From Nitrospirota bacterium (GTDB lineage Bacteria > Nitrospirota > Nitrospiria > 2-01-FULL-66-17): DNA of 64,000 nucleotides. Positions within the stretch are counted from its first letter, which is position 1, and each line of letters starts with the position of its first letter. The notes beneath the pieces were generated by a model, which made no database searches, was not told where the DNA came from, and saw nothing but the letters and a program-made list of their open reading frames with translations. Shown here one piece after another: positions 1 through 64,000 of this stretch. The stretch spans positions 80,656 through 144,655 of the forward strand of contig JBMOMD010000036.1 of the NCBI GenBank assembly GCA_049325295.1, in the 5' to 3' direction. The position numbers and the translations under genes were made by a program.

Positions 1-368
1 ACCGCAAGTATCCGATCGAAACCTTGCTCGCGGCCTGTCGCGCGTATCCCTTGCCTCCACGACGGCGGATCTACGTCGAATACGTGCTCCTTGCCGGAGT
101 CAACGACTCCGCGGAGGATGCGAGACGTTTGGTCAAACTTCTCCACGGCATCCGCTGCAAAATCAATCTGATTCCCTTCAACCCGTGGCCAGGCGCCCCA
201 TTCCAACGCCCGTCGGACGCGTCGGTCGCCGCGTTCCAGGCCGCGCTCCTCGCCGCCCACTTCACCGTATTCGTACGCAAAAGCAAGGGCCGACACATCT
301 TGGCGGCGTGCGGTCAACTGCGATCAAGCCATGAGCGGGCGGCATCGCTGGTACCGCTTTCTACCTGA
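1..368 (+). CDS. rlmN: Radical-SAM 23S rRNA/tRNA adenine-C2 methyltransferase RlmN (Cfr family), C-terminal fragment; 5' end lies outside the window
   Basis: The translation ending ...YVEYVLLAGVNDSAEDARRLVKLLHGIRCKINLIPFNPWPG matches the conserved RlmN C-terminal region. The ORF runs off the left edge. Confidence 0.75.
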   Translation, partial: RKYPIETLLAACRAYPLPPRRRIYVEYVLLAGVNDSAEDARRLVKLLHGIRCKINLIPFNPWPGAPFQRPSDASVAAFQAALLAAHFTVFVRKSKGRHILAACGQLRSSHERAASLVPLST

Positions 369-439
369 TCGCGCGGCCCGCGCGCCGTTGACAAGTCTCG
401 TAATGGGGTGATACAACCGAGCGCTCAGCGGCTGACGTG

Positions 440-515
440 GTGAGTGTAGCTCAAGGGTAGAGCACTGGACTGTGGCTCCAGGGGTTGGGGGTTCGAAACC
501 CCTCACTCACCCCAC
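440..515 (+). tRNA. tRNA-His (anticodon GTG), CCA encoded
   Basis: Cloverleaf traced by hand. Acceptor GTGAGTG/CACTCAC, anticodon stem ctgga/tccag, loop ctGTGgc, T-loop TTCGAAA. An extra G at -1 (440) pairs with discriminator C, which is the histidine-specific feature. Confidence 0.7.
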
Positions 516-586
516 GCCGCCGACACCCAGTGTCACGAGTGCCGAGTTGGTCCCACCTCATGCGTTAAGCGGTCGCTAGGGATTCC

Positions 587-663
587 GCGCCTGTAGCTCA
601 GCTGGATAGAGCGTCGGACTTCGAATCCGCAGGTCGGGGGTTCAACTCCCTCCAGGCGCGCCA
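587..663 (+). tRNA. tRNA-Arg (anticodon TCG), CCA encoded
   Basis: Acceptor GCGCCTG/CAGGCGC, D-arm GCTC/GAGC, anticodon loop ctTCGaa, T-loop TTCAACT. It is nearly identical in its arms to the tRNA-Arg(CCG) at 46222-46297. Confidence 0.65.
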
Positions 664-791
664 ATCCGGCAAACCGGACCACGAGCATGACGGAACGGCC
701 GCGATCGCACCCTTTGTCAAGACGTTTGACTTTGGTTGTTTTTCAGACCTAAGATGGCCGGGTTTGTCCGGACGGAGAGGGAGACGATTGA

Positions 792-1805
<1,014 letters not shown>

Positions 1806-1808
1806 TCC

Positions 1809-3008
1809 ATGAATATCCACAAACAGACCATCGACGACATTGATTTGCATGATCGCCGCGTGTTCATTCGCGCGGACTTCAACGTGCCGCTCGATGACGA
1901 CCACAACATCACCGACGACACCCGGATTCGCTCCACCCTGCCCACGATCAACCACGCGATCGACGAAGGCGCCAAGGTCATTCTCGCGTCGCATCTGGGG
2001 CGCCCCAAGGGCCGACCCGATCCGCGGTACAGCCTCGCGCCGGTCGCCAAACGGCTCCAGCGTTTCCTGAAAAAGGACGTGCACTTCTTACCGGATTGCG
2101 TGGGCACGGCCGTGGAGGACGCGGTCGCCAACATGCGGCCCGGGGACGTGACACTGCTGGAGAATCTGCGGTTTCACGCGGGGGAAGAGGCCAACGACGA
2201 CGGATTCGCCAAATCGCTCGCGCGGCTGGCCGACGTGTACGTCAACGACGCGTTCGGCACCGTCCACCGCAGCCACGCGTCCGTGACCGGCATCACCAAG
2301 TTCGTGAAAATTTCGGCCGCGGGGTTCTTGCTGAAGAAGGAGATCGAGTACCTGGAAGGCGCGGTGGCCAACCCCACGCGCCCCTTCGTCGCCGTGCTGG
2401 GCGGGGCCAAAGTATCCGGAAAGCTCGGCGTGATCAGCAACCTGCAAAAGAAGGTGGACAAGGTCATCATCGGTGGCGGGATGGCCTTTACCTTTTTCAA
2501 GGCGTTCGGCATCGAAGTCGGCAATTCGTTGGTGGAGCCCAACATGCTCGACGTGGCGCTGGAAATGCGGGAAACCGCTCGCACGCACGGCGTGAAGTTC
2601 TACCTGCCGGTGGACTGCGTCGTGGCCACCGGCATGGAACCCGGCGCGGAAACCAAGATCGTCCCGATCCAAGAAATCCCCAAGGGATGGACCGCGCTCG
2701 ACATCGGACCCGCCTCGGTTCGGTTGTTCACCGAAGCCCTCGCCAACGCCAAAACGATCTTATGGAACGGTCCGATGGGCGTGTTCGAGCGGGACGCCTA
2801 CTCGCGCGGGACGTTGGCCGTGGCGCACGCCGTCGCCAACGCATACGCGCTGAGCATCGTCGGGGGCGGCGACACCGCGTTGGCGGTGCACCGCGCCGGG
2901 GAATCGGATAACATGTCGTTCATTTCAACCGGCGGCGGCGCGGCCCTGCAATTACTCGAAGGCAAACAGCTCCCCGGTCTCGCCGCGCTCCCCAACCGCG
3001 AACCCTGA
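1809..3008 (+). CDS. pgk: Phosphoglycerate kinase
   Basis: RADFNVPLDD and SHLGRPKG motifs. The start lies 4 nt after the gap stop. Confidence 0.95.
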   Translation: MNIHKQTIDDIDLHDRRVFIRADFNVPLDDDHNITDDTRIRSTLPTINHAIDEGAKVILASHLGRPKGRPDPRYSLAPVAKRLQRFLKKDVHFLPDCVGTAVEDAVANMRPGDVTLLENLRFHAGEEANDDGFAKSLARLADVYVNDAFGTVHRSHASVTGITKFVKISAAGFLLKKEIEYLEGAVANPTRPFVAVLGGAKVSGKLGVISNLQKKVDKVIIGGGMAFTFFKAFGIEVGNSLVEPNMLDVALEMRETARTHGVKFYLPVDCVVATGMEPGAETKIVPIQEIPKGWTALDIGPASVRLFTEALANAKTILWNGPMGVFERDAYSRGTLAVAHAVANAYALSIVGGGDTALAVHRAGESDNMSFISTGGGAALQLLEGKQLPGLAALPNREP

Positions 3009-3841
3009 TGCCGCCCTCCGCCGCGCCACCGCTCATCATCGCCAATTGGAAAATGCACAAGACCGTGGCCGAAACCGTCGCCGCGATCACCGCGTTGCGC
3101 GGTCGGCCGGATCTGCTGGCCGCCGTGGACGTGGTGCTGGCGCCGTCGGCCACCGCGCTCGACGCGGCCCGGCAGGCGATCGCGGGCGACCGCATCGGGC
3201 TGGGCGCGCAGACGTGTCATTGGGAGCCCGACGGCGCCTATACCGGCGAACTCTCGGTTCCCCAACTGGCGGACGTGGGCTGCGGATATTGTCTGGTCGG
3301 GCACTCAGAACGTCGGCAAGGGTTCGGCGAAACCAACGACCACGCCCGACGCAAGATCGCCGCGTTGCTGGCGGCCGGGCTCACGCCGGTGTTGTGCGTG
3401 GGCGAGACCGTGGCCGAGCGCCGAGCCGGTAAAACCGAGCAGGTGGTGGCCGAACAAGTCTCGATCGCGCTCCAAGGACTCGCGGCGGACCGCGTGGCGC
3501 GCGTGGTCGTGGCGTACGAGCCGGTGTGGGCGATCGGATCGGGGAAAACCGCCACGCCCGCGGAAGTCGTGACGGTTCATCGATTCATTCGCCGGCTGAT
3601 CGTCGCCGACCACGGCGACGCGGCCGGCGCCCTGCGCATCCTATACGGCGGCAGCGTGTCGCCGGAGACCATCGGCGGGCTGCTGGAGCAATCCGACATC
3701 AATGGCGCCTTGGTGGGCGGCGCCAGTCTGAAGATGACGACGTTTTTGGCGATTCTTGAGCGGGCGGCGCAGCGCAACTCGGGGCCGTTGCCGTCCGCGT
3801 CACCTCGTTCGACCCCGACAACCGCAAGGAGTTTCGCATGA
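3008..3841 (+). CDS. tpiA: Triosephosphate isomerase (with a roughly 20-aa C-terminal extension relative to typical TpiA)
   Basis: IANWKMHKT, SERR and GGASLK motifs. Its ATG overlaps the pgk stop (TGATG) and its stop overlaps the secG ATG. Confidence 0.9.
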   Translation: MPPSAAPPLIIANWKMHKTVAETVAAITALRGRPDLLAAVDVVLAPSATALDAARQAIAGDRIGLGAQTCHWEPDGAYTGELSVPQLADVGCGYCLVGHSERRQGFGETNDHARRKIAALLAAGLTPVLCVGETVAERRAGKTEQVVAEQVSIALQGLAADRVARVVVAYEPVWAIGSGKTATPAEVVTVHRFIRRLIVADHGDAAGALRILYGGSVSPETIGGLLEQSDINGALVGGASLKMTTFLAILERAAQRNSGPLPSASPRSTPTTARSFA

Positions 3842-4206
3842 CTGTATTGATTATCATCGTTCACGTCTTGGTCTGCCTGATCATGATCGGCGTGATCTTG
3901 TTGCAAGCCGGGAAGGGAGCCGAAGTGGGCGCAGCCTTCGGCGGATCCAGCCAGACCATTTTTGGCAGCCGAGGCGCCACCACGTTTTTGAGCAAACTGA
4001 CCATCGGCGCCGCGTCATTGTTCATGCTCACCTCGCTCAGTCTGTCCATCCTCTCGAATCAACGTTCGGTGGCGTCCTCGATCATCAACGCGCTGCCGCC
4101 GGAAACCGCGGCCCCGGCGCCCGCTGTTCCGTCGCCCGGCGACGCCGCGCCCACGGCCGAAACATCCCCGACCTCGAGCGCCACGCAACCGTCCGCGACG
4201 CCATGA
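3838..4206 (+). CDS. secG: Preprotein translocase subunit SecG (with a Pro/Ala/Thr-rich C-terminal tail)
   Basis: The N-terminus LIIIVHVLVCLIMIGVILLQAGKGAEVGAAFGGSS is typical of SecG. This is the classic gap-pgk-tpi-secG synteny. Confidence 0.85.
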   Translation: MTVLIIIVHVLVCLIMIGVILLQAGKGAEVGAAFGGSSQTIFGSRGATTFLSKLTIGAASLFMLTSLSLSILSNQRSVASSIINALPPETAAPAPAVPSPGDAAPTAETSPTSSATQPSATP

Positions 4207-6950
4207 CCATGCGCGCCATCGCGACAGCGCTGCTTGCGGCGGCGGTCGCGCTGGGCCACGGAAGGCCTGCGAATGCCGCCTCGGTCGACCCGATGCTCGC
4301 GCCGGTGTTATCCGGCCAGGCAACACCGTCGGCCCTGGGGTTGACCCCGCTCGGCGGCGCGACGGGCGCCGCCGCCGAACAGGATTCGTTGTTTTCGGTG
4401 AGCGTGCGGGTAACCGGTTCGCTCGACGAACTCCGAGCGCTCGGCATTCCGTTCGGCGGCGCGCTGGGCGACGTGGCCACCGCGGAAGTCACCGCCGCGC
4501 AACTTCGAATCTTGGCCGCCCACCCAGCGGTCCTATCCATTTCAGCGTCACGACCGTTGGCCCTGAACATCAACGCGAGCGTGCCGGATACCGGAGTCAT
4601 CACCGACCCCAATACGCTCGTCACGCAGCCCACCGTCCCCAACCCCTTTCGCCGCCACGACAATGGCGCGTGGAGTGACACCAGTTATACCGGCCGCGGC
4701 GTGCTGATCGGCATCATCGACACCGGGGTGGACCTCGCGCACGACGATTTCCTGAAACGCGACGGCGCCACGCGCGTGCTGGCGGTGTGGGATCAGTCCA
4801 GTTCGGTCGGTCGCCCGCCGCGAGGTTTTTCCTACGGCGCGGAATGTACGTCGGAACAGATCGATACCAGGGACTGTCCGCAGGTGGACCGTGATGGACA
4901 CGGCACCCACGTGGCCGGCATCGCGGCCGGAGACGGCTCCGCCACCGGTCGCGACCAACCGATCTTCCAATACATCGGGATGGCGCCCGAGGCGGATCTG
5001 CTCGTGGTCAAGTTGCGCTCGCAGACCACCACGCGCGTGATCGACGCCCTGGACTATCTCCACCGCAAGGCCGTCGCCCTGGAGAAGCCGATCGCCGTGA
5101 ACTTGAGCCTCGGCTCGCCGCTGGGACCCCATGACGGCACCACGGACCTGGAGCGAGCCATCGACGAGTTTACCGCGCGGGGCATCGTGCTCAGTGATCA
5201 AGCCCGGACCCTCGGCGCGGTCGTCGTGGTATCCGGAGGCAACAACGGACAATACGTGCCGCCGTCGCCCAACCCCAGCGACCCCACGCTCACGCCCGCC
5301 CCGGTCCCCTTGCACGCGGTCGGGTGTTTCCAAGCGGCGACGGCCTGCCCGCCCGGGATTACCGCGTTGTCAGCCGGTGCTCCGACCGCGGTCAGCTTCA
5401 ACGTACCGGGCGACAGTTCGCCGAGACCGGACACGACCAGCGTCACCCTCGACGTGTGGTATCCGGGGACGTCCACGCTTGGCGTGTCGGTCCAACACGC
5501 CACCCCCGGCTGCGGCGCAGGACCGGCGTCGCTGGCCGGCTCCGGATTCGTCAGCGTCACCACGCCGTGTGGCACGATCGTCATCTCCGCGGCGGACACC
5601 CAGAACAGTAACGGGGACCGCAACACTCAGGTGGTGATCACGCACGCGACGCGGATCACCCCCGGAGTCTGGACTCTGACCATCATCCCGGACTCGATCC
5701 CCGCCACCACGCGGTTCGACGTGTGGTCGGACGCCTCCCCCAGCGAGAACCGGATCGGCTTCAATAGCCTGCCCAGCGCCGCCACGACCATCGACTTTCC
5801 CGCTTCCGCGTCAGGGGCCATTGCGGTGGTCCCGTACATCACCAAGTTGTCCTGGACCTCGTTGGTTCCGGGTTGTTGCCAACTCGATCCGGCGCTCGGC
5901 AAAATCAACGGGCTCGCGACCTATGCCAGTCGCGGCCCGCTGAGACAATGCTCGCTGTGCGCGGTTCCCCCCCCGAAACCGGAGTTGGCCGCGCCCGGCT
6001 TGGCCATCATGTCCAGTTTCTCGTCGCGCATTTCCGGCACCTCGTTGTTGGACTTTCAGACCGATCCTGACCGGAGCCATTACATCCTGTCGGGATCCAG
6101 CATGGCCGCGCCGCACGTGACGGGCGCGGCGGCGATCCTGCTGCAAATCAACCCGTTGTTGACCGCTCAGGAGGTCAAGAACTACTTGATCAACAACGCG
6201 GTGCCGCCGGCCGGCAACGTGACCCCGCCGCCCACGCTCCCCGACACGCAGTGGGGAGCCGGCCGTCTCGCGATGCCCGCGGCGATCGCGGCCCTCCGGG
6301 CGACCGGCAGTGATCGCGTGCCCTCGTCGCCGGATGGTCTGCGCGTCACGTCGGTTCACAGCCGGCGGGTCGCGCTGGCCTGGGATCGGAGCGCCGATCT
6401 GGATTTGCAGACGTTTCAAGTGTTGCGTCGGGCCGAAGGGGACGCGGTGGCGATCCCGCTCCTCCCGTTCTTGAACCCGACCGTGACCACGTTCGAAGAT
6501 CCGCCGAATGCCAATAGCGTCCCTCCCGAGAACGACACGGTGTACTACTATTCCGTCCAAGCCGTGGACATCGCGGGCCAAGCCAGCGTCCTCACGCCGT
6601 CCGCTGAAATACGCGCCGTACCCAACGCGGGCGAAGGCTCGGTCGGGTTCTGCTTTATCGCGACCGCGGCATACGGCAGCGCCTGGCACCCCCACGTGGC
6701 GTCGCTCCGTCGGTTTCGCGACGAACGGTTGCGGCCCTTTGCGGCGGGACGAGCCGCCATCGCCGTGTATGAAACCGTGAGCCCGCCGATCGCCGCCTTC
6801 ATCGCGCCGCATCCCACGCTGCGCGCCATCACCCGCGGCGCGCTCACCCCGGTGGTCTTCGCCGTGGAATACCCCAGAACGGCGCTGGCGTGGATCAGCG
6901 TCTTTCTGCTCGGAACGGCCACGATCGTCCGTCGTCGACGTTCGGCTTGA
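4203..6950 (+). CDS. Secreted or membrane-anchored S8 subtilisin-family serine protease with propeptide, FN3-like domain and an unusual roughly 100-aa C-terminal anchor module
   Basis: Signal peptide MTMRAIATALLAAAVALG. Catalytic triad in D-H-S order: IIDTGVD, DGHGTHVAG, GSSMAAPHVTGAAAIL. FN3-like segment LRVTSVHSRRVALAWD...YYYSVQAVD. The C-terminus is GFCFIATAAYGS...LRRFRDERL, then two hydrophobic stretches and RRRRSA. The ATG at 4203 overlaps the secG stop (ATGA). The 3756 start given in the ORF track is rejected. Confidence 0.85.
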   Translation: MTMRAIATALLAAAVALGHGRPANAASVDPMLAPVLSGQATPSALGLTPLGGATGAAAEQDSLFSVSVRVTGSLDELRALGIPFGGALGDVATAEVTAAQLRILAAHPAVLSISASRPLALNINASVPDTGVITDPNTLVTQPTVPNPFRRHDNGAWSDTSYTGRGVLIGIIDTGVDLAHDDFLKRDGATRVLAVWDQSSSVGRPPRGFSYGAECTSEQIDTRDCPQVDRDGHGTHVAGIAAGDGSATGRDQPIFQYIGMAPEADLLVVKLRSQTTTRVIDALDYLHRKAVALEKPIAVNLSLGSPLGPHDGTTDLERAIDEFTARGIVLSDQARTLGAVVVVSGGNNGQYVPPSPNPSDPTLTPAPVPLHAVGCFQAATACPPGITALSAGAPTAVSFNVPGDSSPRPDTTSVTLDVWYPGTSTLGVSVQHATPGCGAGPASLAGSGFVSVTTPCGTIVISAADTQNSNGDRNTQVVITHATRITPGVWTLTIIPDSIPATTRFDVWSDASPSENRIGFNSLPSAATTIDFPASASGAIAVVPYITKLSWTSLVPGCCQLDPALGKINGLATYASRGPLRQCSLCAVPPPKPELAAPGLAIMSSFSSRISGTSLLDFQTDPDRSHYILSGSSMAAPHVTGAAAILLQINPLLTAQEVKNYLINNAVPPAGNVTPPPTLPDTQWGAGRLAMPAAIAALRATGSDRVPSSPDGLRVTSVHSRRVALAWDRSADLDLQTFQVLRRAEGDAVAIPLLPFLNPTVTTFEDPPNANSVPPENDTVYYYSVQAVDIAGQASVLTPSAEIRAVPNAGEGSVGFCFIATAAYGSAWHPHVASLRRFRDERLRPFAAGRAAIAVYETVSPPIAAFIAPHPTLRAITRGALTPVVFAVEYPRTALAWISVFLLGTATIVRRRRSA

Positions 6951-7014
6951 TTTCGCGACGCGGGCCCCTTATGATCCGCGCCGTGTTCGTGCTCCCTCGC
7001 ATCGTGCCTCGCCC

Positions 7015-7731
7015 ATGACGCGTGTCGTGCCCAGCGAACGTCCGGCCATCGCCATGCGGGTGGCGGCCGTCACGCCTCAAGGGGTAGCGGACATTCGCTC
7101 GGTTCGACTGGAGGCGGCCACCGCCGAGCGCCCGGAGTTCGGGTTCATTCCCGGGCAATTTCTCCACCTCCGGACGCCATCCGGGGAGGCATCGTACTTC
7201 GCGATCGCCTCGGTCCCGGGCGATCCCTACTTCGAGGTGCTGGTCAAACGCGCGCAAGGCGCGTCCAAGGAACTGTTCGACCTCCCGGTCGGCGCCACGG
7301 TCCACGTCGTGGGTCCGCAAGGCAAGGGATTTCCGCTCGAGGCACACGGCGGGCTCGATGTCCTGCTGATCGGAGTCGGAACGGGCATCGCCCCCCTGCG
7401 GTCCGTGGTCGGGTGGACGCTCAAGCACCGGGAGCGGTTTGGACGCCTGACCCTGGTCTACGGCGTGTTGACGCCTCCGCACTGGTGTTATCGCGCCGAC
7501 TTTTCCGCGTGGCGGGCAGCCGGCGTCGGCACCTTCGTCACGGTGACTTCCACCGACGGCGCGGCGTGGGACGGCCCGGTGGGGTTTGTCCAAGAGCTGC
7601 TCACCGGATGCGACATTGATCCGCAACGAACCGTCGCGTGCCTGGTCGGCATGAAGGACATGGTTCGTGAGAACACCGAGCGTTTGAGCAAACTCGGCGT
7701 GCCGTCCCACCGGATTCTGCTGAACTTCTGA
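7015..7731 (+). CDS. FAD/NAD(P)-binding oxidoreductase of the ferredoxin-NADP reductase family, without an iron-sulfur domain
   Basis: FAD-binding region (ASYFAIAS, VLVKRAQG) and NAD-binding region (LLIGVGTGIAPLRS) of the FNR fold. Confidence 0.65.
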   Translation: MTRVVPSERPAIAMRVAAVTPQGVADIRSVRLEAATAERPEFGFIPGQFLHLRTPSGEASYFAIASVPGDPYFEVLVKRAQGASKELFDLPVGATVHVVGPQGKGFPLEAHGGLDVLLIGVGTGIAPLRSVVGWTLKHRERFGRLTLVYGVLTPPHWCYRADFSAWRAAGVGTFVTVTSTDGAAWDGPVGFVQELLTGCDIDPQRTVACLVGMKDMVRENTERLSKLGVPSHRILLNF

Positions 7732-7812
7732 CTCTCGGCCGCGTTGCGGCCCCGTCGCTCGTAGCGGCCCCCGCGGTTCTTTGCTATACTCGCCCCGTTC
7801 GGGGATACACCG

Positions 7813-8373
7813 ATGGCCGGTCCGCAAACACCACCACGACTCGACGGCACCCGTCGGAAAGGCCTCGTCATCGTCCACACCGGTGACGGAAAGGGCAAAA
7901 CCACGGCCGCACTCGGGTTGGCGCTGCGCGCCGTCGGACACGGGTGGCACGTGCTCATGGTCCAGTTCATCAAAGGCAGTTGGAGCTACGGAGAATTGGA
8001 GGCCGCGAAACGCCTCGCTCCCGAGCTCACGATTCAGCCCATGGGCGAGGGTTTTACCTGGGACACCAAGAATCCCGAACGCGACGCCGCCAAGGCGCGC
8101 GAGTGCTGGGACGCCGGAGTCGCCGCGGCGCGCTCCGGTCGGTATCAGATGGTCATTTTCGACGAAATCAACTACGCCGTGGCCTACGGATATCTTCCGC
8201 TGGACGCGGTGCTGGATTTTCTCGCCACCAAACCCGAAGCCGTCCACGTCGTGCTCACCGGCCGGGACGCGCCGAAGGAGCTGATCGCGGTCGCGGACAC
8301 GGTCACCGAGATGCGCGCGATCAAACACGCGTTCGAACAAGGCGTCAAAGCGCAGAAGGGCATCGAGTTCTAA
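7813..8373 (+). CDS. cobO: Cob(I)yrinic acid a,c-diamide adenosyltransferase (ATP:corrinoid adenosyltransferase, CobO/BtuR type)
   Basis: HTGDGKGKTTAALGLALRAVGHG P-loop, and FIKGSWSYGE, VIFDEINYA, VVLTGR motifs characteristic of CobA/CobO. Confidence 0.85.
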   Translation: MAGPQTPPRLDGTRRKGLVIVHTGDGKGKTTAALGLALRAVGHGWHVLMVQFIKGSWSYGELEAAKRLAPELTIQPMGEGFTWDTKNPERDAAKARECWDAGVAAARSGRYQMVIFDEINYAVAYGYLPLDAVLDFLATKPEAVHVVLTGRDAPKELIAVADTVTEMRAIKHAFEQGVKAQKGIEF

Positions 8374-8419
8374 AACGCACCAGGAAACGGACACTCTCAT
8401 CCACGAAAGGAGTCAGCGC

Positions 8420-9025
8420 ATGAATGGGTTGAGGAGAGCAGTCGTCGCCGGCGTCATCGCCGGAGTGTGCTCGGTCGGGTTTACGTCGAACGCGTGGTCA
8501 CAACCTCCGGGGCATCCCCCGATGGGAGGCGGCATGGGGATGGGAGCCGGAAAGGGCCCGGGAGCCGGACACCCCGGCATGATGTTCTCCCCGTCCTTCT
8601 TGAAGGACCAGCTCAAACTCTCGGACGAGCAAATCGAGAAATTCAGGAAGCTCCGCAACGAGTACGAGCGCGAGACCATTCGGCGCCGCGCCGACATCAA
8701 GATCGCGGAGATGGATCTCTGGGATCTGTTCGAGAAGAAAGATCTCACCGCGGATCAGCTCGAAAAGAAGGTCCGCGAGGTGGAGGCGAAGAAAACCGAC
8801 CTGAGGATTTTTCGGTTCAAACAGGTGTTCTCGATCAAAACCATCTTGACCCCCGAGCAATTCGAGAAGTTTCGCTCGCTCGGCATGTCCATGTTCGGCG
8901 GCGGAGGCGGCTACGGCATGGGCGGGGGCATGGGCATGATGGGGCACCCCGAGATGGGCGGATACGGCGGCAAGAACCGCGGCGGGTATAAATACGGGTA
9001 CGACCACGGGAGCGACGAGGACTAG
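8420..9025 (+). CDS. Periplasmic Spy/CpxP-family (LTXXQ-type) protein with Gly/Met-rich N- and C-terminal segments
   Basis: Signal peptide, helical core with repeated LSDEQ..FRKLR and LTPEQFEKFRSL motifs, flanked by PMGGGMGMGAGKGPGAGHPGMM and GGGGGYGMGGGMGMMGHPEMGGYG. An AAAGGAG RBS lies 7 nt upstream. Confidence 0.7.
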   Translation: MNGLRRAVVAGVIAGVCSVGFTSNAWSQPPGHPPMGGGMGMGAGKGPGAGHPGMMFSPSFLKDQLKLSDEQIEKFRKLRNEYERETIRRRADIKIAEMDLWDLFEKKDLTADQLEKKVREVEAKKTDLRIFRFKQVFSIKTILTPEQFEKFRSLGMSMFGGGGGYGMGGGMGMMGHPEMGGYGGKNRGGYKYGYDHGSDED

Positions 9026-9048
9026 CTCCCGCCGCCGGCAGACGTGAT

Positions 9049-9078
9049 CATCGGGGCGCACGCGCGTGCGCCCCGATG
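9049..9078 (+). terminator. Perfect 14-bp palindrome hairpin between convergent genes (Spy-like and tkt), followed by TATTTCT
   Basis: CATCGGGGCGCACG-CG-CGTGCGCCCCGATG, then tatttct. It lies between the stop of 8420..9025(+) and the stop of tkt(-). Confidence 0.55.
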
Positions 9079-9083
9079 TATTT

Positions 9084-10949
9084 CTAGACCAATCGTTTGA
9101 CCGTCTCGACGATCGCGCGGGCGCTGATCCCGTACCGATCGACCAACTCGTCCGGTTTACCGCTGTGCGGGATTTCGCGCACGGCGAGTTTGTGCACGCG
9201 CACGCCCTCACTGCCCACCGCGCCGAGCACCGCGTCGCCCACGCCCCCGTGCGCGTAGTGGTCTTCAACCGTGAGGAGCACTCCGCCGGTCGCGCGCGCG
9301 GACGCCAACAGCGTCTCGCGGTCCACCGGGACGATGCTGTACAAATCGATGACCCGTACCGCGATCCCGGCCGCCTTGAGTTGGTCGTGGGCTTTGAGCG
9401 CCTCGAACAGGGTGATTCCGGCCCCTACGATGGTGAGCCGATCACTCGCGCTTTGGCGCACCACTTTGGAACCGCCGATCGGGAAACGCTCCTCCGGCCC
9501 ATAGAGGATCGGGCACTTGGGTCGTCCGGTGCGAATATAGACGAGCCCCCGGTGTGCGGCCGCGGCCTCGACCAGCCGGTAGGTCGCAAACGCGTCCGCG
9601 GGATAGAGCACGACCGCGCCCGGCTGCACCGCCATCATGGCCAGGTCTTCGAGCCCCATTTGGGACGGACCGTCTTCGCCGATGCTGACCCCGGCGTGCG
9701 TGCCGACCAACTTGATGTTCGAACCGCTGATCGCGGCCATCCGGATAAAGTCGTACGCCCGGGTCAGAAAGCAGGCGAACGTGGCGGAAAACGGGATGTA
9801 CCCGCTTGCGGCCAGTCCCACCGCGGCCCCGACCATGTTTTGCTCCGCGATGTAGTTCTCCAGGAATCGATCGGGAAACCGTTTGCCGAACGCCTCGGTG
9901 AACGTCGAGTTCTTTACGTCCGCGTCCAGTCCGACGACCAGCGGATTCGCCTCGCCGAGGGCCGCCAACGCGTGACCGAAGGCTTCGCGCGTCGCGACCG
10001 AATCGGACGGCTTGTACACGGGCGCCGCCACGCTCTTGCCGGCGGTCGAGTGGGCCGCGGGCGGCGATGGCCGCGCGATCGTGACCGCCGAAGCGGACGG
10101 ATCGAGTCCCTTGGACAACTCCGCCAACGCGCGATCCAGCTCGTCTCCCTTTTTGAGCGCCTTGCCGTGCCAGTCCGCGCGATCCTCGATGAAGGAGATC
10201 CCTTTGCCCTTGAAGGTCCGCGCCAAGAGCACGGTGGGGCGTCCGCTCGTGGCCGCGGCCGTGGCGAACGCCGAGACCAACGCGTCCACATCGTGACCGT
10301 CCACGACGATCGCGTTCCACCCGAACCCGGACCAACGCGCGCGATACCCTTCCATATCGTGCTGAAGCATGGTGGGATCGCTCTGGCCCAGCCGATTGAC
10401 GTCCACGATCGCGCACAGGTTGTCGAGGCGCTCGTGGCGCGCGATTTCCGCGGCTTCCCATACCGAACCTTCGACCGATTCCCCGTCGCCCATCAACACG
10501 TACACGCGGGCCGACGATCGTTGCAGGCGTTTGGCGGCCACGGCCATGCCCACGCCCGCGGACAGCCCTTGGCCCAACGACCCGGTCGCCGTATCCGCGA
10601 ACGACAACCGCGGGGTGGGATGCCCTTCCAAATCGGACGTCAACGTCCGCAACTTGAGGAGCTCGGTCTTGTCGAACAACCCGGCCTCGGCCCACGCCGC
10701 GTACAACAACGGCGCGGCGTGGCCCTTGGACAACACGAACCGGTCGCTGCCGGGCCTGCGCGGATCCTTCGGATCGTACCGCATCACGGAAAAGAACAAC
10801 GTGGCCACGATATCCGCGGCGGAGCAACAACTCGACGGGTGGCCGCTGCCCGCTTCGCTGGTCGCGCGCACGCTCTCCATGCGCAGGACCGCGGCTTTGT
10901 GGCGCAAAGTCGCTGCCACGGTGGACGTCGAAGTAGCGGTGGGGCTCAT
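9084..10949 (-). CDS. tkt: Transketolase
   Basis: GSGHPSSCCS, GDG...EG and E...G motifs of the TPP-binding and pyrimidine-binding domains. The start at 10949 is preceded by AAGGAG 6 nt upstream. The ORF track's longer 750-aa version with an Arg-rich leader is rejected. Confidence 0.9.
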   Translation of the reverse strand: MSPTATSTSTVAATLRHKAAVLRMESVRATSEAGSGHPSSCCSAADIVATLFFSVMRYDPKDPRRPGSDRFVLSKGHAAPLLYAAWAEAGLFDKTELLKLRTLTSDLEGHPTPRLSFADTATGSLGQGLSAGVGMAVAAKRLQRSSARVYVLMGDGESVEGSVWEAAEIARHERLDNLCAIVDVNRLGQSDPTMLQHDMEGYRARWSGFGWNAIVVDGHDVDALVSAFATAAATSGRPTVLLARTFKGKGISFIEDRADWHGKALKKGDELDRALAELSKGLDPSASAVTIARPSPPAAHSTAGKSVAAPVYKPSDSVATREAFGHALAALGEANPLVVGLDADVKNSTFTEAFGKRFPDRFLENYIAEQNMVGAAVGLAASGYIPFSATFACFLTRAYDFIRMAAISGSNIKLVGTHAGVSIGEDGPSQMGLEDLAMMAVQPGAVVLYPADAFATYRLVEAAAAHRGLVYIRTGRPKCPILYGPEERFPIGGSKVVRQSASDRLTIVGAGITLFEALKAHDQLKAAGIAVRVIDLYSIVPVDRETLLASARATGGVLLTVEDHYAHGGVGDAVLGAVGSEGVRVHKLAVREIPHSGKPDELVDRYGISARAIVETVKRLV

Positions 10950-11189
10950 GAACTCTCCTTTTTGGACGGTGCGGTCGCGCGTGAACCGCTGATTGGACGC
11001 GAGGACGGCGAGAGCGTAGCAAAATCGCGTCGCGCGAGTCAATTTCCGAATGGCTGCCGGCGGATTACCTCCGGGCGAGGTGCACGCGCGTGTCGCGGTT
11101 CTGCGTGGAATCCGATCCGCACGGCGTTCACGCGGATTGTCGCCGGAACGCCCCTTGCCTCGGCGTGGCGTCTTCCGTATGCTCCTAGC

Positions 11190-11855
11190 GTGGTCCGGTT
11201 GGAGCGCGTCAGCAAGGTGTACACGCGGGGAACGCAGCGGGTGTGGGCCCTGCGCGACGTGACGCTCCACATTCCCTCCGGCGAGTTCCACGTGGTGATG
11301 GGCCCCAGCGGGTCCGGCAAAAGCACGCTCCTGCACCTCATCGCCGCGCTGGACCTGCCCACGGACGGCGCGGTGTGGCTTGAAGGGCGATCAACCGCGG
11401 CGTGTTCGGACGCGGAATTGACGCGCCTTCGACGCGACCGCATCGGTCTGGTGTTTCAATCGTTCCACCTCCTCCCGTATCTGACCGTGCGCGAAAACGT
11501 GGCGTTGCCGCGGCTGCTGCAACGCGCACCCGCGCGCCAAGTCCGCGCGGAGGCCGACGAATTGCTCGCGGCCGTCGGGTTGATCGAGCGCGCCGAGCAC
11601 TGGCCCCACGAGCTCTCCGGCGGCGAAGCGCAGCGCACCGCCATCGCGCGGGCCCTGATTACCCGTCCACACCTGTTCCTGGCCGACGAACCCACCGGAA
11701 ATCTGGATTCCGCCCGCGGCCGGGAAATTCTCGATCTGATCGCGCGGCTGACCGCGGCCGCGCGCGTGACGACCGTGCTGGTGACCCACGATCCCGACGC
11801 GGCCACGGTCGGCGACCGCGTCACGCGCATCAAGGACGGCGGACTCGACGCGTGA
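11190..11855 (+). CDS. ABC transporter ATP-binding protein (LolD/MacB/FtsE-like)
   Basis: Walker A GPSGSGKST, signature LSGGEAQR, Walker B LFLADEPTGNLD, H-loop VTHD. The start is assigned to an in-frame GTG; the exact start is uncertain. Confidence 0.85.
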   Translation: MVRLERVSKVYTRGTQRVWALRDVTLHIPSGEFHVVMGPSGSGKSTLLHLIAALDLPTDGAVWLEGRSTAACSDAELTRLRRDRIGLVFQSFHLLPYLTVRENVALPRLLQRAPARQVRAEADELLAAVGLIERAEHWPHELSGGEAQRTAIARALITRPHLFLADEPTGNLDSARGREILDLIARLTAAARVTTVLVTHDPDAATVGDRVTRIKDGGLDA

Positions 11856-14398
11856 TCCCGTTGGTTCGTTTCACCACTCTCCGGCACCTGCGGCACGCTA
11901 ACCTCCGAACCGGGCTCACCGTCGTCGGTCTCGCGTTGGGCGTCGCGCTGTACGTGGCGATCCGCCTGTGCAACGCCAGCGTGGATGCATCGTTCCAAGA
12001 CACCGTGGCCGCGGTGAGCGGCCAGGCGACCCTCGAAGTGCTGGGGGGCGAAAACGGGATCGACGAAGAGTTGTTCGCCGCGGTCGCGCAAACCCCGGGC
12101 GTGCTCGCGGCGGCGCCCATGCTGGTCCGACAGGTCGCCCTGGATGACCGCGCATCGTTGACGGTGTTGGCCGTGGACCCGCTGCGGGAAGCGCCGTTTC
12201 GCGCGTATGGGATCGATGCGCGCGTCGATCCCGACGACACCTGGCTGCTCGACCCGGCGGCCGTGTTTCTGACGGGCCCCGTGGCGACGGCGAGGGGACT
12301 CCGTCCCGGCGACGCCGTCACGGTGTTGGACCGCGACCGCGCCGTCACGCTCAACGTCGTGGGCGTCACCGCGGACGACCGGTTGGCCCGGGCTTGGGGC
12401 GGGGCCGTGGCGATCATGGACATCGCGGCCGGCCAGTGGACCTTCGACCGGGTCGGCCGACTCGACCGTATCGACGTGCTCACGACGCCCGAACAAGCCG
12501 ACGAGGTTCGGGCGCGATTGGCCGCGGCGTTGCCGTCGGACCTGGTGGTACAACGACCCGACCGGCGCGTGGCCCACGCCGAGCGGGTGGTGCGCTCGTT
12601 CCAGGTCAACCTGACCGCCTTGAGCGGGATTGCCCTGCTCGTGGGACTGTTCCTCATCTACAACACCATGACGCACGCCTTGTTGCGCCGGCGCGCTGAA
12701 ATCGGCCTGTTGCGCGCGTTGGGCGTGGGCCGGAGCGAGTTGTTGATGGTCTTGGTCGTGGAATCCCTGTTGTTCGGGCTCGCGGGCGGCGCGCTCGGCG
12801 TGCCCCTCGGATGGGTGCTGGCGCGCGCCGCGGTGGACACGGTGTCCGCCACGGTCGAAGCGTTGTACGGCGCGGGTCCCGCGCGACCGGTCCTGCTGAC
12901 CGCGTCCCTCGGACTCGAAGGCGTGGCGCTCGGATGCGCGGTGGCGGTCGCGGCGGGGCTGGTGCCGATCGCCGAAGCGCTCACCACGGCGCCGCGCGAG
13001 GTCCTGCACCCCGGATCCATGGAACGGCGTCGCCGGGTGCGCGCCGCGTGGTTCGCCCCGCTTGCGCTGGGATGGATCGCGGCCGCGTGGGCGCTGTCCG
13101 GGGCCGGGCCCGTCGCCGGAATTCCCTTTTTCGGTTACGGCGCGGCGTTCTGCCTCGTGCTCGCCGGGGCCTGCGCCATGCCGCTGTTCACCGTGGGAGT
13201 GGGTCGCGTGGTTCGCGCGCTGGCGGTGCGGGCTGGCTGGCTGGAAGCGCAACTTGCGGTGGGAACGCTCGGCGCCGCGCCGGGGCGCACCGCGGTCGCG
13301 GCCGGGGCGCTCATGACCGCGCTCGCCATGTCGGTCAGCGTGGTGGTGATGGTCGGCAGTTTCCGGCGCACCGTGGAACACTGGATCGACGCCACCATCA
13401 CGGCGGACTTTTACGTGAGCCCCGGGTCGCGCCCCGCGGTCGGACCGTCCGCCTCCTTCGCCGACGACGCCATCGTAGCGCGCCTCGCCGAAGTGCCCGG
13501 GGTCGCGGCGGTTGACCCCTACCGGCAAGTGCCCGCCGACTATCACGGCCGGTCGATCCTGCTCTCGTCGCGCGATTTAGCGATCGTGCGCGAGCGCAGC
13601 CGAATGCACTTCGTGCAGGGCGATCCGGTCGAATTGCTCGACCGACTGGCGCGGGGCGAGGGCGTCGCGGTTTCCGAGGTGCTCGCCGCTCACATCGGCG
13701 TGCGCCCGGGCGACCGCCTCGCGTTGGCCACCGCGGACGGGCAGGGGCTGTTCCCGATTCTCGGAGTGTTCTATGATTACGCGACCGACGGCGGCCGCGT
13801 GTTGATGGATCGCTCTCTGTGGCATCGGCATTGGCGCGATCAGGGCGTCACCGCGCTCGCCGTGTACGTGGACGAGCGCGCCGATATCGATCGGGTTCGC
13901 GCGGCCATCGAGACCGGACTGGCGCCGGCGCATCGACTGTCGATTCTTTCGAACCGCGCGCTGAGGACCGAGGTATTGGAGATTTTTGATCAGACGTTCG
14001 CCATCACGCGCGCGCTCGACTTGGTGGCCATGGCGGTCGCCGCGCTCGGGGTGGCGGGCGCGGTGCTGGCCATCGTGATGGAGCGGCGGCGCGAAATCGG
14101 CGTGGTGCGGGCGCTGGGCGCGACCCGTTCCCAGATCAGCGGCGTGGTGGTGTGGGAGGCCGCGCTGATCGGGATGTTGGGCACGGTGCTCGGGGTGGCG
14201 GTGGGATTCGGAGTCGCGGTGGTCCTGATCAACGTGGTGAACGTGCAATCGTTCGGATGGACGATCATCTTCTCGTGGCGGTTTCCGGAAATCGCGGTCG
14301 CGGCGTCGATCGCGCTGGCCGCGGCCGTGACGGCCGGTTGGATCCCGGCCCGTCACGCCGCGAACACCCCGTATGTGGAGGCACTGGCGGATGAGTAA
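11852..14398 (+). CDS. ABC transporter permease with two FtsX domains (YbbP/MacB-like, about 848 aa)
   Basis: Two FtsX-type 4-TM modules, each preceded by a large extracytoplasmic domain. The GTG start overlaps the ATPase stop (GTGA). The Arg-rich upstream part of the track ORF is rejected. Confidence 0.85.
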   Translation: MIPLVRFTTLRHLRHANLRTGLTVVGLALGVALYVAIRLCNASVDASFQDTVAAVSGQATLEVLGGENGIDEELFAAVAQTPGVLAAAPMLVRQVALDDRASLTVLAVDPLREAPFRAYGIDARVDPDDTWLLDPAAVFLTGPVATARGLRPGDAVTVLDRDRAVTLNVVGVTADDRLARAWGGAVAIMDIAAGQWTFDRVGRLDRIDVLTTPEQADEVRARLAAALPSDLVVQRPDRRVAHAERVVRSFQVNLTALSGIALLVGLFLIYNTMTHALLRRRAEIGLLRALGVGRSELLMVLVVESLLFGLAGGALGVPLGWVLARAAVDTVSATVEALYGAGPARPVLLTASLGLEGVALGCAVAVAAGLVPIAEALTTAPREVLHPGSMERRRRVRAAWFAPLALGWIAAAWALSGAGPVAGIPFFGYGAAFCLVLAGACAMPLFTVGVGRVVRALAVRAGWLEAQLAVGTLGAAPGRTAVAAGALMTALAMSVSVVVMVGSFRRTVEHWIDATITADFYVSPGSRPAVGPSASFADDAIVARLAEVPGVAAVDPYRQVPADYHGRSILLSSRDLAIVRERSRMHFVQGDPVELLDRLARGEGVAVSEVLAAHIGVRPGDRLALATADGQGLFPILGVFYDYATDGGRVLMDRSLWHRHWRDQGVTALAVYVDERADIDRVRAAIETGLAPAHRLSILSNRALRTEVLEIFDQTFAITRALDLVAMAVAALGVAGAVLAIVMERRREIGVVRALGATRSQISGVVVWEAALIGMLGTVLGVAVGFGVAVVLINVVNVQSFGWTIIFSWRFPEIAVAASIALAAAVTAGWIPARHAANTPYVEALADE

Positions 14399-15524
14399 GG
14401 CACTGGTGGGGACAACGTGGCGGGTGGCTCTCATCGCGTGGCTGTCGATCGCCTTCGGTCTCGGAGCGACTGCAGCCGCGGCGCCCGCCAAGGGATTCGC
14501 GGTCGCGGAGCCCGGATACCGCTATGTGTTCCCCCGCGACCACGGCCCGCACCCCGCGTACCAGACCGAGTGGTGGTATTACACCGGGCGACTCACCGCG
14601 GAGTCGGGACGGAGTTACGGCTATCAGCTCACGTTTTTCCGGCGCGGCATCGACGCGGCCGGCGTCCGCAACAATCCCTCGAAGTGGGCGCTCAAAAACG
14701 TGTTCCTGGCGCATTTTGCGATCACGGATGAAACCGAAAAGACCTTTGCATTCTCGGAAAAAACGACGCGACCGGGTGGCGGCGCCGCGGGCGCTGATTC
14801 CAAACGCCTCAAGGTCTGGAACGGTCCTTGGTTCGCGGAGGAGAAGGACGGGGTGATCGTATTGTCCGCGGTCGCGGAAGACCGGTCGATCATGCTGCGG
14901 TTAAAGCCGTCGCGCGCGCCGGTGATCCACGGAACGGGCGGCGTGAGTCGCAAAGGCCCGGGAAAGGCGCAGACCTCGCACTACTACTCCATGCCGCGGA
15001 TGGAAACCACGGGCACGCTTACCATCAACAAGCGCCTGGAAACCGTCACGGGGCTGAGCTGGATGGACCACGAATTCGGGTCCAACCAACTGTCCGAAGA
15101 GCAGGTGGGGTGGGATTGGTTCGGGATTCACCTCGATAACGGCATGGATCTGATGTTGTACCGCATGCGTCGCAGCGACGGCACGATCGAGCCGGTCTCC
15201 GGCGGCACGTTGATCGACGCGGACGGGCGCGCCGTCCACCTGCCGATCGAGGCCTTCAATTATTCAATCCGCAACACTTGGACGAGTACCAAAACCCGAA
15301 CCGTGTATCCGAGCCGGTGGGTCATCGCGGTGCCCGACCGTGGAATCGAGCTTGCCATCACTCCCACGGTCGCGGACCAAGAACTGGTCACCGCGCAAAG
15401 CACGCGGGTCACGTATTGGGAAGGCAGCGTCGCGGTCAAGGGCCGAGTCGGCGACACCGAGGTGTCGGGACACGGATACGCGGAGTTGACCGGTTATGCG
15501 GAATCGCTGGGGAAACGGTTCTAG
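14391..15524 (+). CDS. AttH-like lipocalin / CrtC (hydroxyneurosporene-synthase)-domain secreted protein that accompanies YbbA/YbbP-type ABC systems
   Basis: Signal peptide, then PRDHGPHPAYQTEWWYYTGRL...YGYQLTFFR, typical of the AttH/CrtC family. The ATG overlaps the permease stop (ATGAGTAA). Confidence 0.65.
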   Translation: MSKALVGTTWRVALIAWLSIAFGLGATAAAAPAKGFAVAEPGYRYVFPRDHGPHPAYQTEWWYYTGRLTAESGRSYGYQLTFFRRGIDAAGVRNNPSKWALKNVFLAHFAITDETEKTFAFSEKTTRPGGGAAGADSKRLKVWNGPWFAEEKDGVIVLSAVAEDRSIMLRLKPSRAPVIHGTGGVSRKGPGKAQTSHYYSMPRMETTGTLTINKRLETVTGLSWMDHEFGSNQLSEEQVGWDWFGIHLDNGMDLMLYRMRRSDGTIEPVSGGTLIDADGRAVHLPIEAFNYSIRNTWTSTKTRTVYPSRWVIAVPDRGIELAITPTVADQELVTAQSTRVTYWEGSVAVKGRVGDTEVSGHGYAELTGYAESLGKRF

Positions 15525-15650
15525 GACAATGTTGGCCGGTCGGCCGGTTTCCCGGTGCGCCGGTGAAGAGAAACCGCGACTACTCTCGAAGCCGTCGTGA
15601 ACCGGTTAACCGACCAACCGGCGCACCCCGTTTCTAACCCTGGTTGCTAT

Positions 15651-16373
15651 TTAGGCCTCGTCCCCGACGTCACCCACTGCGACCGGCTCGAGCAATGTCA
15701 TCAAATCATCCCGTTTGATCCGCAACACTTTCTCGCCCGCCAAGCGGTAGGCCGGTAATTTCCCCGATTTGATGTAACCGCGAAGCGTTTGATGATGGAC
15801 GCCGAGGAATTCCGCGGCTTGATCCACGGTAAACAACTCGCGCGACAACACGCCGGTCATTGACCGCGGCGTCTCAGCGGGCGTAGCCGGAGCCATCGGC
15901 GAGGACGCGATCGCCGCGCGCACCTGCGCGCGCAGCGCGTCCAACGTGATCCCCCGGCCCGCGAGCAGCCCCGGCAACGTCCCTTGTCCACTCACGACAA
16001 CGCCCAACAACACGTGGCCGCTGCGCGTGAGGCGTCCTCCCAATTGCCGCGCTTCCTCCGCGGCCGCCTGGATGATCGGTTGGAGCGCCGCCCCCCACCG
16101 CGACCGCGACCCGCGCCGCGGAGGCGCGCCGCCGCGCGCCACGTCAGGCTCACCGATCCCCAAGGCGTCCAACACGGTTGCGCCGGACCGGTCCGCGGCG
16201 CGCAACACTCCCAGCACGAGATGATCCGCGTTGACATCGGTTCCCGCGTCTTGGGCTGCAGCTTCCGCGCGTTCAAACACGTCTCTGACGTCACGATAGG
16301 CCGAGAGATCTCCGCCTTGGTGACGCATCCGCGGCGGCCTCGGCACTCCCACAAATCTTGGTCCAGGAAACAT
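15651..16373 (-). CDS. Clp N-terminal (Clp_N repeat) domain protein with a C-terminal excisionase/MerR-type HTH DNA-binding domain
   Basis: Two Clp_N-like repeats (HLVLGVLRA..., HVLLGVVVSGQG...) and a C-terminal helix-turn-helix TVDQAAEFLGVHHQTLRGYIKSGKLPAYRLAGEKVLRIKRDDL. Confidence 0.55.
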   Translation of the reverse strand: MFPGPRFVGVPRPPRMRHQGGDLSAYRDVRDVFERAEAAAQDAGTDVNADHLVLGVLRAADRSGATVLDALGIGEPDVARGGAPPRRGSRSRWGAALQPIIQAAAEEARQLGGRLTRSGHVLLGVVVSGQGTLPGLLAGRGITLDALRAQVRAAIASSPMAPATPAETPRSMTGVLSRELFTVDQAAEFLGVHHQTLRGYIKSGKLPAYRLAGEKVLRIKRDDLMTLLEPVAVGDVGDEA

Positions 16374-16495
16374 GGATGCCTCATATTAAGTTATTAATAC
16401 TAATTCAATATCATGAAATCGCATTGAAACGCAATAATTTTCTGTTAAGGGATTTTAGGCGCCATCTGTTTCACGATATCCGTCATTACATCCCT
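16374..16495. promoter_or_regulatory. AT-rich (about 30% GC by eye) divergent promoter region between the Clp_N-HTH gene (-) and the DASS transporter gene (+)
   Basis: It reads catattaagttattaatactaattcaatatcatgaaatcgcattgaaacgcaataattttctgttaagggatttt, in sharp contrast with the GC-rich flanks. It contains several TATAAT-like hexamers. Confidence 0.5.
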
Positions 16496-18037
16496 ATGTT
16501 ATTCTGCGGCGTGCCCGATTCGTCCCCATCAGCCGCCGGAACCGGAGCGCACGGAAGACGGGCGACGATCGGACTCTTCCTCGGGCCGCTGGCCGCGTTG
16601 ACCGTGTGGTTGCTGCCTCTCGGTGTATCACCGGCGGCGCACGGGCTCGCGGCCATCCTCGCCTGCGTGGTCATTTTCTGGATCACGGAACCCATTCCGA
16701 TTCCCGCCACCGCGCTCCTGGCACCGGTCGCCGCGGTGTTGCTCGGCGTCGCGGGTGCCAAAGAGGTCTTTGCGCCGTTTGCGCATCCGGTGATCTTTCT
16801 GTTCATCGGCAGCTTCCTCATCGCCGAAGCCATGACCGTGCACGGCCTTGACCGCCGCATCGCGTTCTGGGTGCTCACGCGCCGGATGATCGGCGAGAGT
16901 CCCGGCCGGATTTTGTTCGCGGTCGGCATCCTCTCGGCGGGGTTGTCGCTGTGGGTCAGCAACACCGCCACCGCCGCGATGATGCTGCCGATCGCCGGGG
17001 GGATGCTTGCCGCCTTGGCGCATCAGTCGAACGACCCGGCAACCGGGCGGCACTCCTTGCCCGCAGGATCGTCCTACGGTACCGGCGTGATGTTGATGGT
17101 CGCGTACGCGGCTTCGATCGGTGGCCTCGGCACCCTGATCGGCACGCCCCCCAATCTGATCGGCAAAGGACTGATCTCGGAGCGTCTTGGCGTGGATATC
17201 GGTTTTGTGCGGTGGATGCAGTTCGGCATGCCCATCGTGCTCGTCACGTTCTTCGCGCTGTTTAGCCTTCTGTATTTTCTGCACAAGCCCGCGGTCGGCA
17301 CCCTTCGGGGCGCGGCCGCCTTGCTCGCTCGCCAGCGGGCGGCGCTGGGCCCGATGGGACGCGGGGAGCGCAACGCCGCCGTCGCGTTCAGCGTGGCCGT
17401 CACCTTGTGGCTCGCGCCGGCCGCGCTGACCCTGCTCGGCGGCACGGACTCGCCCCTGACCCGGTGGTACGACGCGCACCTGCCCGAGGGCGTGATCGCG
17501 TTGCTCGCCGCGGGGTTGTTGTTCGTTCTGCCGGTGGACTGGCCGACTCGCCGCTTCACGCTTTCCTGGGAGGAAGCCGAACGCATCGACTGGGGGACGA
17601 TTCTGCTCTTTGGAAGCGGGTTGGCGCTCGGGGAGTTGATGTTCAAGACCGGGCTGTCGGAAGCGATCGGACACGGGGCCGTGACGTGGTTGGGCGTTGA
17701 CGGGCTGTGGGCCATCACGGGGTTCGCCATTGCGACGGGCATTGTGTTGAGCGAGCTCACCTCGAACACGGCCTCCGCCACCATGGTCATCCCGGTGGTG
17801 ATCGCGATCGCGGAAAGCGCGGGGGTCAGCGCGTTGCCGCCCGCGCTCGGCGCGTGCCTGGGAGCCAGCTTCGGCTTTATGTTGCCGGTGTCCACGCCGC
17901 CCAACGCGATCGTGTACGGATCGGGCCTGGTTCCGATCGGACGGATGATCCGCGCGGGCGTGCTGCTCGACGTGATCGGGTTGGTCGTGATCTGGAGCGC
18001 GCTGCGGATGCTGTGCCCGTTGTTGGGTTTCATCTAA
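16496..18037 (+). CDS. DASS/SLC13-family (CitT/ArsB superfamily) anion:Na+ symporter
   Basis: About 12 TM segments with duplicated hairpin motifs (SNTATAAMMLPI ... SNTASATMVIPV) characteristic of DASS transporters. The start is set at the ATG at 16496, immediately after the AT-rich spacer. Confidence 0.8.
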   Translation: MLFCGVPDSSPSAAGTGAHGRRATIGLFLGPLAALTVWLLPLGVSPAAHGLAAILACVVIFWITEPIPIPATALLAPVAAVLLGVAGAKEVFAPFAHPVIFLFIGSFLIAEAMTVHGLDRRIAFWVLTRRMIGESPGRILFAVGILSAGLSLWVSNTATAAMMLPIAGGMLAALAHQSNDPATGRHSLPAGSSYGTGVMLMVAYAASIGGLGTLIGTPPNLIGKGLISERLGVDIGFVRWMQFGMPIVLVTFFALFSLLYFLHKPAVGTLRGAAALLARQRAALGPMGRGERNAAVAFSVAVTLWLAPAALTLLGGTDSPLTRWYDAHLPEGVIALLAAGLLFVLPVDWPTRRFTLSWEEAERIDWGTILLFGSGLALGELMFKTGLSEAIGHGAVTWLGVDGLWAITGFAIATGIVLSELTSNTASATMVIPVVIAIAESAGVSALPPALGACLGASFGFMLPVSTPPNAIVYGSGLVPIGRMIRAGVLLDVIGLVVIWSALRMLCPLLGFI

Positions 18038-18053
18038 GCGCGCGGCCGCCCCG

Positions 18054-18509
18054 CTAGGGGGTGAACCGCAGGACGCTGCCGACCACCAGCCCCTCGCGTT
18101 TGGCGGCGCCGCTCGGGATCTCCAACACGTACCGGGTCGGTACGTCGAATTGGTAAATCGGACACGGATCGGCTTTGCACGGAGGCGTTTCGGGCAAGAT
18201 GGCCACCACACGTTTGGCCTCGTCGATCCACACCAGATCCAGCGCAATCAGACAATTCTTCATCCAAAAGCCGTACCGGCCGGTCGTCTCGAACACAAAC
18301 AGCATGCCGGTGCGACGCGGGAGGTCGGCGCGAAACATGAGTCCGCGCATGCGCGTCTCCTCGGTCCTGGGGATCTCGACCGCGTAGACCGCGCCATTCG
18401 GCAGGGTGACCGTGCCGCGGTCGATCGCAGCGGGGTCCGCGCGGACCGCCGGAGGAATGAGCAGCAGGCACCACGCGAGCAAACCCCATACGAGCCGGCG
18501 CCAGGTCAT
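18054..18509 (-). CDS. DUF192-family periplasmic protein (COG1430)
   Basis: Signal peptide MTWRRLVWGLLAWCLLLIPPAVRA, then LEIPRTEETRMRGLMFR...MLFVFE...GFWMKNCLIALDLVWID, typical of DUF192. Confidence 0.6.
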   Translation of the reverse strand: MTWRRLVWGLLAWCLLLIPPAVRADPAAIDRGTVTLPNGAVYAVEIPRTEETRMRGLMFRADLPRRTGMLFVFETTGRYGFWMKNCLIALDLVWIDEAKRVVAILPETPPCKADPCPIYQFDVPTRYVLEIPSGAAKREGLVVGSVLRFTP

Positions 18510-18556
18510 AGCGGCTACGCTACCAAAAGGCCCGTCCGCCCGCAATACGCCCCCCC

Positions 18557-18585
18557 TGACAGAGGCGGTGACACTGTGATATGAT
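18557..18585 (+). promoter_or_regulatory. Sigma70-like promoter for nfuA (TGACAG-17 nt-TATGAT)
   Basis: -35 TGACAG at 18557-18562, a 17-nt spacer, -10 TATGAT at 18580-18585, about 34 nt upstream of the nfuA ATG. Confidence 0.5.
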
Positions 18586-18618
18586 GCAGGCCATACGAAC
18601 ACCTGACCGGAGGCAGCT

Positions 18619-19233
18619 ATGCAGACTCTATCTCCAACCATCACCATGACCCAGACGGCTCGCGAGCAGATTCTGGCGGCCATGAATATGGAAGGCCGCA
18701 CCGCGCACGGCCTACGTTTGATCGTCAAACACGCCGGCACTCGGAACCAGACCTACGGCCTCAGCCTGGTCGAAAAATCGACGCCCGACGTCAACGACTT
18801 GGTCATTGATGTCGACGGCATCCGGGTGTTCTTGGAAAAACACAACACCACGTTCGTGGACGGAGCCACCATCGATTTCTTGAACGGTCCCAGCGGCAGT
18901 GGCTTTAAGATCGACAGCCCCTACAAACCGACCACGGTCGAGATCCCGGCCAATCCGCCCACCGGACCGATGGCCGATGCCGTGCAAAAGGTCATCCGTG
19001 AGCAAGTCAATCCGGCGGTGGCCGGCCACGGCGGGTACGTGTCCTTGGTGGATATCCGGGACGACGTCGTGTTTGTTCGTTTTGGCGGCGGGTGCCACGG
19101 CTGCGGCATGGCCGACGTCACGCTCAAACAGGGCGTGGCCGCCATGATCAAGAAGGCCGTGCCCGAGGTCAAAGACGTGCTCGATATTACCGATCACGCC
19201 AACGGCGCGAATCCGTACTACCAAGCGCACTAA
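18619..19233 (+). CDS. nfuA: Fe-S biogenesis protein NfuA (degenerate A-type carrier N-domain plus Nfu C-domain)
   Basis: N-terminal HesB/IscA-like domain lacking the Cys ligands. C-terminal Nfu domain with the CXXC motif GGGCHGCGMADVTLKQG. Confidence 0.8.
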   Translation: MQTLSPTITMTQTAREQILAAMNMEGRTAHGLRLIVKHAGTRNQTYGLSLVEKSTPDVNDLVIDVDGIRVFLEKHNTTFVDGATIDFLNGPSGSGFKIDSPYKPTTVEIPANPPTGPMADAVQKVIREQVNPAVAGHGGYVSLVDIRDDVVFVRFGGGCHGCGMADVTLKQGVAAMIKKAVPEVKDVLDITDHANGANPYYQAH

Positions 19234-19267
19234 CGCGGCCGCATCGCGAAAATTCGGATCAACCGTC

Positions 19268-19306
19268 GGTGGGGCGTTGCGATGCAACGCCCCACCGTTT
19301 TGTTTT
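19268..19306 (+). terminator. Rho-independent terminator of nfuA
   Basis: GGTGGGGCGTTGC-GAT-GCAACGCCCCACC, a 13-bp perfect stem, followed by GTTTTGTTTT. Confidence 0.75.
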
Positions 19307-19351
19307 CGATGATCCTGGTCGAGAACCGCGACGAAAAGGGGCGTGTTCGGC

Positions 19352-19621
19352 TTACGCCTGGCGGTAAATGTACACGCCCATCAGCACGCCGATGATGCTC
19401 AAGAGATTGATCTTCACGGCGGCGCCGAACGTAAACGAAATAAGGACTAGATCAATCGTGATGGGATCGGTCACGCCGATATCGAGATTCTTGAGAAAGA
19501 GCCCGCTGATGGGGCCGCTGGGAGCCACCGCGCGCAGAATCTCGGCGACCACGCCTCCGAATAGTCCGCCCACGATCACAAAAAAAATCAGCAACCACGG
19601 TGTCTTGCGAAGCACTGCCAT
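19352..19621 (-). CDS. DUF4321-family small membrane protein
   Basis: MAVLRKTPWLLIFFVIVGGLFGGVVAEIL...GVTDPITIDLVLISFTFGAAVKINLLSIIGVLMGVYIYR resembles DUF4321 proteins. The longer upstream start in the ORF track is not used. Confidence 0.5.
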   Translation of the reverse strand: MAVLRKTPWLLIFFVIVGGLFGGVVAEILRAVAPSGPISGLFLKNLDIGVTDPITIDLVLISFTFGAAVKINLLSIIGVLMGVYIYRQA

Positions 19622-19759
19622 TCCGGTTATCCTTCCTCGCGCGCGAAAATTTTCGAAGGACAGTAAAGCGGTTGCTCCCTCGTTGTCAAGACAATCGCGC
19701 ACGTTGATTTGCCGCAAAGCGGAGTGCTACGATGCCGCTTCACTTCAAGGAGTCGAGCA

Positions 19760-20680
19760 ATGCGTTCCGTGATCATCTTGGGCTCGGGGCCGGCCGGATT
19801 AACCGCCGCCCTGTATGCCGCCCGAGCCAACCTCAAACCCCTTGTGGTCGAAGGCGTGCAGGCGGGCGGCCAGCTCACCATCACCACTGAGGTGGAGAAT
19901 TATCCGGGGTTTCCCAAGGGAATTCTCGGTCCGCAGTTGGTCCAAGACATGCGCGAGCAGGCCGAGCGGTTCGGCGCGGAGTTTTTACGCGGCGACGTCA
20001 CCAAGGTCGACCTGTCCAAACCGCTGTTTCGGCTGTGGGTGGAAGGTGAGACCGAACAGCAGTGCGAAACGTTGATCATCGCCACCGGCGCCTCGGCGAA
20101 ATTGCTCGGCCTGGAGTCCGAACGGCGTTTGATGGGCCGCGGGGTGTCCGCGTGCGCGACGTGTGACGGCTTCTTCTTCCGCGATCGACGCGTGATCGTG
20201 GTCGGGGGCGGCGACACCGCGATCGAAGAGGCCACGTTCCTGACCAAGTTCGCGTCGCAGGTGACGGTCGTGCATCGTCGCGACCGGCTGCGCGCCTCGA
20301 AGGTGATGCAGGATCGCGCGCGGAAGAACCCAAAAATCGACTTTGCGTGGAACAGCGCGATCGAGGAGATTCTCGGCGCTGAACACGTCGAGCGGGTGCG
20401 CTTGCGCGACGTGAATACGCGTGCCGTGACGGAACGCGCCGTCGACGGCGTGTTCGTCGCGATCGGGCACCAACCCAACACCGCGCTGTTTGCGGGACAA
20501 TTGGCCATGAACGACGTGGGGTATATTCTGACCTCGAACGGGACCAAGACCACCGTGCCGGGCGTGTTCGCGGCCGGCGACGTGCAGGACCCGGTGTACC
20601 GTCAAGCCGTGACCGCGGCGGGGTCGGGGTGCATGGCCGCGATCGACGCGGAACGGTACCTGGAAGCGCGTCACGGCTAA
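19760..20680 (+). CDS. trxB: Thioredoxin-disulfide reductase
   Basis: FAD motif [17 protein letters not shown], redox-active CATCDG, NADPH motif [12 protein letters not shown]. An AAGGAG RBS precedes the ATG at 19760. Confidence 0.9.
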
Positions 20681-20692
20681 GACGAGGAGACC

Positions 20693-21076
20693 ATGGGAGA
20701 GATCAAAAAGCTCGCGGCGCTTCAGCGCTTTTCAGCGGAGAAAATGCAGAAGGTCGGGCTGTTCGAGACGCCGCGGTTGTTTTGCGATCTGTACTGTCTT
20801 GAGGCCGGTCAAGCCCAGAAGGCGCACAGCCACGGCGACGCGGACAAGGTGTATCTGGTGCTTGAAGGCCGCGCCCAGGTGCAAGTCGGCGCGGACCGGA
20901 TCGAGCTCGGACCGCACGAGGCCGTAATCGCGCCGGCCGGCGCGGACCACGGGGTGAGCAATCCCGGGCCCGGTCGACTGGTGCTGTATGTATTTGTGGC
21001 GCAGAGCCCTGCAACGGGCGGCGGTTCGCACGGACATGGCCACGGGCATGACCACGGGCACGGCCATCGACATTAA
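20693..21076 (+). CDS. Cupin-domain protein with a C-terminal His-rich tail
   Basis: Cupin_2 core (HSHGDADKVYLVLEG...HEAVIAPAGADHGVSN). The tail is GGGSHGHGHGHDHGHGHRH. Confidence 0.65.
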   Translation: MGEIKKLAALQRFSAEKMQKVGLFETPRLFCDLYCLEAGQAQKAHSHGDADKVYLVLEGRAQVQVGADRIELGPHEAVIAPAGADHGVSNPGPGRLVLYVFVAQSPATGGGSHGHGHGHDHGHGHRH

Positions 21077-21142
21077 GGACGAGTGACTCGACCGACGCGG
21101 GATACGTCGGTCGGACGAGAAGATTTCAGCCAGGAGGGCGTT

Positions 21143-22414
21143 ATGGAACACCGCACGACACACTGCCACCGCTTCACACAGATCATTAGCGCGTTGATCT
21201 TGGTCCTTGTCGTGGTTCTGGGATCAACCGTGCAATCGGTTGTTCACGCCGCGTCTTCCGCGTTGGAAGCGGGGAAGGCGGCCGAGTCGCGCAAGGACTA
21301 TGAGGCGGCCGCCGCCGCGTACCAGCGAGCCGTCGCCGAAGCGCCCACATCTTCTGAGCCTCTCTACCGGCTGGCCATCGCGCTTCGCGCGCTGGATCGC
21401 CGTGACGAGGCCGCCGAGTCGCTGACCAAGGCGTTGGAGATCACGCCCGGCTACGGCGACGCGCTGGTGTTGTTGGCGCAAGTCCAAGAAGAGCGTGAAC
21501 TGTGGACCGACGCGATCGCGGCGTACCTCAAGGCCGTGGAGTCCGGCGTCAAAACCGTGGATCTCTATGGCCGCCTCGCCGGGGCATATCGCCACACCCG
21601 CGACTACGAGAACGCGCTGAAGATTTACCAACAGGCGCTCGCGCAAGAACCCGCCAATATCGCCACGCGTTATCAACTCGCCAACACGCTCGCGGAAATG
21701 GACCGCGGCGACGAGGCGTTGGCGGAGTACGACAAGATCCTGGCAAAAGACCCGAGTTTTTACATGGTGCATTTCCAGAAGGGTTTGGTGTACAAACGGC
21801 AAGACAACCTCGATCCGGCTGAAGCCGAGTTTACGGCCGTCTTGACCGCCAATCCCGAGATGGCCAGCGCCTTTTTCGAGTTGGGACAGGTCTACGCGCG
21901 GATGAACAAACCGGGGGCCGCGGCCGCCGCGTACCGCGAGGTGGCCGCGATCAACCCTTACGTGGGCAACGTCAACACCCGTCTCGGAGAGATGGCCCTG
22001 GCCGACAACAAACTCGACTCCGCGATCGCATACCTCAAGAAGGCGCTTGAGCGCGACACGGAGCCATTCATGATCTATTTCCACCTTGCCAACGCCTACC
22101 AGAAACGCGGCAATCTCCTTGAGGCGGCCGATGCATATCAACAGGTCATCAAGCTCTTCCCCGTGTTGTTCGACGCCCGCTACAATTTGGGAATGGTCTA
22201 CAGCAAGCAGAAGCGCTGGACTGAAGCGGCCAGCGAGTTCGAAGAAACCCTGAAGCTCAACGCGCGATTCAGCCCGGCTCATTATCAGTTGGCGGCGGTG
22301 CAGTCGAAACTCGGCAAGCGACAGGAAGCCAAGCAGCACCTTGAAATGTACTTAAAGAACGCGCCGGACGGCGAGTATGTCGCCGATGCCAGGAAACTCC
22401 TCGCGTCCCTGTAG
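21143..22414 (+). CDS. Tetratricopeptide-repeat protein with an N-terminal signal/anchor
   Basis: At least 10 TPR-like repeats (A..Y...L...P....A...LA.....G). Hydrophobic N-terminus ISALILVLVVVLGSTVQSVVHA. A GGAGG RBS precedes the ATG at 21143. Confidence 0.7.
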   Translation: MEHRTTHCHRFTQIISALILVLVVVLGSTVQSVVHAASSALEAGKAAESRKDYEAAAAAYQRAVAEAPTSSEPLYRLAIALRALDRRDEAAESLTKALEITPGYGDALVLLAQVQEERELWTDAIAAYLKAVESGVKTVDLYGRLAGAYRHTRDYENALKIYQQALAQEPANIATRYQLANTLAEMDRGDEALAEYDKILAKDPSFYMVHFQKGLVYKRQDNLDPAEAEFTAVLTANPEMASAFFELGQVYARMNKPGAAAAAYREVAAINPYVGNVNTRLGEMALADNKLDSAIAYLKKALERDTEPFMIYFHLANAYQKRGNLLEAADAYQQVIKLFPVLFDARYNLGMVYSKQKRWTEAASEFEETLKLNARFSPAHYQLAAVQSKLGKRQEAKQHLEMYLKNAPDGEYVADARKLLASL

Positions 22415-22417
22415 CGA

Positions 22418-23137
22418 ATGGCGCGTCCGAAGCCGATCCGCCTGAATACCGCCTCGGCGCGTGCGTTTCAGCGGCGGCTATTGGCCTGGTATCGCCGCCA
22501 TGGACGGGACCTGCCCTGGCGCAAGACCTCCGACCCCTACGAAATTTTGGTTTCGGAGATCATGCTGCAGCAGACCCAGGTCGAACGCGTGATTCCGAAG
22601 TATCACGAGTTCTTGGGGAAGTACCCCACGCTCGAAGAGTTGGCCGCCGCGCCGGTGGATCACGTCAAACAAACCTGGTATCCGCTCGGATACAACATTC
22701 GGCCGGTCCGCCTCCACGGGATCGCGTGTGAGGCCGTGGCTCGGTACGGTGGCGAGATCCCGTCGTCCGAGGAAGACCTGTTGTCGATGAAAGGGATCGG
22801 CCGGTACACCGCGGGCGCGGTGCGCAGTTTCGCGTTCGGCGTTGACGCGCCGATTCTGGATACGAACGTGGCGCGCGTGCTCTCCCGCGTGTTTCTTCCC
22901 AAAGCCGACCCCAAACGCGGGGCGGACAAGACCAAGCTGTGGCAACTCTCCGAAGCCCTGATCCCGTCCGGCAAGGGATACGACTTCAACCAGGCGCTGA
23001 TGGATTTCGGCGCCACGGTGTGCACGGCGCGCAAACCCGCGTGCCCGACCTGCACCATGCGGCCGATTTGCAAGAGCTATCAACGCCCGGCGCGCCCGCG
23101 TGTCGCCCGCAAACCCCGAACCCCGTCCCGCGGTTGA
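22418..23137 (+). CDS. mutY: A/G-specific adenine DNA glycosylase MutY, catalytic (HhH-GPD plus 4Fe-4S) domain only
   Basis: LLAWYRRHGRDLPWRKTSDPYEILVSEIMLQQTQVERV, HhH-GPD loop LLSMKGIGRYTAGAV, and cluster motif C-x6-C-x2-C-x5-C at the C-terminus. There is no C-terminal 8-oxoG-recognition domain in this frame. Confidence 0.8.
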   Translation: MARPKPIRLNTASARAFQRRLLAWYRRHGRDLPWRKTSDPYEILVSEIMLQQTQVERVIPKYHEFLGKYPTLEELAAAPVDHVKQTWYPLGYNIRPVRLHGIACEAVARYGGEIPSSEEDLLSMKGIGRYTAGAVRSFAFGVDAPILDTNVARVLSRVFLPKADPKRGADKTKLWQLSEALIPSGKGYDFNQALMDFGATVCTARKPACPTCTMRPICKSYQRPARPRVARKPRTPSRG

Positions 23138-23510
23138 AGTCGCCGCGGCCGTGATCGTGGACCGCGGCCGCTACCTGATCGCGCGTCGGCGCGACGACGC
23201 CGTGTTAGGCGGGTACTGGGAGTTTCCCGGCGGCAAACGTCGCCCGCATGAAACGATCGCGGCCTGCCTGCGTCGCGAAGTGCGGGAGGAGGTGGGCGTC
23301 GACATCGCGGTCGGCGAGGTCATCGAACACGTCGTTCACCAGTATCCTCACGGCACGGTGGACATCACGTTTGTGCGCGGCACACTGGCGCAGGGTGAAC
23401 CCGCTGCGCGCGGCTGCGCGGAGGTCCGGTGGGTCACCCCGTCCGAGCTTCCCGCGCATCGATTCCCCTCGGCGAACGACGCGCTGATCCGTCGATTGTC
23501 CGGATCCTGA
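23100..23510 (+). CDS. Nudix hydrolase (MutT-like), overlapping the mutY 3' end in the +1 frame
   Basis: Complete Nudix box GGKRRPHETIAACLRREVREEVGV (Gx5Ex7REUxEExGU). GTG start at 23100. Confidence 0.75.
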   Translation: MSPANPEPRPAVEVAAAVIVDRGRYLIARRRDDAVLGGYWEFPGGKRRPHETIAACLRREVREEVGVDIAVGEVIEHVVHQYPHGTVDITFVRGTLAQGEPAARGCAEVRWVTPSELPAHRFPSANDALIRRLSGS

Positions 23511-23558
23511 CTCCTCGTCCGGCTTGCAACCCGCCACACGCTCCGGTATCGTACCGGC

Positions 23559-24722
23559 GTGCGGTACGCGCTGGTCCATTACCATGAACTCACCCTGAAA
23601 AAGGGCAATCGCGCCTATTTTGTCAGGCGGTTGATCAGGAATTTACAGAAGGGGCTCAAGGGCACCGGCGTCAGCGAGATCACCCAGGAAGGCGCGCGAC
23701 TGTTGGTCGCGCTCCACGATCACGCAAATGAGGTCGAGATTCGCGCGCGGCTGGCCCGTACGTTCGGCGTGGCCAACTTCGCCATTGCCCGCTGGCTTCC
23801 GCTCGACATGGCCGCGCTCACCCAGGCCGTGACGGACGCGGTGAAGTCCCGCACGTTCGCGTCCTTTCGCATATCAGCCAAACGCGGCAACAAGGCGTTT
23901 GCGCTCACGTCCAATCAGATCAACGTCCAACTCGGCGACGCAGTCCGTCGGCTCACCGGGGCGCGGGTGGATCTGGAGGGCCCCGAGCTGACCATCCACG
24001 CGGAAATCATCGACCGCGGCATTCTGCTCTCGCTTGATCGTTGTGCCGGACCCGGCGGCCTGCCGGCCGGAGTGTCGGGACGGGTCGCGTGCCTGATGTC
24101 GGGCGGGCTCGATTCGCCGGTGGCCGCGTATCGCATGATGAAACGCGGGGCGTACGTGGTCTTCGTGCATTTTCACAGCCACCCGTTCGTGTCGCGCGCG
24201 TCGCAGGAAAAAGCCAAGGAGTTGGCCGAGCTGTTGACTCGGTACCAGTATGCCTCGCGTTTGTTCCTGGTTCCCTTCGGCGAGGTGCAGCGCGACGTGG
24301 TGCTCGCGGTTCCCGCGCCGTTGCGCGTGATCGTGTATCGTCGGTTGATGGTCCGCATCGCCGAGGCCGTCGCCCGCTCGGTTCGCGCGCAGGCGTTGGT
24401 CACCGGCGAGGCGTTGGGACAGGTGGCGTCGCAAACGTTGTCGAACATGACGAGCGTGGACGCCGCGGCAACCATGCCGATCTTGCGCCCCTTGGTCGGA
24501 ATGGACAAGGAAGAGATCGTACACCAGGCGCAAGCGATCGGGACGTACGACATCTCGATCCAACCCGACGAAGACTGCTGCACCCTGTTTACGCCCAAAC
24601 ACCCGGCCACGGCGTCGACCGTCGAAGCGGTCGAAGCGGCCGAAGCCAACCTCAACGTTGCGGCATTGGTCCAATCGGCGGTGGACAAGGTCGAGGAAAC
24701 ACGGTTCGCGTTCCCCGCGTAG
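23559..24722 (+). CDS. thiI: tRNA 4-thiouridine(8) synthase ThiI (THUMP plus PP-loop)
   Basis: N-terminal THUMP region and PP-loop CLMSGGLDSPVAAYRMMKRG. Confidence 0.9.
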   Translation: MRYALVHYHELTLKKGNRAYFVRRLIRNLQKGLKGTGVSEITQEGARLLVALHDHANEVEIRARLARTFGVANFAIARWLPLDMAALTQAVTDAVKSRTFASFRISAKRGNKAFALTSNQINVQLGDAVRRLTGARVDLEGPELTIHAEIIDRGILLSLDRCAGPGGLPAGVSGRVACLMSGGLDSPVAAYRMMKRGAYVVFVHFHSHPFVSRASQEKAKELAELLTRYQYASRLFLVPFGEVQRDVVLAVPAPLRVIVYRRLMVRIAEAVARSVRAQALVTGEALGQVASQTLSNMTSVDAAATMPILRPLVGMDKEEIVHQAQAIGTYDISIQPDEDCCTLFTPKHPATASTVEAVEAAEANLNVAALVQSAVDKVEETRFAFPA

Positions 24723-24726
24723 CAGA

Positions 24727-25449
24727 TCAAAGCAGACGACGGAGTTCCGCGAGGTCGGCGATGATCGGATGGTGGATCTCCCGATCGATCGGACGCCCGC
24801 GCGTGTACCACGCCGCGGCAAGGCCGGCTTGAGCGGCGGCCTGCACGTCCAATTCGAAGTTGTCCCCCACAAACAGCGCCTCATGAGCGGAGGCCTCCAA
24901 TCGCTGTAATGCGGTTTCGAACATCACGCGGTGAGGTTTGCGCCAGCCGACTTCGTCCGAAACGATCACCACATCGAAGAACTCCGCCAGACGATCGCGC
25001 CTGAGCACCTCGTGCACGGTGGGCGCGTGGTCAAAGTTTGACACGATGCCGAGGCGAACCCGTTGCGACAAATCCGACACCCCTTCGCGATGGTGCGAGG
25101 GCGTGACCAGCGCGTCCGCCAACCGGCTCATGTGAGTCTTGACCAATCGAAGCGCCTCTACGGGCCCTGCCGGCAGGGCGAGTCGTTCCAGGACGCGGCG
25201 AAATCGCTCCTGCGAGGTCACTTCGCGGTGGTCAGCGTCGCGTTGGGCCGCAATCTCGGCGGTAACCGCTTTGAGGCAGGCAAAAAACGCGTCGAACGCC
25301 ACCGGAGGCGGCGCGCCGATCGCGTCGTAGATGGCGCGCGCGGTTGATCGGGTGGGTTGAGAATCGATCTCAACGAGCGGCAGGCGCTCGGCGTCAAAAT
25401 GCACGAGCGTGTCGCAGAGATCAAAGAGAACGGCGCGGATTCGGGGCAT
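24727..25449 (-). CDS. HAD-superfamily hydrolase (subfamily IA-like)
   Basis: Motif I AVLFDLCDTLV, motif II and a C-terminal VGDNFELD-type motif IV. Confidence 0.75.
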   Translation of the reverse strand: MPRIRAVLFDLCDTLVHFDAERLPLVEIDSQPTRSTARAIYDAIGAPPPVAFDAFFACLKAVTAEIAAQRDADHREVTSQERFRRVLERLALPAGPVEALRLVKTHMSRLADALVTPSHHREGVSDLSQRVRLGIVSNFDHAPTVHEVLRRDRLAEFFDVVIVSDEVGWRKPHRVMFETALQRLEASAHEALFVGDNFELDVQAAAQAGLAAAWYTRGRPIDREIHHPIIADLAELRRLL

Positions 25450-25472
25450 GGGGCAGGGCCCGGCCCCGGACG

Positions 25473-25964
25473 TTAATTGAGTTGCTCGATCGCCTCTTTG
25501 ACCAACCGCTTGGAATCCGCGTCGGTCAGGTTCCGGCGGATCACGCGCTCGGTCGCGGCGAGCACCAGATCCACCGCCTGCTCGCGCAGCTCCTTGCTCA
25601 GGCGCAGGCGCTCACGCGCGATTTCGTCGCGCGAAGCCGCGAGCGTGCGATCGGTTTCCTCTTTGACCCGGCGTTGCGTTTCGTCCGCGAGTTGTTGGCC
25701 CTGCTTACGCGCCTGATCCAACATGGCCGTGGCTTCCTGCTGCGCGGCTTTGAGCTTGGCCTGGTATTCCGCCAACAACTGCTCGGCCTCTTTGCGCGCC
25801 TGTTCGGCCTTGGCCAGGTTCTGGGCAATGGTGCGCTCGCGCGCGTCCAGCATCTCCGTGATCGCGGGAAACGCGTACCGCTTCAGCAGAAACAGCAGTA
25901 TCGCGAACGAAACCGCCGACCAGAACAGCAACGGGGTCAGAAAATGGGTGTCAAACTGAGGCAT
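25473..25964 (-). CDS. atpF: F0F1 ATP synthase subunit b
   Basis: Single N-terminal TM then a long charged coiled coil (AQNLAKAEQARKEAEQLLAEYQAKL...). Confidence 0.85.
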   Translation of the reverse strand: MPQFDTHFLTPLLFWSAVSFAILLFLLKRYAFPAITEMLDARERTIAQNLAKAEQARKEAEQLLAEYQAKLKAAQQEATAMLDQARKQGQQLADETQRRVKEETDRTLAASRDEIARERLRLSKELREQAVDLVLAATERVIRRNLTDADSKRLVKEAIEQLN

Positions 25965-25983
25965 GACGTTATTACTCCAGGAC

Positions 25984-26077
25984 GGAGAGCCTGTTCAGGA
26001 GCGCGCCAGATGCCAGGCGCCGCGAGCACCGGATGCGCAGCGGCAACGCCGCAGATGGCCGCTCATGGACGGGCTCC
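25984..26077 (-). repeat. Copy A (short variant) of a dispersed structured intergenic repeat; fills the atpE-atpF spacer
   Basis: It shares 5' CCAGATGC(C/A)AGGCGCCGC and 3' GCGGCAACGCCGCAGATGGCC...TCATGGAC(G/A)GGCT with the copies at 28578-28664 and 48283-48410. A closing stem is formed by GGAGAGCCTGTTCAGGA and TCATGGACGGGCTCC. It abuts the atpE stop codon. The strand is given as that of the flanking transcripts. Confidence 0.6.
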
Positions 26078-26307
26078 TATCCGCGCAGACCCATGATGAT
26101 GAACGCAATGACCAAACCATACAACGCGATGGCTTCCACCAGCGCGAACCCGATCCACATGTACTTGCCGACCTTGGCCTCGGCCGCGGGTTGCCGGGCC
26201 GTGGATTCGATCATTTTCCCGAAAATGTAGCCGATACCGATGCCCGCGCCGCCGAATCCCGCCGCCGCGATGCCCATGCCCAACAACGCCGCTGCCGATG
26301 CATCCAT
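26077..26307 (-). CDS. atpE: F0F1 ATP synthase subunit c
   Basis: Two TM hairpins with GIGIGYIFG and the conserved carboxylate helix. AAGGAG RBS precedes the ATG at 26307. The upstream extension in the ORF track is rejected. Confidence 0.85.
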   Translation of the reverse strand: MDASAAALLGMGIAAAGFGGAGIGIGYIFGKMIESTARQPAAEAKVGKYMWIGFALVEAIALYGLVIAFIIMGLRG

Positions 26308-26338
26308 TCGTGTTCTCCTTCTCGTCGTTAGCGACCGG

Positions 26339-27064
26339 TCAATGCAACTTGACCGCATCTCCGATATATACGCACGCCAAAATCGTAAAAATATACGCCT
26401 GAATAAACGCTACGAACACTTCGAGTCCGTAGATGGCCACGGTAAACCCAAACGGCAGTGGCTTAAGAAAGATCGGCGCGGTCATCATTAGCGAGAACAA
26501 GACTATCAAGATGATGTGCCCCGCTGTCATATTGGCAAAGAGTCGGACCGCCAAGGTCACGGGGCGCAATAAATGGCTAAAGAGTTCCAAGGGCACCATG
26601 AATGGCATCAGCCAAGCCGGCGTTCCTGGAGGCGTGAGGACCGACAAAAAATGGGTACCGTGAAGGGTGAAACCAACGACCAAACTGATGGTGTACACGA
26701 CCAGCGCAAAAAATCCGGTGACGATCAACTGGCTGGTAACCGTGTACGATCCGGGGATCAGACCCAACAGATTCGCAAAGAGGACAAAGAAAAACAGCGT
26801 GGCGATAAAGGGGAAAAACCGATTCCCCATTGGCCCCATATTATCCACCGCCAATCCTCGCAGAAATTCCACGGCAACTTCCGCGATGTTCTGCATTCGG
26901 CGGGGTACGAGGGTTTGGCCTCGCGTGGCCACATAGAAAAATAGAAACACCAACCCGCACGCGATCCACATCATCACGATCGCTTTATTGATCGAGACGT
27001 CGATCCCGAACAGCGAGAGCGGGATCCAGGGATGCAATTCAAAATGGTGAAGCGGGTTTTCCAT
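26339..27064 (-). CDS. atpB: F0F1 ATP synthase subunit a
   Basis: Five TM segments with the conserved Arg-containing helix LAVRLFANMTAGH. Confidence 0.9.
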   Translation of the reverse strand: MENPLHHFELHPWIPLSLFGIDVSINKAIVMMWIACGLVFLFFYVATRGQTLVPRRMQNIAEVAVEFLRGLAVDNMGPMGNRFFPFIATLFFFVLFANLLGLIPGSYTVTSQLIVTGFFALVVYTISLVVGFTLHGTHFLSVLTPPGTPAWLMPFMVPLELFSHLLRPVTLAVRLFANMTAGHIILIVLFSLMMTAPIFLKPLPFGFTVAIYGLEVFVAFIQAYIFTILACVYIGDAVKLH

Positions 27065-27067
27065 CGT

Positions 27068-27274
27068 CTACAGGTTTCGTACCAGCCGGAGGATGCCGAG
27101 TACTCCGGCGGCCGCTCCCAAGAACACGCCCACGATCATCAACCACGGCCCGGTGCCCAACCACTGATCCAGACCGTATCCCAAGCCGATGCCCACCACC
27201 GTGGCGGCCACCAGTTCAACGCCGACTCGGCCCGCGAGCGCGAGCCCCTTGCGGAACGCGTCGTCCTCGGCCAT
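27068..27274 (-). CDS. Small hydrophobic ATP synthase protein I-like (AtpI/AtpZ-like) ORF at the head of the F0 operon
   Basis: 68-aa, two-TM protein immediately upstream of atpB on the same strand. The call rests on position and hydrophobicity only. Confidence 0.4.
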   Translation of the reverse strand: MAEDDAFRKGLALAGRVGVELVAATVVGIGLGYGLDQWLGTGPWLMIVGVFLGAAAGVLGILRLVRNL

Positions 27275-27361
27275 CGGGCGCCTCTCAAAGGTCGGTACTG
27301 TACCGGAAACGCGCGCGGCGAGTCAAGCGAGAGAGATAAAAATGTTTGTAAGTTCAGCGGG

Positions 27362-28447
27362 TCAGCGAGGTGAAGCGATCACGCCGCCGCCCACCACCAC
27401 GTCGCCGTCGTAGAACACGATCGACTGGCCGGGTGTGATCGCGCGCTGGGGTTCGTCGAAGATGACCCGCAGCTGGCCATCCTGCCCCGGACTGACCGCG
27501 GCGGGAGCTTCAGGCGTCTTGTAGCGAAACTTGGCGGTCACCCGTACCGGCGTACGGATGCAGGCGACGGCGCCGAAATGGACGTCTTCGACCAGACACG
27601 ACTCGGAATACAGATCCGCCTCCGCGCCCAACACAACCAGGTTGCGTTCCGCGTCCACGGCCGTGACGTAGCGTCGCGCGCCGGCGGCCACGCCCAGCCC
27701 GCGGCGTTGGCCCACGGTGTAAAAGGCGACGCCGCGGTGGGATCCCACCGGTTCGCCGCCCACCCCGACCATGACGCCGGGGCGCTCGGTCTCCGGAGCG
27801 TAGGTCGCCACGAACTCGCGGTAATCCTTCTGGGTGACGAAACAGATTTCTTGGCTCTCCGCGATGTCGTCCACGGGCAACCCCATGGCCTGGGCCTTGG
27901 TCCACACCTCGGCCTTGGTGAATCCGCCCAGCGGAAACAACGTGCTTCGGAGCTGTTCCTGTGAGAGCCGATACAGAAAGTAGCTCTGGTCCTTGGTGGT
28001 ATCGACGCCCTTGCGTAAGCGATATCGGCCGGTGGCCGCGTCGTGTTCCACGCGCGCGTAATGACCCGTGGCCAGCACGTCCGCGCCCGCCGCTTGCGCG
28101 GCCTCGGCCAACAGCGCGAACTTCACCCGTTCGTTGCACAACACGCAGGGATTGGGCGTGCGCCCGGCCGCGTACGTGGCGCAAAAATCGTGGATCACCG
28201 CGCGGCGAAACCGCTCCTGCGCGTCGATGACCCGGTGCGGAATGCCCAGCTCTTGCGCCACGTACTGCGCGATCCCGATCTTGCAGCACGAACGATCCTG
28301 CCACCGCTTCTCGCGCTCACCGGGCTCGGACCACGTGCGCAACGTAATCCCCTCGACGCGATATCCCTCGGCCACGAGCATGGACGCCACCACCGCGCTA
28401 TCCACCCCGCCGCTGAGCCCGACAACGACTTTTTTCTCGCGATTCAT
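27362..28447 (-). CDS. mnmA: tRNA-specific 2-thiouridylase MnmA
   Basis: PP-loop VVVGLSGGVDSAVVA, catalytic Cys motifs and a C-terminal beta-barrel. The ATG at 28447 is used in place of the ORF track's 50-aa upstream extension. Confidence 0.9.
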   Translation of the reverse strand: MNREKKVVVGLSGGVDSAVVASMLVAEGYRVEGITLRTWSEPGEREKRWQDRSCCKIGIAQYVAQELGIPHRVIDAQERFRRAVIHDFCATYAAGRTPNPCVLCNERVKFALLAEAAQAAGADVLATGHYARVEHDAATGRYRLRKGVDTTKDQSYFLYRLSQEQLRSTLFPLGGFTKAEVWTKAQAMGLPVDDIAESQEICFVTQKDYREFVATYAPETERPGVMVGVGGEPVGSHRGVAFYTVGQRRGLGVAAGARRYVTAVDAERNLVVLGAEADLYSESCLVEDVHFGAVACIRTPVRVTAKFRYKTPEAPAAVSPGQDGQLRVIFDEPQRAITPGQSIVFYDGDVVVGGGVIASPR

Positions 28448-28577
28448 GATTTTGTTCTTTAGCGGCAGGCCTATAAACCTGCCGCAGAATTCATCCTGTC
28501 TTGTTCCGACTCCAAAATGCAGGGGCGGCCACGAAGGCCGCCCTAAGAGATTCGGTTCCTCGGGCGTCGAGAATGGG

Positions 28578-28664
28578 CCAGATGCAAGGCGCCGCAAGGA
28601 GGCCCGCCGGAGCGTACTGGGTCGTACGTGAGGACGGGCCGACGCAGCGGCAACGCCGCAGATG
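28578..28664 (-). repeat. Copy B (full core) of the dispersed structured intergenic repeat, in the bactofilin-mnmA spacer
   Basis: CCAGATGCAAGGCGCCGC ... GGCCCGCC-GGAGCGTAC-tgggtc-GTACGTGAG-GACGGGCC ... GCGGCAACGCCGCAGATG. The core hairpin is identical to copy C, but the outer stem differs and still pairs (GGCCCG/CGGGCC here, GCCTTGCG/CGCAAGGC in C). Confidence 0.65.
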
Positions 28665-28694
28665 ACCCGTTATCGGCGCCCGGCAGCGAACGAC

Positions 28695-29117
28695 CTACCG
28701 GTCGTTCGCTGCAATGGCGAGCGGCTCATGATCCACAATCATCTCCGGCCGCCCATCACTCTTCATCTCACACTGCCCGTTAAACCGCACGCCCGCCTCG
28801 ATCATCAGCACCGGCGTCTTGATGGAACCGCTGACCACCGCGGGATTGAGCAACTGCACCTTCTCGGTGGCGGTCACGTTCCCCGTGATCTTCCCGCCGC
28901 AGACCAATGTTGCGACCGACACCTCGGCGTCGATCACCGCGGTGTCTCCGACGATCAAGGTGCCGGTGGAGATGACTTCGCCTTCAATGTGTCCATCGAT
29001 GCGCACCGTGCCGTCGTACGTGACCACGCCTTTAAAACGCGTGCCTTTGCCCAAAAAGGCGATGATCTCGTCAGCAGCGCCGTTACGCTTGTCGCGGTCG
29101 TCTTTCTTCGTCAGCAT
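28695..29117 (-). CDS. Bactofilin (CcmA-like polymer-forming cytoskeletal protein)
   Basis: DUF583 beta-helical repeats (GTVRIDGHIEGEVISTGTLIVGDTAVIDAEVSVATLVCGGKITGNVTA). Its stop codon sits inside a perfect 12-bp hairpin (28684-28711). Confidence 0.8.
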   Translation of the reverse strand: MLTKKDDRDKRNGAADEIIAFLGKGTRFKGVVTYDGTVRIDGHIEGEVISTGTLIVGDTAVIDAEVSVATLVCGGKITGNVTATEKVQLLNPAVVSGSIKTPVLMIEAGVRFNGQCEMKSDGRPEMIVDHEPLAIAANDR

Positions 29118-29150
29118 TGCGTGATCTCCTTGGTGTACGTCCGCGGGTCG

Positions 29151-29981
29151 TCATGACCCAGCCACTGTGCGGGCCGTTGTGGGGCCAGCCTCCAGCCATT
29201 CTAGCAGACGATCCAATTCCTGGCTCGACGCGTAGTGGATGCGGATCTGTCCCGAGCGAGCCGTGCCTCGGATCACCACGCGGGTGCCGATGGCGCGCGC
29301 CAACCGCGTTTCCAGATCCACCGTTTCCACGGGCACGGTGCGCGGCCGTCGCGTGCGCGCGGCGGCGTTGACCAGATCTTCGGTACGCCGCACCGAGAGG
29401 CCTTCGGCGATCACGCGGCGACCCAACGCGAGTTGCGAACCGGGATCCAGCCCCAACAACACTTTGGCGTGCCCGTGGCTCAAACGATCGTCCAACACCG
29501 CTTGCTGCAACTCTTCGGGCAACTGCAACAACCGCAGCGTGTTCGCCACGCTCGAGCGATCTTTATGCACGCGGCGGGCCACGTCGTCCTGCGTCAGACC
29601 GAATTGCGTCATCAGCCGTCGGAAGGCCAGCGCTGCCTCCATCGGGTTGAGATCCTCGCGTTGCAGGTTCTCGATGAGCGCCAGCACCGCCGCGTCCGGG
29701 GGCGCGGCTTCTTTGACCACCGCCGGAATTTCGGTCAGCCCCGCCCGTTGCGCGGCGCGCCACCGGCGTTCGCCCGCGATCAACTCATACCCGTTCGGGA
29801 TCTTCCGGACCACCACCGGTTGCAGCACGCCCTGCTCCCGCAACGACTCCGCCAGTTCTTCCAGCGCGGTTTCCGCGAAGCGCTTGCGCGGCTGATGCGG
29901 GCTTCGCGAGATCAAATGGACCGGGATCGTCATGCCGCGTTCGGTCTCGCGCTCAGCCGGACGGCCCGCGTCGCCCAGCAA
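29151..29981 (-). CDS. parB: Chromosome partitioning protein ParB/Spo0J (start uncertain; probably extends upstream to about 30050)
   Basis: ParB box HQPRKRF, and HTH plus dimerisation regions. The conserved N-terminal GRGLEALLGDA motif is encoded in-frame upstream of the first canonical start. The track ORF begins at a TTG inside that motif. Confidence 0.85.
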   Translation of the reverse strand: MLGDAGRPAERETERGMTIPVHLISRSPHQPRKRFAETALEELAESLREQGVLQPVVVRKIPNGYELIAGERRWRAAQRAGLTEIPAVVKEAAPPDAAVLALIENLQREDLNPMEAALAFRRLMTQFGLTQDDVARRVHKDRSSVANTLRLLQLPEELQQAVLDDRLSHGHAKVLLGLDPGSQLALGRRVIAEGLSVRRTEDLVNAAARTRRPRTVPVETVDLETRLARAIGTRVVIRGTARSGQIRIHYASSQELDRLLEWLEAGPTTARTVAGS

Positions 29982-30052
29982 GGCTTCCAGACCGCGACCA
30001 AGGGCCTTGCGTTCACCGCCCGGGCGAGTTTTTGCCGAGCCCGCGGTGGATT

Positions 30053-30829
30053 CTATGCTGTCCGTTTGAGCACCTCCTTCGCAAGCTGCATATACAATTG
30101 GGCGCCCCGCGAGGCGATCTGATACAGCAACACGGGTTTGCCGTGACTCGGGGCCTCGGCCAAGGTCACGTTGCGCGGAATAATCGCGTCAAAGACCTGT
30201 TCGCCCAAGTGACTGCGGACTTCCGACGCAACCTGGACCGACAGGTTGTTGCGCGGGTCGTACATGGTCAACACGATGCCTTCGATCCGCAACCCGGTGT
30301 TCGCCGACTGTTGCAGGTGTTTGATCGTATCCAGCAACCGGCTCAATCCTTCCATCGCGTAATACTCGCATTGCACCGGAATAATGACCGAACGCGCCGC
30401 GATCAGCGCGTTGACCGTCAACAACCCCAACGACGGCGGGCAGTCGATGAATACAAAGTCATAGTCGCTCGCTACGGAATCGAGCGCCCGCCGCAGGCAC
30501 AGTTCGCGCTCCGGAAGCCCGACCAACTCCACCTCCGCGCCCGCTAGGTGCACGTCCGCAGGAATCACGTCGAGGTACTGCAGTTCAGTCTTCCGGATGG
30601 CATCCGAGGCCTTGCAGGCGCCGATCAAGACCGCGTAACTCCCCGGGCCCCGCTCGCCCAGCAACCCCACGCCGCTCGTCGCATTGCCTTGTGGGTCAAG
30701 ATCAACCAGCAGCACGCGGTGCTCCGCTACGGCAATAGATGCGGCAAGGTTCACCGCGGTCGTGGTCTTGCCCACGCCGCCCTTCTGGTTGGCAATCGCA
30801 ATCACGCGCGGAGAACCGTCCATGGTCAT
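30053..30829 (-). CDS. parA: Chromosome partitioning ATPase ParA/Soj
   Basis: Deviant Walker A KGGVGKTT, and [13 protein letters not shown]. Confidence 0.9.
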
Positions 30830-30917
30830 CTCAACGGCCGTGATCGTAGCACAACCAGCTCACCGAATGATAGATATGAAATGTTCCACGTGGAACATTT
30901 GCCGATAAGGGGGCTGG

Positions 30918-31559
30918 TTAGGTGGGCACGCGCCAGATCAACAATGCGTGGGTGAGGTCGGTCTCAGGAATCCGGTACGTGTGCACTAAAAACCCTGTGT
31001 CCGCATGTCCGGCCTGCTGCGTTGAGACCCAAATCACGACCATTCCACCCGGCTTAACTAAAGGAAGGGCTAAGTCTTTCGCTGATCGTGGTTCAGCAAC
31101 CGCACGCATCAGAACGGCGTCAAACCGACCAACCAGATCAGGCACCTGGCGCCTGAGATCCATCGTTTCCTCTACGATGGCGATGTCTTGGAGCTTGAGC
31201 AAGGCACAAACCGTGGTTAAGAACGCCGCGCGCTTTTGTCGCGGCTCAATCAGCGTCATGTGTAGATCGGGCCTGGCGATTTTAATGGGCAGCCCTGGAA
31301 ATCCGGCGCCGGACCCCAAGTCCGCAATCTGAGCCCCAGCCGGTAATTCATTCAACACCAGCATGCCCGCCAAGGAATCCAACACATGGCGCGTGACGAG
31401 GTCATTTATTGTTTCAGCGGCCGTGAGATTGATCCGTTGGTTCCATTTCCGAAGCTCGGCAAGGAAGCGGTCGATCTGCGCCAATTGGTCGCGGGAGATA
31501 GCCACGCCTAACGCAGCAGCCCCGCGCTCAAGGATTCGAAGCGGGGAGGAGTCCGACAC
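30918..31559 (-). CDS. rsmG: 16S rRNA (guanine527-N7)-methyltransferase RsmG (GidB)
   Basis: SAM motif DLGSGAGFPGLP, and the conserved RsmG N-terminal region. Confidence 0.9.
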   Translation of the reverse strand: MSDSSPLRILERGAAALGVAISRDQLAQIDRFLAELRKWNQRINLTAAETINDLVTRHVLDSLAGMLVLNELPAGAQIADLGSGAGFPGLPIKIARPDLHMTLIEPRQKRAAFLTTVCALLKLQDIAIVEETMDLRRQVPDLVGRFDAVLMRAVAEPRSAKDLALPLVKPGGMVVIWVSTQQAGHADTGFLVHTYRIPETDLTHALLIWRVPT

Positions 31560-31568
31560 GTGCTGGAT

Positions 31569-33449
31569 TTAGACGCCGGCGAGCGCCGACGCTGATCCGC
31601 CGCGCCGGTCGCGCTCGAGCGCGACCAGCAACAAGGACACAGCCGCCGGCGTGACGCCGGAAATGCGGGAGGCCTGGCCTAGTGACCGCGGGGACACGGC
31701 CGAGAGCTTTTCCACCACTTCGCGCGACAGGCCGTTGACGCGATCAAAAGCAAAGCCGATGGGAATTTTTCGGTCTTCGAGCTGTTTGAACCGCTCGACC
31801 TGTTGCTCCTGGCGTTTCAGATACCCCTCGTACTTGATCTCCAGTTCCACCTGCTCGGTCAATTCGGGGTCAACCGTTTTCAGCTCAGGCCATATCGCGG
31901 CCAAGTCCATGAACGCGACGTCCGGACGCCTGATCAACTGCGCGGCCGATGTTTCAGACGTGAGCCACGACCAAGCCTCAGGGAGCGGCGTGCTACGAAC
32001 TCGCAATCGCGACAGTCGTTCGATCTGTTCTTGAATCGCGTCACGCCGTGCACGGAATCGTTGATGCGTTTGGCCGTCGACCAAGCTGATCCGTGCGCCC
32101 AGATCCATCAACCGCACGTCCGCGTTGTCGTGTCGCAGCAGCAGCCGATACTCGGCACGCGACGTAAACATGCGATAGGGCTCGTTCGTGCCCTTGGTAA
32201 CCAGATCATCGATCAGCACCCCGATATAGGCCTGTGACCGCTCCAGGACCATGGGTTCTCGCTGTTGGATGGCCAACGCGGCGTTGATTCCGGCCATAAT
32301 GCCCTGTGCCGCGGCCTCTTCATATCCAGAGGTGCCGTTGATCTGACCCGCATGATACAAGCCAGGAACCACCTTGGTTTCCAGGGTGGGCCACAGTTGC
32401 GTGGGCGGGACATAGTCGTATTCGATCGCGTACCCAGGCTTGATGAACTCCACGCGCTCCAGCCCCGGAATCGTCCTTACAAACCGGTGCTGGACGTCAA
32501 CCGGCAAGCTGGTGGAGATGCCGTTGGGATAATAAATCGGCGTGTCCAAACCGTCAGGTTCCAGAAAGACCTGGTGACGCTCTTTATCGCTGAACCGGTG
32601 GATCTTGTCCTCGATTGACGGGCAATAGCGCGGGCCAGTGCCTTGGATCACGCCGGTAAACAAGGGCGAGCGGTCCAAATTGTCCGCGATGACCGCGTGC
32701 GTCTCCGCGCTGGTGTACGTCAAAAAGCACGGAACCTGTGACTGAGCAATCCGCTCAGTCCGATACGAAAACGGCCGAGGCGGATTGTCGCCATGTTGCG
32801 GCGTGGTGGCGGAGAAGTCGATCGTGCGACCATCCAACCGCGGCGGGGTCCCGGTCTTGAGACGTCCCAAGGTGAATCCCAACGCTTCCAGACTGGCGGA
32901 CAGGCCTTCAGCCGCTGGTTCGCCAGCACGGCCCGCTGAAAAGTTTGTCAAACCGACGTGAATCAGTCCGCGCAAGAACGTGCCCGTGGTCACGATCACG
33001 GCCTTGGCGCGATACAGGGTCCCGTCAGCGGTCACAACCCCTTCAACACCCGCGTCACCTGTTGCAAGCCGCACCACTTGCTCAGGCACAATGTTGAGGT
33101 TTGGTTGAGCCTCGAGCGTGGCCTGCATGGACAACCGATACCGCACCCGGTCCGCTTGAGCCCGCAACGCCCGCACCGCCGGGCCCTTGGACGTGTTGAG
33201 CATGCGGAACTGAATACCGGTCTCATCAATGGTGCGCGCCATCTGCCCACCCAGGGCATCGATCTCCCGCACCAAATGCCCCTTCGCAATCCCACCAATG
33301 GCCGGATTGCACGACATCTGGGCAATGTTCTCATAATTCATGGAAAACAAGAGCGTGCGGCATCCCATCCGAGCCGTCGCCAACGCCGCCTCACAGCCCG
33401 CGTGGCCAGCCCCGATGACGATGATATCTGGGAAACCGGTGGTTTTCAT
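31569..33449 (-). CDS. mnmG: tRNA uridine 5-carboxymethylaminomethyl modification enzyme MnmG (GidA)
   Basis: FAD motif [17 protein letters not shown], and a full-length GidA architecture of about 626 aa. Confidence 0.95.
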
Positions 33450-33573
33450 CGTGTCTTGTCTGTTAAAACTTTACCCGATGTTCCACGTGGAACATGGTGA
33501 TTGAATCCTAATTAACATTAGAATCGCTCCGGCCTAGCAGTGCTGGCCTTGACGTGATGTCCAGTTTTTAGCG

Positions 33574-34968
33574 TCACTTTCCGATGCAAAACTTCGAAAA
33601 GATCTCGTTCAGGACATCGTCCGTTGTCACGGTCCCCAAAATTTCGCCCAACGCCTCCACCGCGCCGCGCAGGTCCATGGCGATGCACTCGTGCGGACCG
33701 CGCTCAGCCACTGTTGCGTGGAGGTGAGCGAGCGCGGACTCGGCTCGGTTCAGCGCCTCAACGTGGCGAAGTTTGGTGACGAACGCACCTTCTGTGGTCG
33801 CGACGCCTCCGTTGAGACGAGTCGCGATCTCCTTGGTCAACGTCTCGATGCCTTGGTGCGTATGGGTTGAAAGGGCATGAACCGGCTGCCCACCGAGCGC
33901 TTGGCTGATTGCACTGATATCCGCGCGTTGCGCAAGATCCGCCTTGTTTGCCACCGCGATGACCGAGCGGTCCTTTAATTGGGCCAGCACCGCGTGATCG
34001 TCATCCGCCAGCGGCTCCGAGCCGTCAAACATCGCGAGAATCAGGTCCGCGCCCGCGACCGCGTCGTTGGTACGGCGGATGCCTTCGACCTCCACGGGGT
34101 CTGCCGTGCGTCTCACGCCAGCCGTATCCGAGAGCCGAACAGTAATCCCGCCAAGGTCTGCCGCTTCCTCGATCGTATCGCGCGTGGTCCCCGGAATCGG
34201 CGTGACGATCGCGCGGTTCTCGCGCAGCAACACGTTGAGCAAGCTGGACTTGCCCACATTGGGCCGGCCCGCGATCACCACCGACGCGCCTTCGCGCGCG
34301 ATGCGGCCGCGATCCGCGGTGGCGAGCAAGCGCCGAATCTCGCGTCGGGCTTCGTCCACCGACACGGTCAGCGCTTCGCGCGGCAAGAACTCCAGGCCTT
34401 CCTCGGAAAAGTCGATACTCGCCTCGATCTCCACCAGCAGCCCCACGAGGCGCTCTTGGAGAGGGCGGATCGCGGCGGATAATCCGCCCCGCAGTTGCGC
34501 CACGGCCGCGCGCGCGCCCGCGTCGCTCTGCGCGCGGATCAGATCCATCACGGCTTCGGCTTGCGCGAGGTCGATCCGGCCGTTCATGAACGCGCGTCGC
34601 GTAAACTCCCCGGGCTGGGCGAGCCGAACGCCGGGCGCGAGCAACAGGCTCATGATCCGCTTTAACACGTGGGGGCCGCCGTGGCACGAAATCTCCACCA
34701 CGTCTTCGCGCGTGTAACTCTTGGGCGCGCGCATGAGCGTCACCAGCACTTCGTCGACGATCCCATTATGGGATTCATCGATCGCGTGACCGAACGCCAC
34801 GTAGCGGTCTTCGAGCGATTTGAGCGATTGGTTCGATTGCAACCGCAGCACGCGATCCGCGGCGGCGACGGCGCCCGGGCCCGAGAGGCGGATCACGCCG
34901 ATCGCGGCTTCGCCCGGCGCGGTCGCGATCGCGCAGATGGTGTCAGACGGGAGTGTGCGCTCCGGCAT
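33574..34968 (-). CDS. mnmE: tRNA modification GTPase MnmE (TrmE)
   Basis: G-domain GRPNVGKSSLLN, DTAG, NKAD, and the C-terminal CIGK motif. Confidence 0.95.
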   Translation of the reverse strand: MPERTLPSDTICAIATAPGEAAIGVIRLSGPGAVAAADRVLRLQSNQSLKSLEDRYVAFGHAIDESHNGIVDEVLVTLMRAPKSYTREDVVEISCHGGPHVLKRIMSLLLAPGVRLAQPGEFTRRAFMNGRIDLAQAEAVMDLIRAQSDAGARAAVAQLRGGLSAAIRPLQERLVGLLVEIEASIDFSEEGLEFLPREALTVSVDEARREIRRLLATADRGRIAREGASVVIAGRPNVGKSSLLNVLLRENRAIVTPIPGTTRDTIEEAADLGGITVRLSDTAGVRRTADPVEVEGIRRTNDAVAGADLILAMFDGSEPLADDDHAVLAQLKDRSVIAVANKADLAQRADISAISQALGGQPVHALSTHTHQGIETLTKEIATRLNGGVATTEGAFVTKLRHVEALNRAESALAHLHATVAERGPHECIAMDLRGAVEALGEILGTVTTDDVLNEIFSKFCIGK

Positions 34969-34980
34969 CGGAACCCTCGG

Positions 34981-36627
34981 TCACGCGGACAGGCCTTTCG
35001 GAATCACGAGGGGCTGCGGCTTATAGTACTTCAACGTCACGTACTGCTGCACGATGGTCAAGGTGTTGTTGGCGATCCAGTACAGCACCAGTCCGGCCGG
35101 AAACGCGAGGAAGAAAAACGTGAAAATGACCGGCAAGAACAACATGATCTTGGCTTGGGTCGGATCCATGGTGGTGGGCTGGATCTTCTGTTGAATGAAC
35201 ATCGTGATGCCCATCACGATCGGCAACACGTAGTACGGGTCCTTGTCCGACAGGTCGGTGATCCACCCGAAAAAGGGCGCCTGCCGCAACTCGATCGTGG
35301 TGTATAAGATGTTGAACAACGCGATGAAAAACGGAATCTGCACCAGCATGGGCAGGCACCCGCCGAGCGGATTGACCTTGTTGCCTTTGTAGAGCGCCAT
35401 CAACTCCTGGTTGAGTCGCATCTTGTCGTGTTTATATTTTTTCTGAAGCGCCTGGGTCTGCGGGTGCAGCGCGGCCATGGCTTTCATCGATACGAAACTC
35501 TTGTGCGAGAGCGGCGCGAACACCAGTTTGATCAACGCGGTCAACAAGAGGATCGCGATCCCGAAGTTTCCGGTGAACCCGTGCAGAAATTGGAGCAACA
35601 AGAACAAGGGTTCCGCGATCAATCGCACCAGCGCCCAACTGCCATAGATAAACCAGCCAAAGTCGATCGTTTCTTGCAGCCCGATCTGCAGGGCGGCCAA
35701 ACGGTCGTACTCTTTGGGCCCGGCGTACAGGCGAGCGGTGACCACTTTACCGTCGGACGGCTCGGGCTCTCGTAACCCGATGGTCACGCGGTTCTCGCCC
35801 AAGCGCTCCGCCACCACCGTGCTGTTCGGCGCGCTCGGGATCAACGTGGTCACGAAGTACTTGTCCTGGAGGGCGGTCCAGGTCACGCGCCCGGCGTGCA
35901 CCGCCGGCTGATCGAGGTTGGAGGGTTTGTCTTGCACCACTTTCCCGTCGATCAAGCTGGTGGGGCCGATGTAGCCGACAAACGACACGTCGCCCCAGTG
36001 CCGAATCCCAAAGTTTTCTCCCAACACCACGCGATAGGAGCCGGACATCCCCCAGGTGGTGACTTCGACGTCCACTAGGTAGTTATCGTGGTGAAACGTT
36101 AGGCGCTTGACGAGCATTTCGCCGCTCGGCCCCCGCGTTTGAAATCTCAGCGTGCCGCTCGGCCGGTCCGGACCGAGACGCAGGTCGCCTCCGTCCACGG
36201 CGTACAATCCGCTTTGGATCGCGGCGCGCGAGGCCTCGTCTCCGGCTTCCAGCACGACGGCCAACGGAGACGCGCCGCCCGCGGCCGGAGGCGTGTAGAG
36301 GTCGATCGGCGTGTCTTTGGTCGGCCCGTCTTTGTACCGCGATAATCGCCACGAGGTGATCACCGCCCCCCGCGTGGACAACGTGGCGCGATACAGGTCC
36401 GTCTCGACCACGACGGTCCGCTCGTCCGCAGACGGCGCGACCGAAGCAGCGCCAGGCGCCGTTTCAGGAACGCCCGAAGGCGACGCGGCCGTGCCGGTCG
36501 TCTCGGTCGGGGACGTTGCCGGAGCTTGAAGGTCGGACTTCGGTGGCGGCGCGGGCGGAAACAGCACCGAGTACCCGATGATGATCGAAATGGAAAGAAC
36601 TAAAAATAAGATCGCGTTACGTTCCAT
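34981..36627 (-). CDS. yidC: Membrane protein insertase YidC
   Basis: N-terminal TM, large periplasmic domain, and the conserved C-terminal 5-TM core (PLGGCLPMLVQIPFFIALF...). Confidence 0.9.
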   Translation of the reverse strand: MERNAILFLVLSISIIIGYSVLFPPAPPPKSDLQAPATSPTETTGTAASPSGVPETAPGAASVAPSADERTVVVETDLYRATLSTRGAVITSWRLSRYKDGPTKDTPIDLYTPPAAGGASPLAVVLEAGDEASRAAIQSGLYAVDGGDLRLGPDRPSGTLRFQTRGPSGEMLVKRLTFHHDNYLVDVEVTTWGMSGSYRVVLGENFGIRHWGDVSFVGYIGPTSLIDGKVVQDKPSNLDQPAVHAGRVTWTALQDKYFVTTLIPSAPNSTVVAERLGENRVTIGLREPEPSDGKVVTARLYAGPKEYDRLAALQIGLQETIDFGWFIYGSWALVRLIAEPLFLLLQFLHGFTGNFGIAILLLTALIKLVFAPLSHKSFVSMKAMAALHPQTQALQKKYKHDKMRLNQELMALYKGNKVNPLGGCLPMLVQIPFFIALFNILYTTIELRQAPFFGWITDLSDKDPYYVLPIVMGITMFIQQKIQPTTMDPTQAKIMLFLPVIFTFFFLAFPAGLVLYWIANNTLTIVQQYVTLKYYKPQPLVIPKGLSA

Positions 36628-36683
36628 CGCGTAGGCACACGTCTCGTGTTAGAGGGATTGGGACACCGCGCGTTTCGGGGCGG

Positions 36684-36956
36684 TCACGGAACGGGGTCGT
36701 ATCCGCCGGCGCACAGCGGGTGACATCGCAGCAGACGCCGAATCGTCAGCCATGCGCCCTTGGCCGCGCCATATCGCTCCAGCGCGTCCACCGCGTAGGC
36801 CGAACACGTCGGAAGAAACCGGCACCGGGGCGCCAACCACGGGGAAATCAAGCGGCGGTACCCGTGCACGAGCCCCACGCACGCCCGGCACAGGAACCCG
36901 CGACCGTGCGCGGCGCTGGGTGCCGGCGAGGCGGTTACGAACACGTCTTGATCCAT
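36684..36956 (-). CDS. yidD: Membrane protein insertion efficiency factor YidD
   Basis: [58 protein letters not shown]. The ATG at 36956 overlaps the rnpA 3' end by about 22 nt. The longer track ORF is trimmed. Confidence 0.7.
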
Positions 36957-37270
36957 TCCACAAACAGCGCGGCGATCCGTTCGTTTAACGTGGCGAACGA
37001 CCATGACTGAACGGGAGAACGGGGCAGCACCAACCAATCCCATCCGGCCGGAACAACGTCGGGATGAGTCCGCAGAACCTCGCGCAACCGGCGTTTGACC
37101 CGGTTTCGCTCCACCGCGCCGCCGAACTTACGCCCGACAATGACGCCCGCGCGGCGACTCTCCGGGGCATCCGCCCGGCGCAGACCCACCACCGTCAGCG
37201 GGCCGCGTGATAACCGTTTCCCGCGCTCGAAGATCCTTCGGATCTCCGGCGAGCGGGAAATTCGAGCCAC
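36935..37270 (-). CDS. rnpA: Ribonuclease P protein component
   Basis: Basic N-terminus and the RNR motif ([10 protein letters not shown]). Positioned between rpmH and yidD. Confidence 0.85.
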
Positions 37271-37284
37271 CCTGACGTCGCCGG

Positions 37285-37425
37285 TCAGACCGTGGTCAGG
37301 CGTTTTCTCCCCTTGGCGCGACGGCGTTTCAGCACACGACGGCCGTCGGTGGTGGACATCCGCTTGCGGAATCCATGCGTGCGTTTGCGACGCAAATTAC
37401 TCGGTTGCCGGGTTGTAACGGACAT
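37285..37425 (-). CDS. rpmH: 50S ribosomal protein L34 (46 aa; absent from the ORF track because it is shorter than 60 aa)
   Basis: Manual translation of the minus strand gives [55 protein letters not shown] lies 7 nt upstream of the ATG at 37425. Confidence 0.9.
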
Positions 37426-37467
37426 GAGACGACACTCCTTCGCTTGTTATTTCCGAAAAAACGCCCT

Positions 37468-37496
37468 ATTATAGGGAACCCCTCACGGGGTGTCAA
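37468..37496 (-). promoter_or_regulatory. Consensus sigma70 promoter for rpmH-rnpA (TTGACA-17 nt-TATAAT)
   Basis: On the minus strand: TTGACA (37496-37491), the 17-nt spacer ccccgtgaggggttccc (itself a cccc-N4-gggg hairpin), TATAAT (37473-37468), about 45 nt upstream of the rpmH ATG. Confidence 0.7.
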
Positions 37497-37587
37497 ACCT
37501 GACGCCTCGGGAATTCCGGGATCACTCCGTCAGGGGAGACTATCGGCGCCACGGCCGGCCGCCGGTTGAAGGCGCAAGGATTCGCGC

Positions 37588-38193
37588 ATGACCACCGTGA
37601 CTTTGGCGACACAGAGCGATCGCGACACTCTCCAACGCCTGCTGTTCGAGCGGGCGTTTCGATACAGCGAGGAACCCGCTTTCCGTTTGGCCTCGGGCGC
37701 TCTCAGCCGATATTACCTGAACAGCAAACTCGTCACCCTCGATCCCAAGGGCGCCACCTTGATCGGCCGTCTCGTGTTTGAACGTCTCCGCGGGCTGGGG
37801 GTGCAGGCGGTGGGGGGGCTCACGTTGGGCGCCGATCCCATCGCGCTGGCCACCGCGATCGCCAGCGAGGCCGCCGGAGAGCCGATCGCCGCGTTCGTGG
37901 TCCGCAAAGAACCCAAAGGCCACGGCACGGCGCAGTGGATTGAGGGGCCTCTTCCGCCTCAAGCACCGGTGGCCGTGGTCGATGACGTGGTCACGACCGG
38001 GGGTTCCACGGAAAAGGCGCTCAATGTGCTGAAGCAGCTTGGACACCCCGTGGTCAAAGTGGTTGCCTTGGTGGACCGCGACGAAGGCGGCCGCGAGGCC
38101 ATTACGCGTCGGGGCGTGTCCTTTGAAAGCCTTTTTCACATCAACGATTTTTTGACCTTGTGGAATGCCGACCCGTCACGAGCCGTCTTATAA
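37588..38193 (+). CDS. pyrE: Orotate phosphoribosyltransferase
   Basis: PRPP-binding motif VAVVDDVVTTGGST and the type-I PRTase fold. It is divergent from rpmH. Confidence 0.85.
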   Translation: MTTVTLATQSDRDTLQRLLFERAFRYSEEPAFRLASGALSRYYLNSKLVTLDPKGATLIGRLVFERLRGLGVQAVGGLTLGADPIALATAIASEAAGEPIAAFVVRKEPKGHGTAQWIEGPLPPQAPVAVVDDVVTTGGSTEKALNVLKQLGHPVVKVVALVDRDEGGREAITRRGVSFESLFHINDFLTLWNADPSRAVL

Positions 38194-38244
38194 GGGGTTG
38201 GGGCCTTCAGCAGGCCCACAGGACGGCTTGGGGCGGGCACACCG

Positions 38245-39132
38245 GTGTACCGACGTGACGCCACTCCCAAGCCTTTACCGAACAGCACCGACGGATGGGA
38301 AAGGGAGGGTGGCGTGAGGCATCGTGGGTTGGGTCTGGTAATCGGATTACTGGTGGTCTGGGGCATCACGGCGTCGGGGCCGGCGCACGCGGGGGTCTTG
38401 GCGACGGAAATCGCGCAAAAATCCGAAGACGTGTACCCGGGGCAGGATCAGACCGCCAAATTGACGTTCACGATCAAAGACTCCAGTGGCGGAGAGCGCA
38501 AGTCCGTGCTGCGGCGGTACTGGAAGAACTATCGCGGCAAGAACGGATTGGACTTCAAAGTCCTTGTGTTCAACGAGTACCCTCCGGACGCCAAGGGCAG
38601 TTCCTTCATGCTCTGGGCCTATGACCCGAAAAGCGGGAAACCGGCTGATCGCTGGTTGTATATCCCGATTCTGAGCAAGGTGAACAAGCTGGCGAACAAC
38701 GCCGAAACCGGAGGCATCGCCAGTTCCGATTTGAACCCGAACGACATGGTTTCTCGTCCCGTGGACCGCGACACCCACAAGCTGCTCGGAGAGGAAACCG
38801 TCGGGAACCGGTCGTATTACATGATTGAAAGCACGCCGATCAAACCCGATCCGGCCTATAACTACGGCAAGGTGGTGAAGTGGATTACCAAGGACACCTC
38901 GCTGAAAGAGCGCGTGGATTACTACGATCTCGAGGGCAAGTTGCTCAAAACCCAATACATTACCTGGAAACCGGTCAAAGACGCCTGGGTATGGGAGAAG
39001 GTGGTCATCAACAATGCGCAGACCGGCTCGGAAACCTACCTGAGCATCAATGACATCAAAACCGACACCGGCATTCAAGACTCGTTCTTCAGTGACCGCA
39101 CGATGAAGAAAGGGATCGACAGCCTCCCATGA
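38245..39132 (+). CDS. LolA-like outer-membrane-lipoprotein-sorting-type periplasmic protein (LolA_like/DUF1329 fold)
   Basis: Signal peptide RGLGLVIGLLVVWGITASGPAHA followed by an all-beta domain of about 250 aa with a conserved ...RWLYIP... segment. Its stop overlaps the ATG of the downstream sensor (ATGA). Confidence 0.55.
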   Translation: MYRRDATPKPLPNSTDGWEREGGVRHRGLGLVIGLLVVWGITASGPAHAGVLATEIAQKSEDVYPGQDQTAKLTFTIKDSSGGERKSVLRRYWKNYRGKNGLDFKVLVFNEYPPDAKGSSFMLWAYDPKSGKPADRWLYIPILSKVNKLANNAETGGIASSDLNPNDMVSRPVDRDTHKLLGEETVGNRSYYMIESTPIKPDPAYNYGKVVKWITKDTSLKERVDYYDLEGKLLKTQYITWKPVKDAWVWEKVVINNAQTGSETYLSINDIKTDTGIQDSFFSDRTMKKGIDSLP

Positions 39133-40955
39133 CCGCATCGGGCCCCCAGCGGTCTGCTCGCCTCGGGCTGTTTCGGTGGCGACCGCGTCTCAAGGCCCGA
39201 CTCGGCCTCTTTATTCTCACCGCCGGCGTGCTGTCCGGCGTGGTGACGCTGGGCGTCATCTATTTTCTCGGCACCGCGACACTGAAAGCCACGATCGGGC
39301 GCAGCTTCGAAGAGTTGGCGTCGTCGACCGCCTCGAACATCGACACGTTGTTCACTCATCATATTGAGGAGGCCCGTCTCCTGGCGTCGGTCCAATCGGT
39401 GTTGACCGTGGTGGAGGAGTCCAACGCGTTTTTCAGCAGCGACCCGATCGAAGACGTCAGGTCGCGAATTCGTGAAATCGACGAGCGATGGCGGACCGCC
39501 CAAGGCGTTGATGCCTTCTTGCTCGAAATTCAGGGGAACCGAGCCACCGCGGCGCTGAAAGAATTTGTCGCACAGACTCCCGATGCAACGCTCTATCAAG
39601 CCGTTGTCGTCACCAATATCCATGGGGCCCTCGTCGCAGCCACCGGACAGCCGGCCCGCTACGATTTTAGCGCGATCCCCTGGTGGATCCATGCGTTCCA
39701 GAACACGGACGGCCGTCCCTTTATCAGCGGCGTGGAGGCGTTGGCCGGCACCGCCGATCCGGTTGTCGTGATCGCCACGCCGATTGTCAAGAATCGACAA
39801 ACCATCGGGGTCTTGGCCTTGGTGGAGCGCGCCGATACCCTGCTGCGGGGAGTGGCGTCCGCCAAGATCGGGAAAACCGATCACACCATGATTCTCACCG
39901 CCGAGGGCGTGGTCGTGTACTGTCCGGTTGCTCCTCTTCAGAGTCATGCTCTCTCGCCGACCTACGTGGCCGCCGTCACCGAGAACCGCAAGGGGTGGAT
40001 GGCGACGCGCGAGGACGTGCACTTTGCGGGGCGTGAGGCCCTCAGCGGGCACGCGCCGGTTGAGCTGACGCAGCGACTCGGCCCCGACAACTTCGGCGGC
40101 CGGCCGTGGTTCGTGGTCACCAGCCAAAATCCCGCGGAAAGTTACGCGCCCATTTATACCCTCTTGCGCTGGATCGGCGTGGCCGGGGTGGCCGGCACGC
40201 TGATCTTCGTGCTGATGGGATCGCTGATCGCCCGTCGCATCGTGCGGCCGATCCAAACCTTACAGGAAGGCGCCGACCTGATCGGGCAAGGGAACCTCAA
40301 CCACCGAATCGAGGTCGCCACAGGTGATGAGATCGAGGATCTGGCGAACCAGTTCAACAAGATGGCTCACAAGCTCAAACTGTTTTACATAGGGTTGGAG
40401 GAAAACGTAAAAGAGAAGACGTGGAAGATCGAACATCAAAATAAGGAGCTCTCGATCTTGTACGCCATCGCCGCCACGTTGAATCAATCGCTCCCCATCC
40501 GAGATCTCCTTGACCAGACGTTGCAGAAAATGCTGGACGTGATGGAGGCCGATGGTGGACTCATTTGGATGGCGCAACCGCCGTCCGGGTCTTCACCGAT
40601 TACCGCCACCAAATTGCCGACCCTGTCGCCCGCGCAAATGAGCAGTTTGATCGAACTGATCCACCACATCAGCCTTCAGATTCGACGGACCGGCGACCTG
40701 TGGGCCACCGAGAACTTGGCCGTGGATGATCGTATCGACTCGGTCCGGTCTGGAGATCCCGGTTTTATCTCCCTGGTCGGTATCCCGTTACGATCCCGCG
40801 ATCACGTGCTCGGAATACTCTTTTTATTGTATCGGGATATCCGGGCGCTCACGTCGCGGGAGGAGAAGCTCCTGGGATCGGTCGGCAGCCAGATCGGCGT
40901 GACCATCGAGCACAGCACCACGGCGCACGGCCTGGGGGCCACCTCCCAGCCCTGA
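39129..40955 (+). CDS. Membrane sensor with periplasmic Cache-like domain, HAMP and C-terminal GAF domain; no recognisable kinase, cyclase or DNA-binding output
   Basis: TM1 LFILTAGVLSGVVTLGVIYFL. A periplasmic region of about 270 aa. TM2 LLRWIGVAGVAGTLIFVLMGSLIA. HAMP (IVRPIQTLQEGADLIGQGNLNHRIEVATGDEIEDLANQFNKMAHKL). GAF (LDVMEADGGLIWMA...LVGIPLRSRDHVLGILFLLYRD...LGSVGSQIGVTIEH). Confidence 0.7.
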   Translation: MTASGPQRSARLGLFRWRPRLKARLGLFILTAGVLSGVVTLGVIYFLGTATLKATIGRSFEELASSTASNIDTLFTHHIEEARLLASVQSVLTVVEESNAFFSSDPIEDVRSRIREIDERWRTAQGVDAFLLEIQGNRATAALKEFVAQTPDATLYQAVVVTNIHGALVAATGQPARYDFSAIPWWIHAFQNTDGRPFISGVEALAGTADPVVVIATPIVKNRQTIGVLALVERADTLLRGVASAKIGKTDHTMILTAEGVVVYCPVAPLQSHALSPTYVAAVTENRKGWMATREDVHFAGREALSGHAPVELTQRLGPDNFGGRPWFVVTSQNPAESYAPIYTLLRWIGVAGVAGTLIFVLMGSLIARRIVRPIQTLQEGADLIGQGNLNHRIEVATGDEIEDLANQFNKMAHKLKLFYIGLEENVKEKTWKIEHQNKELSILYAIAATLNQSLPIRDLLDQTLQKMLDVMEADGGLIWMAQPPSGSSPITATKLPTLSPAQMSSLIELIHHISLQIRRTGDLWATENLAVDDRIDSVRSGDPGFISLVGIPLRSRDHVLGILFLLYRDIRALTSREEKLLGSVGSQIGVTIEHSTTAHGLGATSQP

Positions 40956-41020
40956 CCGGCACTTGATTTACAAGTAATTTCACGGAACATTTTGGCGGTT
41001 TGAGAGGTCATTTCTGTACA

Positions 41021-41623
41021 ATGGCGCTCTTTCGATTCGGCGGGCACGATCGATCGCGACAGGCGGAGTTCGAGGAACACACGCTCCCGTATCTGCCGTC
41101 ATTATACGGGTTTGCGGTGGTTCTGACCGGCAACCGTGACGACGCGAATGACCTGGTGCAGGACGCCTACATCCGGGCGTTTCGCTTCTATCCCCGGTAT
41201 GAACACATCGCCAACTATAAAGCGTGGCTCTTTACATTGACCAAAAATCTCTTTATTAATCGCTACCATCAACGGGCGCGGGAGATTTCGCTGGATGATC
41301 TCGACATTGTTGATGATGAACCTCACCAATCATCGGCCGCGCTGCTGCTTTGCGCGCACGACCGCCATGCGCGGGGCATCTTCCGCCGCGATTTCGAAGC
41401 CGCGCTGGCGGCCATGCCGGACAAACTGAGGTTGGCGGTGCTCCTTCGTGATGTCGAAGGCTTTGATTATAAAGAAATGTCTGAAATTATGGGGTGTCCG
41501 TTGGGAACCGTGATGTCACGCTTGTCGCGCGGACGGAACCTACTCAAGAAGTCGTTGGGCGACTATTGGACGTCGTTGAAGGAGGGACCCGAGTCACGAT
41601 TGTCCCTTCGGGACGCGAACTGA
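41021..41623 (+). CDS. ECF (group IV) RNA polymerase sigma factor
   Basis: Region 2 (LVQDAYIRAFRFYPRY...YKAWLFTLTKNLFINRY) and region 4 (YKEMSEIMGCPLGTVMSRLSRGRNLLKK). Confidence 0.8.
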   Translation: MALFRFGGHDRSRQAEFEEHTLPYLPSLYGFAVVLTGNRDDANDLVQDAYIRAFRFYPRYEHIANYKAWLFTLTKNLFINRYHQRAREISLDDLDIVDDEPHQSSAALLLCAHDRHARGIFRRDFEAALAAMPDKLRLAVLLRDVEGFDYKEMSEIMGCPLGTVMSRLSRGRNLLKKSLGDYWTSLKEGPESRLSLRDAN

Positions 41624-41625
41624 CG

Positions 41626-42447
41626 ATGTACGACTGTTCGACGATCATGAAACTGATGCATCCGTACCTTGACGGTGCTTTGGACGTCAAGGAATCGGTG
41701 CTGGTCGACGAGCACCTCAAGGATTGCGAAAGGTGCCGAGAGGACTATTTGGCGGAAAAGGCATTCCTCTCGCTCCTCCATGAAGCCGCCGCCGTGCCGC
41801 AGACCCCTGCATACACGGCTGCTTGTTTACGCGCAGCACTGGACCGAGAAATCCGGCAGAACGTTCACCAACGCGGCAGATCACGCCTTCCGTGGATTGC
41901 GGCGGCCGCAGGACTCGCCATCGCGATCGTCGGATTGATCGTGCTCGGAACCGCGCGGCATCAGACGCCCGATCTGGTTCAACTGGCGGTCCAGCACCAC
42001 AAACTCTCCTTACGACAACCCCACGCCCTTGATGTGATCGACGACGACCCGGCTGTTGTCTCCACCTGGTTGGAACATCGTCTCAATTTTGACGTTGATG
42101 TTCCCCGCATCAGCCCAGAGGAGTTTCGGATGGTGGGAGGGCGCATCGCGCAAACGGCGGACATCAGGGCGGCCTATTTGTCGTACCGGGTCGGCCAGGA
42201 GACGGTCTCGCTGTTGATCACCCCGCCGCAGGAAATCCGTATCGCGGGACGGGACGTGATCAGTTTCCGCAACATCCTCTTTCACCCCGCTGACGTTGAC
42301 GGACACCACACGCTGGAGTGGTCGGACAGCCGCCACACATACGTCCTGGTGGCGTCAAGTCCCCGCCTGGTCTCAGACGCCTGCCTCATCTGCCACGGTT
42401 CGGACCAAGAGCGTCAGTTTATCTCCGGGTTCGCGAACGGCATTTAA
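41626..42447 (+). CDS. Anti-sigma factor with N-terminal zf-HC2 motif, one TM helix and a periplasmic domain
   Basis: The ATG lies 2 nt after the sigma stop. H-x3-C-x2-C motif (HLKDCERC). TM LPWIAAAAGLAIAIVGLIVLG. Confidence 0.65.
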   Translation: MYDCSTIMKLMHPYLDGALDVKESVLVDEHLKDCERCREDYLAEKAFLSLLHEAAAVPQTPAYTAACLRAALDREIRQNVHQRGRSRLPWIAAAAGLAIAIVGLIVLGTARHQTPDLVQLAVQHHKLSLRQPHALDVIDDDPAVVSTWLEHRLNFDVDVPRISPEEFRMVGGRIAQTADIRAAYLSYRVGQETVSLLITPPQEIRIAGRDVISFRNILFHPADVDGHHTLEWSDSRHTYVLVASSPRLVSDACLICHGSDQERQFISGFANGI

Positions 42448-42601
42448 CGGAGCCTCGCCTACGCCACCTGCTGTCCGTGCGGTCGCGCGGGGCAGGAGCG
42501 CACCCGTCTTTTTTCGGCGCTGCCTGGCCGTGGCCGGACAACGCCGTGAAGTGCATCGCGGTAAAAACTACCTCTCCGAGAGTCGCTGCGTGGAGGACGT
42601 G

Positions 42602-43864
42602 TTACGCGGACTTCATACCCATGTCCTGGTCATACACCAGGATGGGTTGGGCGGTGTTCTGAATCGATTCTTCGGTGATGATGCATTCCTTCACGTTCTT
42701 CGCCGAAGGGATCTCGTACATGAGTTCGAGCATGACGCGTTCGAGAATCGCACGCAGACCGCGGGCCCCGGTTCGTTGCCCGTACGCGCGCCGGGCCACC
42801 TCCGCCAGCGCCCCTGCCGTGAACTTCAACCGGACCTTCTCGAACGCGAAGAGGCGTTCGTATTGTTTGACCAACGCGTTCTTGGGCTCGCTCAAGATCT
42901 TGATCAAGGCTTGTTCGTCCAAATCATCCAGCGTCGCGTGCACGGGGAGACGCCCCACGAATTCGGGAATGAGACCGAACTTGAGGAGATCCTCGGGTTC
43001 GACCTGCGACAACAGCTCGCCCAACCGGCGATCCTCACGACTCTTGATATCCGCGCCGAATCCCATCACGCGCGTCTGCAGTCGTTGGCCGATGAGGGAT
43101 TCGATCCCCACGAACGCGCCCCCGCAAATAAAGAGGATCTGGCTCGTGTCGACCTGAATGAACTCTTGATGCGGGTGTTTGCGCCCGCCCTGGGGGGGCA
43201 CGTTCGCCACCGTGCCCTCGATCAACTTGAGCAGCGCCTGCTGAACGCCCTCGCCTGAGACATCCCTGGTGATCGACGGGGAGTCGCTCTTGCGACTGAT
43301 TTTGTCGATTTCGTCGATGTACACGATGCCACGCTCGGCCTTTTCCACGTCGTAGTCCGCGGCCTGAAGCAATTTCAGAATGATGTTCTCCACGTCCTCG
43401 CCCACATAACCGGCCTCCGTCAGCGTGGTGGCGTCGGCGATGGTGAAGGGGACGTCCAGGATGCGGGCCAGGGTCTGGGCCAGCAAGGTCTTTCCGGTGC
43501 CGGTCGGTCCGATCAACAAAATGTTGCCTTTTTGGAGTTCAACGTCGTTGACGTTGGAGCCGGCATTCACCCGCTTGTAGTGGTTGTGGACCGCGACCGC
43601 CAGCACCTTCTTGGCCCGCTCTTGTCCGACCACGTATTGATCGAGGATACGTTTGATTTCAGTCGGTTTGGGAAGTGTCGACGAGGTAACCAGCTGCTTC
43701 TGGTTCTCGGCCTCTTCGGCAATGATGTCGTTGCAGAGCTCGATGCACTCGTCGCAGATGTAGACGGTAGGACCGGCGATGAGCTTGCGGACTTCGTCAC
43801 GATTTTTCCCGCAGAACGAACACCGCAGCGCTTCCATTCGGTCCGATTTACGTTTGTCGTCCAC
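42602..43864 (-). CDS. clpX: ATP-dependent Clp protease ATP-binding subunit ClpX
   Basis: N-terminal zinc finger CSFCGK...CDEC, Walker A GPTGTGKT, and the GYVG pore loop. Confidence 0.95.
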
Positions 43865-43911
43865 CCGTCTCCCCTCTCGTGCGACGCTCGGGGTCTTTCC
43901 GAGTCCGTCGG

Positions 43912-44508
43912 TTACGTTTTCGGTACGCCGGGACCTCGCTCAAGGACGCTGTCGATCAGGCCGTAGTCCTTGGACTCTTCTCCGGAGAGGAAATAGTCCC
44001 GCTCCGTATCCGCCTGAATGCGTTCAAGCGTCTGTCCCGTGTGTTTCGCCAGAATTTGGTTCAAGCGCTCGCGCGTCCGCAGAATCTCCTTGGCGTGAAT
44101 TCCGATGTCGGTCGCCTGGCCTTGGAAACCGCCCAAGGGCTGATGAATCATGATCCTGGCGTTCGGCAACGCGTGCCGCTTGCCGCGCGCGCCCGCCGCC
44201 AACAACACGGCGCCCATGCTGGACGCTTGGCCGATGCAAATCGTCGAGACGTCCGGCTTGATGTATTGCATCGTATCGTAGATCGCGAGCCCGGCGGTGA
44301 CGAGGCCCCCGGGGCTGTTCACGTACATGCTGATGTCCTTCGCCGGATCTTCCGCCTCCAGAAACAATAATTGGGCGATGATCAGGTTCGCAGACGTGTC
44401 CTCGATCGGGGTACCCACCAAAATGATCCGGTCCTTCAGGAGACGCGAATAAATGTCGTACGCTCGCTCCCCGCGATTCGTTTGTTCAATGACCATCGGT
44501 ACCAACAT
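43912..44508 (-). CDS. clpP: ATP-dependent Clp protease proteolytic subunit ClpP
   Basis: Catalytic triad context [14 protein letters not shown]. Confidence 0.95.
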
Positions 44509-44551
44509 GCTCGCTCCTTACGAAAACGAAAGGGGTTCCATCCCCCCGTGT

Positions 44552-45865
44552 TTATCTAGGCTCCTGACCGGTGGTGGAGCCGTCTTCTTCCCTAATGTCC
44601 GCGTGATCGATCAACCAATCCAACGTTTTTTCGCGACGGATCGTGGCCCGCAGTCCGACGAACTCGCCGCTCTCACCCGCCAGGAGCTTGCGGACCTCTC
44701 GGATATCCGATCGGGTTTGCGCGGCGATCCGCTGGACCTCTCGCTCAATTTCGTCCATTCCGACGGTTACTCCTTCGCGGTCCGCGATCGCTTCCAACAG
44801 AAGGTCGCCTTTGACGCGGCCTTCCGCGGCACTCAGGATTTCTTTCTGCACGGCGTCGCCCGGTGCCTCCGTCGCCTCGGGTCCATGCCCGGCATGTCCC
44901 AAGTGGCGCTCCATGCGATCGCGCAGCGCAGCGGTTTCTCGTTGCACGAGGCTGGGCGGCAAGTCGATCTGATGCCGTTCGTTGAGCAATTTCACCATCG
45001 CGCCCCGTTCCTCCGCCCGTTGCTCGGCTTGTTTACGAGCGGTAATTTCCTGCCGCACCCGTTCGCGCAGTTCGTCCAGCGATGCCAAACCCACGTCTTT
45101 GGCCAGTTCGTCGTCCAACGCGGGGAGCACGCGTTGCTTCACGTCGCCCACCGTGACGCGGAACAACACGCGCCGGCCGGCGACCTGCGGGCTCTGGTAC
45201 TCCGCCGGAAACGTCACTTCGGTTTCAACGTGATCGCCCTTGCGATGGCCTCGCAACGCCGCGTCGATCTCCGGGATCACGGATTGCTCCCCGACATGAA
45301 CCAGATATCCGGTGGCGCTGGCACCCGGCAATGGTTGGCCTTCTGACGATCCTTCGAAATCAACCACCGCGAAGTCTCCCTCCGCGATCTGATGCCCGTC
45401 GTCATAACTGACCAACTCAGCCTGGCGCAGTCGAATGTTCTCCAGCGTTTCCGACACATCCGCGTCCGCCACCGACACGCGGCGACGCCTCAGCGGCAAC
45501 GCCGTGTATGGTTGCAGCGCGACCTCGGGTCGAACCTCCACCACCGCGCGAAACGACAACGGCGCGTCCTTCGCGATCGACAACCCTTCGATCGTCGGCA
45601 GTTGGACCGGCACCAACCCCGCGTCCTTCAGCGCCTGTTCGTAGAATCGGGGGACCAATCGCTGCACCACGTCGTCGGTCACTTCGCGCTGGAACCGTTT
45701 TTCCAACACCGGCAGCGGAACCTTCCCGGGGCGAAAACCCGGTATCTTGGCGCGTCGCCCGAGCTCCGAATACGCCACGTCGAATTCCCGACCGACCACG
45801 GACGGTTCCACCTCGATCACCAATGCACGTTTTACCGGCGATAACGTTTCAATGGACAGTTTCAT
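44552..45865 (-). CDS. tig: Trigger factor
   Basis: Ribosome-binding N-domain signature GFRPGKVP, PPIase and C-terminal domains. The ATG at 45865 is used; the upstream extension in the track is rejected. Confidence 0.9.
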   Translation of the reverse strand: MKLSIETLSPVKRALVIEVEPSVVGREFDVAYSELGRRAKIPGFRPGKVPLPVLEKRFQREVTDDVVQRLVPRFYEQALKDAGLVPVQLPTIEGLSIAKDAPLSFRAVVEVRPEVALQPYTALPLRRRRVSVADADVSETLENIRLRQAELVSYDDGHQIAEGDFAVVDFEGSSEGQPLPGASATGYLVHVGEQSVIPEIDAALRGHRKGDHVETEVTFPAEYQSPQVAGRRVLFRVTVGDVKQRVLPALDDELAKDVGLASLDELRERVRQEITARKQAEQRAEERGAMVKLLNERHQIDLPPSLVQRETAALRDRMERHLGHAGHGPEATEAPGDAVQKEILSAAEGRVKGDLLLEAIADREGVTVGMDEIEREVQRIAAQTRSDIREVRKLLAGESGEFVGLRATIRREKTLDWLIDHADIREEDGSTTGQEPR

Positions 45866-45921
45866 ATACGCTCTGGATTGATGGACGATGGTGTGCCCTG
45901 ACCGAACCACGACGGCCGCGT

Positions 45922-46007
45922 TGGTGCGAGAGGGGGGACTTGAACCCCCACGGGGGTGACCCACCAGATCCTAAGTCTGGCGCGTCTGCCAATTCCGCCA
46001 CTCTCGC
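45922..46007 (-). tRNA. tRNA-Leu (anticodon TAG), type II with long variable arm, CCA encoded
   Basis: The reverse complement folds with acceptor GCGAGAG/CTCTCGC, anticodon loop ctTAGga, long variable arm and T-loop TTCAAGT. Confidence 0.75.
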
Positions 46008-46131
46008 ACGTGTTGCCGCCAACAAACCTTCGCCTTCCGATGGCGCGCCCGCCGGTCCCTTGGCGCGCCCCGTTCGCAAACAAGTGTGTTGTTCCCTGAT
46101 CTGCCGTGCCCGGCGGCCCTGCGGAAAGGGG

Positions 46132-46207
<76 letters not shown>

Positions 46208-46221
46208 ACATGTATCGACAA

Positions 46222-46297
46222 TGGCGCGCCTGGAGGGAATTGAACCCCCGACACATGGCTCCGGAGGCCATTGCTCTATCCGCTGAGCTACAGGCGC
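46222..46297 (-). tRNA. tRNA-Arg (anticodon CCG), CCA encoded
   Basis: Acceptor GCGCCTG/CAGGCGC, anticodon stem ATGGC/GCCAT, loop ctCCGga. Confidence 0.75.
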
Positions 46298-46494
46298 ACG
46301 TCTCTGCCCCACGTGGACGAGCGCTCGGGTGATGAACCCCGCCAAACCCTGCGCCAAGCGCCCCCGAAAAGCCCGCGTATTCTACCGGAGCCCGAAACGG
46401 TTTGTCAAAACCAAGCAGTGCTCGGCCGCGAAAAACGCGTGGCGTCCATCGCCGGGTTGACCCGCTCCGATCCACGGCTATCCTTAGGGCACCC

Positions 46495-47973
46495 ATGATT
46501 CCACAACCCGCCTCACCGCAAACGCTCCGCGAGCCGGTCGAACACGATCTGCGGCAAATTGAACGACGCGAGTGGCAGTTGTGGGCGCTCACGCTCACCT
46601 TGCTCGTGGCATCGGGCGGAGTCACCGTGCTCCTGGCGTACCTCCTCGCGCAGACCGAGTCCGATCAACCGAATCTGTCTCGGCTCATGGCCACGCGTGG
46701 ACTGCCGGGTTTGGTCGTCCTCATCGGCATCTTTTGCGCCTACGTGCTTCACACCCGCGCCACCTTCGGGCGGATGCGGATGCTTTTCCAGAAACAGGCC
46801 ATGCGCGACTCCCTCACCGGCCTGTTCAATCGCCGGTATTTCAACGAACGCATGGGCGACACCTTGCTCCGCGCCGATCACACCGAAGGAATATTCGCCA
46901 TCTTGTTGTGTGATCTCGATCACTTCAAAGCCTTGAACGATACCCAGGGACATCAGACTGGGGACGAGGTGCTTCAGGAAGTCGGTAAAGCCGTTCTGGA
47001 AGCCACGCGTGGAGCGGACTTGGTGGTCCGATGGGGCGGAGACGAGATTCTCGTCGTGCTCACCAGGACGACGCGCGACGGGGTGATCACCGCGGGCGAT
47101 CGCATCCGCAAAGGCGTCGCCCTGGTCGGGGAACGGCGCCGGATTCCGCTCGACGTGAGCATCGGCGCCGCGTTGCACCCCGAGCATGGTCGCACCATCG
47201 AGGACCTCGTCCGCCTCGCGGACCGCGCGCTTTATATCGCCAAACGCGGTGGGGACAAAATCCATATCGGGGAGGAAGAATACCAATTGGACGACCACAC
47301 GGTGCAAACCGTGTTTCAACCGGTGGTTGACCGAACGTCCGGCGAAGTGTTGGGTTATGAAGCGTTAAGCCGCGACCCCCTTGGCAAGCTCAGCGTCGGC
47401 GAGCTGTTCCGCCGGTATCAGGCGGTGGGACAACTCCACGAACTGAAGTGTTTGTGTTTCCACGTCCAGCTTCGGGCCGCCGCCAGCGCGGGGCTCCGGC
47501 GCGTCTTCATCAACGTAGATTTTGCCGTCCTCGATCACCTGCACGTCGTCCCCAAACCCCCCGATATCGAGGTGGTCCTGGAAATTTCGGAAGCCGAAGC
47601 CTTGCACGACGTGGAGCGCCATCTCGATACCACCAGCGCCTGGCGCGCCGCCGGCTACAAATTCGCGATCGACGATTTCGGCGCCGGGTTCATTTCGCTC
47701 CCCTTCGTGGCGCGTCTGATTCCGGATTACATCAAACTGGACCGCGCCACGATTGTTCAGGCCGGAGCGTCCCGCCAATTCTTGACGTTTCTCCGCGACC
47801 TCGTCCTCGCGCTGCGCAACTACTCCAAGGAAGGCATCATCGCAGAAGGGATCGAAACCGCGGACGAACTCCAGGTCGTTCGCGACCTCGGGATCAGCCC
47901 GGTCCAAGGCTACTTGGTGGGCAAACCCGAAGCGTTGAAGGCACCCGCGACTCGCGACCGCCGCGCGGCGTAG
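46495..47973 (+). CDS. Membrane-anchored GGDEF-EAL protein (c-di-GMP cyclase/phosphodiesterase)
   Basis: Two N-terminal TM helices, GGDEF domain (RYFNE...RWGGDEILVV) and EAL domain (EALSR...AIDDFGAGF...EGIET). The start is assigned to the ATG at 46495; the 46402 alternative is not excluded. Confidence 0.8.
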   Translation: MIPQPASPQTLREPVEHDLRQIERREWQLWALTLTLLVASGGVTVLLAYLLAQTESDQPNLSRLMATRGLPGLVVLIGIFCAYVLHTRATFGRMRMLFQKQAMRDSLTGLFNRRYFNERMGDTLLRADHTEGIFAILLCDLDHFKALNDTQGHQTGDEVLQEVGKAVLEATRGADLVVRWGGDEILVVLTRTTRDGVITAGDRIRKGVALVGERRRIPLDVSIGAALHPEHGRTIEDLVRLADRALYIAKRGGDKIHIGEEEYQLDDHTVQTVFQPVVDRTSGEVLGYEALSRDPLGKLSVGELFRRYQAVGQLHELKCLCFHVQLRAAASAGLRRVFINVDFAVLDHLHVVPKPPDIEVVLEISEAEALHDVERHLDTTSAWRAAGYKFAIDDFGAGFISLPFVARLIPDYIKLDRATIVQAGASRQFLTFLRDLVLALRNYSKEGIIAEGIETADELQVVRDLGISPVQGYLVGKPEALKAPATRDRRAA

Positions 47974-47996
47974 CGCGACTCGCGGAGAAGCCGCGG

Positions 47997-48073
47997 TGGT
48001 GCGCCTGGCTGGAATCGAACCAGCGACCCACAGCTTAGAAGGCTGTTGCTCTATCCGACTGAGCTACAGGCGC
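47997..48073 (-). tRNA. tRNA-Arg (anticodon TCT), CCA encoded
   Basis: Acceptor GCGCCTG/CAGGCGC, anticodon stem ACAGC/GCTGT, loop ctTCTaa. Confidence 0.75.
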
Positions 48074-48171
48074 GTGTGTCCAGGCAAAGACGAGGGGAGA
48101 GCGGGTGAGGGGGTGAAAAGAACGTTCGCCCATTCTCCCCGTCGCCCACTCACCCCGTCGTCTTTAAAAAA

Positions 48172-48248
<77 letters not shown>

Positions 48249-48282
48249 TCGTATCAGCCGACTAGTTTGTTCACGGCTCCCG

Positions 48283-48410
48283 GAAGCCTGTCCAGGGAAG
48301 GCCGGATGCAAGGCGGAGGGAGAGCCTTGCGCGCGGAGCGTACTGGGTCGTACGTGAGCACGCAAGGCCGACCGACAACGCCGCAGATGGCCTTTCATGG
48401 ACAGGCTTCC
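48283..48410 (-). repeat. Copy C (longest) of the dispersed structured intergenic repeat, in the rdgB 3' UTR
   Basis: A 13-bp closing stem (GGAAGCCTGTCCA ... TGGACAGGCTTCC) encloses CCGGATGCAAGGCGG...GCCTTGCG-cgc-GGAGCGTAC-tgggtc-GTACGTGAG-cac-GCAAGGC...CAACGCCGCAGATGGCC. The 3' half of the closing stem overlaps the rdgB stop codon. Confidence 0.65.
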
Positions 48411-49039
48411 AACCACGCCGCATCCGTGGTCAGCATATCACGAACCGCCGCCAACGCGCGCGCCCGATGGCTGACGAGATTTTTCTCGGCCTCGGACAGC
48501 TCCGCGAACGTGGCGTTGCGCTCGGGCAGTTCGAACACCGGGTCATAGCCGAATCCGCGGACGCCGGCCTCCGCGTCGCGAATCCGGCCTTCGACTGATC
48601 CCTCGAACAGGCGGGACGCGCCGGACGGGGAGGCCACCGCGATCACGCACCGAAACCGTGCGGTTCGCCGATCACACGGCACGTCCCTGAGGCGCTGCAA
48701 GAGCAGTCGGCGGTTGTCTCCATCAGTTGCCCCAGCGCCCGCGTACCGCGCGGACACCACACCGGGCGCGCCGCCGAGCGCATCGACTTCGAGCCCCGAA
48801 TCATCCGCCAACACCGGGAGCTGAACGCGCTGGGCCAGCGGCATGGCTTTCTTCAGCGCATTGGCCTCATAGGTCCGGCCATCCTCCTCGACGCCAACCG
48901 CCACGCCGAGGTCTCGCTGGGAAATGAACGTCCAGTCGAGGCCGCTCAGGAGCGTGGTGATCTCACGGATCTTTCCCGCATTGGTCGTGGCCACAACGAG
49001 CACGCGCCCGGCGTGTCGCGCGGTATTCAGCGCCATCAA
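48395..49039 (-). CDS. rdgB: Non-canonical purine NTP pyrophosphatase (dITP/XTP; RdgB/HAM1 family)
   Basis: TTNAGKIREI, ADDSGLEVDALGGAPGV, GFGYDP motifs. Paired with rph as in many bacteria. Confidence 0.85.
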   Translation of the reverse strand: MMALNTARHAGRVLVVATTNAGKIREITTLLSGLDWTFISQRDLGVAVGVEEDGRTYEANALKKAMPLAQRVQLPVLADDSGLEVDALGGAPGVVSARYAGAGATDGDNRRLLLQRLRDVPCDRRTARFRCVIAVASPSGASRLFEGSVEGRIRDAEAGVRGFGYDPVFELPERNATFAELSEAEKNLVSHRARALAAVRDMLTTDAAWLEACP

Positions 49040-49048
49040 CGGATCGCC

Positions 49049-49786
49049 CTACAGCGCGAGCTTCGGCCCCAGCGCGGTGCGCTGAAACGCGGTGAGCTTG
49101 CGTATCCCCCCGGCCGCCAAACGCGTCAGCTCCGAGAGATCTTTCGCGGAAAACGGCGTGCGCTCGGCCGTGCCCTGGACCTCCACGAATCCGCCGGAGC
49201 CCGTCATCACCACGTTCATGTCCACCTCGGCGGTGGAGTCTTCCGCATAACTCAGGTCCAGCAACCGCTTGCCGTTGACGGTCCCCACGCTCACGGCCGC
49301 CACGTATTCCTTGACCGGCATCGCGGTGAACAGGCCATCGGCCATCCCTTTTCGACAGGCCGCCACCAGCGCGACGAACGCGCCGGTAATGGATGCGGTC
49401 CGCGTCCCCCCGTCCGCTTGGATCACGTCGCAGTCGATCCAGATGGTGCGCTCGCCCATGGCCGAAAAGTCCATCACCGCGCGCAACGAGCGCCCCACCA
49501 ATCGCTGGATCTCCTGGGTCCGTCCGCCGATCTTGGTCCGTTCCCGCTGGGTACGCTCGGTGGTGGCGCGCGGCAACATGGCGTATTCGGCCGAGACCCA
49601 CCCCACCCCCTTGCCCTTGAGAAACGGGGGGACTCGGTTCTCCAGGGTGGCCGTACACACCACCTTGGTCTCGCCCATTTCAATCAACGCGGATCCTTCC
49701 GCGGGCTTGATAAAGCCCGTCGTGATCTTCACCGGGCGCAATTGCTTCGCGGTTCGTCCATCGGGTCGCACGCGGTTCTCCCCCAA
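49049..49786 (-). CDS. rph: Ribonuclease PH
   Basis: RPDGR...GSALIEMG...TERTQREKI-type PNPase-like core. Confidence 0.9.
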
Positions 49787-49905
49787 AAAGTGGGGGCATT
49801 ATAGGAGAGGGGGTGGTAAAGATCAAACGGAGGGCGCGCCGTCCCATCGCGCCGAAGGCCGCCTCGCGCGTGACAAAGCAACCGGCCGAAGGCCGGCTCC
49901 ACGGA

Positions 49906-50664
49906 TCAAGCGGCGGCGGGCAACGACGACTCGTCGTCCCCACGACCACGGGACCGGCGGTCGCCGTTTCGGCGATCCTGGGTGCGCGGATTCAGGGGAA
50001 GCGACACCACGAACGTGGTTCCTCGACCGATCACCGACTCCACGGAGATCGTTCCGCGATGTTCTTCGACGACTTGGTGGCACGTCAACAGTCCCAGACC
50101 ACTGCCTTCGTGGCCTTTGGTCGTGAAAAACGGGGTAAACAGTCGTTCGAGATTTTCTTCCGAGATCCCCACTCCCGTGTCGGTGACACGCAGTTCCACG
50201 TGCGGCGTTGATCGAACCGTTGTGGCGCGGCTTGAAACCGTCAGCGTCCCCCCGGACGGCATGGCTTGAATCGCGTTGAGCATCAGGTTCAGGAACACTT
50301 GCTTCATGCGCTCCTGGTCCAGGTGAACCGGCCCCAGCGACGTATCCGGTTTCACTTCGATCGACACGCCCTTGGTGCGGGCCTGCGAGGTCAGCAGCAC
50401 CGCCATCTGCCCAAGCACGGCGTTGAAATCCACGGCCTCAAATACCGACGCGGACTCGCCCGTAAACTTAGAATACGTCAAGAGCTGACGAATCAGCCCC
50501 CGGATCCGCTCGACTTCCTTCACCGTCACCTGATACAACGTGCCCCAGTATTCGGAATCCTCGGACGTCTCCCGGCGTTTGGCCGGGAGCATTTGCAAAA
50601 AGGTTGAAATCGGCACCAAGGGATTGTTGATCTCGTGCGCGAGGCCGGCGGCCAGGGTCCCCAC
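49906..50664 (-). CDS. Histidine kinase core (HisKA plus HATPase_c) lacking its own sensor or N-terminus; in frame with the upstream receiver ORF across a single TAG
   Basis: H-box GLAHEINNPL, N-box LNLMLNAIQAM, G-boxes DTGVGI and GSGLGL. The ORF begins with GTG two codons after the receiver's TAG, in the same frame. Confidence 0.7.
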   Translation of the reverse strand: MGTLAAGLAHEINNPLVPISTFLQMLPAKRRETSEDSEYWGTLYQVTVKEVERIRGLIRQLLTYSKFTGESASVFEAVDFNAVLGQMAVLLTSQARTKGVSIEVKPDTSLGPVHLDQERMKQVFLNLMLNAIQAMPSGGTLTVSSRATTVRSTPHVELRVTDTGVGISEENLERLFTPFFTTKGHEGSGLGLLTCHQVVEEHRGTISVESVIGRGTTFVVSLPLNPRTQDRRNGDRRSRGRGDDESSLPAAA

Positions 50665-50670
50665 CGCGCT

Positions 50671-51144
50671 CTACCGATTGGCCCGCGCCACCCGTTTCAG
50701 GGTTTCGATTTTTTCTCCGTGAAGTCGTTCTCGTTCTTTGACGAGCACGTACCGCTCAATGCCGTCTCGAAACGCCATCTGCACCTCGCGCTCGTCGTAC
50801 GGCTTGGCCAGATAGCGGGAGACATTCCCCACATTGATCGCGTCCACCACGCTTTCCAGATCGGAATAGGCGGTCAACAGCATGCGCACCGTGTCCGGGT
50901 AGTTGGCCCGAACTTGCGCCAGAAATTGCGTGCCCGTCATATCGGGCATGCGTTGGTCCGAGAGCACCACCGCCACGTCCCGTTGCGCCAAGATCTCCAG
51001 TCCCGCTGCGCCGCTGGGCGCGGTCAGAATCGTGAAGTCACGCCGAAACTGCCGCTGCAAGGTCTCGATCGCGTAGGGTTCGTCATCCACGTACAGGATC
51101 GGATAGGCCCGGTAGTCCAAGTTCTCGAACAACGGTTCACTCAT
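50671..51144 (-). CDS. Single-domain response-regulator receiver (REC) protein; possibly the N-terminal part of a REC-HK hybrid interrupted by an in-frame stop
   Basis: Phospho-acceptor context ILYVDDEP...VVLSDQRMPDMTG...KP. The C-terminal helix ...LKRVARANR runs into TAG, then SAVGTLAAGLAHE of the next ORF. Confidence 0.8.
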   Translation of the reverse strand: MSEPLFENLDYRAYPILYVDDEPYAIETLQRQFRRDFTILTAPSGAAGLEILAQRDVAVVLSDQRMPDMTGTQFLAQVRANYPDTVRMLLTAYSDLESVVDAINVGNVSRYLAKPYDEREVQMAFRDGIERYVLVKERERLHGEKIETLKRVARANR

Positions 51145-51153
51145 CGTATTTCC

Positions 51154-54100
51154 TCACGCGGCCTTTGATAAACCACTTGCTACCGGAAGGACCACCGTGA
51201 ACTCCGCGCCCTGACCCGGCTCGCTGCGCACATCGATCCGGCCTCCGACATCCTGAATAATCTGATAACTGACCGAGAGCCCCAACCCGGTCCCTTTGCC
51301 CACGGGTTTGGTGGTGAAAAACGGCTCAAACAGCCGTGCCATGTGCTCGGGTTTGATGCCCGGTCCCGAATCCCGCACCGAGACGGTCACCGTGTGCTCA
51401 TGATCCCGCGATTCGACCCAAATCTCTCCGGTCGCGCCGATCGCCTGAACCGCATTTTGAAGCAGATTCATCCACACCTGGTTGAGTTTACCAGGTACCG
51501 CGAAAACCGCCCGCGTCGACTGCAGATCGGCGTGGACCACCAAACCCCGTCCCGCCATCGGGTGGATCAGGCTTAACGTAGATTCCAATCCGTCTTGCAC
51601 CGAGCACTCGATCTTCTGATTCTGATCCTTTCGGACAAACGCCTTCAGTTGACCGACAATTTCTTCCGTGCGCGTCACGCCGTTCTTCACGATTCCCAAT
51701 GACGCGTCCACGTCTTCTACGGAATCAACCGGCGTCCGGTCCTGGGGTAACAACGGCTTCAATTCCGCCCAGGCCCGCTGCAATACGATAAGACTATTCT
51801 TGGCAAAGCTGATCGGGTTGTTGATTTCGTGCGCCATGCCCGCGACCAACAGGCCGAGGCCGGCCATCTTCTCAGATTGAACCAACTGCGCCTGCGTATT
51901 TTTCAGTTCAGTCAGCGTCGCCTCCAACGCCTCATTGCGCTGTTGAATCTCCCGCTCCAATCGACGCAGCTCCAACAGCGATTTGATCTTGGCTCGCAGC
52001 TCTTGGGCGTTGAACGGTTTGGTCAAATAGTCGTCGGCCCCGTGCTCCAATCCCTCGATCTTCATCGCCATGTCGGCGCGAGCCGTGAGCAAGATAATCG
52101 GGATGTGCTTGGTCCGCTCGTCCCCGCGAATCGCTCGACACAACTGATACCCATCCATCTCCGGCATCATGACATCGGAAATAATGAGGTCCGGGAGTGC
52201 CTGGACCGCGACACCAACGCCCTCTCGACCGTTGGACGCCTTGAGCACCCGATAGTCGCCCTGTAATTCAAACGCGATGAACTCACGCATGTCCGGGTTG
52301 TCTTCGACGATCAAGACCTGTCGACCATTAGCGGGAGAGAAGCTCGGCTCGGGCGCGACCGTCGGTTCCGTTGACACCCCGCTTAGATGCCGCTCCGCGG
52401 CAACGTGCAGTTCGCGGGTCCAATCGTTCGTCGGTGCGGCTCCATCCGACTCCTGAGGAGCTTGCTCCTCAGTGGACTCATCGTGAGGCGCTTCAAGGAG
52501 CAACGGCAGCGTCACCGTAAACGTCGATCCACGCCCGGGTTCACTGTTCACGTTGATCCGCCCACCGTGAAGCTCCACGATTTCCTTCGCAAGGGCCAAG
52601 CCGATACCCGTTCCCTCATACCGGCGACTCGTCGTAGCGTCCACCTGTGAAAATCGCTTGAACAGTTTCGGTAAGTCGCTTTCTGAGATGCCGATACCCG
52701 TATCCATGACCTGCACCTGAAGCTGTCCCTCCGCCGACCGTCCCCATCGAAGGGTGACCCGGCCACCAGAGTTGCTGAACTTGATTGCGTTAAACAGCAA
52801 GTTCAAGACGACTTTTTCCAAACGATCGGGGTCGAAATACGATCGCTCCGGCAACTGCGACGCTTCTTCGCCAATTAGCTCGATGTGCTTTTTCTCGGCC
52901 ATCGGTGCAACCGAGGCGATGAGTCCACGAAAAAATGCCCCGATGTCTCCTGGCCGAAACTGTAGTTTCATGCGGCCCGCATCGAGTTTCGTGAGGTCGA
53001 GCAAGTTGTTGATTTGTTTGAGTAGGCGTAAACCATTCTGGTGCATTACGGACACATGCCGTCTCACCGACTCCGGAAGCGGTGTACCCTCTTCTTTGAT
53101 CAGGGACTCAAGCGGTGCAAGGATCAACGTGAGCGGCGTTCGCAACTCATGGCTCACCGCAGCGAAGAACTTAGTCTTCAACTCGTCCAACTCTTGGAGC
53201 TTTCGATTCGAGTCCTCAAGCTCCTGCGTCCTAAACTGAACCTTCTGTTCGAGAGAGTCATATAGCAACGAATTCTGGACGGCGATGGTAGTTTCAGCTC
53301 TTAACGCCAACAGAAAGTCGAGATCCAAACGGGTGTATCGGCTCAGATTCTCCTTCTCTCCGAGCACAATGACCCCAATCAGAGTCTCTTCATTCGTCAG
53401 TGGCATCGCGACTTGCGCATGGTGACGGATAAAGAACGGTTGATAGGCCGCCGGATCATCACTTTGAACGACACGCTGATTGGCCGCTATACGCTCCAAA
53501 AAGGCCTGCTCCTCTCCGGTAAATCCTCCCTCCCTTGTACGTAGGAATCGCGTGTCTTTGACATAAAGAGTCTCTCCTATGGTCCGGAGGGTCCGTGTAA
53601 TCAGTTCTCCAAAGCTCTTAATTGCCGAGATTTCCTGGACGAAACGCTGCAATTCATCCAGCATATCGAACTTCCGTCGCTGAAAATAGTGATCGACATA
53701 CGGCTGTACAACGCGGGCATACACGAGCATCAGTAGCAAGAGGGTGGCGAGAATGATATAGCTCGCTACTGGATGACTAAGGAGCCACGACCGGAGCCCC
53801 GCGAATAGCGCGACGATGGGAACGACTACAATCGCCGACGTCGCAAGCCAGAGCGCCGTCTTATGAACGACGGTTTTCACATCAAATGCGCCGTGCTGAA
53901 CAATTGCAAATCCCAGGATAGCGGTATATCCAATTTCAAAAATATAATAAAAAGGAGGCCCAGCCGATCCAATAAGGAAGACAAAGAGCGCATATAAAAT
54001 CACCGCCGTGAACCCGAGCCCGAAAGCAAAAAGCATGTATTGTAATTGAACGCGTTTTGTTCCAGTGCTTGATCGATATAGTGTGATTAGGCGATACGTT

Positions 54101-54555
54101 CCATAAGCGACTCCAAAGAGAAGATACAACGCAAAGAGTGGAAATGCCGGCCCAGGAATTTCGAGCATTGATGTTTCTGCGAACTGCAGATCCGACACAA
54201 CAAAGGGAGTCAGGACAAGAATTGCCATGAAAGGCGTGGCAACACTTAGAATTCTTCGAATATTCTTTGGAGGGGTCTTCTCCTCGCCGAGGGCACAATA
54301 AAAGCAAACATTGAAATAAACGAAAAAGACGCCGCCTAAAAACGATATTCGGTCTAAAGTGAGGGCCAGAAGATCGGGTCGACCGTAGAGTATGAGGAGA
54401 TCGCTCGCGTTCCAGAACGCGACAGACAAGTTAAACAAGCCAAAGTTTCGATTAATAGAATTCCTGTGGTCCTTCGACCAAACAAAGAGACCTGACGTCG
54501 CACATGAGACGAGACCTGCGATCGCAAAGGCGATTCGAACGTCAACTGGGGACAT
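51154..54555 (-). CDS. Large hybrid sensor: N-terminal multi-TM (about 7-8 helices) domain, GAF, HisKA/HATPase, REC, then a second HisKA/HATPase
   Basis: TM region 1-290. GAF. H-box AAVSHELRTPL with G-boxes. REC (LIISDVMMPEMDG). Second H-box GMAHEINNPI with second G-boxes (DSGPGI, GTGLGL). The 5' third of the gene is visibly lower in GC. Confidence 0.85.
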   Translation of the reverse strand: MSPVDVRIAFAIAGLVSCATSGLFVWSKDHRNSINRNFGLFNLSVAFWNASDLLILYGRPDLLALTLDRISFLGGVFFVYFNVCFYCALGEEKTPPKNIRRILSVATPFMAILVLTPFVVSDLQFAETSMLEIPGPAFPLFALYLLFGVAYGTYRLITLYRSSTGTKRVQLQYMLFAFGLGFTAVILYALFVFLIGSAGPPFYYIFEIGYTAILGFAIVQHGAFDVKTVVHKTALWLATSAIVVVPIVALFAGLRSWLLSHPVASYIILATLLLLMLVYARVVQPYVDHYFQRRKFDMLDELQRFVQEISAIKSFGELITRTLRTIGETLYVKDTRFLRTREGGFTGEEQAFLERIAANQRVVQSDDPAAYQPFFIRHHAQVAMPLTNEETLIGVIVLGEKENLSRYTRLDLDFLLALRAETTIAVQNSLLYDSLEQKVQFRTQELEDSNRKLQELDELKTKFFAAVSHELRTPLTLILAPLESLIKEEGTPLPESVRRHVSVMHQNGLRLLKQINNLLDLTKLDAGRMKLQFRPGDIGAFFRGLIASVAPMAEKKHIELIGEEASQLPERSYFDPDRLEKVVLNLLFNAIKFSNSGGRVTLRWGRSAEGQLQVQVMDTGIGISESDLPKLFKRFSQVDATTSRRYEGTGIGLALAKEIVELHGGRINVNSEPGRGSTFTVTLPLLLEAPHDESTEEQAPQESDGAAPTNDWTRELHVAAERHLSGVSTEPTVAPEPSFSPANGRQVLIVEDNPDMREFIAFELQGDYRVLKASNGREGVGVAVQALPDLIISDVMMPEMDGYQLCRAIRGDERTKHIPIILLTARADMAMKIEGLEHGADDYLTKPFNAQELRAKIKSLLELRRLEREIQQRNEALEATLTELKNTQAQLVQSEKMAGLGLLVAGMAHEINNPISFAKNSLIVLQRAWAELKPLLPQDRTPVDSVEDVDASLGIVKNGVTRTEEIVGQLKAFVRKDQNQKIECSVQDGLESTLSLIHPMAGRGLVVHADLQSTRAVFAVPGKLNQVWMNLLQNAVQAIGATGEIWVESRDHEHTVTVSVRDSGPGIKPEHMARLFEPFFTTKPVGKGTGLGLSVSYQIIQDVGGRIDVRSEPGQGAEFTVVLPVASGLSKAA

Positions 54556-54653
54556 ATTGACTGGTTACCGCATACACCGCACTGCACCCTTGCCTCACCG
54601 GGACCAACCGAGCTCCCCTTTCCCGCATTATCAATTATTAACTGCCGCATGAA

Positions 54654-56294
54654 TTATAGCAGGCCGTTCAAAGACTCAACTGTTTCAAAAAGAGGAGTGC
54701 CTCTCATTTCATCGAACGCCTGTAGCGCTCTCTCAATGTCGTCCGACGAATGCGCCGCTGACATCGTCAGCCGTATGAGGGCTTCGCCTCGTTTCACGGC
54801 AGGGCGAATAAACGTATTGACGTGAATGCCGCTTTTTTCAAGTCGTTTAGTCATTTCGTACGCGACATGTTCATGCCCCACTCGTATCGCAATAATGGGA
54901 GACTGCCCACCGACTGGGTGGTACCCCAGCGCCTCAAGGCCGGATTTCATAGTTGTGACATTTAACCAAAGCCGCTCCCTTAGATAGCGTTCCGTACGAA
55001 TAATCCGCAGCGCGGTGAGGGCACCAGCCGCCATCGCTGGGGGTAATGCAGTCGTAAAGATAATACCTCGGGACATGTGCCGCAGGTAATCCGACAGATG
55101 CTGTTCACAGGCTATAAATCCGCCGGGGCTCGCGAGTGCCTTGCTGAACAGCCCCAGGTATATATCTATCTGGCCCTCGAGGCCAAAGTGTTCCGCTGTC
55201 CCCGCGCCAGTCGGGCCAAGGAGTCCGAACCCATGTCCGTCATCTAGCATAATCGGGGTTCCGTTTGCCGTCGCTATGGCCTTTATTTCAGGGAGTGAAC
55301 CGAGATCTCCATGCGTGCTGTAGACGCCCTCCACCAAAATCAATGTTCGGGGGGTATCGACCTTGAGAAGCTTCCTCTCAAGATCTTCCGCCGAATTATG
55401 GCGAAACCGTAAGAGCGTGGCTCCGCTTGCCACGCAGCCGTCTATCATACTTGCATGAACCTTTTCGTCAGCCACCGCGGCGTCTCCTTTTCTCAGGAGA
55501 CACGAGAGAACAGCGAAGTTTGCGAGGTATCCGCTCGGGAAGACAAACGCTGCCTTGGCACCTACAAACTCTGCCAGTTCCGCTTCCAGTTGTTCGTGGA
55601 TAGGGTTCGTGCCGTTGACCGCGCGCGAGCCTGTCGCATGGGTTCCATACTTGCGTACAGCCTGAATGACGGCTTCTTTGACGCGGCCGTCATGCGATAA
55701 ACCAAGGTAATCTTTTGACCCAAATGACACCAGCTCGCGACCATCCATGATGACGCGCACCGCAGAGATCCCCTCGCTGCGCCGGCAGACCGTCGAAATC
55801 TGGTCCCACGCATGCGCCCGGGCCGCAAATGCAATCGACTCGGCAAAGATGTCCGCCTTTCTCCGTCTCTCTCGCAACCTCTTATTCTCGATGCCAGTGG
55901 CATCCAGCAGCCGTCTCTCCGCTTTACGACGGCAACGCATCAGTCCTGGGGATAAGCCGCTTATAAATGTATGGACCTTTCGCCGACCATCCTCTTCAGG
56001 AAATGCAATTTCCCCACCATATGCCATCGTATTCGGGTCGACACCTTGCCTATGAAGAATTTTGATCCTCACATGAGCCGAACGGCTATCAGGCAAAATA
56101 AGGTCCGCTTCTTCTTCAGTCTGGTCAAAGCCAGGTCCCATTCTGAAGGTAAGACCATATCGGCCGATGTTCCAGACTTGTCCGGTAATCTTCGTACCCG
56201 CAACGCCGGTCATTCGCACCATCACAGGAACAGGCATGTGCTCGACTCCATATCGAGGATGCCTGCGTCTCTGAAACGTGAGCTGAGATTCCAA
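54654..56294 (-). CDS. PilZ-like N-terminal domain fused to a class-II PLP-dependent alpha-oxoamine synthase (BioF/Kbl/SPT/CqsA family)
   Basis: The N-terminal roughly 140 aa have RRRHPRY (RxxxR) and a degenerate DxSxxG (NIGRYG). The AOS domain has FGSKDYLGLS, the PLP-lysine context STHGDLGSL...GLFSKAL, and glycine-rich loops. It lies 98 nt upstream of the hybrid HK on the same strand. Confidence 0.8.
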   Translation of the reverse strand: MESQLTFQRRRHPRYGVEHMPVPVMVRMTGVAGTKITGQVWNIGRYGLTFRMGPGFDQTEEEADLILPDSRSAHVRIKILHRQGVDPNTMAYGGEIAFPEEDGRRKVHTFISGLSPGLMRCRRKAERRLLDATGIENKRLRERRRKADIFAESIAFAARAHAWDQISTVCRRSEGISAVRVIMDGRELVSFGSKDYLGLSHDGRVKEAVIQAVRKYGTHATGSRAVNGTNPIHEQLEAELAEFVGAKAAFVFPSGYLANFAVLSCLLRKGDAAVADEKVHASMIDGCVASGATLLRFRHNSAEDLERKLLKVDTPRTLILVEGVYSTHGDLGSLPEIKAIATANGTPIMLDDGHGFGLLGPTGAGTAEHFGLEGQIDIYLGLFSKALASPGGFIACEQHLSDYLRHMSRGIIFTTALPPAMAAGALTALRIIRTERYLRERLWLNVTTMKSGLEALGYHPVGGQSPIIAIRVGHEHVAYEMTKRLEKSGIHVNTFIRPAVKRGEALIRLTMSAAHSSDDIERALQAFDEMRGTPLFETVESLNGLL

Positions 56295-56441
56295 AGGTCC
56301 TCCTTATTCTCGACTTCTCTAGAAACGCACCACCCGTGTTACGGCTCTCGTCGCTCTTTTTTGTATCGCAACTGATCTTCTGGGCGCTTTACTTGCTGGA
56401 AGCCTGTGATATGTTGATTGCGTTCTCTTCGGGAGGATTCC

Positions 56442-57692
56442 ATGAGTCGGTTATCTTGCCTACGACTATTCATCGGATTCGCGTTAGCGCCCGTAATCGT
56501 CATGAGTGTAACTTCCGTCACGGCCTATGCTGGCGCATTTGCTATCGATGAACAGGGGACAGCGGCGATGGGGCAGGCTAATGCGTTCGCTGCGCAGTCC
56601 GATGATCCGAGCGCGCTCTTCTACAATCCGGCGGGAATTGGGCAACTTCAGGGGACGCAAGTTAGTTTAGCGACAACTCTAATCGCCCCCTCCACCACCT
56701 TCGAGAACGCCGGTTCAGGACAATCTACCAGTACCAATTCAGTGTTATTTTATCCCACGACCTTTTACGCTGTCCACGAAATTAGTAACGCTCTACACGT
56801 CGGTCTCGGCGTATTTACACCATTTGGACTGTCCACGGAGTGGCCCTCGGATTGGGAGGGCCGTTATGTAACGACGTTTTCCGAAATCAACACGTATTAC
56901 TTCAATCCCAATATAGAATGGAGCCCCGGCCCACGGCTTCATCTGGCCGTTGGAATTAGTTATGTTCCGTCGTCTGTGACGTTCAGGAACAAGCTTGACC
57001 TCAGTAGCATCCCATTGCCGGATGGCGAATCCGAGGTCACGGCAGACGGAGACGGGTGGGGCTACAATTTAGCCGCACTCGCGACCCTTCCCGGGGAAAA
57101 TACCATCGGCGTCTCGTTCCGCAGCGCGGTGAAAATCGATTATTCTGGAGACGCAACGTCTGAACCCTCTGCGGTTCTTGGACCTCCGCAAGCCGTCCGT
57201 TCATCGCTAACTTTACCCCCTATGCTGACGGTCGGCGTCGCCAATCATACGATTGAGGCCCTCACTCTAGAGGCAGACCTCCAATGGGTGGGGTGGTCTA
57301 AAATCCAGTCGATTGATATCGACTTTGTGAATCCCGCAGCTCCAGATGTCACCACGGTGTATAACTGGCAGGACAGCTATTCGCTCCGGTTCGGAGCCGC
57401 GCATTCGATCGGTCCGGTGACGTTGCGAGCCGGCTATGCCTATGACATCAGTCCAGTTCCACCTGATACGATCGATCCCTCCATACCGGACTCCGATAAA
57501 CACGCCTTCACGCTTGGGGGAGGGTACCGCCTTGGAAGGACGACGATCGATATGGCGTATATGTTCATTCGCTCGAACGATCGGAGCGTCGACAATACGA
57601 TTACACCTGTGGCGGGACCACCGTTCAGCCAGCAAGGCAAGTATTCGGCGCGAACTCACGAACTGGGCATCGGCGTCACGTACCGCTTTTAG
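56442..57692 (+). CDS. FadL/TodX/OmpP1-family outer-membrane hydrophobic-compound channel
   Basis: Signal peptide, the N-terminal hatch motif GAFAIDEQGTAAMGQANAFAAQSDDPSALFYNPAG, and the beta-barrel C-terminus ...GIGVTYRF. GGAGG RBS. Confidence 0.75.
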   Translation: MSRLSCLRLFIGFALAPVIVMSVTSVTAYAGAFAIDEQGTAAMGQANAFAAQSDDPSALFYNPAGIGQLQGTQVSLATTLIAPSTTFENAGSGQSTSTNSVLFYPTTFYAVHEISNALHVGLGVFTPFGLSTEWPSDWEGRYVTTFSEINTYYFNPNIEWSPGPRLHLAVGISYVPSSVTFRNKLDLSSIPLPDGESEVTADGDGWGYNLAALATLPGENTIGVSFRSAVKIDYSGDATSEPSAVLGPPQAVRSSLTLPPMLTVGVANHTIEALTLEADLQWVGWSKIQSIDIDFVNPAAPDVTTVYNWQDSYSLRFGAAHSIGPVTLRAGYAYDISPVPPDTIDPSIPDSDKHAFTLGGGYRLGRTTIDMAYMFIRSNDRSVDNTITPVAGPPFSQQGKYSARTHELGIGVTYRF

Positions 57693-58665
57693 TTGAATCC
57701 GCCTCGATCGCCTCGATTCTTCGCTGTATACGGTTCATCCCTTCGTCAAATCCGACCGTCGGCTCCCACCGTAACTCCATTCTAGCCCGTTGATTCGAGA
57801 AGTTCTGAGAGGTGCCCAACAACTCTACTGACATCCGGGTCAGCAGAGGGCGGGAGGATTGTTTCCGGACCGCGCCCCAAGCTTCCAACGCCCATCCTGC
57901 GGTATATGCCACCCGGTAAGGGATCTTCGCGCGAACAGGTTTGAGCCCCAACATCATGGCTAATCGATCTGCAAACTCTTTCCACGTTACGCCGAGTCCG
58001 TCTTCGATGTTGTAGGCACGTCCCACTCCGTAAGCCGGTCGGCCAGCCAAGAGCAGCGCAGCAACCAAATTGTCTACGTGGCACAATCCAGCATCGGTGT
58101 TTCCCTTTCCGATGAGGACCATCTCTTTTCGTTTAAGCAGGTTTACGATCTCCGTGACGACTGGCGCTCGATGTCCGTACACGGTCGCCGGGCGAATTAC
58201 CGTCGTGGGCAACCCGCGGCCCGCGAATTCCCATACCAGCTTCTCGGCATCGATCTTCGTGTCTCCGTAGGGCCAACCGCGATACCGAAAGGGAGCGTCT
58301 TCAGTCACGCGCTGTCCCGGATAGCCGTAGATATCAGTGGTGCTGACATGAACGAATTTCGCGACTCCGAGCGCAGCTTCCAGGATGTTTTTAGTGCCAG
58401 TCACGTTGACGCTCCGGAAGATCGCTGGATCACCCCAGTCGGAAACCACCGCAGCACAGTGGAAGACCCTGTCGACGCCTCGGACAGCATCACGAACACT
58501 CGCTGGGTCCGTGATATCACCGATGCATCGTTCTGCTTGTGGCGACACCCAGTGCAGGTTACTCGTGGGGCGAACCAACACTCGCACCTGGTCTCCTACA
58601 TCAATCAACGCATCGACCAGGTGTGAGCCGATGAATCCAGAGGCCCCTGTCACCAGGCTCCTCAC
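57676..58665 (-). CDS. NAD-dependent epimerase/dehydratase-family SDR (extended SDR; 3-beta-HSD-like)
   Basis: Rossmann motif VTGASGFIGSHLV, catalytic Y...K (YGDTK). Its 3' end overlaps the convergent FadL gene by 17 nt. Confidence 0.8.
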   Translation of the reverse strand: MRSLVTGASGFIGSHLVDALIDVGDQVRVLVRPTSNLHWVSPQAERCIGDITDPASVRDAVRGVDRVFHCAAVVSDWGDPAIFRSVNVTGTKNILEAALGVAKFVHVSTTDIYGYPGQRVTEDAPFRYRGWPYGDTKIDAEKLVWEFAGRGLPTTVIRPATVYGHRAPVVTEIVNLLKRKEMVLIGKGNTDAGLCHVDNLVAALLLAGRPAYGVGRAYNIEDGLGVTWKEFADRLAMMLGLKPVRAKIPYRVAYTAGWALEAWGAVRKQSSRPLLTRMSVELLGTSQNFSNQRARMELRWEPTVGFDEGMNRIQRRIEAIEADSTKSGT

Positions 58666-58713
58666 GATTGTCGTCCGCAGAACGAGTGGATGTCCCGTTT
58701 CATACGTTGTCAG

Positions 58714-60003
58714 TCAAAATGTGTGTCCCGCGCTCACGCCAAGCACGTGCGCGGTGGAGCGATAGCTTCCGTTGGCGCGGGCGTCGATGGGGGGTACCGT
58801 TGAATTGGAACTGCTCCCGACGCTGTTCTCCTTGACCCGCTCGAACCACAGGAATTGGTAGCCCACGTCGAGAGTCCACCGGGCCGCAGTGACGCCCACG
58901 CCAACCGACACACCTTGCCGATCCGCATCAGGAATCAGCGGCGTGGCGTACTGGTCGGGAATCGGGGACAGGTCGTAGAGATAGCCTCCGCGCAGGCGCA
59001 TAATCGACGAGAAACGGTACTCGGTACCGATGCTGTATGCCATGACGTCGCGCCAGCCGAACGTCGTCGTCTCTGGAGACAGTCCTCCGGTAAATTGGAC
59101 CTCCATGCGATCTATCGTTGACCATCCGGTCCACGCGGCATCCACTTCAATAGTCCAGTCCGGAGCAGGCCGCATCATCAATCCCGCGCGAAGCGACGGG
59201 GGTAACGTGAGCGCGGTCCGAATTTCACTGTCGGGAAAACTCGTTGCGAACAACGCCGGAACCGTAAAATCCGCCCACCCATCGTTGATCTCGACGTTGA
59301 CGCGGCTTCGATAACTCAGTCCGAGTTGCCACCGATCGGATGGCACCACCAGCACGGCGGCATTATAGCCGAACGAGCGCGCGTCGCCCGACAAGGTGAC
59401 CGCGCCTTCCCCGGCGCCGGGAAGCCCGACGGCCATATTGAGGGCTCGGTGTTCCGACAATTTGACTTGGAAATACTGGACACCCACGGCCGCGGTTAAC
59501 CCCTGGGTCGCGCGCCACGCGATCACGGGGTTGACGGTCGTGGCTTTAATCGTCGCGTCAATGACCTGAAAGCGGCCATCCCAGTCACCCGGCCACTTTG
59601 TGGACAGCCCGAACGGCGTGAAGACACCCAGCCCCACGCTGAAATTGTTGCCAAGCGGGGTGGTTACGTACAGTTGCGGCAATACGTAGTACCGCTCTCG
59701 TTCGGTTGTCGCATTGCCGGTTGCGCTCGGATCGTATTCCGCGTGGGGACGAAGCACCGTCACGCCGATAAGCGCGGTGGTTGAGGCGAGTTGCGAGATA
59801 CCAGCAGGATTGTAATACAGGGCCGAGGGATCATCCGCCTGCGCGGTAAATGCCGAGCTGCGGGCCATCCCGCCGGCGCCCTGCGCCGTGATCGCGAACC
59901 CTGATGCGTACGCCGGAGTCCATCCGCCGGATAACGTCGTCATACCGAAGACCATCAACGGTGGAGCCATCGACTTCCACCACGCGGGTTCCCGACACGT
60001 CAT
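58714..60003 (-). CDS. Second FadL-family outer-membrane channel (paralogue)
   Basis: The motif GFAITAQGAGGMARSSAFTAQADDPSALYYNPAG parallels the first FadL, and the C-terminus is ...SAGHTF. The true start may be the downstream ATG (MAPPLMVFG...). Confidence 0.7.
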   Translation of the reverse strand: MTCREPAWWKSMAPPLMVFGMTTLSGGWTPAYASGFAITAQGAGGMARSSAFTAQADDPSALYYNPAGISQLASTTALIGVTVLRPHAEYDPSATGNATTERERYYVLPQLYVTTPLGNNFSVGLGVFTPFGLSTKWPGDWDGRFQVIDATIKATTVNPVIAWRATQGLTAAVGVQYFQVKLSEHRALNMAVGLPGAGEGAVTLSGDARSFGYNAAVLVVPSDRWQLGLSYRSRVNVEINDGWADFTVPALFATSFPDSEIRTALTLPPSLRAGLMMRPAPDWTIEVDAAWTGWSTIDRMEVQFTGGLSPETTTFGWRDVMAYSIGTEYRFSSIMRLRGGYLYDLSPIPDQYATPLIPDADRQGVSVGVGVTAARWTLDVGYQFLWFERVKENSVGSSSNSTVPPIDARANGSYRSTAHVLGVSAGHTF

Positions 60004-60161
60004 GATCCGTCTCCAATGACGTTTGACGTCGCGTATCCGAGGTCGTAGCGCGAGGCGCGATTATACCCACCGCGCAGAGATCCTCGCAACCGTGCGCCCG
60101 ATGACCCACCTCGCCTCGGTGCCTTGTACGGTATAATCGACCCGCGTAAGATCGGCGCATC

Positions 60162-62894
60162 ATGACCTCCCTCGTCTCCCTCACGCTCCAGGAAATCGGA
60201 GCCCTGGCGACACCCGCGGTGTTCTCCCGAGGCCGCGAGTATCATCAGCGCGGCGCGGTGATTGAACTCACCCTGACCGACACCGGCACGCTCTGGGCAC
60301 GGGTTCAGGGGACGGAGGTCAGGCCGTACATCGTCACGGTGGAGCCGGTTGGTCCGACCGGGCTGCTCTGGGAATGCACGTGTCCGTATTTTCGCGATCG
60401 AACCGGAGAGGCGTGTAAACACGTGATCGCCGTGCTCCTGGCGTGGTTGTCTCGTCGGGACCGGTCCGCCGCGCGCGGAGCGGTCCGGGGCTCGCGCCCA
60501 CCGCGGCCCGCGGCCACATGGACTCCGACCTGGACACCGTCGACGTTCTCTGCGCCGCGAGCAGGGCAACCGGGGCCAGCGCTACTCGACAGCTCAACGT
60601 GGTCCGACCTTCGGCTCGACGTGATAGAGACCGCGGACGCCCCGCCGCAGGTCGAACTGAGATTCAAGCCGGGCGAATCCGACCACGATGCCGTCCTGAC
60701 CCTTCCGCCGAGCGCCACCCCGGACGCACTGACCGTGTTTCGGGGGCGCGCAGTCTATTCACCGGCCGCGCTGCGTATCCGATTGCTGCGAACGCCGCTT
60801 CGCGCCGAACTTCACGCCTCGTACGACGCGGACGGCCGCTTGGTCCTCGCCGCCGCGTTCCGTCACCCTTCGCGCGCGGGCCGGAGCCCTGGGCTGCGTC
60901 TCGTCGTTGTCAATCCCTCCTGGGTCTGGTCCGACGGGATGTTTTTCCGAACCGAGGTGGTTCCCGACGCGTTTCGGCCGTACTTTGCCCACGCGGGACC
61001 CACGGTTCTGGAGGGCGACGCGATTCACCGATTCCTCGAGCACGAGGCGCCGCGGTTGTCGGAATATCCCCGCTATCGCCCGTCCAACGATGTCCGTCAT
61101 AGCCGCCTGCTGCCGGCCCCGAGATTCAACGCGGTGTCCGTATTCGGCAAGGACCGCGATTGGTTCTGGCTGGATCCCATCTATCAAGCGGGCGACCACC
61201 GATTCACCTTGAGCGAGCTCCTGGACGCGGCTGAGCAGAACAAGCCGGTTCGACGCGGAAACGATTGGATCGCGCCTCCTCGGGCCGTGTCAGAAATTTG
61301 GGAAACCGCGGGCGGGCGCCTCGAAGCCGGGCGCGTGGTAATACCGCGTCTCGGCTATCTCTGGCGGCGTGCGGAGTGGAGCGATCTGGACGTTGAACGC
61401 GACGCGAACGTGCGACGATTCGAGGCCGACCTCGATCGCCTGACGCCGGCACGTCAGGCCCCGGAGCCTCCGGACTATAGAGGCTCGCTGCGCCCGTATC
61501 AGCGAACCGGGTACGACTGGCTCTGGTTCCTGCACGTCAATGGCTTTCACGGCGTGTTGGCCGACGAAATGGGGTTGGGTAAAACGCACATGACCATGGC
61601 GTTGCTGCTCGCCGCGGCGCGCGAGGACTCTGTGCGGCCTTCGCTGATCGCATGCCCAACCTCCGTGATCGATCACTGGGAGGACAAGATCCACGAGTAC
61701 GCGCCGTCCTTGGCCCCGTTGCGCTATCACGGCATGTCGCGGGCGGGCATCGCGCCGGGCGCGCTGCCGCCCGTGGTGCTCACCAGCTATACCATCTTGG
61801 CGCGTGAGAGCGAGCGGTTCCGCGCGATCGAGTGGAACTACGTGGTGCTGGACGAGGCGCAGAAGATCAAAAACCCCACGACCCAGTCGGCCAAGGCCGC
61901 CAAGTCATTGTCTGCGCAACACCGTTTAGCGCTGACCGGGACCCCGATTGAAAACCGTCTGGCCGAGCTCTGGTCGATCTTCGACTTTCTCCTGCCCGGG
62001 TACCTAGGTACGGCCAGATCATTCCGCCAGGAGTTCGACCTGCCGATCACTAAACACGGAGACCGCGCGCGGGAAGCCGTCCTCAAACGCGTGATCCACC
62101 CGTTCAAACTCCGGAGACTCAAGGCCGAGGTCTTGAAGGAACTGCCCCCCAAGGTCGAAGACCTCCGCCATTGCCGCCTCGCGCCGGCTCAGGCCGCCAT
62201 CTACCGCGACCTGGTGGCGCACGAGGGGCAGCCGCTCGCGGACGAGATCAGACAAGGTTCGGAGCCCATTCCGTATATCCACGTCTTCGCCTTGCTCTCG
62301 CGCCTCAAACAACTCTGCGACCACCCCGCCTTGGTGATCAAAGGCGCCAAAGGAAGGAAGATGGCGTCCGGCAAGTTCGATCTGTTCACCGAGCTGATGG
62401 ACGAAGCCCTGGACGCGGGCGAAAAGGTCGTGGTCTTCACCCAGTACCTGGGCATGATCGACCTGATCGGCGCGTGGCTCGATCAACAGCACGTGGACTG
62501 GGTGGAGCTGCGCGGCGCCACGCGCGACCGCCGCGCCGTGATCAACCGGTTTCAGACCGATCCCAAGTGCCGCGTGTTCGTCTCCAGTCTCCTGGCCGGC
62601 GGCCTGGGCATCGACCTCACCGCGGCCTCGATCGTGATCCATTACGATCGCTGGTGGAACGCGGCCCGCGAAAACCAAGCCACCGACCGCGTCCACCGCA
62701 TCGGTCAATCCCGGGGTGTCCAAGTGTTCAAGTTGATCACGCGCGGCACCCTAGAAGACAAGATCGACAAAATGATCCGTGAGAAAGCCTCGCTCTTGGA
62801 CTCGATCGTGGAGGAAGACGCGGCCACGCTCAAGGCGTTGACGCGCGAGGAATTGGTCGAGCTCTTAACCAGCGTGCCGACGGAGAGCGAGTAA
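60162..62894 (+). CDS. SNF2-family DNA-dependent ATPase/helicase with N-terminal SWIM zinc finger
   Basis: SWIM motif CTCPYFRDRTGEACKHV. SNF2_N region (LADEMGLGKT, DEAQKIKN). Helicase_C region (GGLGIDLTAASIVIHYDRWWNAARENQATDRVHRIGQ). Confidence 0.85.
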   Translation: MTSLVSLTLQEIGALATPAVFSRGREYHQRGAVIELTLTDTGTLWARVQGTEVRPYIVTVEPVGPTGLLWECTCPYFRDRTGEACKHVIAVLLAWLSRRDRSAARGAVRGSRPPRPAATWTPTWTPSTFSAPRAGQPGPALLDSSTWSDLRLDVIETADAPPQVELRFKPGESDHDAVLTLPPSATPDALTVFRGRAVYSPAALRIRLLRTPLRAELHASYDADGRLVLAAAFRHPSRAGRSPGLRLVVVNPSWVWSDGMFFRTEVVPDAFRPYFAHAGPTVLEGDAIHRFLEHEAPRLSEYPRYRPSNDVRHSRLLPAPRFNAVSVFGKDRDWFWLDPIYQAGDHRFTLSELLDAAEQNKPVRRGNDWIAPPRAVSEIWETAGGRLEAGRVVIPRLGYLWRRAEWSDLDVERDANVRRFEADLDRLTPARQAPEPPDYRGSLRPYQRTGYDWLWFLHVNGFHGVLADEMGLGKTHMTMALLLAAAREDSVRPSLIACPTSVIDHWEDKIHEYAPSLAPLRYHGMSRAGIAPGALPPVVLTSYTILARESERFRAIEWNYVVLDEAQKIKNPTTQSAKAAKSLSAQHRLALTGTPIENRLAELWSIFDFLLPGYLGTARSFRQEFDLPITKHGDRAREAVLKRVIHPFKLRRLKAEVLKELPPKVEDLRHCRLAPAQAAIYRDLVAHEGQPLADEIRQGSEPIPYIHVFALLSRLKQLCDHPALVIKGAKGRKMASGKFDLFTELMDEALDAGEKVVVFTQYLGMIDLIGAWLDQQHVDWVELRGATRDRRAVINRFQTDPKCRVFVSSLLAGGLGIDLTAASIVIHYDRWWNAARENQATDRVHRIGQSRGVQVFKLITRGTLEDKIDKMIREKASLLDSIVEEDAATLKALTREELVELLTSVPTESE

Positions 62895-62950
62895 CCAGAG
62901 GACGGCAGGCCTCGGACCCGAGCGGCGAAAAGCCGTAGGGCCATGACGGC

Positions 62951-63121
62951 GTGCCCACATTCCGGTTTAACGAGGCCGTCAAGCGCAACCGTCAGCGCTT
63001 CCCCGCGGACTTCATGTTCCAATTGACCGCCGACGAGTACGCAACTTTGACATCGAAAATTGCGCTGTCAAAACCCAGGCGCGGCGGCAGGCGCGAACCG
63101 AATGGGGACGGTCCCAAGTAA
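62951..63121 (+). pseudogene. Remnant of an ORF6N-domain (phage antirepressor-associated) gene, truncated at both ends
   Basis: Manual translation gives VPTFRFNEAVKRNRQRFPADFMFQLTADEYATLTSKIALSKPRRGGRREPNGDGPK*. It matches the core of ORF6N domains but stops where intact members continue past the GGRR motif. It lies in a lower-GC patch (62895-63308). Confidence 0.45.
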
Positions 63122-63308
63122 GTAAATAACTCCGTGTCGATGATCCACCGGTCTGCAACACTTTCACTAAGAAGTGACCAGTGTTTCAGCCCACTTTCTT
63201 GGTTACTCGGGATCGTCCCACCAGTTCGGCGACGCGCCGCTTCCGGCGCTCTAGGCAAGACCAGATTGAACCAGGCATAATGTCCGGTCACATTTCGACG
63301 GAGCGCGT

Positions 63309-63941
63309 ATGGATCCCAGTTTTTGGCACCAGCGGTGGGCGAAGAATGAGATCGGCTTTCACGAACCCAAGGCCAATCCGCTACTGGTCACCCATTTCAA
63401 AGAACTGTCTCTTCCAAAGGGCTGTCGCGTCTTCGTGCCCTTGTGCGGGAAAACGCTGGACATCGCGTGGCTCTTGTCCCAGGGCTATCGTGTGGCAGGC
63501 GCGGAACTGAGCGAGGTGGCGATCGCACAATTATTTGCGGAACTCAGGGTGGCGCCGCAGATCTCAACCATTGGCACGCTCAAGCGCTATAACGAAGCCG
63601 ATCTCGACATTTTTGTCGGCAATATCTTTGATCTGTCCGGCAGCGTGCTCGGCGCCGTCGATGCTGTTTATGACCGAGCGGCGTTGGTGGCTCTCCCCGA
63701 CCACGTGCGCGCTCGCTATACGGCGCACCTCATGGAGATCACAAATCGCGCGCCGCAGTTGCTCATTTCTTACGTGTACGACCAACGCGTGATGGACGGC
63801 CCGCCGTTTTCGGTTCCGAATGAAGAGGTCGCACAACACTATGGACGCCGTTATGACGTCCGTCTCATCACCAGCACCGATGTGCCCGGCGGATTGAAGG
63901 GCAAGTGCGCGGCCACAGAGAACGTGTGGCTGCTCCGGTAA
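63309..63941 (+). CDS. tpm: Thiopurine S-methyltransferase (Tpm/TmtA family)
   Basis: The N-terminus MDPSFWHQRWAKNEIGFHEPKANPLL...VFVPLCGKTLDIAWLL is the hallmark of bacterial TPMT. Confidence 0.85.
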   Translation: MDPSFWHQRWAKNEIGFHEPKANPLLVTHFKELSLPKGCRVFVPLCGKTLDIAWLLSQGYRVAGAELSEVAIAQLFAELRVAPQISTIGTLKRYNEADLDIFVGNIFDLSGSVLGAVDAVYDRAALVALPDHVRARYTAHLMEITNRAPQLLISYVYDQRVMDGPPFSVPNEEVAQHYGRRYDVRLITSTDVPGGLKGKCAATENVWLLR

Positions 63942-64000
63942 GCTGACATCTTCCTGGTTTTATCAAACAAGACAAGGCCATGCGACCGTGGTCGCATGGC

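Follow-up and report, generated by a model that had tools for sequence, protein, structure and literature searches.

Three spacers in a single stretch of a Nitrospirota genome carry recognisably the same long hairpin, which raises the question of whether the host keeps these hairpins as functional RNAs or whether they are parts of a mobile element. The window, i.e. the whole stretch of DNA analysed here (64,000 nt), had been characterised in a preliminary description as holding a dispersed structured intergenic repeat family, with REP-like, MITE-like and 3'-UTR sRNA origins all considered and compensatory changes in the stems read as a sign of RNA function. We propose that the repeats are, very probably, decayed copies of a MITE-like non-autonomous transposon of 105-190 nt, or about 280 nt in some lineages, MITEs being non-coding DNA transposons that depend on a transposase encoded elsewhere. 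The relevant features of the window are as follows.

25473-25964, minus strand: atpF, ATP synthase b subunit.
25969-25972: left flank of copy A, TTAT, putative target-site duplication partner of CTAT (alignment of filled and empty sites).
25973-26076, plus strand: copy A hairpin, 104 nt, between atpE and atpF (fold, covariance model, empty-site comparison).
26006-26058, plus strand: conserved core of copy A, CCAGATGCCAGGCG ... CAACGCCGCAGATGG.
26077-26080: right flank of copy A, CTAT, in which CTA is the reverse complement of the atpE TAG stop.
26077-26358, minus strand: atpE, ATP synthase c subunit, its stop codon abutting copy A (Pfam ATP-synt_C in orthologous loci).
28511-28543, minus strand: canonical intrinsic terminator, GGGCGGCC..GGCCGCCC followed by CTGCATTTTG, directly past copy B and kept in relatives.
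28543-28561, plus strand: CTAA (28543-28546) and putative 15-nt left extension GAGATTCGGTTCCTC (28547-28561) of copy B (by analogy with loci L077, L115 and L007).
28562-28681, plus strand: copy B hairpin in the bactofilin 3' UTR, before bactofilin's own terminator (fold, covariance model).
28695-29117, minus strand: bactofilin gene, upstream of copy B.
48262-48281, plus strand: CTAG (48262-48265) and 16-nt left extension (48266-48281) of copy C (layout as in L077).
48282-48410, plus strand: copy C hairpin between rdgB and a tRNA gene (fold, covariance model).
48395-49039, minus strand: rdgB-like ORF, which we presume to be rdgB following the name given in the preliminary description; its 3' end runs into copy C and reads ..WLEACP before the stop.

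The three segments are indeed related. The 3' motif CAACGCCGCAGATG occurs exactly three times in the window (26044, 28651 and 48376), and the combined pattern GATGCMAGGCG..CAACGCCGCAGATG matches three times on the plus strand compared to 0 matches in 100 shuffles. Copies B and C have an identical 24-nt apical hairpin, GGAGCGTACTGGGTCGTACGTGAG (0 expected), enclosed by stems that differ in their letters and nevertheless pair in both copies (GGCCCG/CGGGCC in B, GCCTTGCG/CGCAAGGC in C), just as had been reported. The shared ends hold for the 3' motif, present in all three, but copy C begins CCGGATGC, not CCAGATGC as previously given, and has CCGACAACGCC on its 3' side. Likewise, the previously delimited interval 28578-28664 corresponds to the core of copy B, and the whole hairpins are longer, spanning about 25973-26076, 28562-28681 (plus 28547-28561) and 48282-48410 (plus 48266-48281). 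Each copy forms one imperfect hairpin of 100-130 nt, with plus-strand folding energies of -63.9 kcal/mol (z -4.9), -77.8 kcal/mol (z -6.6) and -87.4 kcal/mol (z -6.8) for copies A, B and C, respectively, and a clearly poorer fold on the reverse strand of A and B. When the entire 64-kb window was searched with a covariance model of the family, only copies B, C and A were returned, at 73.7, 68.7 and 55.8 bits, the next match reaching 12 bits. The CAGATG hexamers, earlier regarded as direct repeats flanking the core, instead form base pairs with one another (C-G, A-U, G.A, A.G, U-A, G-C, i.e. with tandem G.A mismatches); they therefore belong to the stem and do not represent a target duplication. 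Copy A is without the apical hairpin, and comparison with L067 makes this loss look like a deletion between GCACCGG repeats. All neighbouring genes lie on the minus strand (atpE/atpF, bactofilin/mnmA and rdgB/tRNA), and adjacency to a stop codon, as noted previously, applies to all three copies, except that the rdgB stop sits inside the 3' arm of copy C rather than next to it.

That the family extends well beyond this genome was evident from a scan of species-representative genomes with GATGCNAGGCG..AACGCCGCAGATG, a pattern of 23 fixed core bases and one anchoring G in the variable gap, which returned at least 119 loci. Among the matches listed, the genomes are labelled, by record title, as about 20 phyla. 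The carriers among them comprise NC10/Methylomirabilota, Nitrospirota, Acidobacteriota, Myxococcota, Desulfobacterota and relatives (including Geobacter and Syntrophales), alpha-, beta- and gammaproteobacteria, Actinomycetota (Streptomyces), Bacillota, Bacteroidota, Chlorobiota, Kapaibacterium, Planctomycetota (Kuenenia), Verrucomicrobiota, Lentisphaerae, Omnitrophota, Rokubacteriota, Binatia, Gemmatimonadota, Spirochaetota, Melainabacteria and Minisyncoccia. Most are metagenome-assembled genomes (MAGs), with isolates represented by Pseudomonas sp. BN411, Halopseudomonas pachastrellae, Guyparkeria hydrothermalis, Geobacter sp. AOG1 and several Streptomyces. The prediction of a dispersed multi-copy family, based on three copies in 64 kb, is supported, and locally the density rises to 3-4 copies per 8 kb (L081, L006, L017, L045 and L055). 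Viral contigs yielded one match in 2.9 million. The Streptomyces type is present in 40 plasmids, unannotated and not adjoining transposases, and a BLAST search of plasmids gave no match for copy C or the gammaproteobacterial type. Across the family, element length ranges from 104 to 286 nt and core length from 51 to 93 nt, the latter in two size classes of about 62-66 nt and about 82-87 nt. A coding element was considered and rejected, since core lengths vary without a period of three and no conserved ORF is present.

The invariant core reads 5' CCA-GA-UGC-AA-GGCG ... CAA-CGCC-GCA-GA-UGG 3', with tandem G.A pairs and bulges of AA and CAA around a GGCG/CGCC helix, topped by an apical stem that varies in length. 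A covariance model trained on 35 long-class copies recovered 130 non-redundant copies from 100 loci, 29 of which fall outside the exact search pattern, and also in copies not chosen by the pattern AAGGCG...CAACGC is the most stable part. In the model-derived alignment, standard pairs occupy 92.4% of the cells at paired positions compared to 68.6% after shuffling; changes on both sides are found in 35 of the 39 pairs, and sliding one partner by 1-3 columns reduces pairing to 27-42%. The core is conserved on one strand only, and better than the terminal repeats. In the paired columns G.U outnumbers A.C by 257 to 67, although much of the G.U total reflects inheritance within subfamilies and so fewer independent events, and the alignment is itself fitted to the model. 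The sign of this strand bias is nevertheless consistent across columns, G.U leading in 21 and A.C in 3 of those where the counts differ. In 105 of 115 copies the motif strand is also the more stable one, the mean difference being 9 kcal/mol, and the best copies score 120-130 bits on this strand compared to 26-40 bits on the reverse.

Taken at face value, these observations favour the reading preferred in the preliminary description, namely a structured RNA, either a 3'-UTR sRNA or a cis-regulatory element, kept by cellular need. Covariation is strong, G.U tolerance is strand-specific, and unpaired nucleotides are conserved between variable helices. Moreover, orthologous copies after purH in three Pseudomonas lineages display T-A to C-G double changes, and the hairpin of copy B has been retained 3' of the bactofilin gene in two relatives, L127 (protein 94% identical) and L129 (82%). 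Known RNA families offer no counterpart: at the gathering threshold, the 4227 families of Rfam 15 yielded only tRNAs, RNase P and the unrelated Acido-Lenti-1, and at permissive thresholds only generic miRNA-precursor hairpins, in scans that took in the window and 18 loci. Nor did the searchable literature, with ISfinder outside its scope, contain a described family with these features. Among the matches listed, 23 core bases are identical across about 20 labelled phyla, and the core is absent from Rfam 15.

The locus between atpE and atpF argues against cellular need as the reason for the presence of the repeat. In four relatives (L121-L124, with AtpF 96, 93, 87 and 80% identical to that of the window) the atpE-atpF gap measures 3-12 nt and copy A is absent in all four, whereas the junction in the window holds about 109 extra nucleotides, corresponding to copy A. 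Copy A is a lineage-specific insertion. On the gene strand its junctions read ..GGATAG|GAGCCC...GGAGTA|ATAA|CGTCATG, which fits a 4-bp ATAA duplication with one side now ATAG, or TTAT/CTAT on the plus strand. The fate of copy B points in the same direction. The orthologous stretch in L128 (bactofilin 89% identical) lacks both core and fold (z -0.01) while the adjacent terminator is conserved, so individual copies are dispensable; the comparison covered L127, L128 and L129, the L122 stretch ending short of the region upstream of mnmA. The bactofilin of the window is 100% and its AtpF 96% identical to proteins of Nitrospirota MAGs.

Further properties are difficult to reconcile with an RNA serving the host. 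Genomes carry many copies beside unrelated genes, and stop codons abut both ends of the element, so that copies occur in both orientations relative to genes. The strand that folds well lies antisense to every flanking gene in the window, so that host mRNAs carry the poorer-folding version, and no promoter-like site was detected in or near the window copies. Together with the lack of an Rfam match, we consider a host-functional RNA improbable. The step from covariation to host function taken in the preliminary description does not follow when the copies are insertions, present in both orientations, and one orthologue persists without the fold. Rather, given that the consensus of the family holds even as single copies decay, the constraint on the core probably operates on master copies able to transpose and not on the host.

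Evidence for transposition comes from better preserved relatives. Their terminal inverted repeats start GAG or CAG, e.g. GAGGCTGTTCAAAAAG, and the 4-bp flanks are identical on both sides, being CTAG, TTAG, CTAA or TTAA, i.e. YTAR. The 141-nt element of L102, ttag|CAGGCTGCTCAAAAAGG..CCTTTTTCAGCAGCCTG|ttag, combines inverted repeats with identical flanks. YTAR on both sides together with terminal inverted repeats matching at 11 or more of 14 positions was found in 18 of 105 copies compared to 0 in five mismatched-flank controls, in which the left flank of one copy was paired with the right flank of another. The flank is ctag in L021, L022, L047, L098, L115, L117 and L118 and ttaa in L053 and L062; CTAG and TTAA are palindromic and could thus be read as an extension of the stem instead of a duplication. 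The same does not apply to the non-palindromic identical flanks TTAG/TTAG of L007 and L102 and CTAA/CTAA of L009. An unbiased search for any identical 4-mer flanks was confounded by palindromic tetramers within the stem. The window copies themselves lack clean inverted repeats and duplications: copy A is flanked by TTAT and CTAT, and a YTAR is present at just one side of B and of C. The left end of copy B is probably CTAA followed by the extension, judged by analogy with the relatives, with a degenerate right end; for copy C, no right-hand CTAG matches the left CTAG at 48262-48265, the layout of CTAG, 26 nt, hairpin and CTAG in L077 providing the template. Of the origins listed in the preliminary description, the MITE-like one is thus favoured by the insertion at an empty site and by the inverted repeats and YTAR duplications in relatives.

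The same flanks bear on whether the element could instead be a REP/REPIN or an IS200/IS605-type element, which an HUH (Y1) transposase would move in the form of folded single-stranded DNA. Such a mode of movement would accommodate a strand-specific hairpin in which G.T is tolerated and A.C avoided, tandem G.A pairs, which are stable in DNA too, and a core better conserved than the ends. However, HUH elements make no duplication, and identical 4-bp flanks and terminal inverted repeats are present here. There is also no conserved 5' GTAG tag, the length is 100-280 nt and not 20-40 nt, no transposase is found among the 25 commonest of the 183 Pfam families of the flanking ORFs, in which no protein cluster recurs, and symmetric copies have two hairpins on opposite strands, in contrast to the ends of IS608. 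We therefore view movement as folded single strands by an HUH enzyme as slightly less probable still than a host RNA, and the REP-like label proposed earlier is not supported, given the length, the inverted repeats and duplications, and the missing GTAG signature. PATE, derived from IS200/IS605, with a one-sided tetranucleotide and no inverted repeats or duplication, was rejected as a model as here the same 4-mer stands on both sides and inverted repeats are present. Integron attC-like recombination sites share the strand-specific fold of imperfect palindromes of similar length downstream of ORFs. In this family, the RYYYAAC/GTTRRRY core sites are absent from the alignments, which effectively refutes an attC origin; in addition, the neighbours are housekeeping genes and operons rather than cassettes, no integrase is among the 25 commonest of the 183 flanking Pfam families, and the element occurs in Streptomyces and Bacillota. 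We assign this possibility a negligible probability.

A MITE-like origin also accounts for the position of the copies relative to genes, as the YTAR target contains TAG/TAA and copies consequently abut stop codons. Of 123 copies, 38 have a long opposite-strand frame that terminates where the 3' arm ends, 16-29 nt beyond the core and most often at 19 nt. Same-strand frames terminate 44-75 nt ahead of the core, which coincides with the left duplication in copies whose ends are mapped, such as L007 and L009. Tandem and partial copies lie side by side in L045, L101 and L119, as expected if each insertion regenerates the target at the ends of the element. We suggest that insertion would be carried out in trans by a DDE transposase that cuts YTAR sites with a 4-bp stagger, in the manner of the IS5 group and the IS701 family. 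Targets containing TAG or TAA would be rare in GC-rich DNA except at gene ends; intragenic insertions would be removed by selection, leaving survivors to pile up at stop codons, where the target duplication may regenerate the stop codon.

Proximity to stop codons could alternatively reflect a mobile transcription terminator or mRNA-stabilising hairpin placed after genes and partly bidirectional, an explanation that would complement transposition rather than replace it. Copies directly follow stop codons, the hairpins are very stable, and in 41 of 81 long-class copies the inner GC-rich stem is preceded by A4+ and followed by T4+. Such tracts persist where locus GC exceeds 0.64 (12 of 20 copies with a T4+ run). 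Conversely, the window copies are without a U-tract and do not score as terminators, termination would be harmful at copy A, which lies within the atp operon, and copy B precedes a separate, conserved canonical terminator. The A-tract belongs to the terminal repeat as well, and the conserved G.A, AA and CAA loops are not needed for termination. Such a role is therefore rather unlikely, though the most credible of the alternatives to a MITE-like origin discussed here.

If a transposase acts in trans, its gene may be expected elsewhere, and the neighbourhoods of the copies are in line with this. No transposase, reverse transcriptase or integrase is found near the window copies. In a Pfam scan of 132 neighbours, the flanking ORFs match 183 different Pfam families of unrelated housekeeping functions, with no transposase, reverse transcriptase or integrase among the 25 commonest, and all-versus-all clustering of these ORFs gave no recurrent neighbouring protein cluster. 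The genes between inward-facing copies in L052 and L043 were considered as the cargo of full-length elements and rejected, since the translations look like arginine decarboxylase (speA) and a SWIB-type protein, respectively. The flanking ORFs, inward-facing pairs and Streptomyces plasmids contained no autonomous partner with matching ends and no full-length element with the core, a negative result that carries little weight in so small a search space.

The architecture of the elements indicates how the core relates to the ends. The minimal long-class element is the hairpin itself, with the arms constituting the terminal repeats. Many copies have an additional 10-45 nt at the 5' side that open with a weaker copy of the repeat (L115, L007, L088 and L077), and in the window, copies A, B and C are extended by 12-16 nt; these stretches may be remnants of earlier copies. 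Short-class elements have other terminal repeats around the same core. Their Streptomyces form measures about 190 nt, while the gammaproteobacterial, acidobacterial and verrucomicrobial forms measure about 280 nt and are two-fold symmetric in the order repeat, hairpin 1, small tetraloop hairpin, hairpin 2, repeat, in which hairpin 2 repeats hairpin 1 in inverted and weaker form. The core therefore forms a subterminal module, its motif strand running 5' to 3' inward from each end.

The aspect that an ordinary MITE does not fully explain is a core common to about 20 labelled phyla. To our knowledge, strand-specific folding is not a requirement of DDE transposition. It is possible, and we put this forward tentatively, that the 50-90 nt core is an uncatalogued structured module acting as a single strand, which a conserved trans-acting factor would read either as RNA or as single-stranded DNA after extrusion. 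If true, this would explain why the core is near-constant across about 20 labelled phyla while the ends diverge, and it would imply either a transposition system that reads a folded hairpin instead of terminal repeats or a non-coding RNA hitch-hiking on MITEs. With low confidence, we suggest that master copies capable of transposition require the folded core as a module acting in cis; the core hairpin is probably not needed by the host at each site. As to what may read it, our first preference would be mobilising machinery that recognises folded single-stranded nucleic acid. Secondly, the hairpin could be an end-proximal leader or terminator inherited from a parent element, met by inward-reading transcripts from either end, and thirdly a host-level terminator or stabiliser. 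There is a genuine, though unproven, possibility that the conserved core is a cis-acting structured module of a new kind. Finding out what reads the hairpin could show how so successful a non-autonomous element is mobilised.

In the window, the insertions appear to have had consequences for the adjoining genes. The 3-12 nt spacing in relatives suggests that atpE and atpF are probably translationally coupled there, and the GGAG at the end of copy A, 10 nt before the atpF ATG, may now serve as the atpF ribosome-binding site. Copy C supplies the last five rdgB codons (LEACP) and the stop codon. For annotation of the window, the repeats would be selfish insertions: one has split the junction between atpE and atpF, and another has rewritten the final codons of rdgB. 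More generally, the element would explain one class of the conserved structured intergenic motifs that covariation-based screens for non-coding RNA keep flagging.

Comparison with known systems places the family closest to bacterial MITEs, as exemplified by Correia, ERIC, Nezha and Chunjie. As in the Correia element of Neisseria and ERIC/IRU of Enterobacteria, the elements are non-coding and about 100-200 nt, with terminal inverted repeats, a TA-containing target duplication and many dispersed copies that form long hairpins, in transcribed spacers beside gene ends and tolerated in operons. The target is TA in Correia and ERIC/IRU, however, compared to 4-bp YTAR here. Chunjie of Geobacter uraniireducens is similarly a MITE of a related environmental lineage that resides inside an operon without disrupting it and has a very stable RNA fold. 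It is A+T-rich and 178-235 bp in length, with 21-bp inverted repeats and 9-bp direct repeats (PMC3184786), and the AT-richness and 9-bp repeats exclude it as the same family.

Regarding the candidate mobilisers, the IS5 group and the IS701 family both have a wide phylogenetic spread. IS5 subgroups use a YTAR target and have GAG/GG-type ends, and we know of no conserved 60-130 nt subterminal hairpin in either the IS5 group or IS701. The IS701 family is phylogenetically widespread, with duplications of 'exactly four bps' and an end consensus of ---YACT-Y--YR (PMC2266710); the 4-bp duplication agrees, but the present ends, CAGGCTGCTC, GAGCCCGTCC and TGTGGTG.., do not fit this consensus.

REP/REPIN sequences resemble the family in being extragenic hairpins with compensatory stem changes and selection on a folded single strand. 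REPs are 20-40 nt long and tagged by GTAG or CGTC (PMC3733652), and REP/REPINs are species-specific, without duplications and linked to RAYT, a combination from which the present family departs by its length, inverted repeats and duplications. With intrinsic terminators it has in common the A-tract, GC-rich stem and U-tract of about half of the long-class copies, tracts that the window copies lack; compared to a normal terminator, the stem is five to ten times longer, extends beyond the U-tract and contains internal loops that are conserved. In a survey covering 1.4 million bacterial MITEs, 97.4% were genus-specific and no clusters of mixed phylum were found at 95% identity (PMC11602168), a comparison that is indicative only, since clustering at that identity would miss a shared core. 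The present family differs from known MITEs in that the internal core, and not the ends, is best conserved, and in that pairing is maintained on one strand.

The three MITE-like hairpin elements on the plus strand of the window adjoin genes of the minus strand. Copy A lies between atpE and atpF, two genes that are separated by only 3-12 nt in relatives, and the ATG of atpF is preceded at a distance of 10 nt by a GGAG that comes from the left extension of the element (25973-25985). A different copy is located upstream of the atp operon in L124, a relative without copy A, in-between a GGDEF/EAL gene and atpI (2491-2657). The same operon region has therefore been hit by independent insertions.

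Copy C separates rdgB from a tRNA gene. The native C-terminus of RdgB appears to have been replaced through insertion of the element, because the 3' arm of copy C (48395-48410) encodes the last five codons of rdgB (LEACP) together with the TGA stop. On the other side, five tRNA genes are clustered at 45925-48245, all on the minus strand, the outermost being separated from copy C by 37 nt (48246-48282).

Copy B is found 3' of the bactofilin gene, with mnmA beyond. Its degenerate right end directly adjoins a 13-bp perfect palindrome (28683-28712; GCAGCGAACGACC-TACC-GGTCGTTCGCTGC), in which the final 13 coding bases of bactofilin are mirrored by the post-stop sequence, with the stop codon placed within the loop. 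Downstream of mnmA, a short phage-integrase SAM-like fragment is present in the relative L129 (4435-4677), and none is found at the corresponding place in the window. Elsewhere in the window, G+C falls to 0.54-0.57 at 52001-60000, as compared to 0.59-0.68 in the remainder, and this segment may represent acquired DNA.

In other genomes, copies are also encountered behind genes. In three Pseudomonas lineages (L003, L011 and L025) and in a Firmicute of the Peptococcaceae (L115), a copy is positioned immediately 3' of an ORF ending in ..MRHFRH* or ..FRHFKH*, which we read, from this C-terminal motif alone, as a candidate purH. ORFs neighbouring copies matched purD (GARS) domains, and the purD-domain ORF may be the gene adjacent to the candidate purH. 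The stems of the Pseudomonas copies differ through T-A to C-G double changes. In L093, a Terriglobia MAG, an Acido-Lenti-1 RNA (RF01687, 53 bits) was detected at 3324-3369; an element is located about 3 kb away, and this proximity is probably coincidental. In a Bacillota MAG (L081, 2206-5979), four copies share one orientation and follow one another at even intervals of about 1.2 kb, apparently with one copy behind every gene of a cluster.

Follow-up and report, generated by a model that had tools for sequence, protein, structure and literature searches.

Within a 64,000-nucleotide stretch of Nitrospirota DNA, here called the window, we found that four neighbouring genes represent two evolutionarily autonomous modules: a pair encoding a LolA-like protein and a membrane sensor without output domain, and an ECF sigma factor with its anti-sigma factor. 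We give about an even chance to the reading that the two modules were joined in one Nitrospirota lineage at the level of transcription, with the pair as a target of the sigma factor. All four open reading frames lie on the plus strand and carry, according to Pfam and NCBIfam profile searches, the domains that an earlier note on this DNA had assigned to them, in the order LolA_like/TP_0789-like secreted protein, dCache-HAMP-GAF membrane protein, ECF sigma factor and zf-HC2 anti-sigma factor. The translational coupling proposed there for the first two genes was borne out as well: the stop codon of the LolA-like gene overlaps the start of the sensor gene (ATGA at 39129-39132) in 9/9 loci of the sigma-carrying clade; most other loci have a gap of 1-41 nt. 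The anti-sigma gene indeed starts 2 nt behind the sigma gene (TGA 41621-41623, ATG 41626), and we found no convincing terminators between the four genes.

The gene-neighbourhood comparison suggested by the earlier note gave a clear result for the first two genes, whose adjacency is kept: a LolA-like gene lies directly 5' of the sensor gene in 17/17 family loci having upstream DNA. Down to 35% identity, such a partner stands beside every output-less sensor homologue of about 600 aa, and this only in Nitrospirota. For the four genes together the outcome was divided. The sigma and anti-sigma genes follow 3' of the pair only in one clade, delimited by a sensor identity of 70% or more (the sigma clade). 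At least 13 contigs of this clade have the four genes in one uninterrupted, co-directional and closely spaced row, with anti-sigma identity down to 44-49%. The pair occurs without sigma and anti-sigma genes at 10 loci. L010 and L011 have it alone in the same chromosomal position, between rnpA/yidC and clpX, and two other contexts of the pair alone are Transgly-pair-CxxCxxCC-LPG_synthase_C and pair-FabI. Conversely, the sigma and anti-sigma genes occur without the pair in L110 and L113, both with full upstream flanks, and in the short contigs L112 and L121. In L110 and L113, the sigma gene and that of a CxxCH-containing anti-sigma factor stand alone amid unrelated housekeeping genes. The sigma clade shows strong general synteny from gidA to tig, and the housekeeping genes on either side, pyrE and clpX, are kept adjacent there no less well than the four genes are.

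The LolA-like gene (38314-39132, plus strand) encodes a secreted periplasmic protein of 272 aa belonging to the LolA_like/TP_0789-like family (PF17131, E 8.6e-42, 143 bits, cut-off 30). Its start is most likely the GTG at 38314 and not position 38245, judging from the Shine-Dalgarno sequence GGGAGGG just 5' of this codon; start codon and Shine-Dalgarno sequence are conserved, with GTG in 7 related loci. Read from there, the protein has a signal peptide (ending in GPAHA, followed by G) and contains no Cys, and thus no lipobox Cys, so that the product should be soluble in the periplasm and not a lipoprotein. Its PDB relatives are 9tp6, 4z48, 3bk5 and 3buu (E 5e-34 to 4e-8). In the Pfam search it did not match PF03888, and the distant family members P0216 and P0217 also match the MucB_RseB model. 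The nearest relatives that are not linked to a sensor are encoded beside MMPL/RND exporters and DUF1302, or beside lipid-synthesis genes; at 36-39% identity, the neighbours are DUF1302 and an MMPL/RND exporter, or acyl-AMP ligase/acyl-CoA dehydrogenase/carrier protein.

The sensor (39129-40955, plus strand, 608 aa) has the layout TM1-dCache_1-TM2-HAMP-signalling helix-GAF, as established with Pfam, NCBIfam, AlphaFold and Foldseek. The dCache_1 domain comprises residues 51-330 (about 39279-40118, plus strand), HAMP residues 366-417 (about 40224-40379) and GAF residues 456-594 (about 40494-40910). HisKA, HATPase, GGDEF, EAL, MCPsignal and HTH domains were without match in Pfam and NCBIfam, and the earlier description of a sensor lacking kinase, cyclase and HTH stands, as these searches uncovered no hidden output domain. 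Behind GAF the protein continues for only 14 residues. A truncation artefact could be ruled out, since about 59 homologues with 40-93% identity are all 595-620 aa long and end just past GAF. The AlphaFold model (pLDDT 79) shows two long membrane-spanning helices around a double-Cache fold, followed by HAMP, a long signalling helix and GAF. With Foldseek, the periplasmic part matched the dCache domains of PctA/B/C with a TM-score up to 0.73. By sequence, the GAF domain is nearest in the PDB to that of PtsP (EI-Ntr; 3ci6, E 6.5e-12), and the NifA GAF domain was matched as well. Residues 328-470 show their best NCBIfam similarity to TM2, HAMP, S-helix and the start of the GAF-like domain of NarQ. 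This NarX/NarQ-type module (PMC8199190) continues in NarX and NarQ into HisKA_3 and HATPase behind a four-helix periplasmic sensor, whereas the protein described here has dCache and ends after GAF. HAMP and signalling helix are its most conserved parts. The same phylum has relatives of the type dCache-HAMP-GAF-HisKA-HATPase with 31-36% identity, and neither beside these nor beside GGDEF-containing relatives is a LolA-like neighbour present; the association of kinase loss with gain of the LolA-like partner reflects a single evolutionary event.

The third gene (41021-41623, plus strand, 200 aa) encodes a SigH/SigR-like sigma factor, identified as ECF by having only the domains Sigma70_r2 and r4_2. 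The reading frame is open from TTG 41000, but ATG 41021, which is conserved in alignment A2, is most likely the start. Its best NCBIfam match is TIGR02947 (SigH_actino) with 145 bits, under the cut-off of 251.55, and among PDB entries M. tuberculosis SigH is the nearest relative (E 1e-31 to 3e-33). The anti-sigma factor (41626-42447, plus strand, 273 aa, zf-HC2 E 6.6e-10) is membrane-anchored and of the ZAS type, with a cytoplasmic anti-sigma domain, one TM helix (about residues 88-110) and a periplasmic alpha/beta domain (residues ~116-245), across which the AF2 model has a pLDDT of ~90. Its nearest PDB sequences are RsiW and RsrA. Foldseek gave no matches at E <= 1e-3 and only a weak resemblance to RseB/MucB (E 8e-3). 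The anti-sigma domain contains a complete RsrA-type zinc site, C4-x25-H30-x3-C34-x2-C37 (41635-41736, plus strand), with H30, C34 and C37 invariant in 27 sequences and C4 kept in at least 90%; the spacing is that of RsrA C11/H37/C41/C44. A periplasmic CxxCH motif (CLICH, 42382-42396, plus strand) lies close to the C-terminus. Full-length clade members have C253, C256 and H257 in 20/20 cases, with variation at the two x positions, and at 32-33% identity the sensor-less L110, L112 and L113 still carry the motif. No cytochrome Pfam domain was matched in this protein; the motif is possibly a c-type haem attachment site or a redox/metal site. The anti-sigma factor thereby has candidate sensing features of its own on both sides of the membrane.

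Two candidate promoters could connect the modules. P2 (GGAACA-N17-GTC, 40984-41009, plus strand), putatively autoregulatory, lies 12 nt 5' of the sigma ATG. Both of its boxes and their 18-nt spacing persist in 8/9 sigma-clade loci around a spacer of diverging sequence, and a motif of this type, GGAATATTT-N14-GTT, is also found 5' of the sigma gene in the sensor-less L110, L113 and L121. P1 (GGAATG-N17-GTC, 38162-38187, plus strand; also written GGAATGCC-N13-CCGTC) was identified by pattern match, overlaps the 3' end of pyrE and lies ~127 nt 5' of the LolA-like start. Sigma-clade loci have it in 9/9 cases, as against 0/10 for sigma-less loci, an absence that is partly trivial because pyrE does not adjoin there. 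The consensus of SigH is GGAAYR-N17-18-GTT in M. tuberculosis (PMC4803200) and GGAAT/C...GTT in C. glutamicum (PMC6338062). P1 agrees with the former, and the P2 motif has the form GGAAYR-N17-GTY. P1 and P2 are motif predictions, from which we infer promoter activity. With a sigma-type motif before both the LolA-like and the sigma gene, the four genes probably form one regulatory unit in the sigma clade.

The possibility that the sigma and anti-sigma genes merely inserted beside an unrelated pair in an origin-proximal housekeeping block, with P1 being a pyrE hairpin or coding element and no functional interaction, appears improbable to us. It would agree with the separability of the modules, with the general synteny of the clade and with the chance frequency of the bare P1/P2-type pattern in the window (11 matches, 10 expected). 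Moreover, the -35 box of P1 overlaps pyrE codons and its -10 box a conserved stem-loop across the pyrE stop codon (38180-38229, plus strand), whose 5' arm is GAGCCGTC. RNAalifold on 9 loci gave 8 pairs for it, 2 with compensatory changes, and the stem is kept in 8/9; it has no Rfam match and possibly represents the 3' end of pyrE or a terminator. Part of the P1 conservation could therefore have other causes. On the other hand, P1 has the same boxes and spacing as P2, which is itself validated by conservation in distant sigma relatives. Across the 584 columns of an alignment of the pyrE 3' region, the fully invariant runs are headed in length by GGAATGCC (8 nt), with CCGTCT (6 nt) sharing second place. 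The latter is invariant even in L001 and L006, where pyrE stops earlier and the sequence is non-coding, and in L008, where the hairpin is broken.

The earlier note had proposed that the LolA-like protein presents a lipidic periplasmic ligand to the sensor, whose GAF domain modulates the anti-sigma factor. Spelled out, dCache would receive the ligand and, via HAMP, GAF would remodel or bind the cytoplasmic part of the anti-sigma factor, placing sigma under post-translational control. We consider this unlikely, even though the four genes stay contiguous in the sigma clade with anti-sigma identities as low as 44-49%, and although no other output can be recognised in the sensor. Residues fixed specifically in the sigma clade are enriched in GAF (11/139 against 9/455 elsewhere in the sensor, Fisher p = 0.002), which would also fit a new, clade-specific GAF partner; but high GAF conservation is found in the sigma-less clade of L010/L011 too and is thus not specific to sigma-carrying lineages. 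Adjacency alone says little where pyrE and clpX are equally syntenic, and the cytoplasmic part of the anti-sigma factor is an anti-sigma domain without extra docking domain, in a protein with ZAS and CxxCH features of its own. Since each module occurs alone, the pair even at the same site, direct signalling from GAF to the anti-sigma factor finds no support in the comparison. The sensor might instead heterodimerise with, or titrate, paralogous full-length dCache-HAMP-GAF histidine kinases encoded elsewhere in Nitrospirota genomes, so that its output would be phosphorylation by proxy. This is very unlikely in our view: such paralogues with HisKA and HATPase exist in the phylum, and HAMP and signalling helix are the best conserved parts, but heterodimers would not readily be expected at an identity as low as 31-36%, none of the four contexts of the pair has a linked kinase of this kind, and the strict LolA-like partnership would be left unexplained.

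The earlier note regarded the architecture as undescribed and thereby overlooked RseB and MucB, LolA-fold proteins that are linked to sigma/anti-sigma pairs and sense lipidic envelope molecules (PMC7400510). RpoE-RseA-RseB of E. coli and AlgU-MucA-MucB of P. aeruginosa likewise combine an ECF sigma factor, a single-pass anti-sigma factor and a LolA-fold protein encoded together. Accordingly, the LolA-like protein might shield the periplasmic domain of the anti-sigma factor against site-1 proteolysis and be displaced by a mislocalised lipid, with the dCache sensor competing for the LolA-like protein or buffering it. RseB and MucB, as lipid-A sensors, bind the periplasmic domains of RseA/MucA (PMC7400510), the matches of P0216 and P0217 to MucB_RseB point in the same direction, and the four genes would be co-expressed if P1 is real. 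We nevertheless hold it to be quite improbable. RseB and MucB are PF03888 members, their genes come after that of the anti-sigma factor, and they bind the periplasmic tail of the latter, whereas the LolA-like protein lacks a PF03888 match, its gene is coupled to the dCache-HAMP-GAF gene and persists without sigma/anti-sigma, and the sensor is the partner that stays invariant from lineage to lineage. In addition, sigma/anti-sigma relatives occur without a LolA-like neighbour, and the periplasmic domain here is a folded alpha/beta domain, in contrast to the short unstructured tail of RseA.

Under the preferred reading of two modules joined by transcription, the first would be a two-gene envelope unit, confined to Nitrospirota, in which a LolA-fold protein is translationally coupled to a dCache-HAMP-GAF protein that would have lost the kinase core still present in its nearest relatives and therefore would have to work via protein-protein contacts. 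Co-occurrence and family context suggest the periplasmic dCache domain as the docking site of the LolA-fold protein. Derived from carriers of MMPL/RND lipid export, it therefore probably binds a hydrophobic envelope molecule, probably a lipid. LuxP-LuxQ and TorT-TorS are examples of a periplasmic binding protein that is encoded beside a sensor, docks on its PAS/Cache-type domain and delivers the signal; LuxP and TorT have the periplasmic-binding-protein fold and sensors with kinase outputs, whereas here a LolA-fold partner meets a sensor without output. HAMP would couple the periplasmic complex to a cytoplasmic GAF domain of the small-molecule-binding NifA/PtsP type. As to the direction of signalling, we slightly favour, by analogy, a logic like that of LapD-LapG in Pseudomonas fluorescens, where a periplasmic protein is likewise combined with an inner-membrane receptor composed of periplasmic domain, HAMP and cytoplasmic ligand-binding module, without enzymatic or DNA-binding output. 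LapD is an inside-out receptor for c-di-GMP that holds or releases its periplasmic partner LapG (PMC3032553, PMC3032545); in the same way the cytoplasmic ligand-binding domain may decide on hold or release of the LolA-like protein. LapD differs in its LapD_MoxY_N periplasmic domain, its degenerate GGDEF-EAL that binds c-di-GMP and its protease partner, compared to dCache, GAF and a LolA-fold partner here.

The second module would consist of the SigH/SigR-like sigma factor and a membrane-anchored ZAS anti-sigma factor with the zinc site and CxxCH as candidate inputs. The closest sigma sequences are those of ECF12-type thiol-stress systems, SigH-RshA of M. tuberculosis and SigR-RsrA of S. coelicolor, which share the full CHCC ZAS site and an autoregulatory promoter of the GGAAYR-N17-18-GTT type (PMC4803200). 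Unlike the soluble RshA and RsrA, the anti-sigma factor found here is anchored and has a folded periplasmic domain with conserved CxxCH; the score of the sigma factor stays under the cut-off of TIGR02947, and the host belongs to the Nitrospirota. The sigma factor would autoregulate from P2, and in the sigma clade P1 would place a second promoter of this type before the LolA-like gene, so that active sigma would induce the pair jointly with its own gene and that of the anti-sigma factor, all as a single unit. This would make the pair a sigma target and possibly a modulator, not an obligatory upstream sensor. By these links, all of them computational, the LolA-like/sensor pair emerges as an uncharacterised and undescribed module of the Nitrospirota, a partner-dependent envelope module that the sigma clade may have recruited into the autoregulated transcription unit of its sigma factor.

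The LolA-like protein and the dCache-HAMP-GAF sensor encoded in the window form an undescribed, phylum-restricted module, which would be a variant of partner-dependent transmembrane receptors. Their genes are the first two of four open reading frames at 38245-42447, all in one direction, with gidA, trmE, yidC, rnpA and pyrE on their 5' side and clpX, clpP and tig on their 3' side, the latter three on the opposite strand. We found the genes, domains and junctions as the earlier note had described them: the stop of the LolA-like gene and the start of the sensor gene meet in the ATGA at 39129-39132, and the sigma stop (41621-41623, plus strand) is followed by the anti-sigma ATG at 41626. Using alignments with relatives, we moved two start codons. 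For the sigma gene, the ATG at 41021 is the most likely start. For the LolA-like gene it is the GTG at 38314, which has a conserved GGGAGGG in front of it. Read from this codon, the product has 272 residues, with a signal peptide but without any cysteine, and should thus be soluble in the periplasm rather than a lipoprotein. Pfam places it in PF17131 (LolA_like/TP_0789-like, LolA-LolB clan) with 143.3 bits against a gathering score of 30, the match spanning positions 4-184 of the 184 in the profile, and its relatives in the PDB are 9tp6, 4z48, 3bk5 and 3buu. There was no Pfam match to MucB_RseB (PF03888 and PF17188) at E <= 0.1; PF03888 matched only in the distant homologous proteins P0216 and P0217. 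The anti-sigma factor is 100% identical to protein P0078 of an NCBI Nitrospirota MAG.

Synteny of the surrounding block gidB-gidA-trmE-yidC-yidD-rnpA ... clpX-clpP-tig (about 30900-46000) extends over the clade and, in part, over Nitrospirota; gidA to rnpA is a gene order usual near the chromosomal origin. On the minus strand at 37468-37496 we found a perfect sigma-70 consensus promoter (TTGACA-17-TATAAT, 12/12), apparently 5' of a short minus-strand rpmH-rnpA-yidD-yidC block, of which rpmH itself is without annotation in the window.

The sensor has 608 residues and consists of dCache_1 (residues 51-330), HAMP (366-417) and GAF (456-594), leaving 14 residues behind the GAF domain. Using Pfam and NCBIfam, we detected no HisKA/HATPase, GGDEF/EAL, MCPsignal or DNA-binding domain after the HAMP domain. 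A hidden output domain can be dismissed, as neither the domain models of Pfam and NCBIfam nor a PDB profile search nor the AF2 model reveals anything past the GAF domain, and the absence of an output noticed in the earlier note is borne out. In the AlphaFold model (pLDDT 79), TM1 and TM2 enclose a periplasmic domain with a double-Cache fold, and TM2 leads into HAMP, a long signalling helix and GAF; Foldseek matched the dCache fold to PctA/B/C with a TM-score of up to 0.73. Among solved structures, the GAF domain is closest in sequence to that of PtsP (EI-Ntr), and NCBIfam also aligns it to the GAF domain of NifA; both are small-molecule-binding input domains. The sensor carries an input-type domain on both sides of the membrane and no output.

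A search covering 5.8 billion proteins returned about 59 full-length homologues of the sensor with 40-93% identity, all of 595-620 residues and with the same three domains; wherever a source name was given, the label was Nitrospirota, Nitrospiria or Nitrospirae. That the sensor is a truncated or pseudogenised kinase is ruled out by this number of homologues of about 600 residues and by the position of the sigma gene, 45-66 nt past the sensor stop. Distant relatives at about 30% identity carry HisKA and HATPase, or GGDEF, as outputs. A second output-less dCache-HAMP-GAF paralogue (596 residues, 36% identity) is encoded at 5508-7750 of locus L024, in the same MAG as locus L020; its start is overlapped by the gene of a DUF2231 membrane protein, not by a LolA-like gene.

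The constancy of the partnership was assessed in 80 species-representative genome loci and in loci from an exact protein look-up. In all 17 family loci with upstream DNA, the immediate 5' neighbour of the sensor gene is the LolA-like gene, with the ATGA overlap in nine of the nine loci of the window's clade and a gap of 1-41 nt in most other family loci. Among the longer kinase or GGDEF relatives of the sensor, none has a LolA-like neighbour. Outside the sensor-linked family, the most similar LolA-like proteins (36-39% identity) are encoded beside DUF1302 and an MMPL/RND exporter, or beside lipid-synthesis genes, so that the partner is likely to descend from carriers of hydrophobic cargo in the periplasm. 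We found no description of a LolA-like/sensor pair in the literature on LolA-like proteins and on TP0789/PF17131. Output-less membrane sensors are frequent in genome censuses and seldom explained; output-less Cache-HAMP-GAF proteins may generally be accompanied by a dedicated envelope partner.

Sigma and anti-sigma genes follow the sensor only where it is at least 70% identical to that of the window (sigma clade: the window and loci L001, L005-L009, L085-L087, L093 and L095-L099). At ten other loci the pair occurs without them, in three contexts. In L010 and L011 it has the chromosomal position known from the window, between rnpA/yidC and clpX, with a glutamine amidotransferase in the place of the sigma factor and pyrE absent. 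In L013-L017 it is accompanied by RND efflux genes on the opposite strand, by a monofunctional transglycosylase in front, and by a CxxCxxCC protein and an LPG_synthase_C (MprF C-terminal-like) protein behind, and in L018-L020 it is followed by FabI. A metagenome scan with the anti-sigma alignment of the closer set (A6) identified the sigma/anti-sigma family at L110 and L113 (anti-sigma 32-33% identity), located among rodZ, metK or trpEGD, with neither a sensor nor a LolA-like gene within 6 kb of upstream DNA. Adjacency in the window's clade is no better kept than that of pyrE or clpX, so that adjacency alone carries little weight. The evidence points to two autonomous modules, sigma/anti-sigma and LolA-like/sensor, which would be joined by promoters and not by a relay from sensor to anti-sigma. 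The earlier note had read the four genes as one operon and offered the hypothesis that the LolA-like protein presents a lipidic ligand to the sensor, whose GAF domain then modulates the anti-sigma factor. This reading is partly supported: the single unit probably stands, by way of the promoters, whereas the relay finds no support, as the modules occur separately.

The envelope and lipid genes around the pair in L013-L017 and L018-L020 hint weakly at a role connected with lipids or the envelope. Metagenome contigs L100-L106 carry anti-sigma-like genes (43-45% identity, CxxCH motif kept), in some of them with a second short ZAS-like ORF close by; no sigma, sensor or LolA-like gene was detected nearby, and they may be orphan members of the anti-sigma family. 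Loci L057 and L058 were rejected as a second case of a sensor with an ECF sigma factor. The sensor there is of the dCache-HAMP-GGDEF type and the sigma gene is on the opposite strand, behind a methyltransferase, so that their proximity is coincidental.

The sigma factor consists of Sigma70_r2 (residues 31-94) and Sigma70_r4_2 (130-180) only, regions 1.1 and 3 being absent in Pfam, and TIGR02937 (sigma70-ECF; 77.8 bits, cut-off 42.9) makes it an ECF (group 4) member. Its best NCBIfam match is TIGR02947 (SigH_actino), whose 145 bits are under the cut-off of 251.55, and its nearest PDB sequence is Mycobacterium tuberculosis SigH (E 1e-31 to 3e-33). Judged by these matches, it is SigH-like and not an equivalog of the SigH/SigR (ECF12-like) subgroup. 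The SigH promoter consensus is GGAAYR-N17-18-GTT (PMC4803200), and SigH of Corynebacterium glutamicum recognises GGAAT/C and GTT (PMC6338062). A candidate promoter of this type, P2, lies at 40984-41009 on the plus strand (GGAACA-N17-GTC), 12 nt 5' of the sigma ATG. Its boxes and spacing are kept in eight of nine clade loci, with free divergence of the sequence between the boxes, and in the relatives without a sensor, L110, L113 and L121, the sigma gene has the same GGAATATTT-N14-GTT in front of it. On account of both this conservation in the clade and the motif in front of sensor-less sigma genes, P2 is very likely the autoregulatory promoter of this sigma family. At 41010-41023 of the window, the sigma ATG has no Shine-Dalgarno sequence and stands about 12 nt past the -10 box of P2, which suggests a leaderless or near-leaderless sigma mRNA; the sequence here is TGTACAATG in the window, L005, L001 and L006. 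L007-L009 have a longer sigma leader, with a clear GGAGG in L007 only.

The second candidate promoter, P1 (GGAATGCC-N13-CCGTC; 38162-38187, plus strand), overlaps the end of pyrE and lies 5' of the LolA-like gene. It is found in nine of nine sigma-clade loci and in none of ten sigma-less loci, where pyrE is not adjacent. The bare P1/P2 pattern occurs in the window at chance frequency. Across the 584 columns of an alignment of the pyrE 3' region, no fully invariant run is longer than GGAATGCC, and CCGTCT shares second place. CCGTCT is also invariant in L001 and L006, where pyrE ends earlier and the motif is therefore non-coding, as well as in L008, whose overlapping conserved hairpin is broken. 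This hairpin is a stem-loop across the pyrE stop (38180-38229; GAGCCGTC...GACGGCTT, with an inner GGGGCC/GGCCC stem), with compensatory changes in two pairs over nine loci, no U-tract and no Rfam match at E <= 1. Its 5' arm overlaps the -10 box of P1, so that only transcripts reading through from pyrE could form the hairpin. Overall, the four genes are probably one sigma-controlled unit in the sigma-clade lineage, and with the predicted P1 and P2 the logic of a SigH-like ECF regulon outside Actinobacteria can be put directly to the test.

The anti-sigma factor matches zf-HC2 in Pfam (E 6.6e-10) and has a complete RsrA-type zinc site (C4/H30/C34/C37); with H-x3-C-x2-C in its N-terminal anti-sigma domain, a motif invariant in alignment A5, and an upstream Cys ligand it classifies as a ZAS protein. 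It has one TM segment and a periplasmic alpha/beta domain, the latter modelled with confidence by AF2. The best Foldseek matches of this domain (residues ~116-245) are RseB and MucB at E 8e-3 to 4e-2, none reaching 1e-3; fatty-acid- and bile-acid-binding beta-barrels (FABP/BABP) and lipocalins match more weakly still. These matches, below any safe threshold, hint that the anti-sigma factor may itself have a lipid-binding-type half-barrel. C-terminal to the single TM, on the periplasmic side and close to the end of the protein, lies a CxxCH motif (CLICH, residues 253-257; 42382-42396, plus strand), which is invariant in 20 of 20 clade members and persists in L110, L112 and L113, which lack the sensor and whose identity is 32-33%. 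Conserved histidines near it are H125 and those in FHPADV, GYHTLEW and SRHTYVLV. A periplasmic CxxCH is the signature of covalent haem-c attachment, and the motif may be such a site or a redox-active or metal-binding one. Pfam finds no cytochrome domain in the protein, and the model gives the helix that bears CLICH low confidence (pLDDT 58-73). We found neither an anti-sigma factor with CxxCH nor a haem-c anti-sigma factor in the literature searched; if the motif carries haem, this ZAS protein would be an unusual redox-sensing anti-sigma factor.

Part of the architecture called undescribed in the earlier note has a precedent in the RpoE-RseA-RseB and AlgU-MucA-MucB systems, which bring together an ECF sigma factor, its anti-sigma factor and a LolA-fold lipid sensor (PMC7400510). 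In contrast to RseB and MucB, the LolA-like protein of the window falls outside PF03888 and is constantly partnered by the sensor. The sigma type, the ZAS site and the promoter are common to the window, SigH-RshA and SigR-RsrA, but RshA and RsrA are soluble.

How the pair might signal can be approached by analogy. LuxP/LuxQ and TorT/TorS are examples of partner-assisted outside-in sensing. The pair would fit such a scheme, which however requires a further cytoplasmic partner. By analogy with LapD/LapG, where control of the periplasmic partner runs inside-out (PMC3032553, PMC3032545), we slightly favour inside-out control of the LolA-like protein. The likeness is one of logic only, an output-less receptor with a periplasmic partner: LapD combines LapD_MoxY_N with a degenerate GGDEF-EAL that binds c-di-GMP, whereas the sensor has dCache_1 and GAF instead, with no domain in common. 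The LolA-like partner arises together with the loss of the kinase core, and this single evolutionary event argues weakly for inside-out control.

Conservation of the GAF domain was considered as evidence for a sigma-specific partner and rejected. It exceeds that of dCache by +0.12 to +0.24 in the sigma clade and by +0.11 to +0.16 in the L010/L011 clade, which has the pair without the sigma factor, so that the excess is not diagnostic and does not discriminate between the models. Fixed residues specific to the sigma clade are enriched in the GAF domain (11/139 versus 9/455, p = 0.002), the only observation leaning toward a clade-specific GAF partner. In a more far-reaching reading, the pair would be a new kind of transmembrane switch, in which a cytoplasmic metabolite bound by the GAF domain controls whether a periplasmic lipid carrier is captured or released. 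In the sigma clade the switch would feed into an ECF sigma factor whose anti-sigma factor senses both by a zinc-thiolate site in the cytoplasm and by a covalently bound haem in the periplasm. We regard this full scheme as improbable; if true, it would be a three-input envelope and redox stress circuit without described precedent.

A sensor family that always occurs with one specific secreted partner and has lost the kinase core offers a tractable case of signalling through partner binding. Nitrospirota include key nitrifiers, and to our knowledge almost nothing is known about their envelope stress signalling. The probable origin of the partner from lipid-export carriers points to the surveillance of an envelope lipid in this phylum.

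What the first reader, a model, noticed from the sequence alone, without database searches (positions are those of the whole stretch)
50662..50673. A single in-frame TAG separates the receiver ORF from a histidine-kinase core: possible REC-HK hybrid, pseudogene, sequencing error or readthrough
The REC ORF (50671-51144, minus) ends ...LKRVARANR-TAG. The next two codons (AGC GCG) and then a GTG open the HisKA/HATPase ORF (49906-50664) in exactly the same frame: R-*-S-A-V-G-T-L-A-A-G-L-A-H-E-I-N-N-P. The kinase ORF has no sensor, no TM and no dimerisation helix of its own. The helix ending the REC ORF runs straight into the H-box helix. Without the stop the product would be a canonical REC-HisKA-HATPase protein. 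This may be a recent nonsense mutation, an assembly error, or programmed stop-codon readthrough.
Basis: seen in the sequence. Interest (0 to 1): 0.6.

Follow-up and report, generated by a model that had tools for sequence, protein, structure and literature searches.

The report
Nonsense-interrupted receiver–histidine kinase gene
One premature TAG stop codon, most simply a T-to-A change in a leucine codon, cuts an otherwise intact receiver-controlled histidine kinase gene of a Nitrospirota genome in two; this is an ordinary recent gene disruption, not a new coding trick.

Summary
On the minus strand a 157-codon receiver ORF (50674-51144) ends in TAG (50671-50673). Six bases later, in the same frame, a GTG (50662-50664) opens a 252-codon HisKA+HATPase ORF (49906-50664).

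- **Relatives are fused.** Every relative examined across the junction reads straight through as one REC-HisKA-HATPase protein of about 393-413 aa: 34 aligned proteins, six contig-end fragments, and 18 further metagenome loci. They carry Leu (rarely Met) at the stop position. Gene neighbourhood, checked in two relatives, is conserved.
- **Origin of the stop.** The four closest relatives carry TTG or ATG there, so TTG to TAG is a single-base change.
- **The stop is probably real.** A second assembly (Logan, SRR32167792) is identical over all 1794 aligned bases and also has TAG.
- **No sign of decay.** The kinase half keeps every invariant catalytic residue, and its dN/dS (0.09-0.16) matches that of intact pairs. 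The stop is therefore recent, or the halves still work.
- **No support for recoding.** TAG ends other ORFs in the window, no other gene is split, the window has no CUA tRNA, and no RNA structure or Shine-Dalgarno precedes the GTG.
- **Family.** The intact gene has the Rec-DHp-CA architecture of Leptospira LvrB. The stop falls on the residue equivalent to LvrB L149, at the signalling-helix/DHp junction.

Verdict: an ordinary, lineage-specific nonsense mutation of low interest.

The parts
49906..51144 (-). Whole interrupted gene: a Rec-DHp-CA (REC-HisKA-HATPase) histidine kinase of 412 codons with one internal TAG
   Evidence: Translation. Orthologues of 393-413 aa are 49-90% identical and colinear.
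50674..51144 (-). 5' half: receiver domain plus most of the signalling (alpha-S) helix, 157 codons. NCBI annotates it as the separate protein MFZ5876865.1, 'response regulator'.
   Evidence: Pfam Response_reg 5.2e-20 over residues 16-123. The invariant residues D20, D21, D63 and K114 are present.
50671..50673 (-). Premature stop codon TAG at codon 158, where relatives have Leu or Met
   Evidence: Sequence. The position is Leu in 32 and Met in 2 of 34 orthologues. The closest relatives' DNA has TTG (two loci) or ATG (two relatives) there. All 18 further metagenome loci have Leu codons. The Logan assembly L001 also has TAG.
50662..50670 (-). AGC GCG GTG: Ser159, Ala160 and Val161 of the ancestral protein. 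The GTG is the start codon used to call the downstream ORF.
   Evidence: The column is Val in most orthologues, with occasional Met or Ile. Pairing of the upstream 17 nt to the anti-Shine-Dalgarno sequence is only -3.0 kcal/mol, close to the median (-2.7) for all start-codon triplets in the window.
49906..50664 (-). 3' half: DHp (HisKA) plus catalytic HATPase domain, 252 codons plus the TGA stop. NCBI annotates it as MFZ5876864.1, 'sensor histidine kinase NtrB'.
   Evidence: Pfam HisKA 6.1e-11 and HATPase_c 1.1e-28. H170, N286, N290, D322/G324/G326 and G347/G349/G351 are intact.
51151..51155 (-). Shine-Dalgarno-like GAGGA 6 nt upstream of the receiver ATG, overlapping the stop codon of the upstream gene
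   Evidence: Sequence. Duplex energy is -6.2 kcal/mol, within the best 10% of all start-triplet contexts in the window.
51154..54555 (-). Upstream gene of the same cluster: a 1133-aa hybrid kinase with 7TM, HisKA, HATPase, REC, and a second HisKA-HATPase. It ends 9 nt before the receiver ATG.
   Evidence: ORF and Pfam. A gene with the same domain series, minus the 7TM region, sits upstream of the intact orthologue in L085.
49885..49897 (-). Terminator-like GC-rich hairpin just after the kinase stop codon
   Evidence: Consensus scan. This is a pattern match only, and the count does not exceed that of shuffled sequence.

Best explanation
This is a real, recent, lineage-specific nonsense mutation. 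Most simply it is TTG (Leu158) to TAG by one T-to-A change, in a gene that is a single Rec-DHp-CA 'Rec-controlled' histidine kinase in every examined relative.

The stop falls inside one long helix, 12 residues before the phospho-accepting His170. This is the junction between the signalling helix and the DHp bundle, equivalent to L149 of Leptospira LvrB.

Inferred consequences:
- Ribosomes starting at the well-placed GAGGA/ATG make a 157-residue receiver with a helical tail and terminate at TAG.
- The kinase core is no longer coupled to its receiver. It is made at most at low level, either by re-initiation at the GTG 6 nt downstream or by basal amber readthrough.
- Functionally the gene is a fresh pseudogene, or a just-split gene whose kinase has lost receiver control.

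The stop, the fused ancestry and the lack of decay are shown. The fate of the two products is inferred.
For: - **Fused relatives.** In the best 120 database hits, every protein that covers more than 90% of the query has all three domains in one chain of 393-413 aa. The shorter hits that were inspected are contig-end truncations, and six of those seven still span the junction.
- **Residue at the site.** The stop column is Leu in 32 and Met in 2 of 34 orthologues. The DNA of relatives has TTG, ATG or other Leu codons, and none of the 4 close relatives or 18 further loci has a stop.
- **Positional orthology.** The order hybrid kinase, REC-HK, RNase PH, Ham1 and then GGDEF-EAL on the opposite strand is the same in the window and in L083 and L085. 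L085 continues with trigger factor and ClpP.
- **Independent assembly.** The Logan contig from run SRR32167792 is identical over all 1794 aligned bases, including TAG, and does not break at the site.
- **Not a blend of alleles.** No relative has an A at codon position 2.
- **No decay in the kinase half.** It has 0-1 unusual substitutions at conserved columns, no more than intact orthologues show. Its dN/dS is 0.09-0.16, against 0.11-0.14 among intact pairs.
- **Structure.** The AlphaFold model of intact orthologue P0002 has one helix over residues 114-187, covering the stop position (L154) and the His (H166).
- **Homology to LvrB.** LvrB (PDB 8vc9) aligns over the full length, and the stop matches LvrB L149. 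That residue lies in the L149-M152 knee described in PMC13269768.
Against: - No read data could be inspected, so allele frequency and base quality at 50672 are unknown.
- The two assemblies probably share the same sample, so they are not independent of a systematic read error.
- The complete lack of further damage is equally compatible with a split gene that is still under selection.
- Several genuine genes in the window also lack a strong Shine-Dalgarno. Its absence before the GTG therefore does not prove that the kinase ORF is untranslated.
Confidence: 0.77

Rival explanations
1. Functional gene fission. The stop is real, and both halves are now used as separate proteins: a stand-alone receiver with a coiled-coil tail, and a DHp-CA kinase core translated by termination-reinitiation at the GTG 6 nt after the TAG. 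The kinase would be freed from receiver control.
For: - The TAG-N6-GTG spacing is compatible with translational coupling.
- The kinase half shows purifying-selection-like dN/dS and no unusual substitutions.
- In LvrB the catalytic domains are held inactive by contacts with the alpha-S helix (PMC13269768), so a core lacking alpha-S could be active.
Against: - The arrangement is seen in one population only. Every relative examined across the junction is fused.
- The GTG is simply the ancestral Val codon.
- There is no Shine-Dalgarno before the GTG (-3.0 kcal/mol, about the median of random contexts) and no promoter-like site inside the receiver ORF.
- A pairwise dN/dS over dS of about 0.6-0.9 cannot detect relaxation that began very recently.
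Confidence: 0.12
2. Sequencing or consensus error. The organism actually has TTG (Leu) and an intact 412-aa protein.
For: - A single base separates TAG from the TTG seen in close relatives.
- The source is a metagenome-assembled genome, and only one sample is known to carry this contig.
- The gene is otherwise perfect.
Against: - Two different assemblers give the same base within a region identical over all 1794 aligned bases.
- No other gene in the 64-kb window is interrupted, so the assembly is not generally error-prone.
- The related population in the same run has ATG at this codon, which cannot blend with TTG to give TAG.
Confidence: 0.08
3. Programmed recoding. TAG is decoded as an amino acid, by a suppressor or pyrrolysine tRNA or by context-driven readthrough, to give the full-length kinase by design.
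For: - The frame is preserved and the downstream half is intact.
- The base after the stop is A. From general knowledge of E. coli amber suppression, not tested here, this is a relatively leaky context.
Against: - The stop is not conserved in any of the relatives examined.
- TAG closes about 14 of 58 long ORFs in the window, and no other gene carries an in-frame TAG.
- None of the 7 tRNAs in the window has a CUA anticodon.
- The 161 nt around the site fold no better than shuffled sequence (z = -0.72).
Confidence: 0.03

Closest known systems
LvrB of pathogenic Leptospira (PDB 8vc9, 9qqw, 9qr2), the prototype Rec-controlled histidine kinase (PMC13269768)
   Same: Both share the Rec-alphaS-DHp-CA architecture in one chain of about 380-410 aa. 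The intact orthologue P0002 aligns over residues 11-380 to LvrB 5-376 (E 2e-26), and the H-box AHEINNPL is identical. The predicted continuous helix from Rec alpha-5 through alpha-S to DHp alpha-1 matches the LvrB description. Like lvrB, the gene sits directly next to a hybrid histidine kinase gene.
   Different: The similarity is distant. The score on the NCBIfam LvrB model is 115 bits against a cut-off of 500, so this is not an LvrB equivalog. The host is Nitrospirota rather than Leptospira, and no LvrC-like partner was identified. In this window the chain is broken by TAG at the residue equivalent to LvrB L149.
PhcR of Ralstonia solanacearum/pseudosolanacearum (the phcBSRQ operon)
   Same: [quoted passage not shown] IMG labels some orthologues of this gene 'probable response regulator PhcQ'.
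   Different: No orthology was shown and the label is an automatic one. The genomic context differs, with no phcB or phcS methyl-ester quorum-sensing genes seen here.
Ordinary nonsense-mutation pseudogenes or split genes in bacterial genomes and MAGs
   Same: A single base change creates a premature stop in an otherwise conserved gene. Annotation pipelines then call two ORFs, here MFZ5876865.1 and MFZ5876864.1.
   Different: Nothing of substance differs. The only particular feature is that the cut falls exactly at a domain junction and leaves two foldable modules.

Membership tests
Rec-controlled histidine kinase (Rec-DHp-CA, LvrB type) | N-terminal receiver domain with the phospho-acceptor Asp and conserved Lys | tested here: met
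   Pfam Response_reg scores 72 bits against a cut-off of 30. D20, D21, D63 and K114 are invariant and present.
Rec-controlled histidine kinase (Rec-DHp-CA, LvrB type) | HisKA/DHp domain with an H-box histidine | tested here: met
   Pfam HisKA scores 42.7 bits against a cut-off of 26.9. H170 lies in AHEINNPL, which is identical to the LvrB H-box.
Rec-controlled histidine kinase (Rec-DHp-CA, LvrB type) | Catalytic HATPase_c domain with the N, G1 and G2 boxes | tested here: met
   Pfam HATPase_c scores 100 bits. N286/N290, D322-G324-G326 and G347-G349-G351 are invariant and present.
Rec-controlled histidine kinase (Rec-DHp-CA, LvrB type) | Continuous signalling helix linking Rec alpha-5 to DHp alpha-1 | tested here: met
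   The AlphaFold model of orthologue P0002 has a helix over residues 114-187 (mean pLDDT 81.7, but only 62-69 over residues 141-170). From K114 to H170 is 56 residues, or 8 heptads (positions). This fits the heptad preference reported in PMC13269768, although the paper's exact counting rule was not reproduced.
Rec-controlled histidine kinase (Rec-DHp-CA, LvrB type) | All domains in one polypeptide | tested here: not met
   The window has TAG at codon 158. The feature is met in every orthologue examined across the junction. The window gene is therefore a disrupted member of the family.
LvrB equivalog (NCBIfam NF047466) | Score at or above the curated cut-off of 500 bits | tested here: not met
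   P0002 scores 115 bits, although the match covers profile positions 4-376 of 377. The architecture is the same, but this is not the same orthologous group.
Programmed stop-codon readthrough or TAG recoding | The stop codon is conserved at the site in relatives | tested here: not met
   No relative has a stop at the site. All have Leu or Met codons.
Programmed stop-codon readthrough or TAG recoding | In-frame TAG in other genes, or loss of TAG as a terminator | tested here: not met
   TAG ends about 14 of 58 long ORFs. The six other same-frame adjacent ORF pairs are distinct genes.
Programmed stop-codon readthrough or TAG recoding | A cognate tRNA (CUA anticodon) or pyl genes | tested here: inconclusive
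   None of the 7 tRNAs in the window qualifies. The rest of the genome could not be examined.
Programmed stop-codon readthrough or TAG recoding | A stimulatory RNA structure near the stop | tested here: not met
   The z-score is -0.72, and 44 of 200 shuffles fold at least as well.
Naturally separate receiver gene plus kinase gene | Orthologues are two genes with their own translation signals | tested here: not met
   All orthologues are fused. The GTG has no Shine-Dalgarno above background.

The most novel reading that the evidence does not exclude
This could be a gene fission caught at its first step. The nonsense codon sits exactly at the alpha-S/DHp knee of a Rec-controlled kinase. It would therefore produce a stand-alone receiver with a coiled-coil tail, which could still accept phosphate from the neighbouring hybrid kinase. 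It would also produce a DHp-CA core translated by termination-reinitiation 6 nt downstream, freed from the alpha-S clamp that keeps LvrB-type kinases off. That would be a one-base rewiring of a phosphorelay, maintained by selection.
Probability: 0.1. Interest if true: 0.4.

Novelty: new member of a known kind. Interest (0 to 1): 0.12.

Why it matters
The practical value is for annotation. The two NCBI entries, 'response regulator' MFZ5876865.1 and 'NtrB' MFZ5876864.1, are two halves of one interrupted Rec-DHp-CA kinase and should not be read as a conventional two-component pair.

The finding also shows that Nitrospirota carry a conserved, syntenic LvrB-type Rec-controlled kinase next to a double-core hybrid kinase. 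That is a modest lead for signalling studies in this phylum.

The stop codon itself does not challenge any current understanding.

Tried and rejected
- **Genome-collection scan.** Orthologous DNA was obtained through exact-protein look-ups instead.
- **Search for an intact allele of the same strain.** An exact 43-nt pattern around the site, with NNN at the codon, found nothing in JGI metagenomes. No intact allele of this strain was found, and none appeared in the protein database either, where the best fused hit is 90% identical.
- **Apparent second kinase-only homologue.** P0100 (249 aa) looked like a second split, but it starts 11 nt from a contig end and is a truncation.
- **Code reassignment or suppressor.** Rejected because TAG is used normally as a stop and the window has no CUA tRNA.
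- **Readthrough-stimulating RNA structure.** Rejected, with z = -0.72.
- **Internal promoter for the kinase ORF.** No promoter-like site was found inside the receiver ORF.
- **Source record.** The NCBI contig of the source MAG could not be retrieved. Only the Logan contig was returned.

Full report
**Observation.** Reading the minus strand of 49800-51300 and listing ORFs confirms the finding exactly. An ATG at 51144 opens a 157-codon ORF ending ...LKRVARANR-TAG, with TAG at 50673-50671. The next codons are AGC GCG and then GTG (50664-50662). That GTG opens a 252-codon ORF ending in TGA at 49906-49908. Translating straight through gives one frame with a single asterisk. Pfam assigns Response_reg (5e-20) to the first ORF, and HisKA (6e-11) plus HATPase_c (1e-28) to the second. 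With Leu put in place of the stop, all three domains are found in one 412-residue chain. One detail of the finding needs correcting. The kinase ORF does hold its own dimerisation domain, since the HisKA profile is matched at positions 3-64 of 66. What it lacks is the helix that precedes that domain.

**What relatives look like.** Among the best 120, every protein that covers more than 90% of the query is a single REC-HisKA-HATPase chain of 393-413 aa, mostly from Nitrospirota MAGs and metagenomes. The closest is 90% identical.

The only 100% match is the 252-aa kinase ORF itself. It comes from an NCBI Nitrospirota MAG contig of 277,690 bp, where the two ORFs are annotated separately as MFZ5876865.1 'response regulator' and MFZ5876864.1 'NtrB'. 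Seven of the shorter hits were inspected and all are contig-end truncations. P0100, which looked like a second kinase-only protein, starts 11 nt from a contig end. Six of the seven still read through the junction with Leu or Met.

In an alignment of 34 orthologues (49-90% identity), the stop column is Leu in 32 and Met in 2, with no gap at the junction. At the DNA level the four closest relatives carry TTG (L083, L084) or ATG (L082, L085) in an otherwise near-identical context. A degenerate DNA scan of metagenomes recovered 18 more loci. All have Leu codons (CTG 10, CTC 3, TTG 2, CTT 2, CTA 1) and open frames continuing on both sides. TTG to TAG is a single T-to-A change.

**Orthology.** The gene order is conserved. 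In the window, a hybrid kinase is followed by the REC-HK gene, RNase PH and Ham1/RdgB, with a GGDEF-EAL gene next on the opposite strand. Loci L083 and L085 show the same order, and L085 continues with trigger factor and ClpP. These are therefore positional orthologues, and the ancestral state is a fused gene.

**Is the stop real?** A Logan assembly of run SRR32167792 contains a 1917-bp contig that is identical to the window over all 1794 aligned bases. It includes TAG and does not break at the site. The same run also holds a second, related population whose gene is intact (P0004, L086). That population has ATG at this codon, and no relative has A at codon position 2, so the TAG cannot be a blend of alleles. 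No other gene in the 64-kb window is interrupted. Six other pairs of same-frame adjacent ORFs are clearly distinct genes, for example a TPR protein followed by an apparent MutY, and an apparent YidC followed by MnmE; these identities were read from the junction peptides, not scanned. An assembler artefact is therefore unlikely. A systematic read error cannot be excluded without the reads.

**How old is it?** The window sequence keeps every invariant residue of the family: D63, K114, H170, N286/N290, DxGxG and GxGxG. At columns that are at least 90% conserved, it shows 0-1 unusual substitutions in the kinase half, no more than intact orthologues show. Pairwise dN/dS for the kinase half is 0.09-0.16 in comparisons involving the window, against 0.11-0.14 among intact genes. 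There is thus no detectable relaxation. Either the stop is very recent relative to the divergence from the nearest sampled relatives (dS about 0.6-0.9), or the halves remain useful.

**Recoding and separate translation.** TAG closes about 14 of 58 long ORFs in the window. None of the seven tRNAs in the window has a CUA anticodon. The 161 nt around the stop fold no better than shuffled sequence (z = -0.72). The stop is not conserved in any relative. Programmed readthrough or reassignment therefore has no support.

For independent translation of the kinase ORF, the 17 nt before the GTG pair with the anti-Shine-Dalgarno sequence at only -3.0 kcal/mol. That is close to the median (-2.7) for all start-like triplets in the window. 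The receiver ATG, by contrast, has GAGGA at -6.2 kcal/mol, in the best 10%. The GTG is simply the ancestral valine codon. No promoter-like site lies inside the receiver ORF. A terminator-like hairpin follows the kinase stop, and a promoter-like site precedes rph. Because several genuine genes here also lack a strong Shine-Dalgarno, this evidence argues against an evolved start but does not exclude re-initiation 6 nt after the stop.

**Where the cut falls in the protein.** An AlphaFold model of the intact orthologue P0002 (87% identical; mean pLDDT 81.7) has one uninterrupted helix from residue 114 to 187. In P0002 numbering the stop position is L154 and the phospho-acceptor is H166, so both lie within it.

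The Protein Data Bank holds a full-length homologue of the same architecture, LvrB of Leptospira (8vc9). It aligns over residues 11-380 of P0002 with E 2e-26. In that alignment the stop corresponds to LvrB L149, and the GTG valine corresponds to M152.

- The alpha-S helix (R129-L149) continues directly from Rec alpha-5.
- Residues L149-M152 form the knee between alpha-S and DHp.
- In the inactive state the catalytic domains are clasped onto alpha-S.
- Rec phosphorylation drives alpha-S coiled-coil formation and releases a catalytic domain, which can then phosphorylate H161.

By analogy, the TAG severs the Rec-alphaS module from the DHp-CA core precisely at the coupling element. This is an inference from the alignment, not a test. 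The score on the NCBIfam LvrB model is 115 bits against a cut-off of 500. The Nitrospirota protein therefore shares the architecture, and probably the mechanism, but is not an LvrB equivalog. PhcR of Ralstonia has a similar domain composition (PMC8578825). The 'PhcQ' label on some orthologues is only an automatic one.

**Most likely working.** In relatives, the upstream hybrid kinase (7TM, HisKA, HATPase, REC, HisKA, HATPase) plausibly phosphorylates the receiver of the Rec-DHp-CA kinase, which then switches on its own kinase core. This is inferred from adjacency and from the LvrA/LvrB analogy.

In this population the chain stops after R157. The receiver with its helical tail is still made, from a good ribosome-binding site. 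The kinase core is uncoupled from it. The core is either not made or made at low level by re-initiation or basal readthrough.

I rate the explanations as follows:
- A real recent nonsense mutation that leaves a fresh pseudogene or non-adaptive split: 0.77.
- A selected functional split: 0.12.
- A sequencing or consensus error: 0.08.
- Programmed recoding: 0.03.

**Verdict.** The feature is an ordinary single-base gene disruption in a known kind of signalling protein. Its interest is low. Its main use is to correct the two-gene annotation and to flag a conserved LvrB-like module in Nitrospirota.

Noticed in passing
window 54654-56294 (-): This 546-aa class I/II aminotransferase (Pfam Aminotran_1_2, 2e-47) looks like an alpha-oxoamine synthase. 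It carries an N-terminal extension of about 185 aa. The extension gives a weak, sub-threshold PilZ match (E 0.013, 16 bits against a cut-off of 22.5) that nevertheless spans profile positions 1-100 of 102. A c-di-GMP-binding domain fused to this enzyme class would be unusual.
   Followed up: partly
window 51154-54555 (-); L085 3605-5980: The upstream hybrid kinase has two complete kinase cores flanking a receiver (HisKA-HATPase-REC-HisKA-HATPase), plus an N-terminal HisKA_7TM region, for 1133 aa in total. The syntenic protein in the relative L085 is only 791 aa and shows no 7TM hit, so the sensor module differs between close relatives.
   Followed up: partly
L086 and L001 (both Logan contigs from SRR32167792): The same sequencing run contains two related Nitrospirota populations. 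One has the intact gene (P0004, 81% identical, also found in MAG GCA_049325335.1). The other has the TAG allele of this window. This pairing would make a read-level comparison straightforward.
   Followed up: partly
window 50671-50673 versus LvrB L149 (PDB 8vc9): The stop coincides with the last heptad residue of the signalling helix, at the alpha-S/DHp knee (L149-M152) defined in the 2026 LvrB structure paper. The downstream GTG coincides with LvrB M152. The mutation therefore separates two structurally self-contained modules, which is probably a coincidence.
   Followed up: yes
window 49798-49826 (-): A strong sigma-70-like site (TTGATC, 17-nt spacer, TATAAT; 10 of 12 matches) lies between the kinase gene's terminator-like hairpin and rph. 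This suggests that rph-rdgB is a separate transcription unit from the kinase cluster.
   Followed up: no
window 45922-46297 and 47997-48246 (-): Two small tRNA clusters flank the GGDEF-EAL gene at 46402-47973. The first holds Leu-tag, Lys-ctt and Arg-ccg, and the second holds Arg-tct and Pro-tgg. Several spurious long ORFs overlap them on both strands.
   Followed up: no
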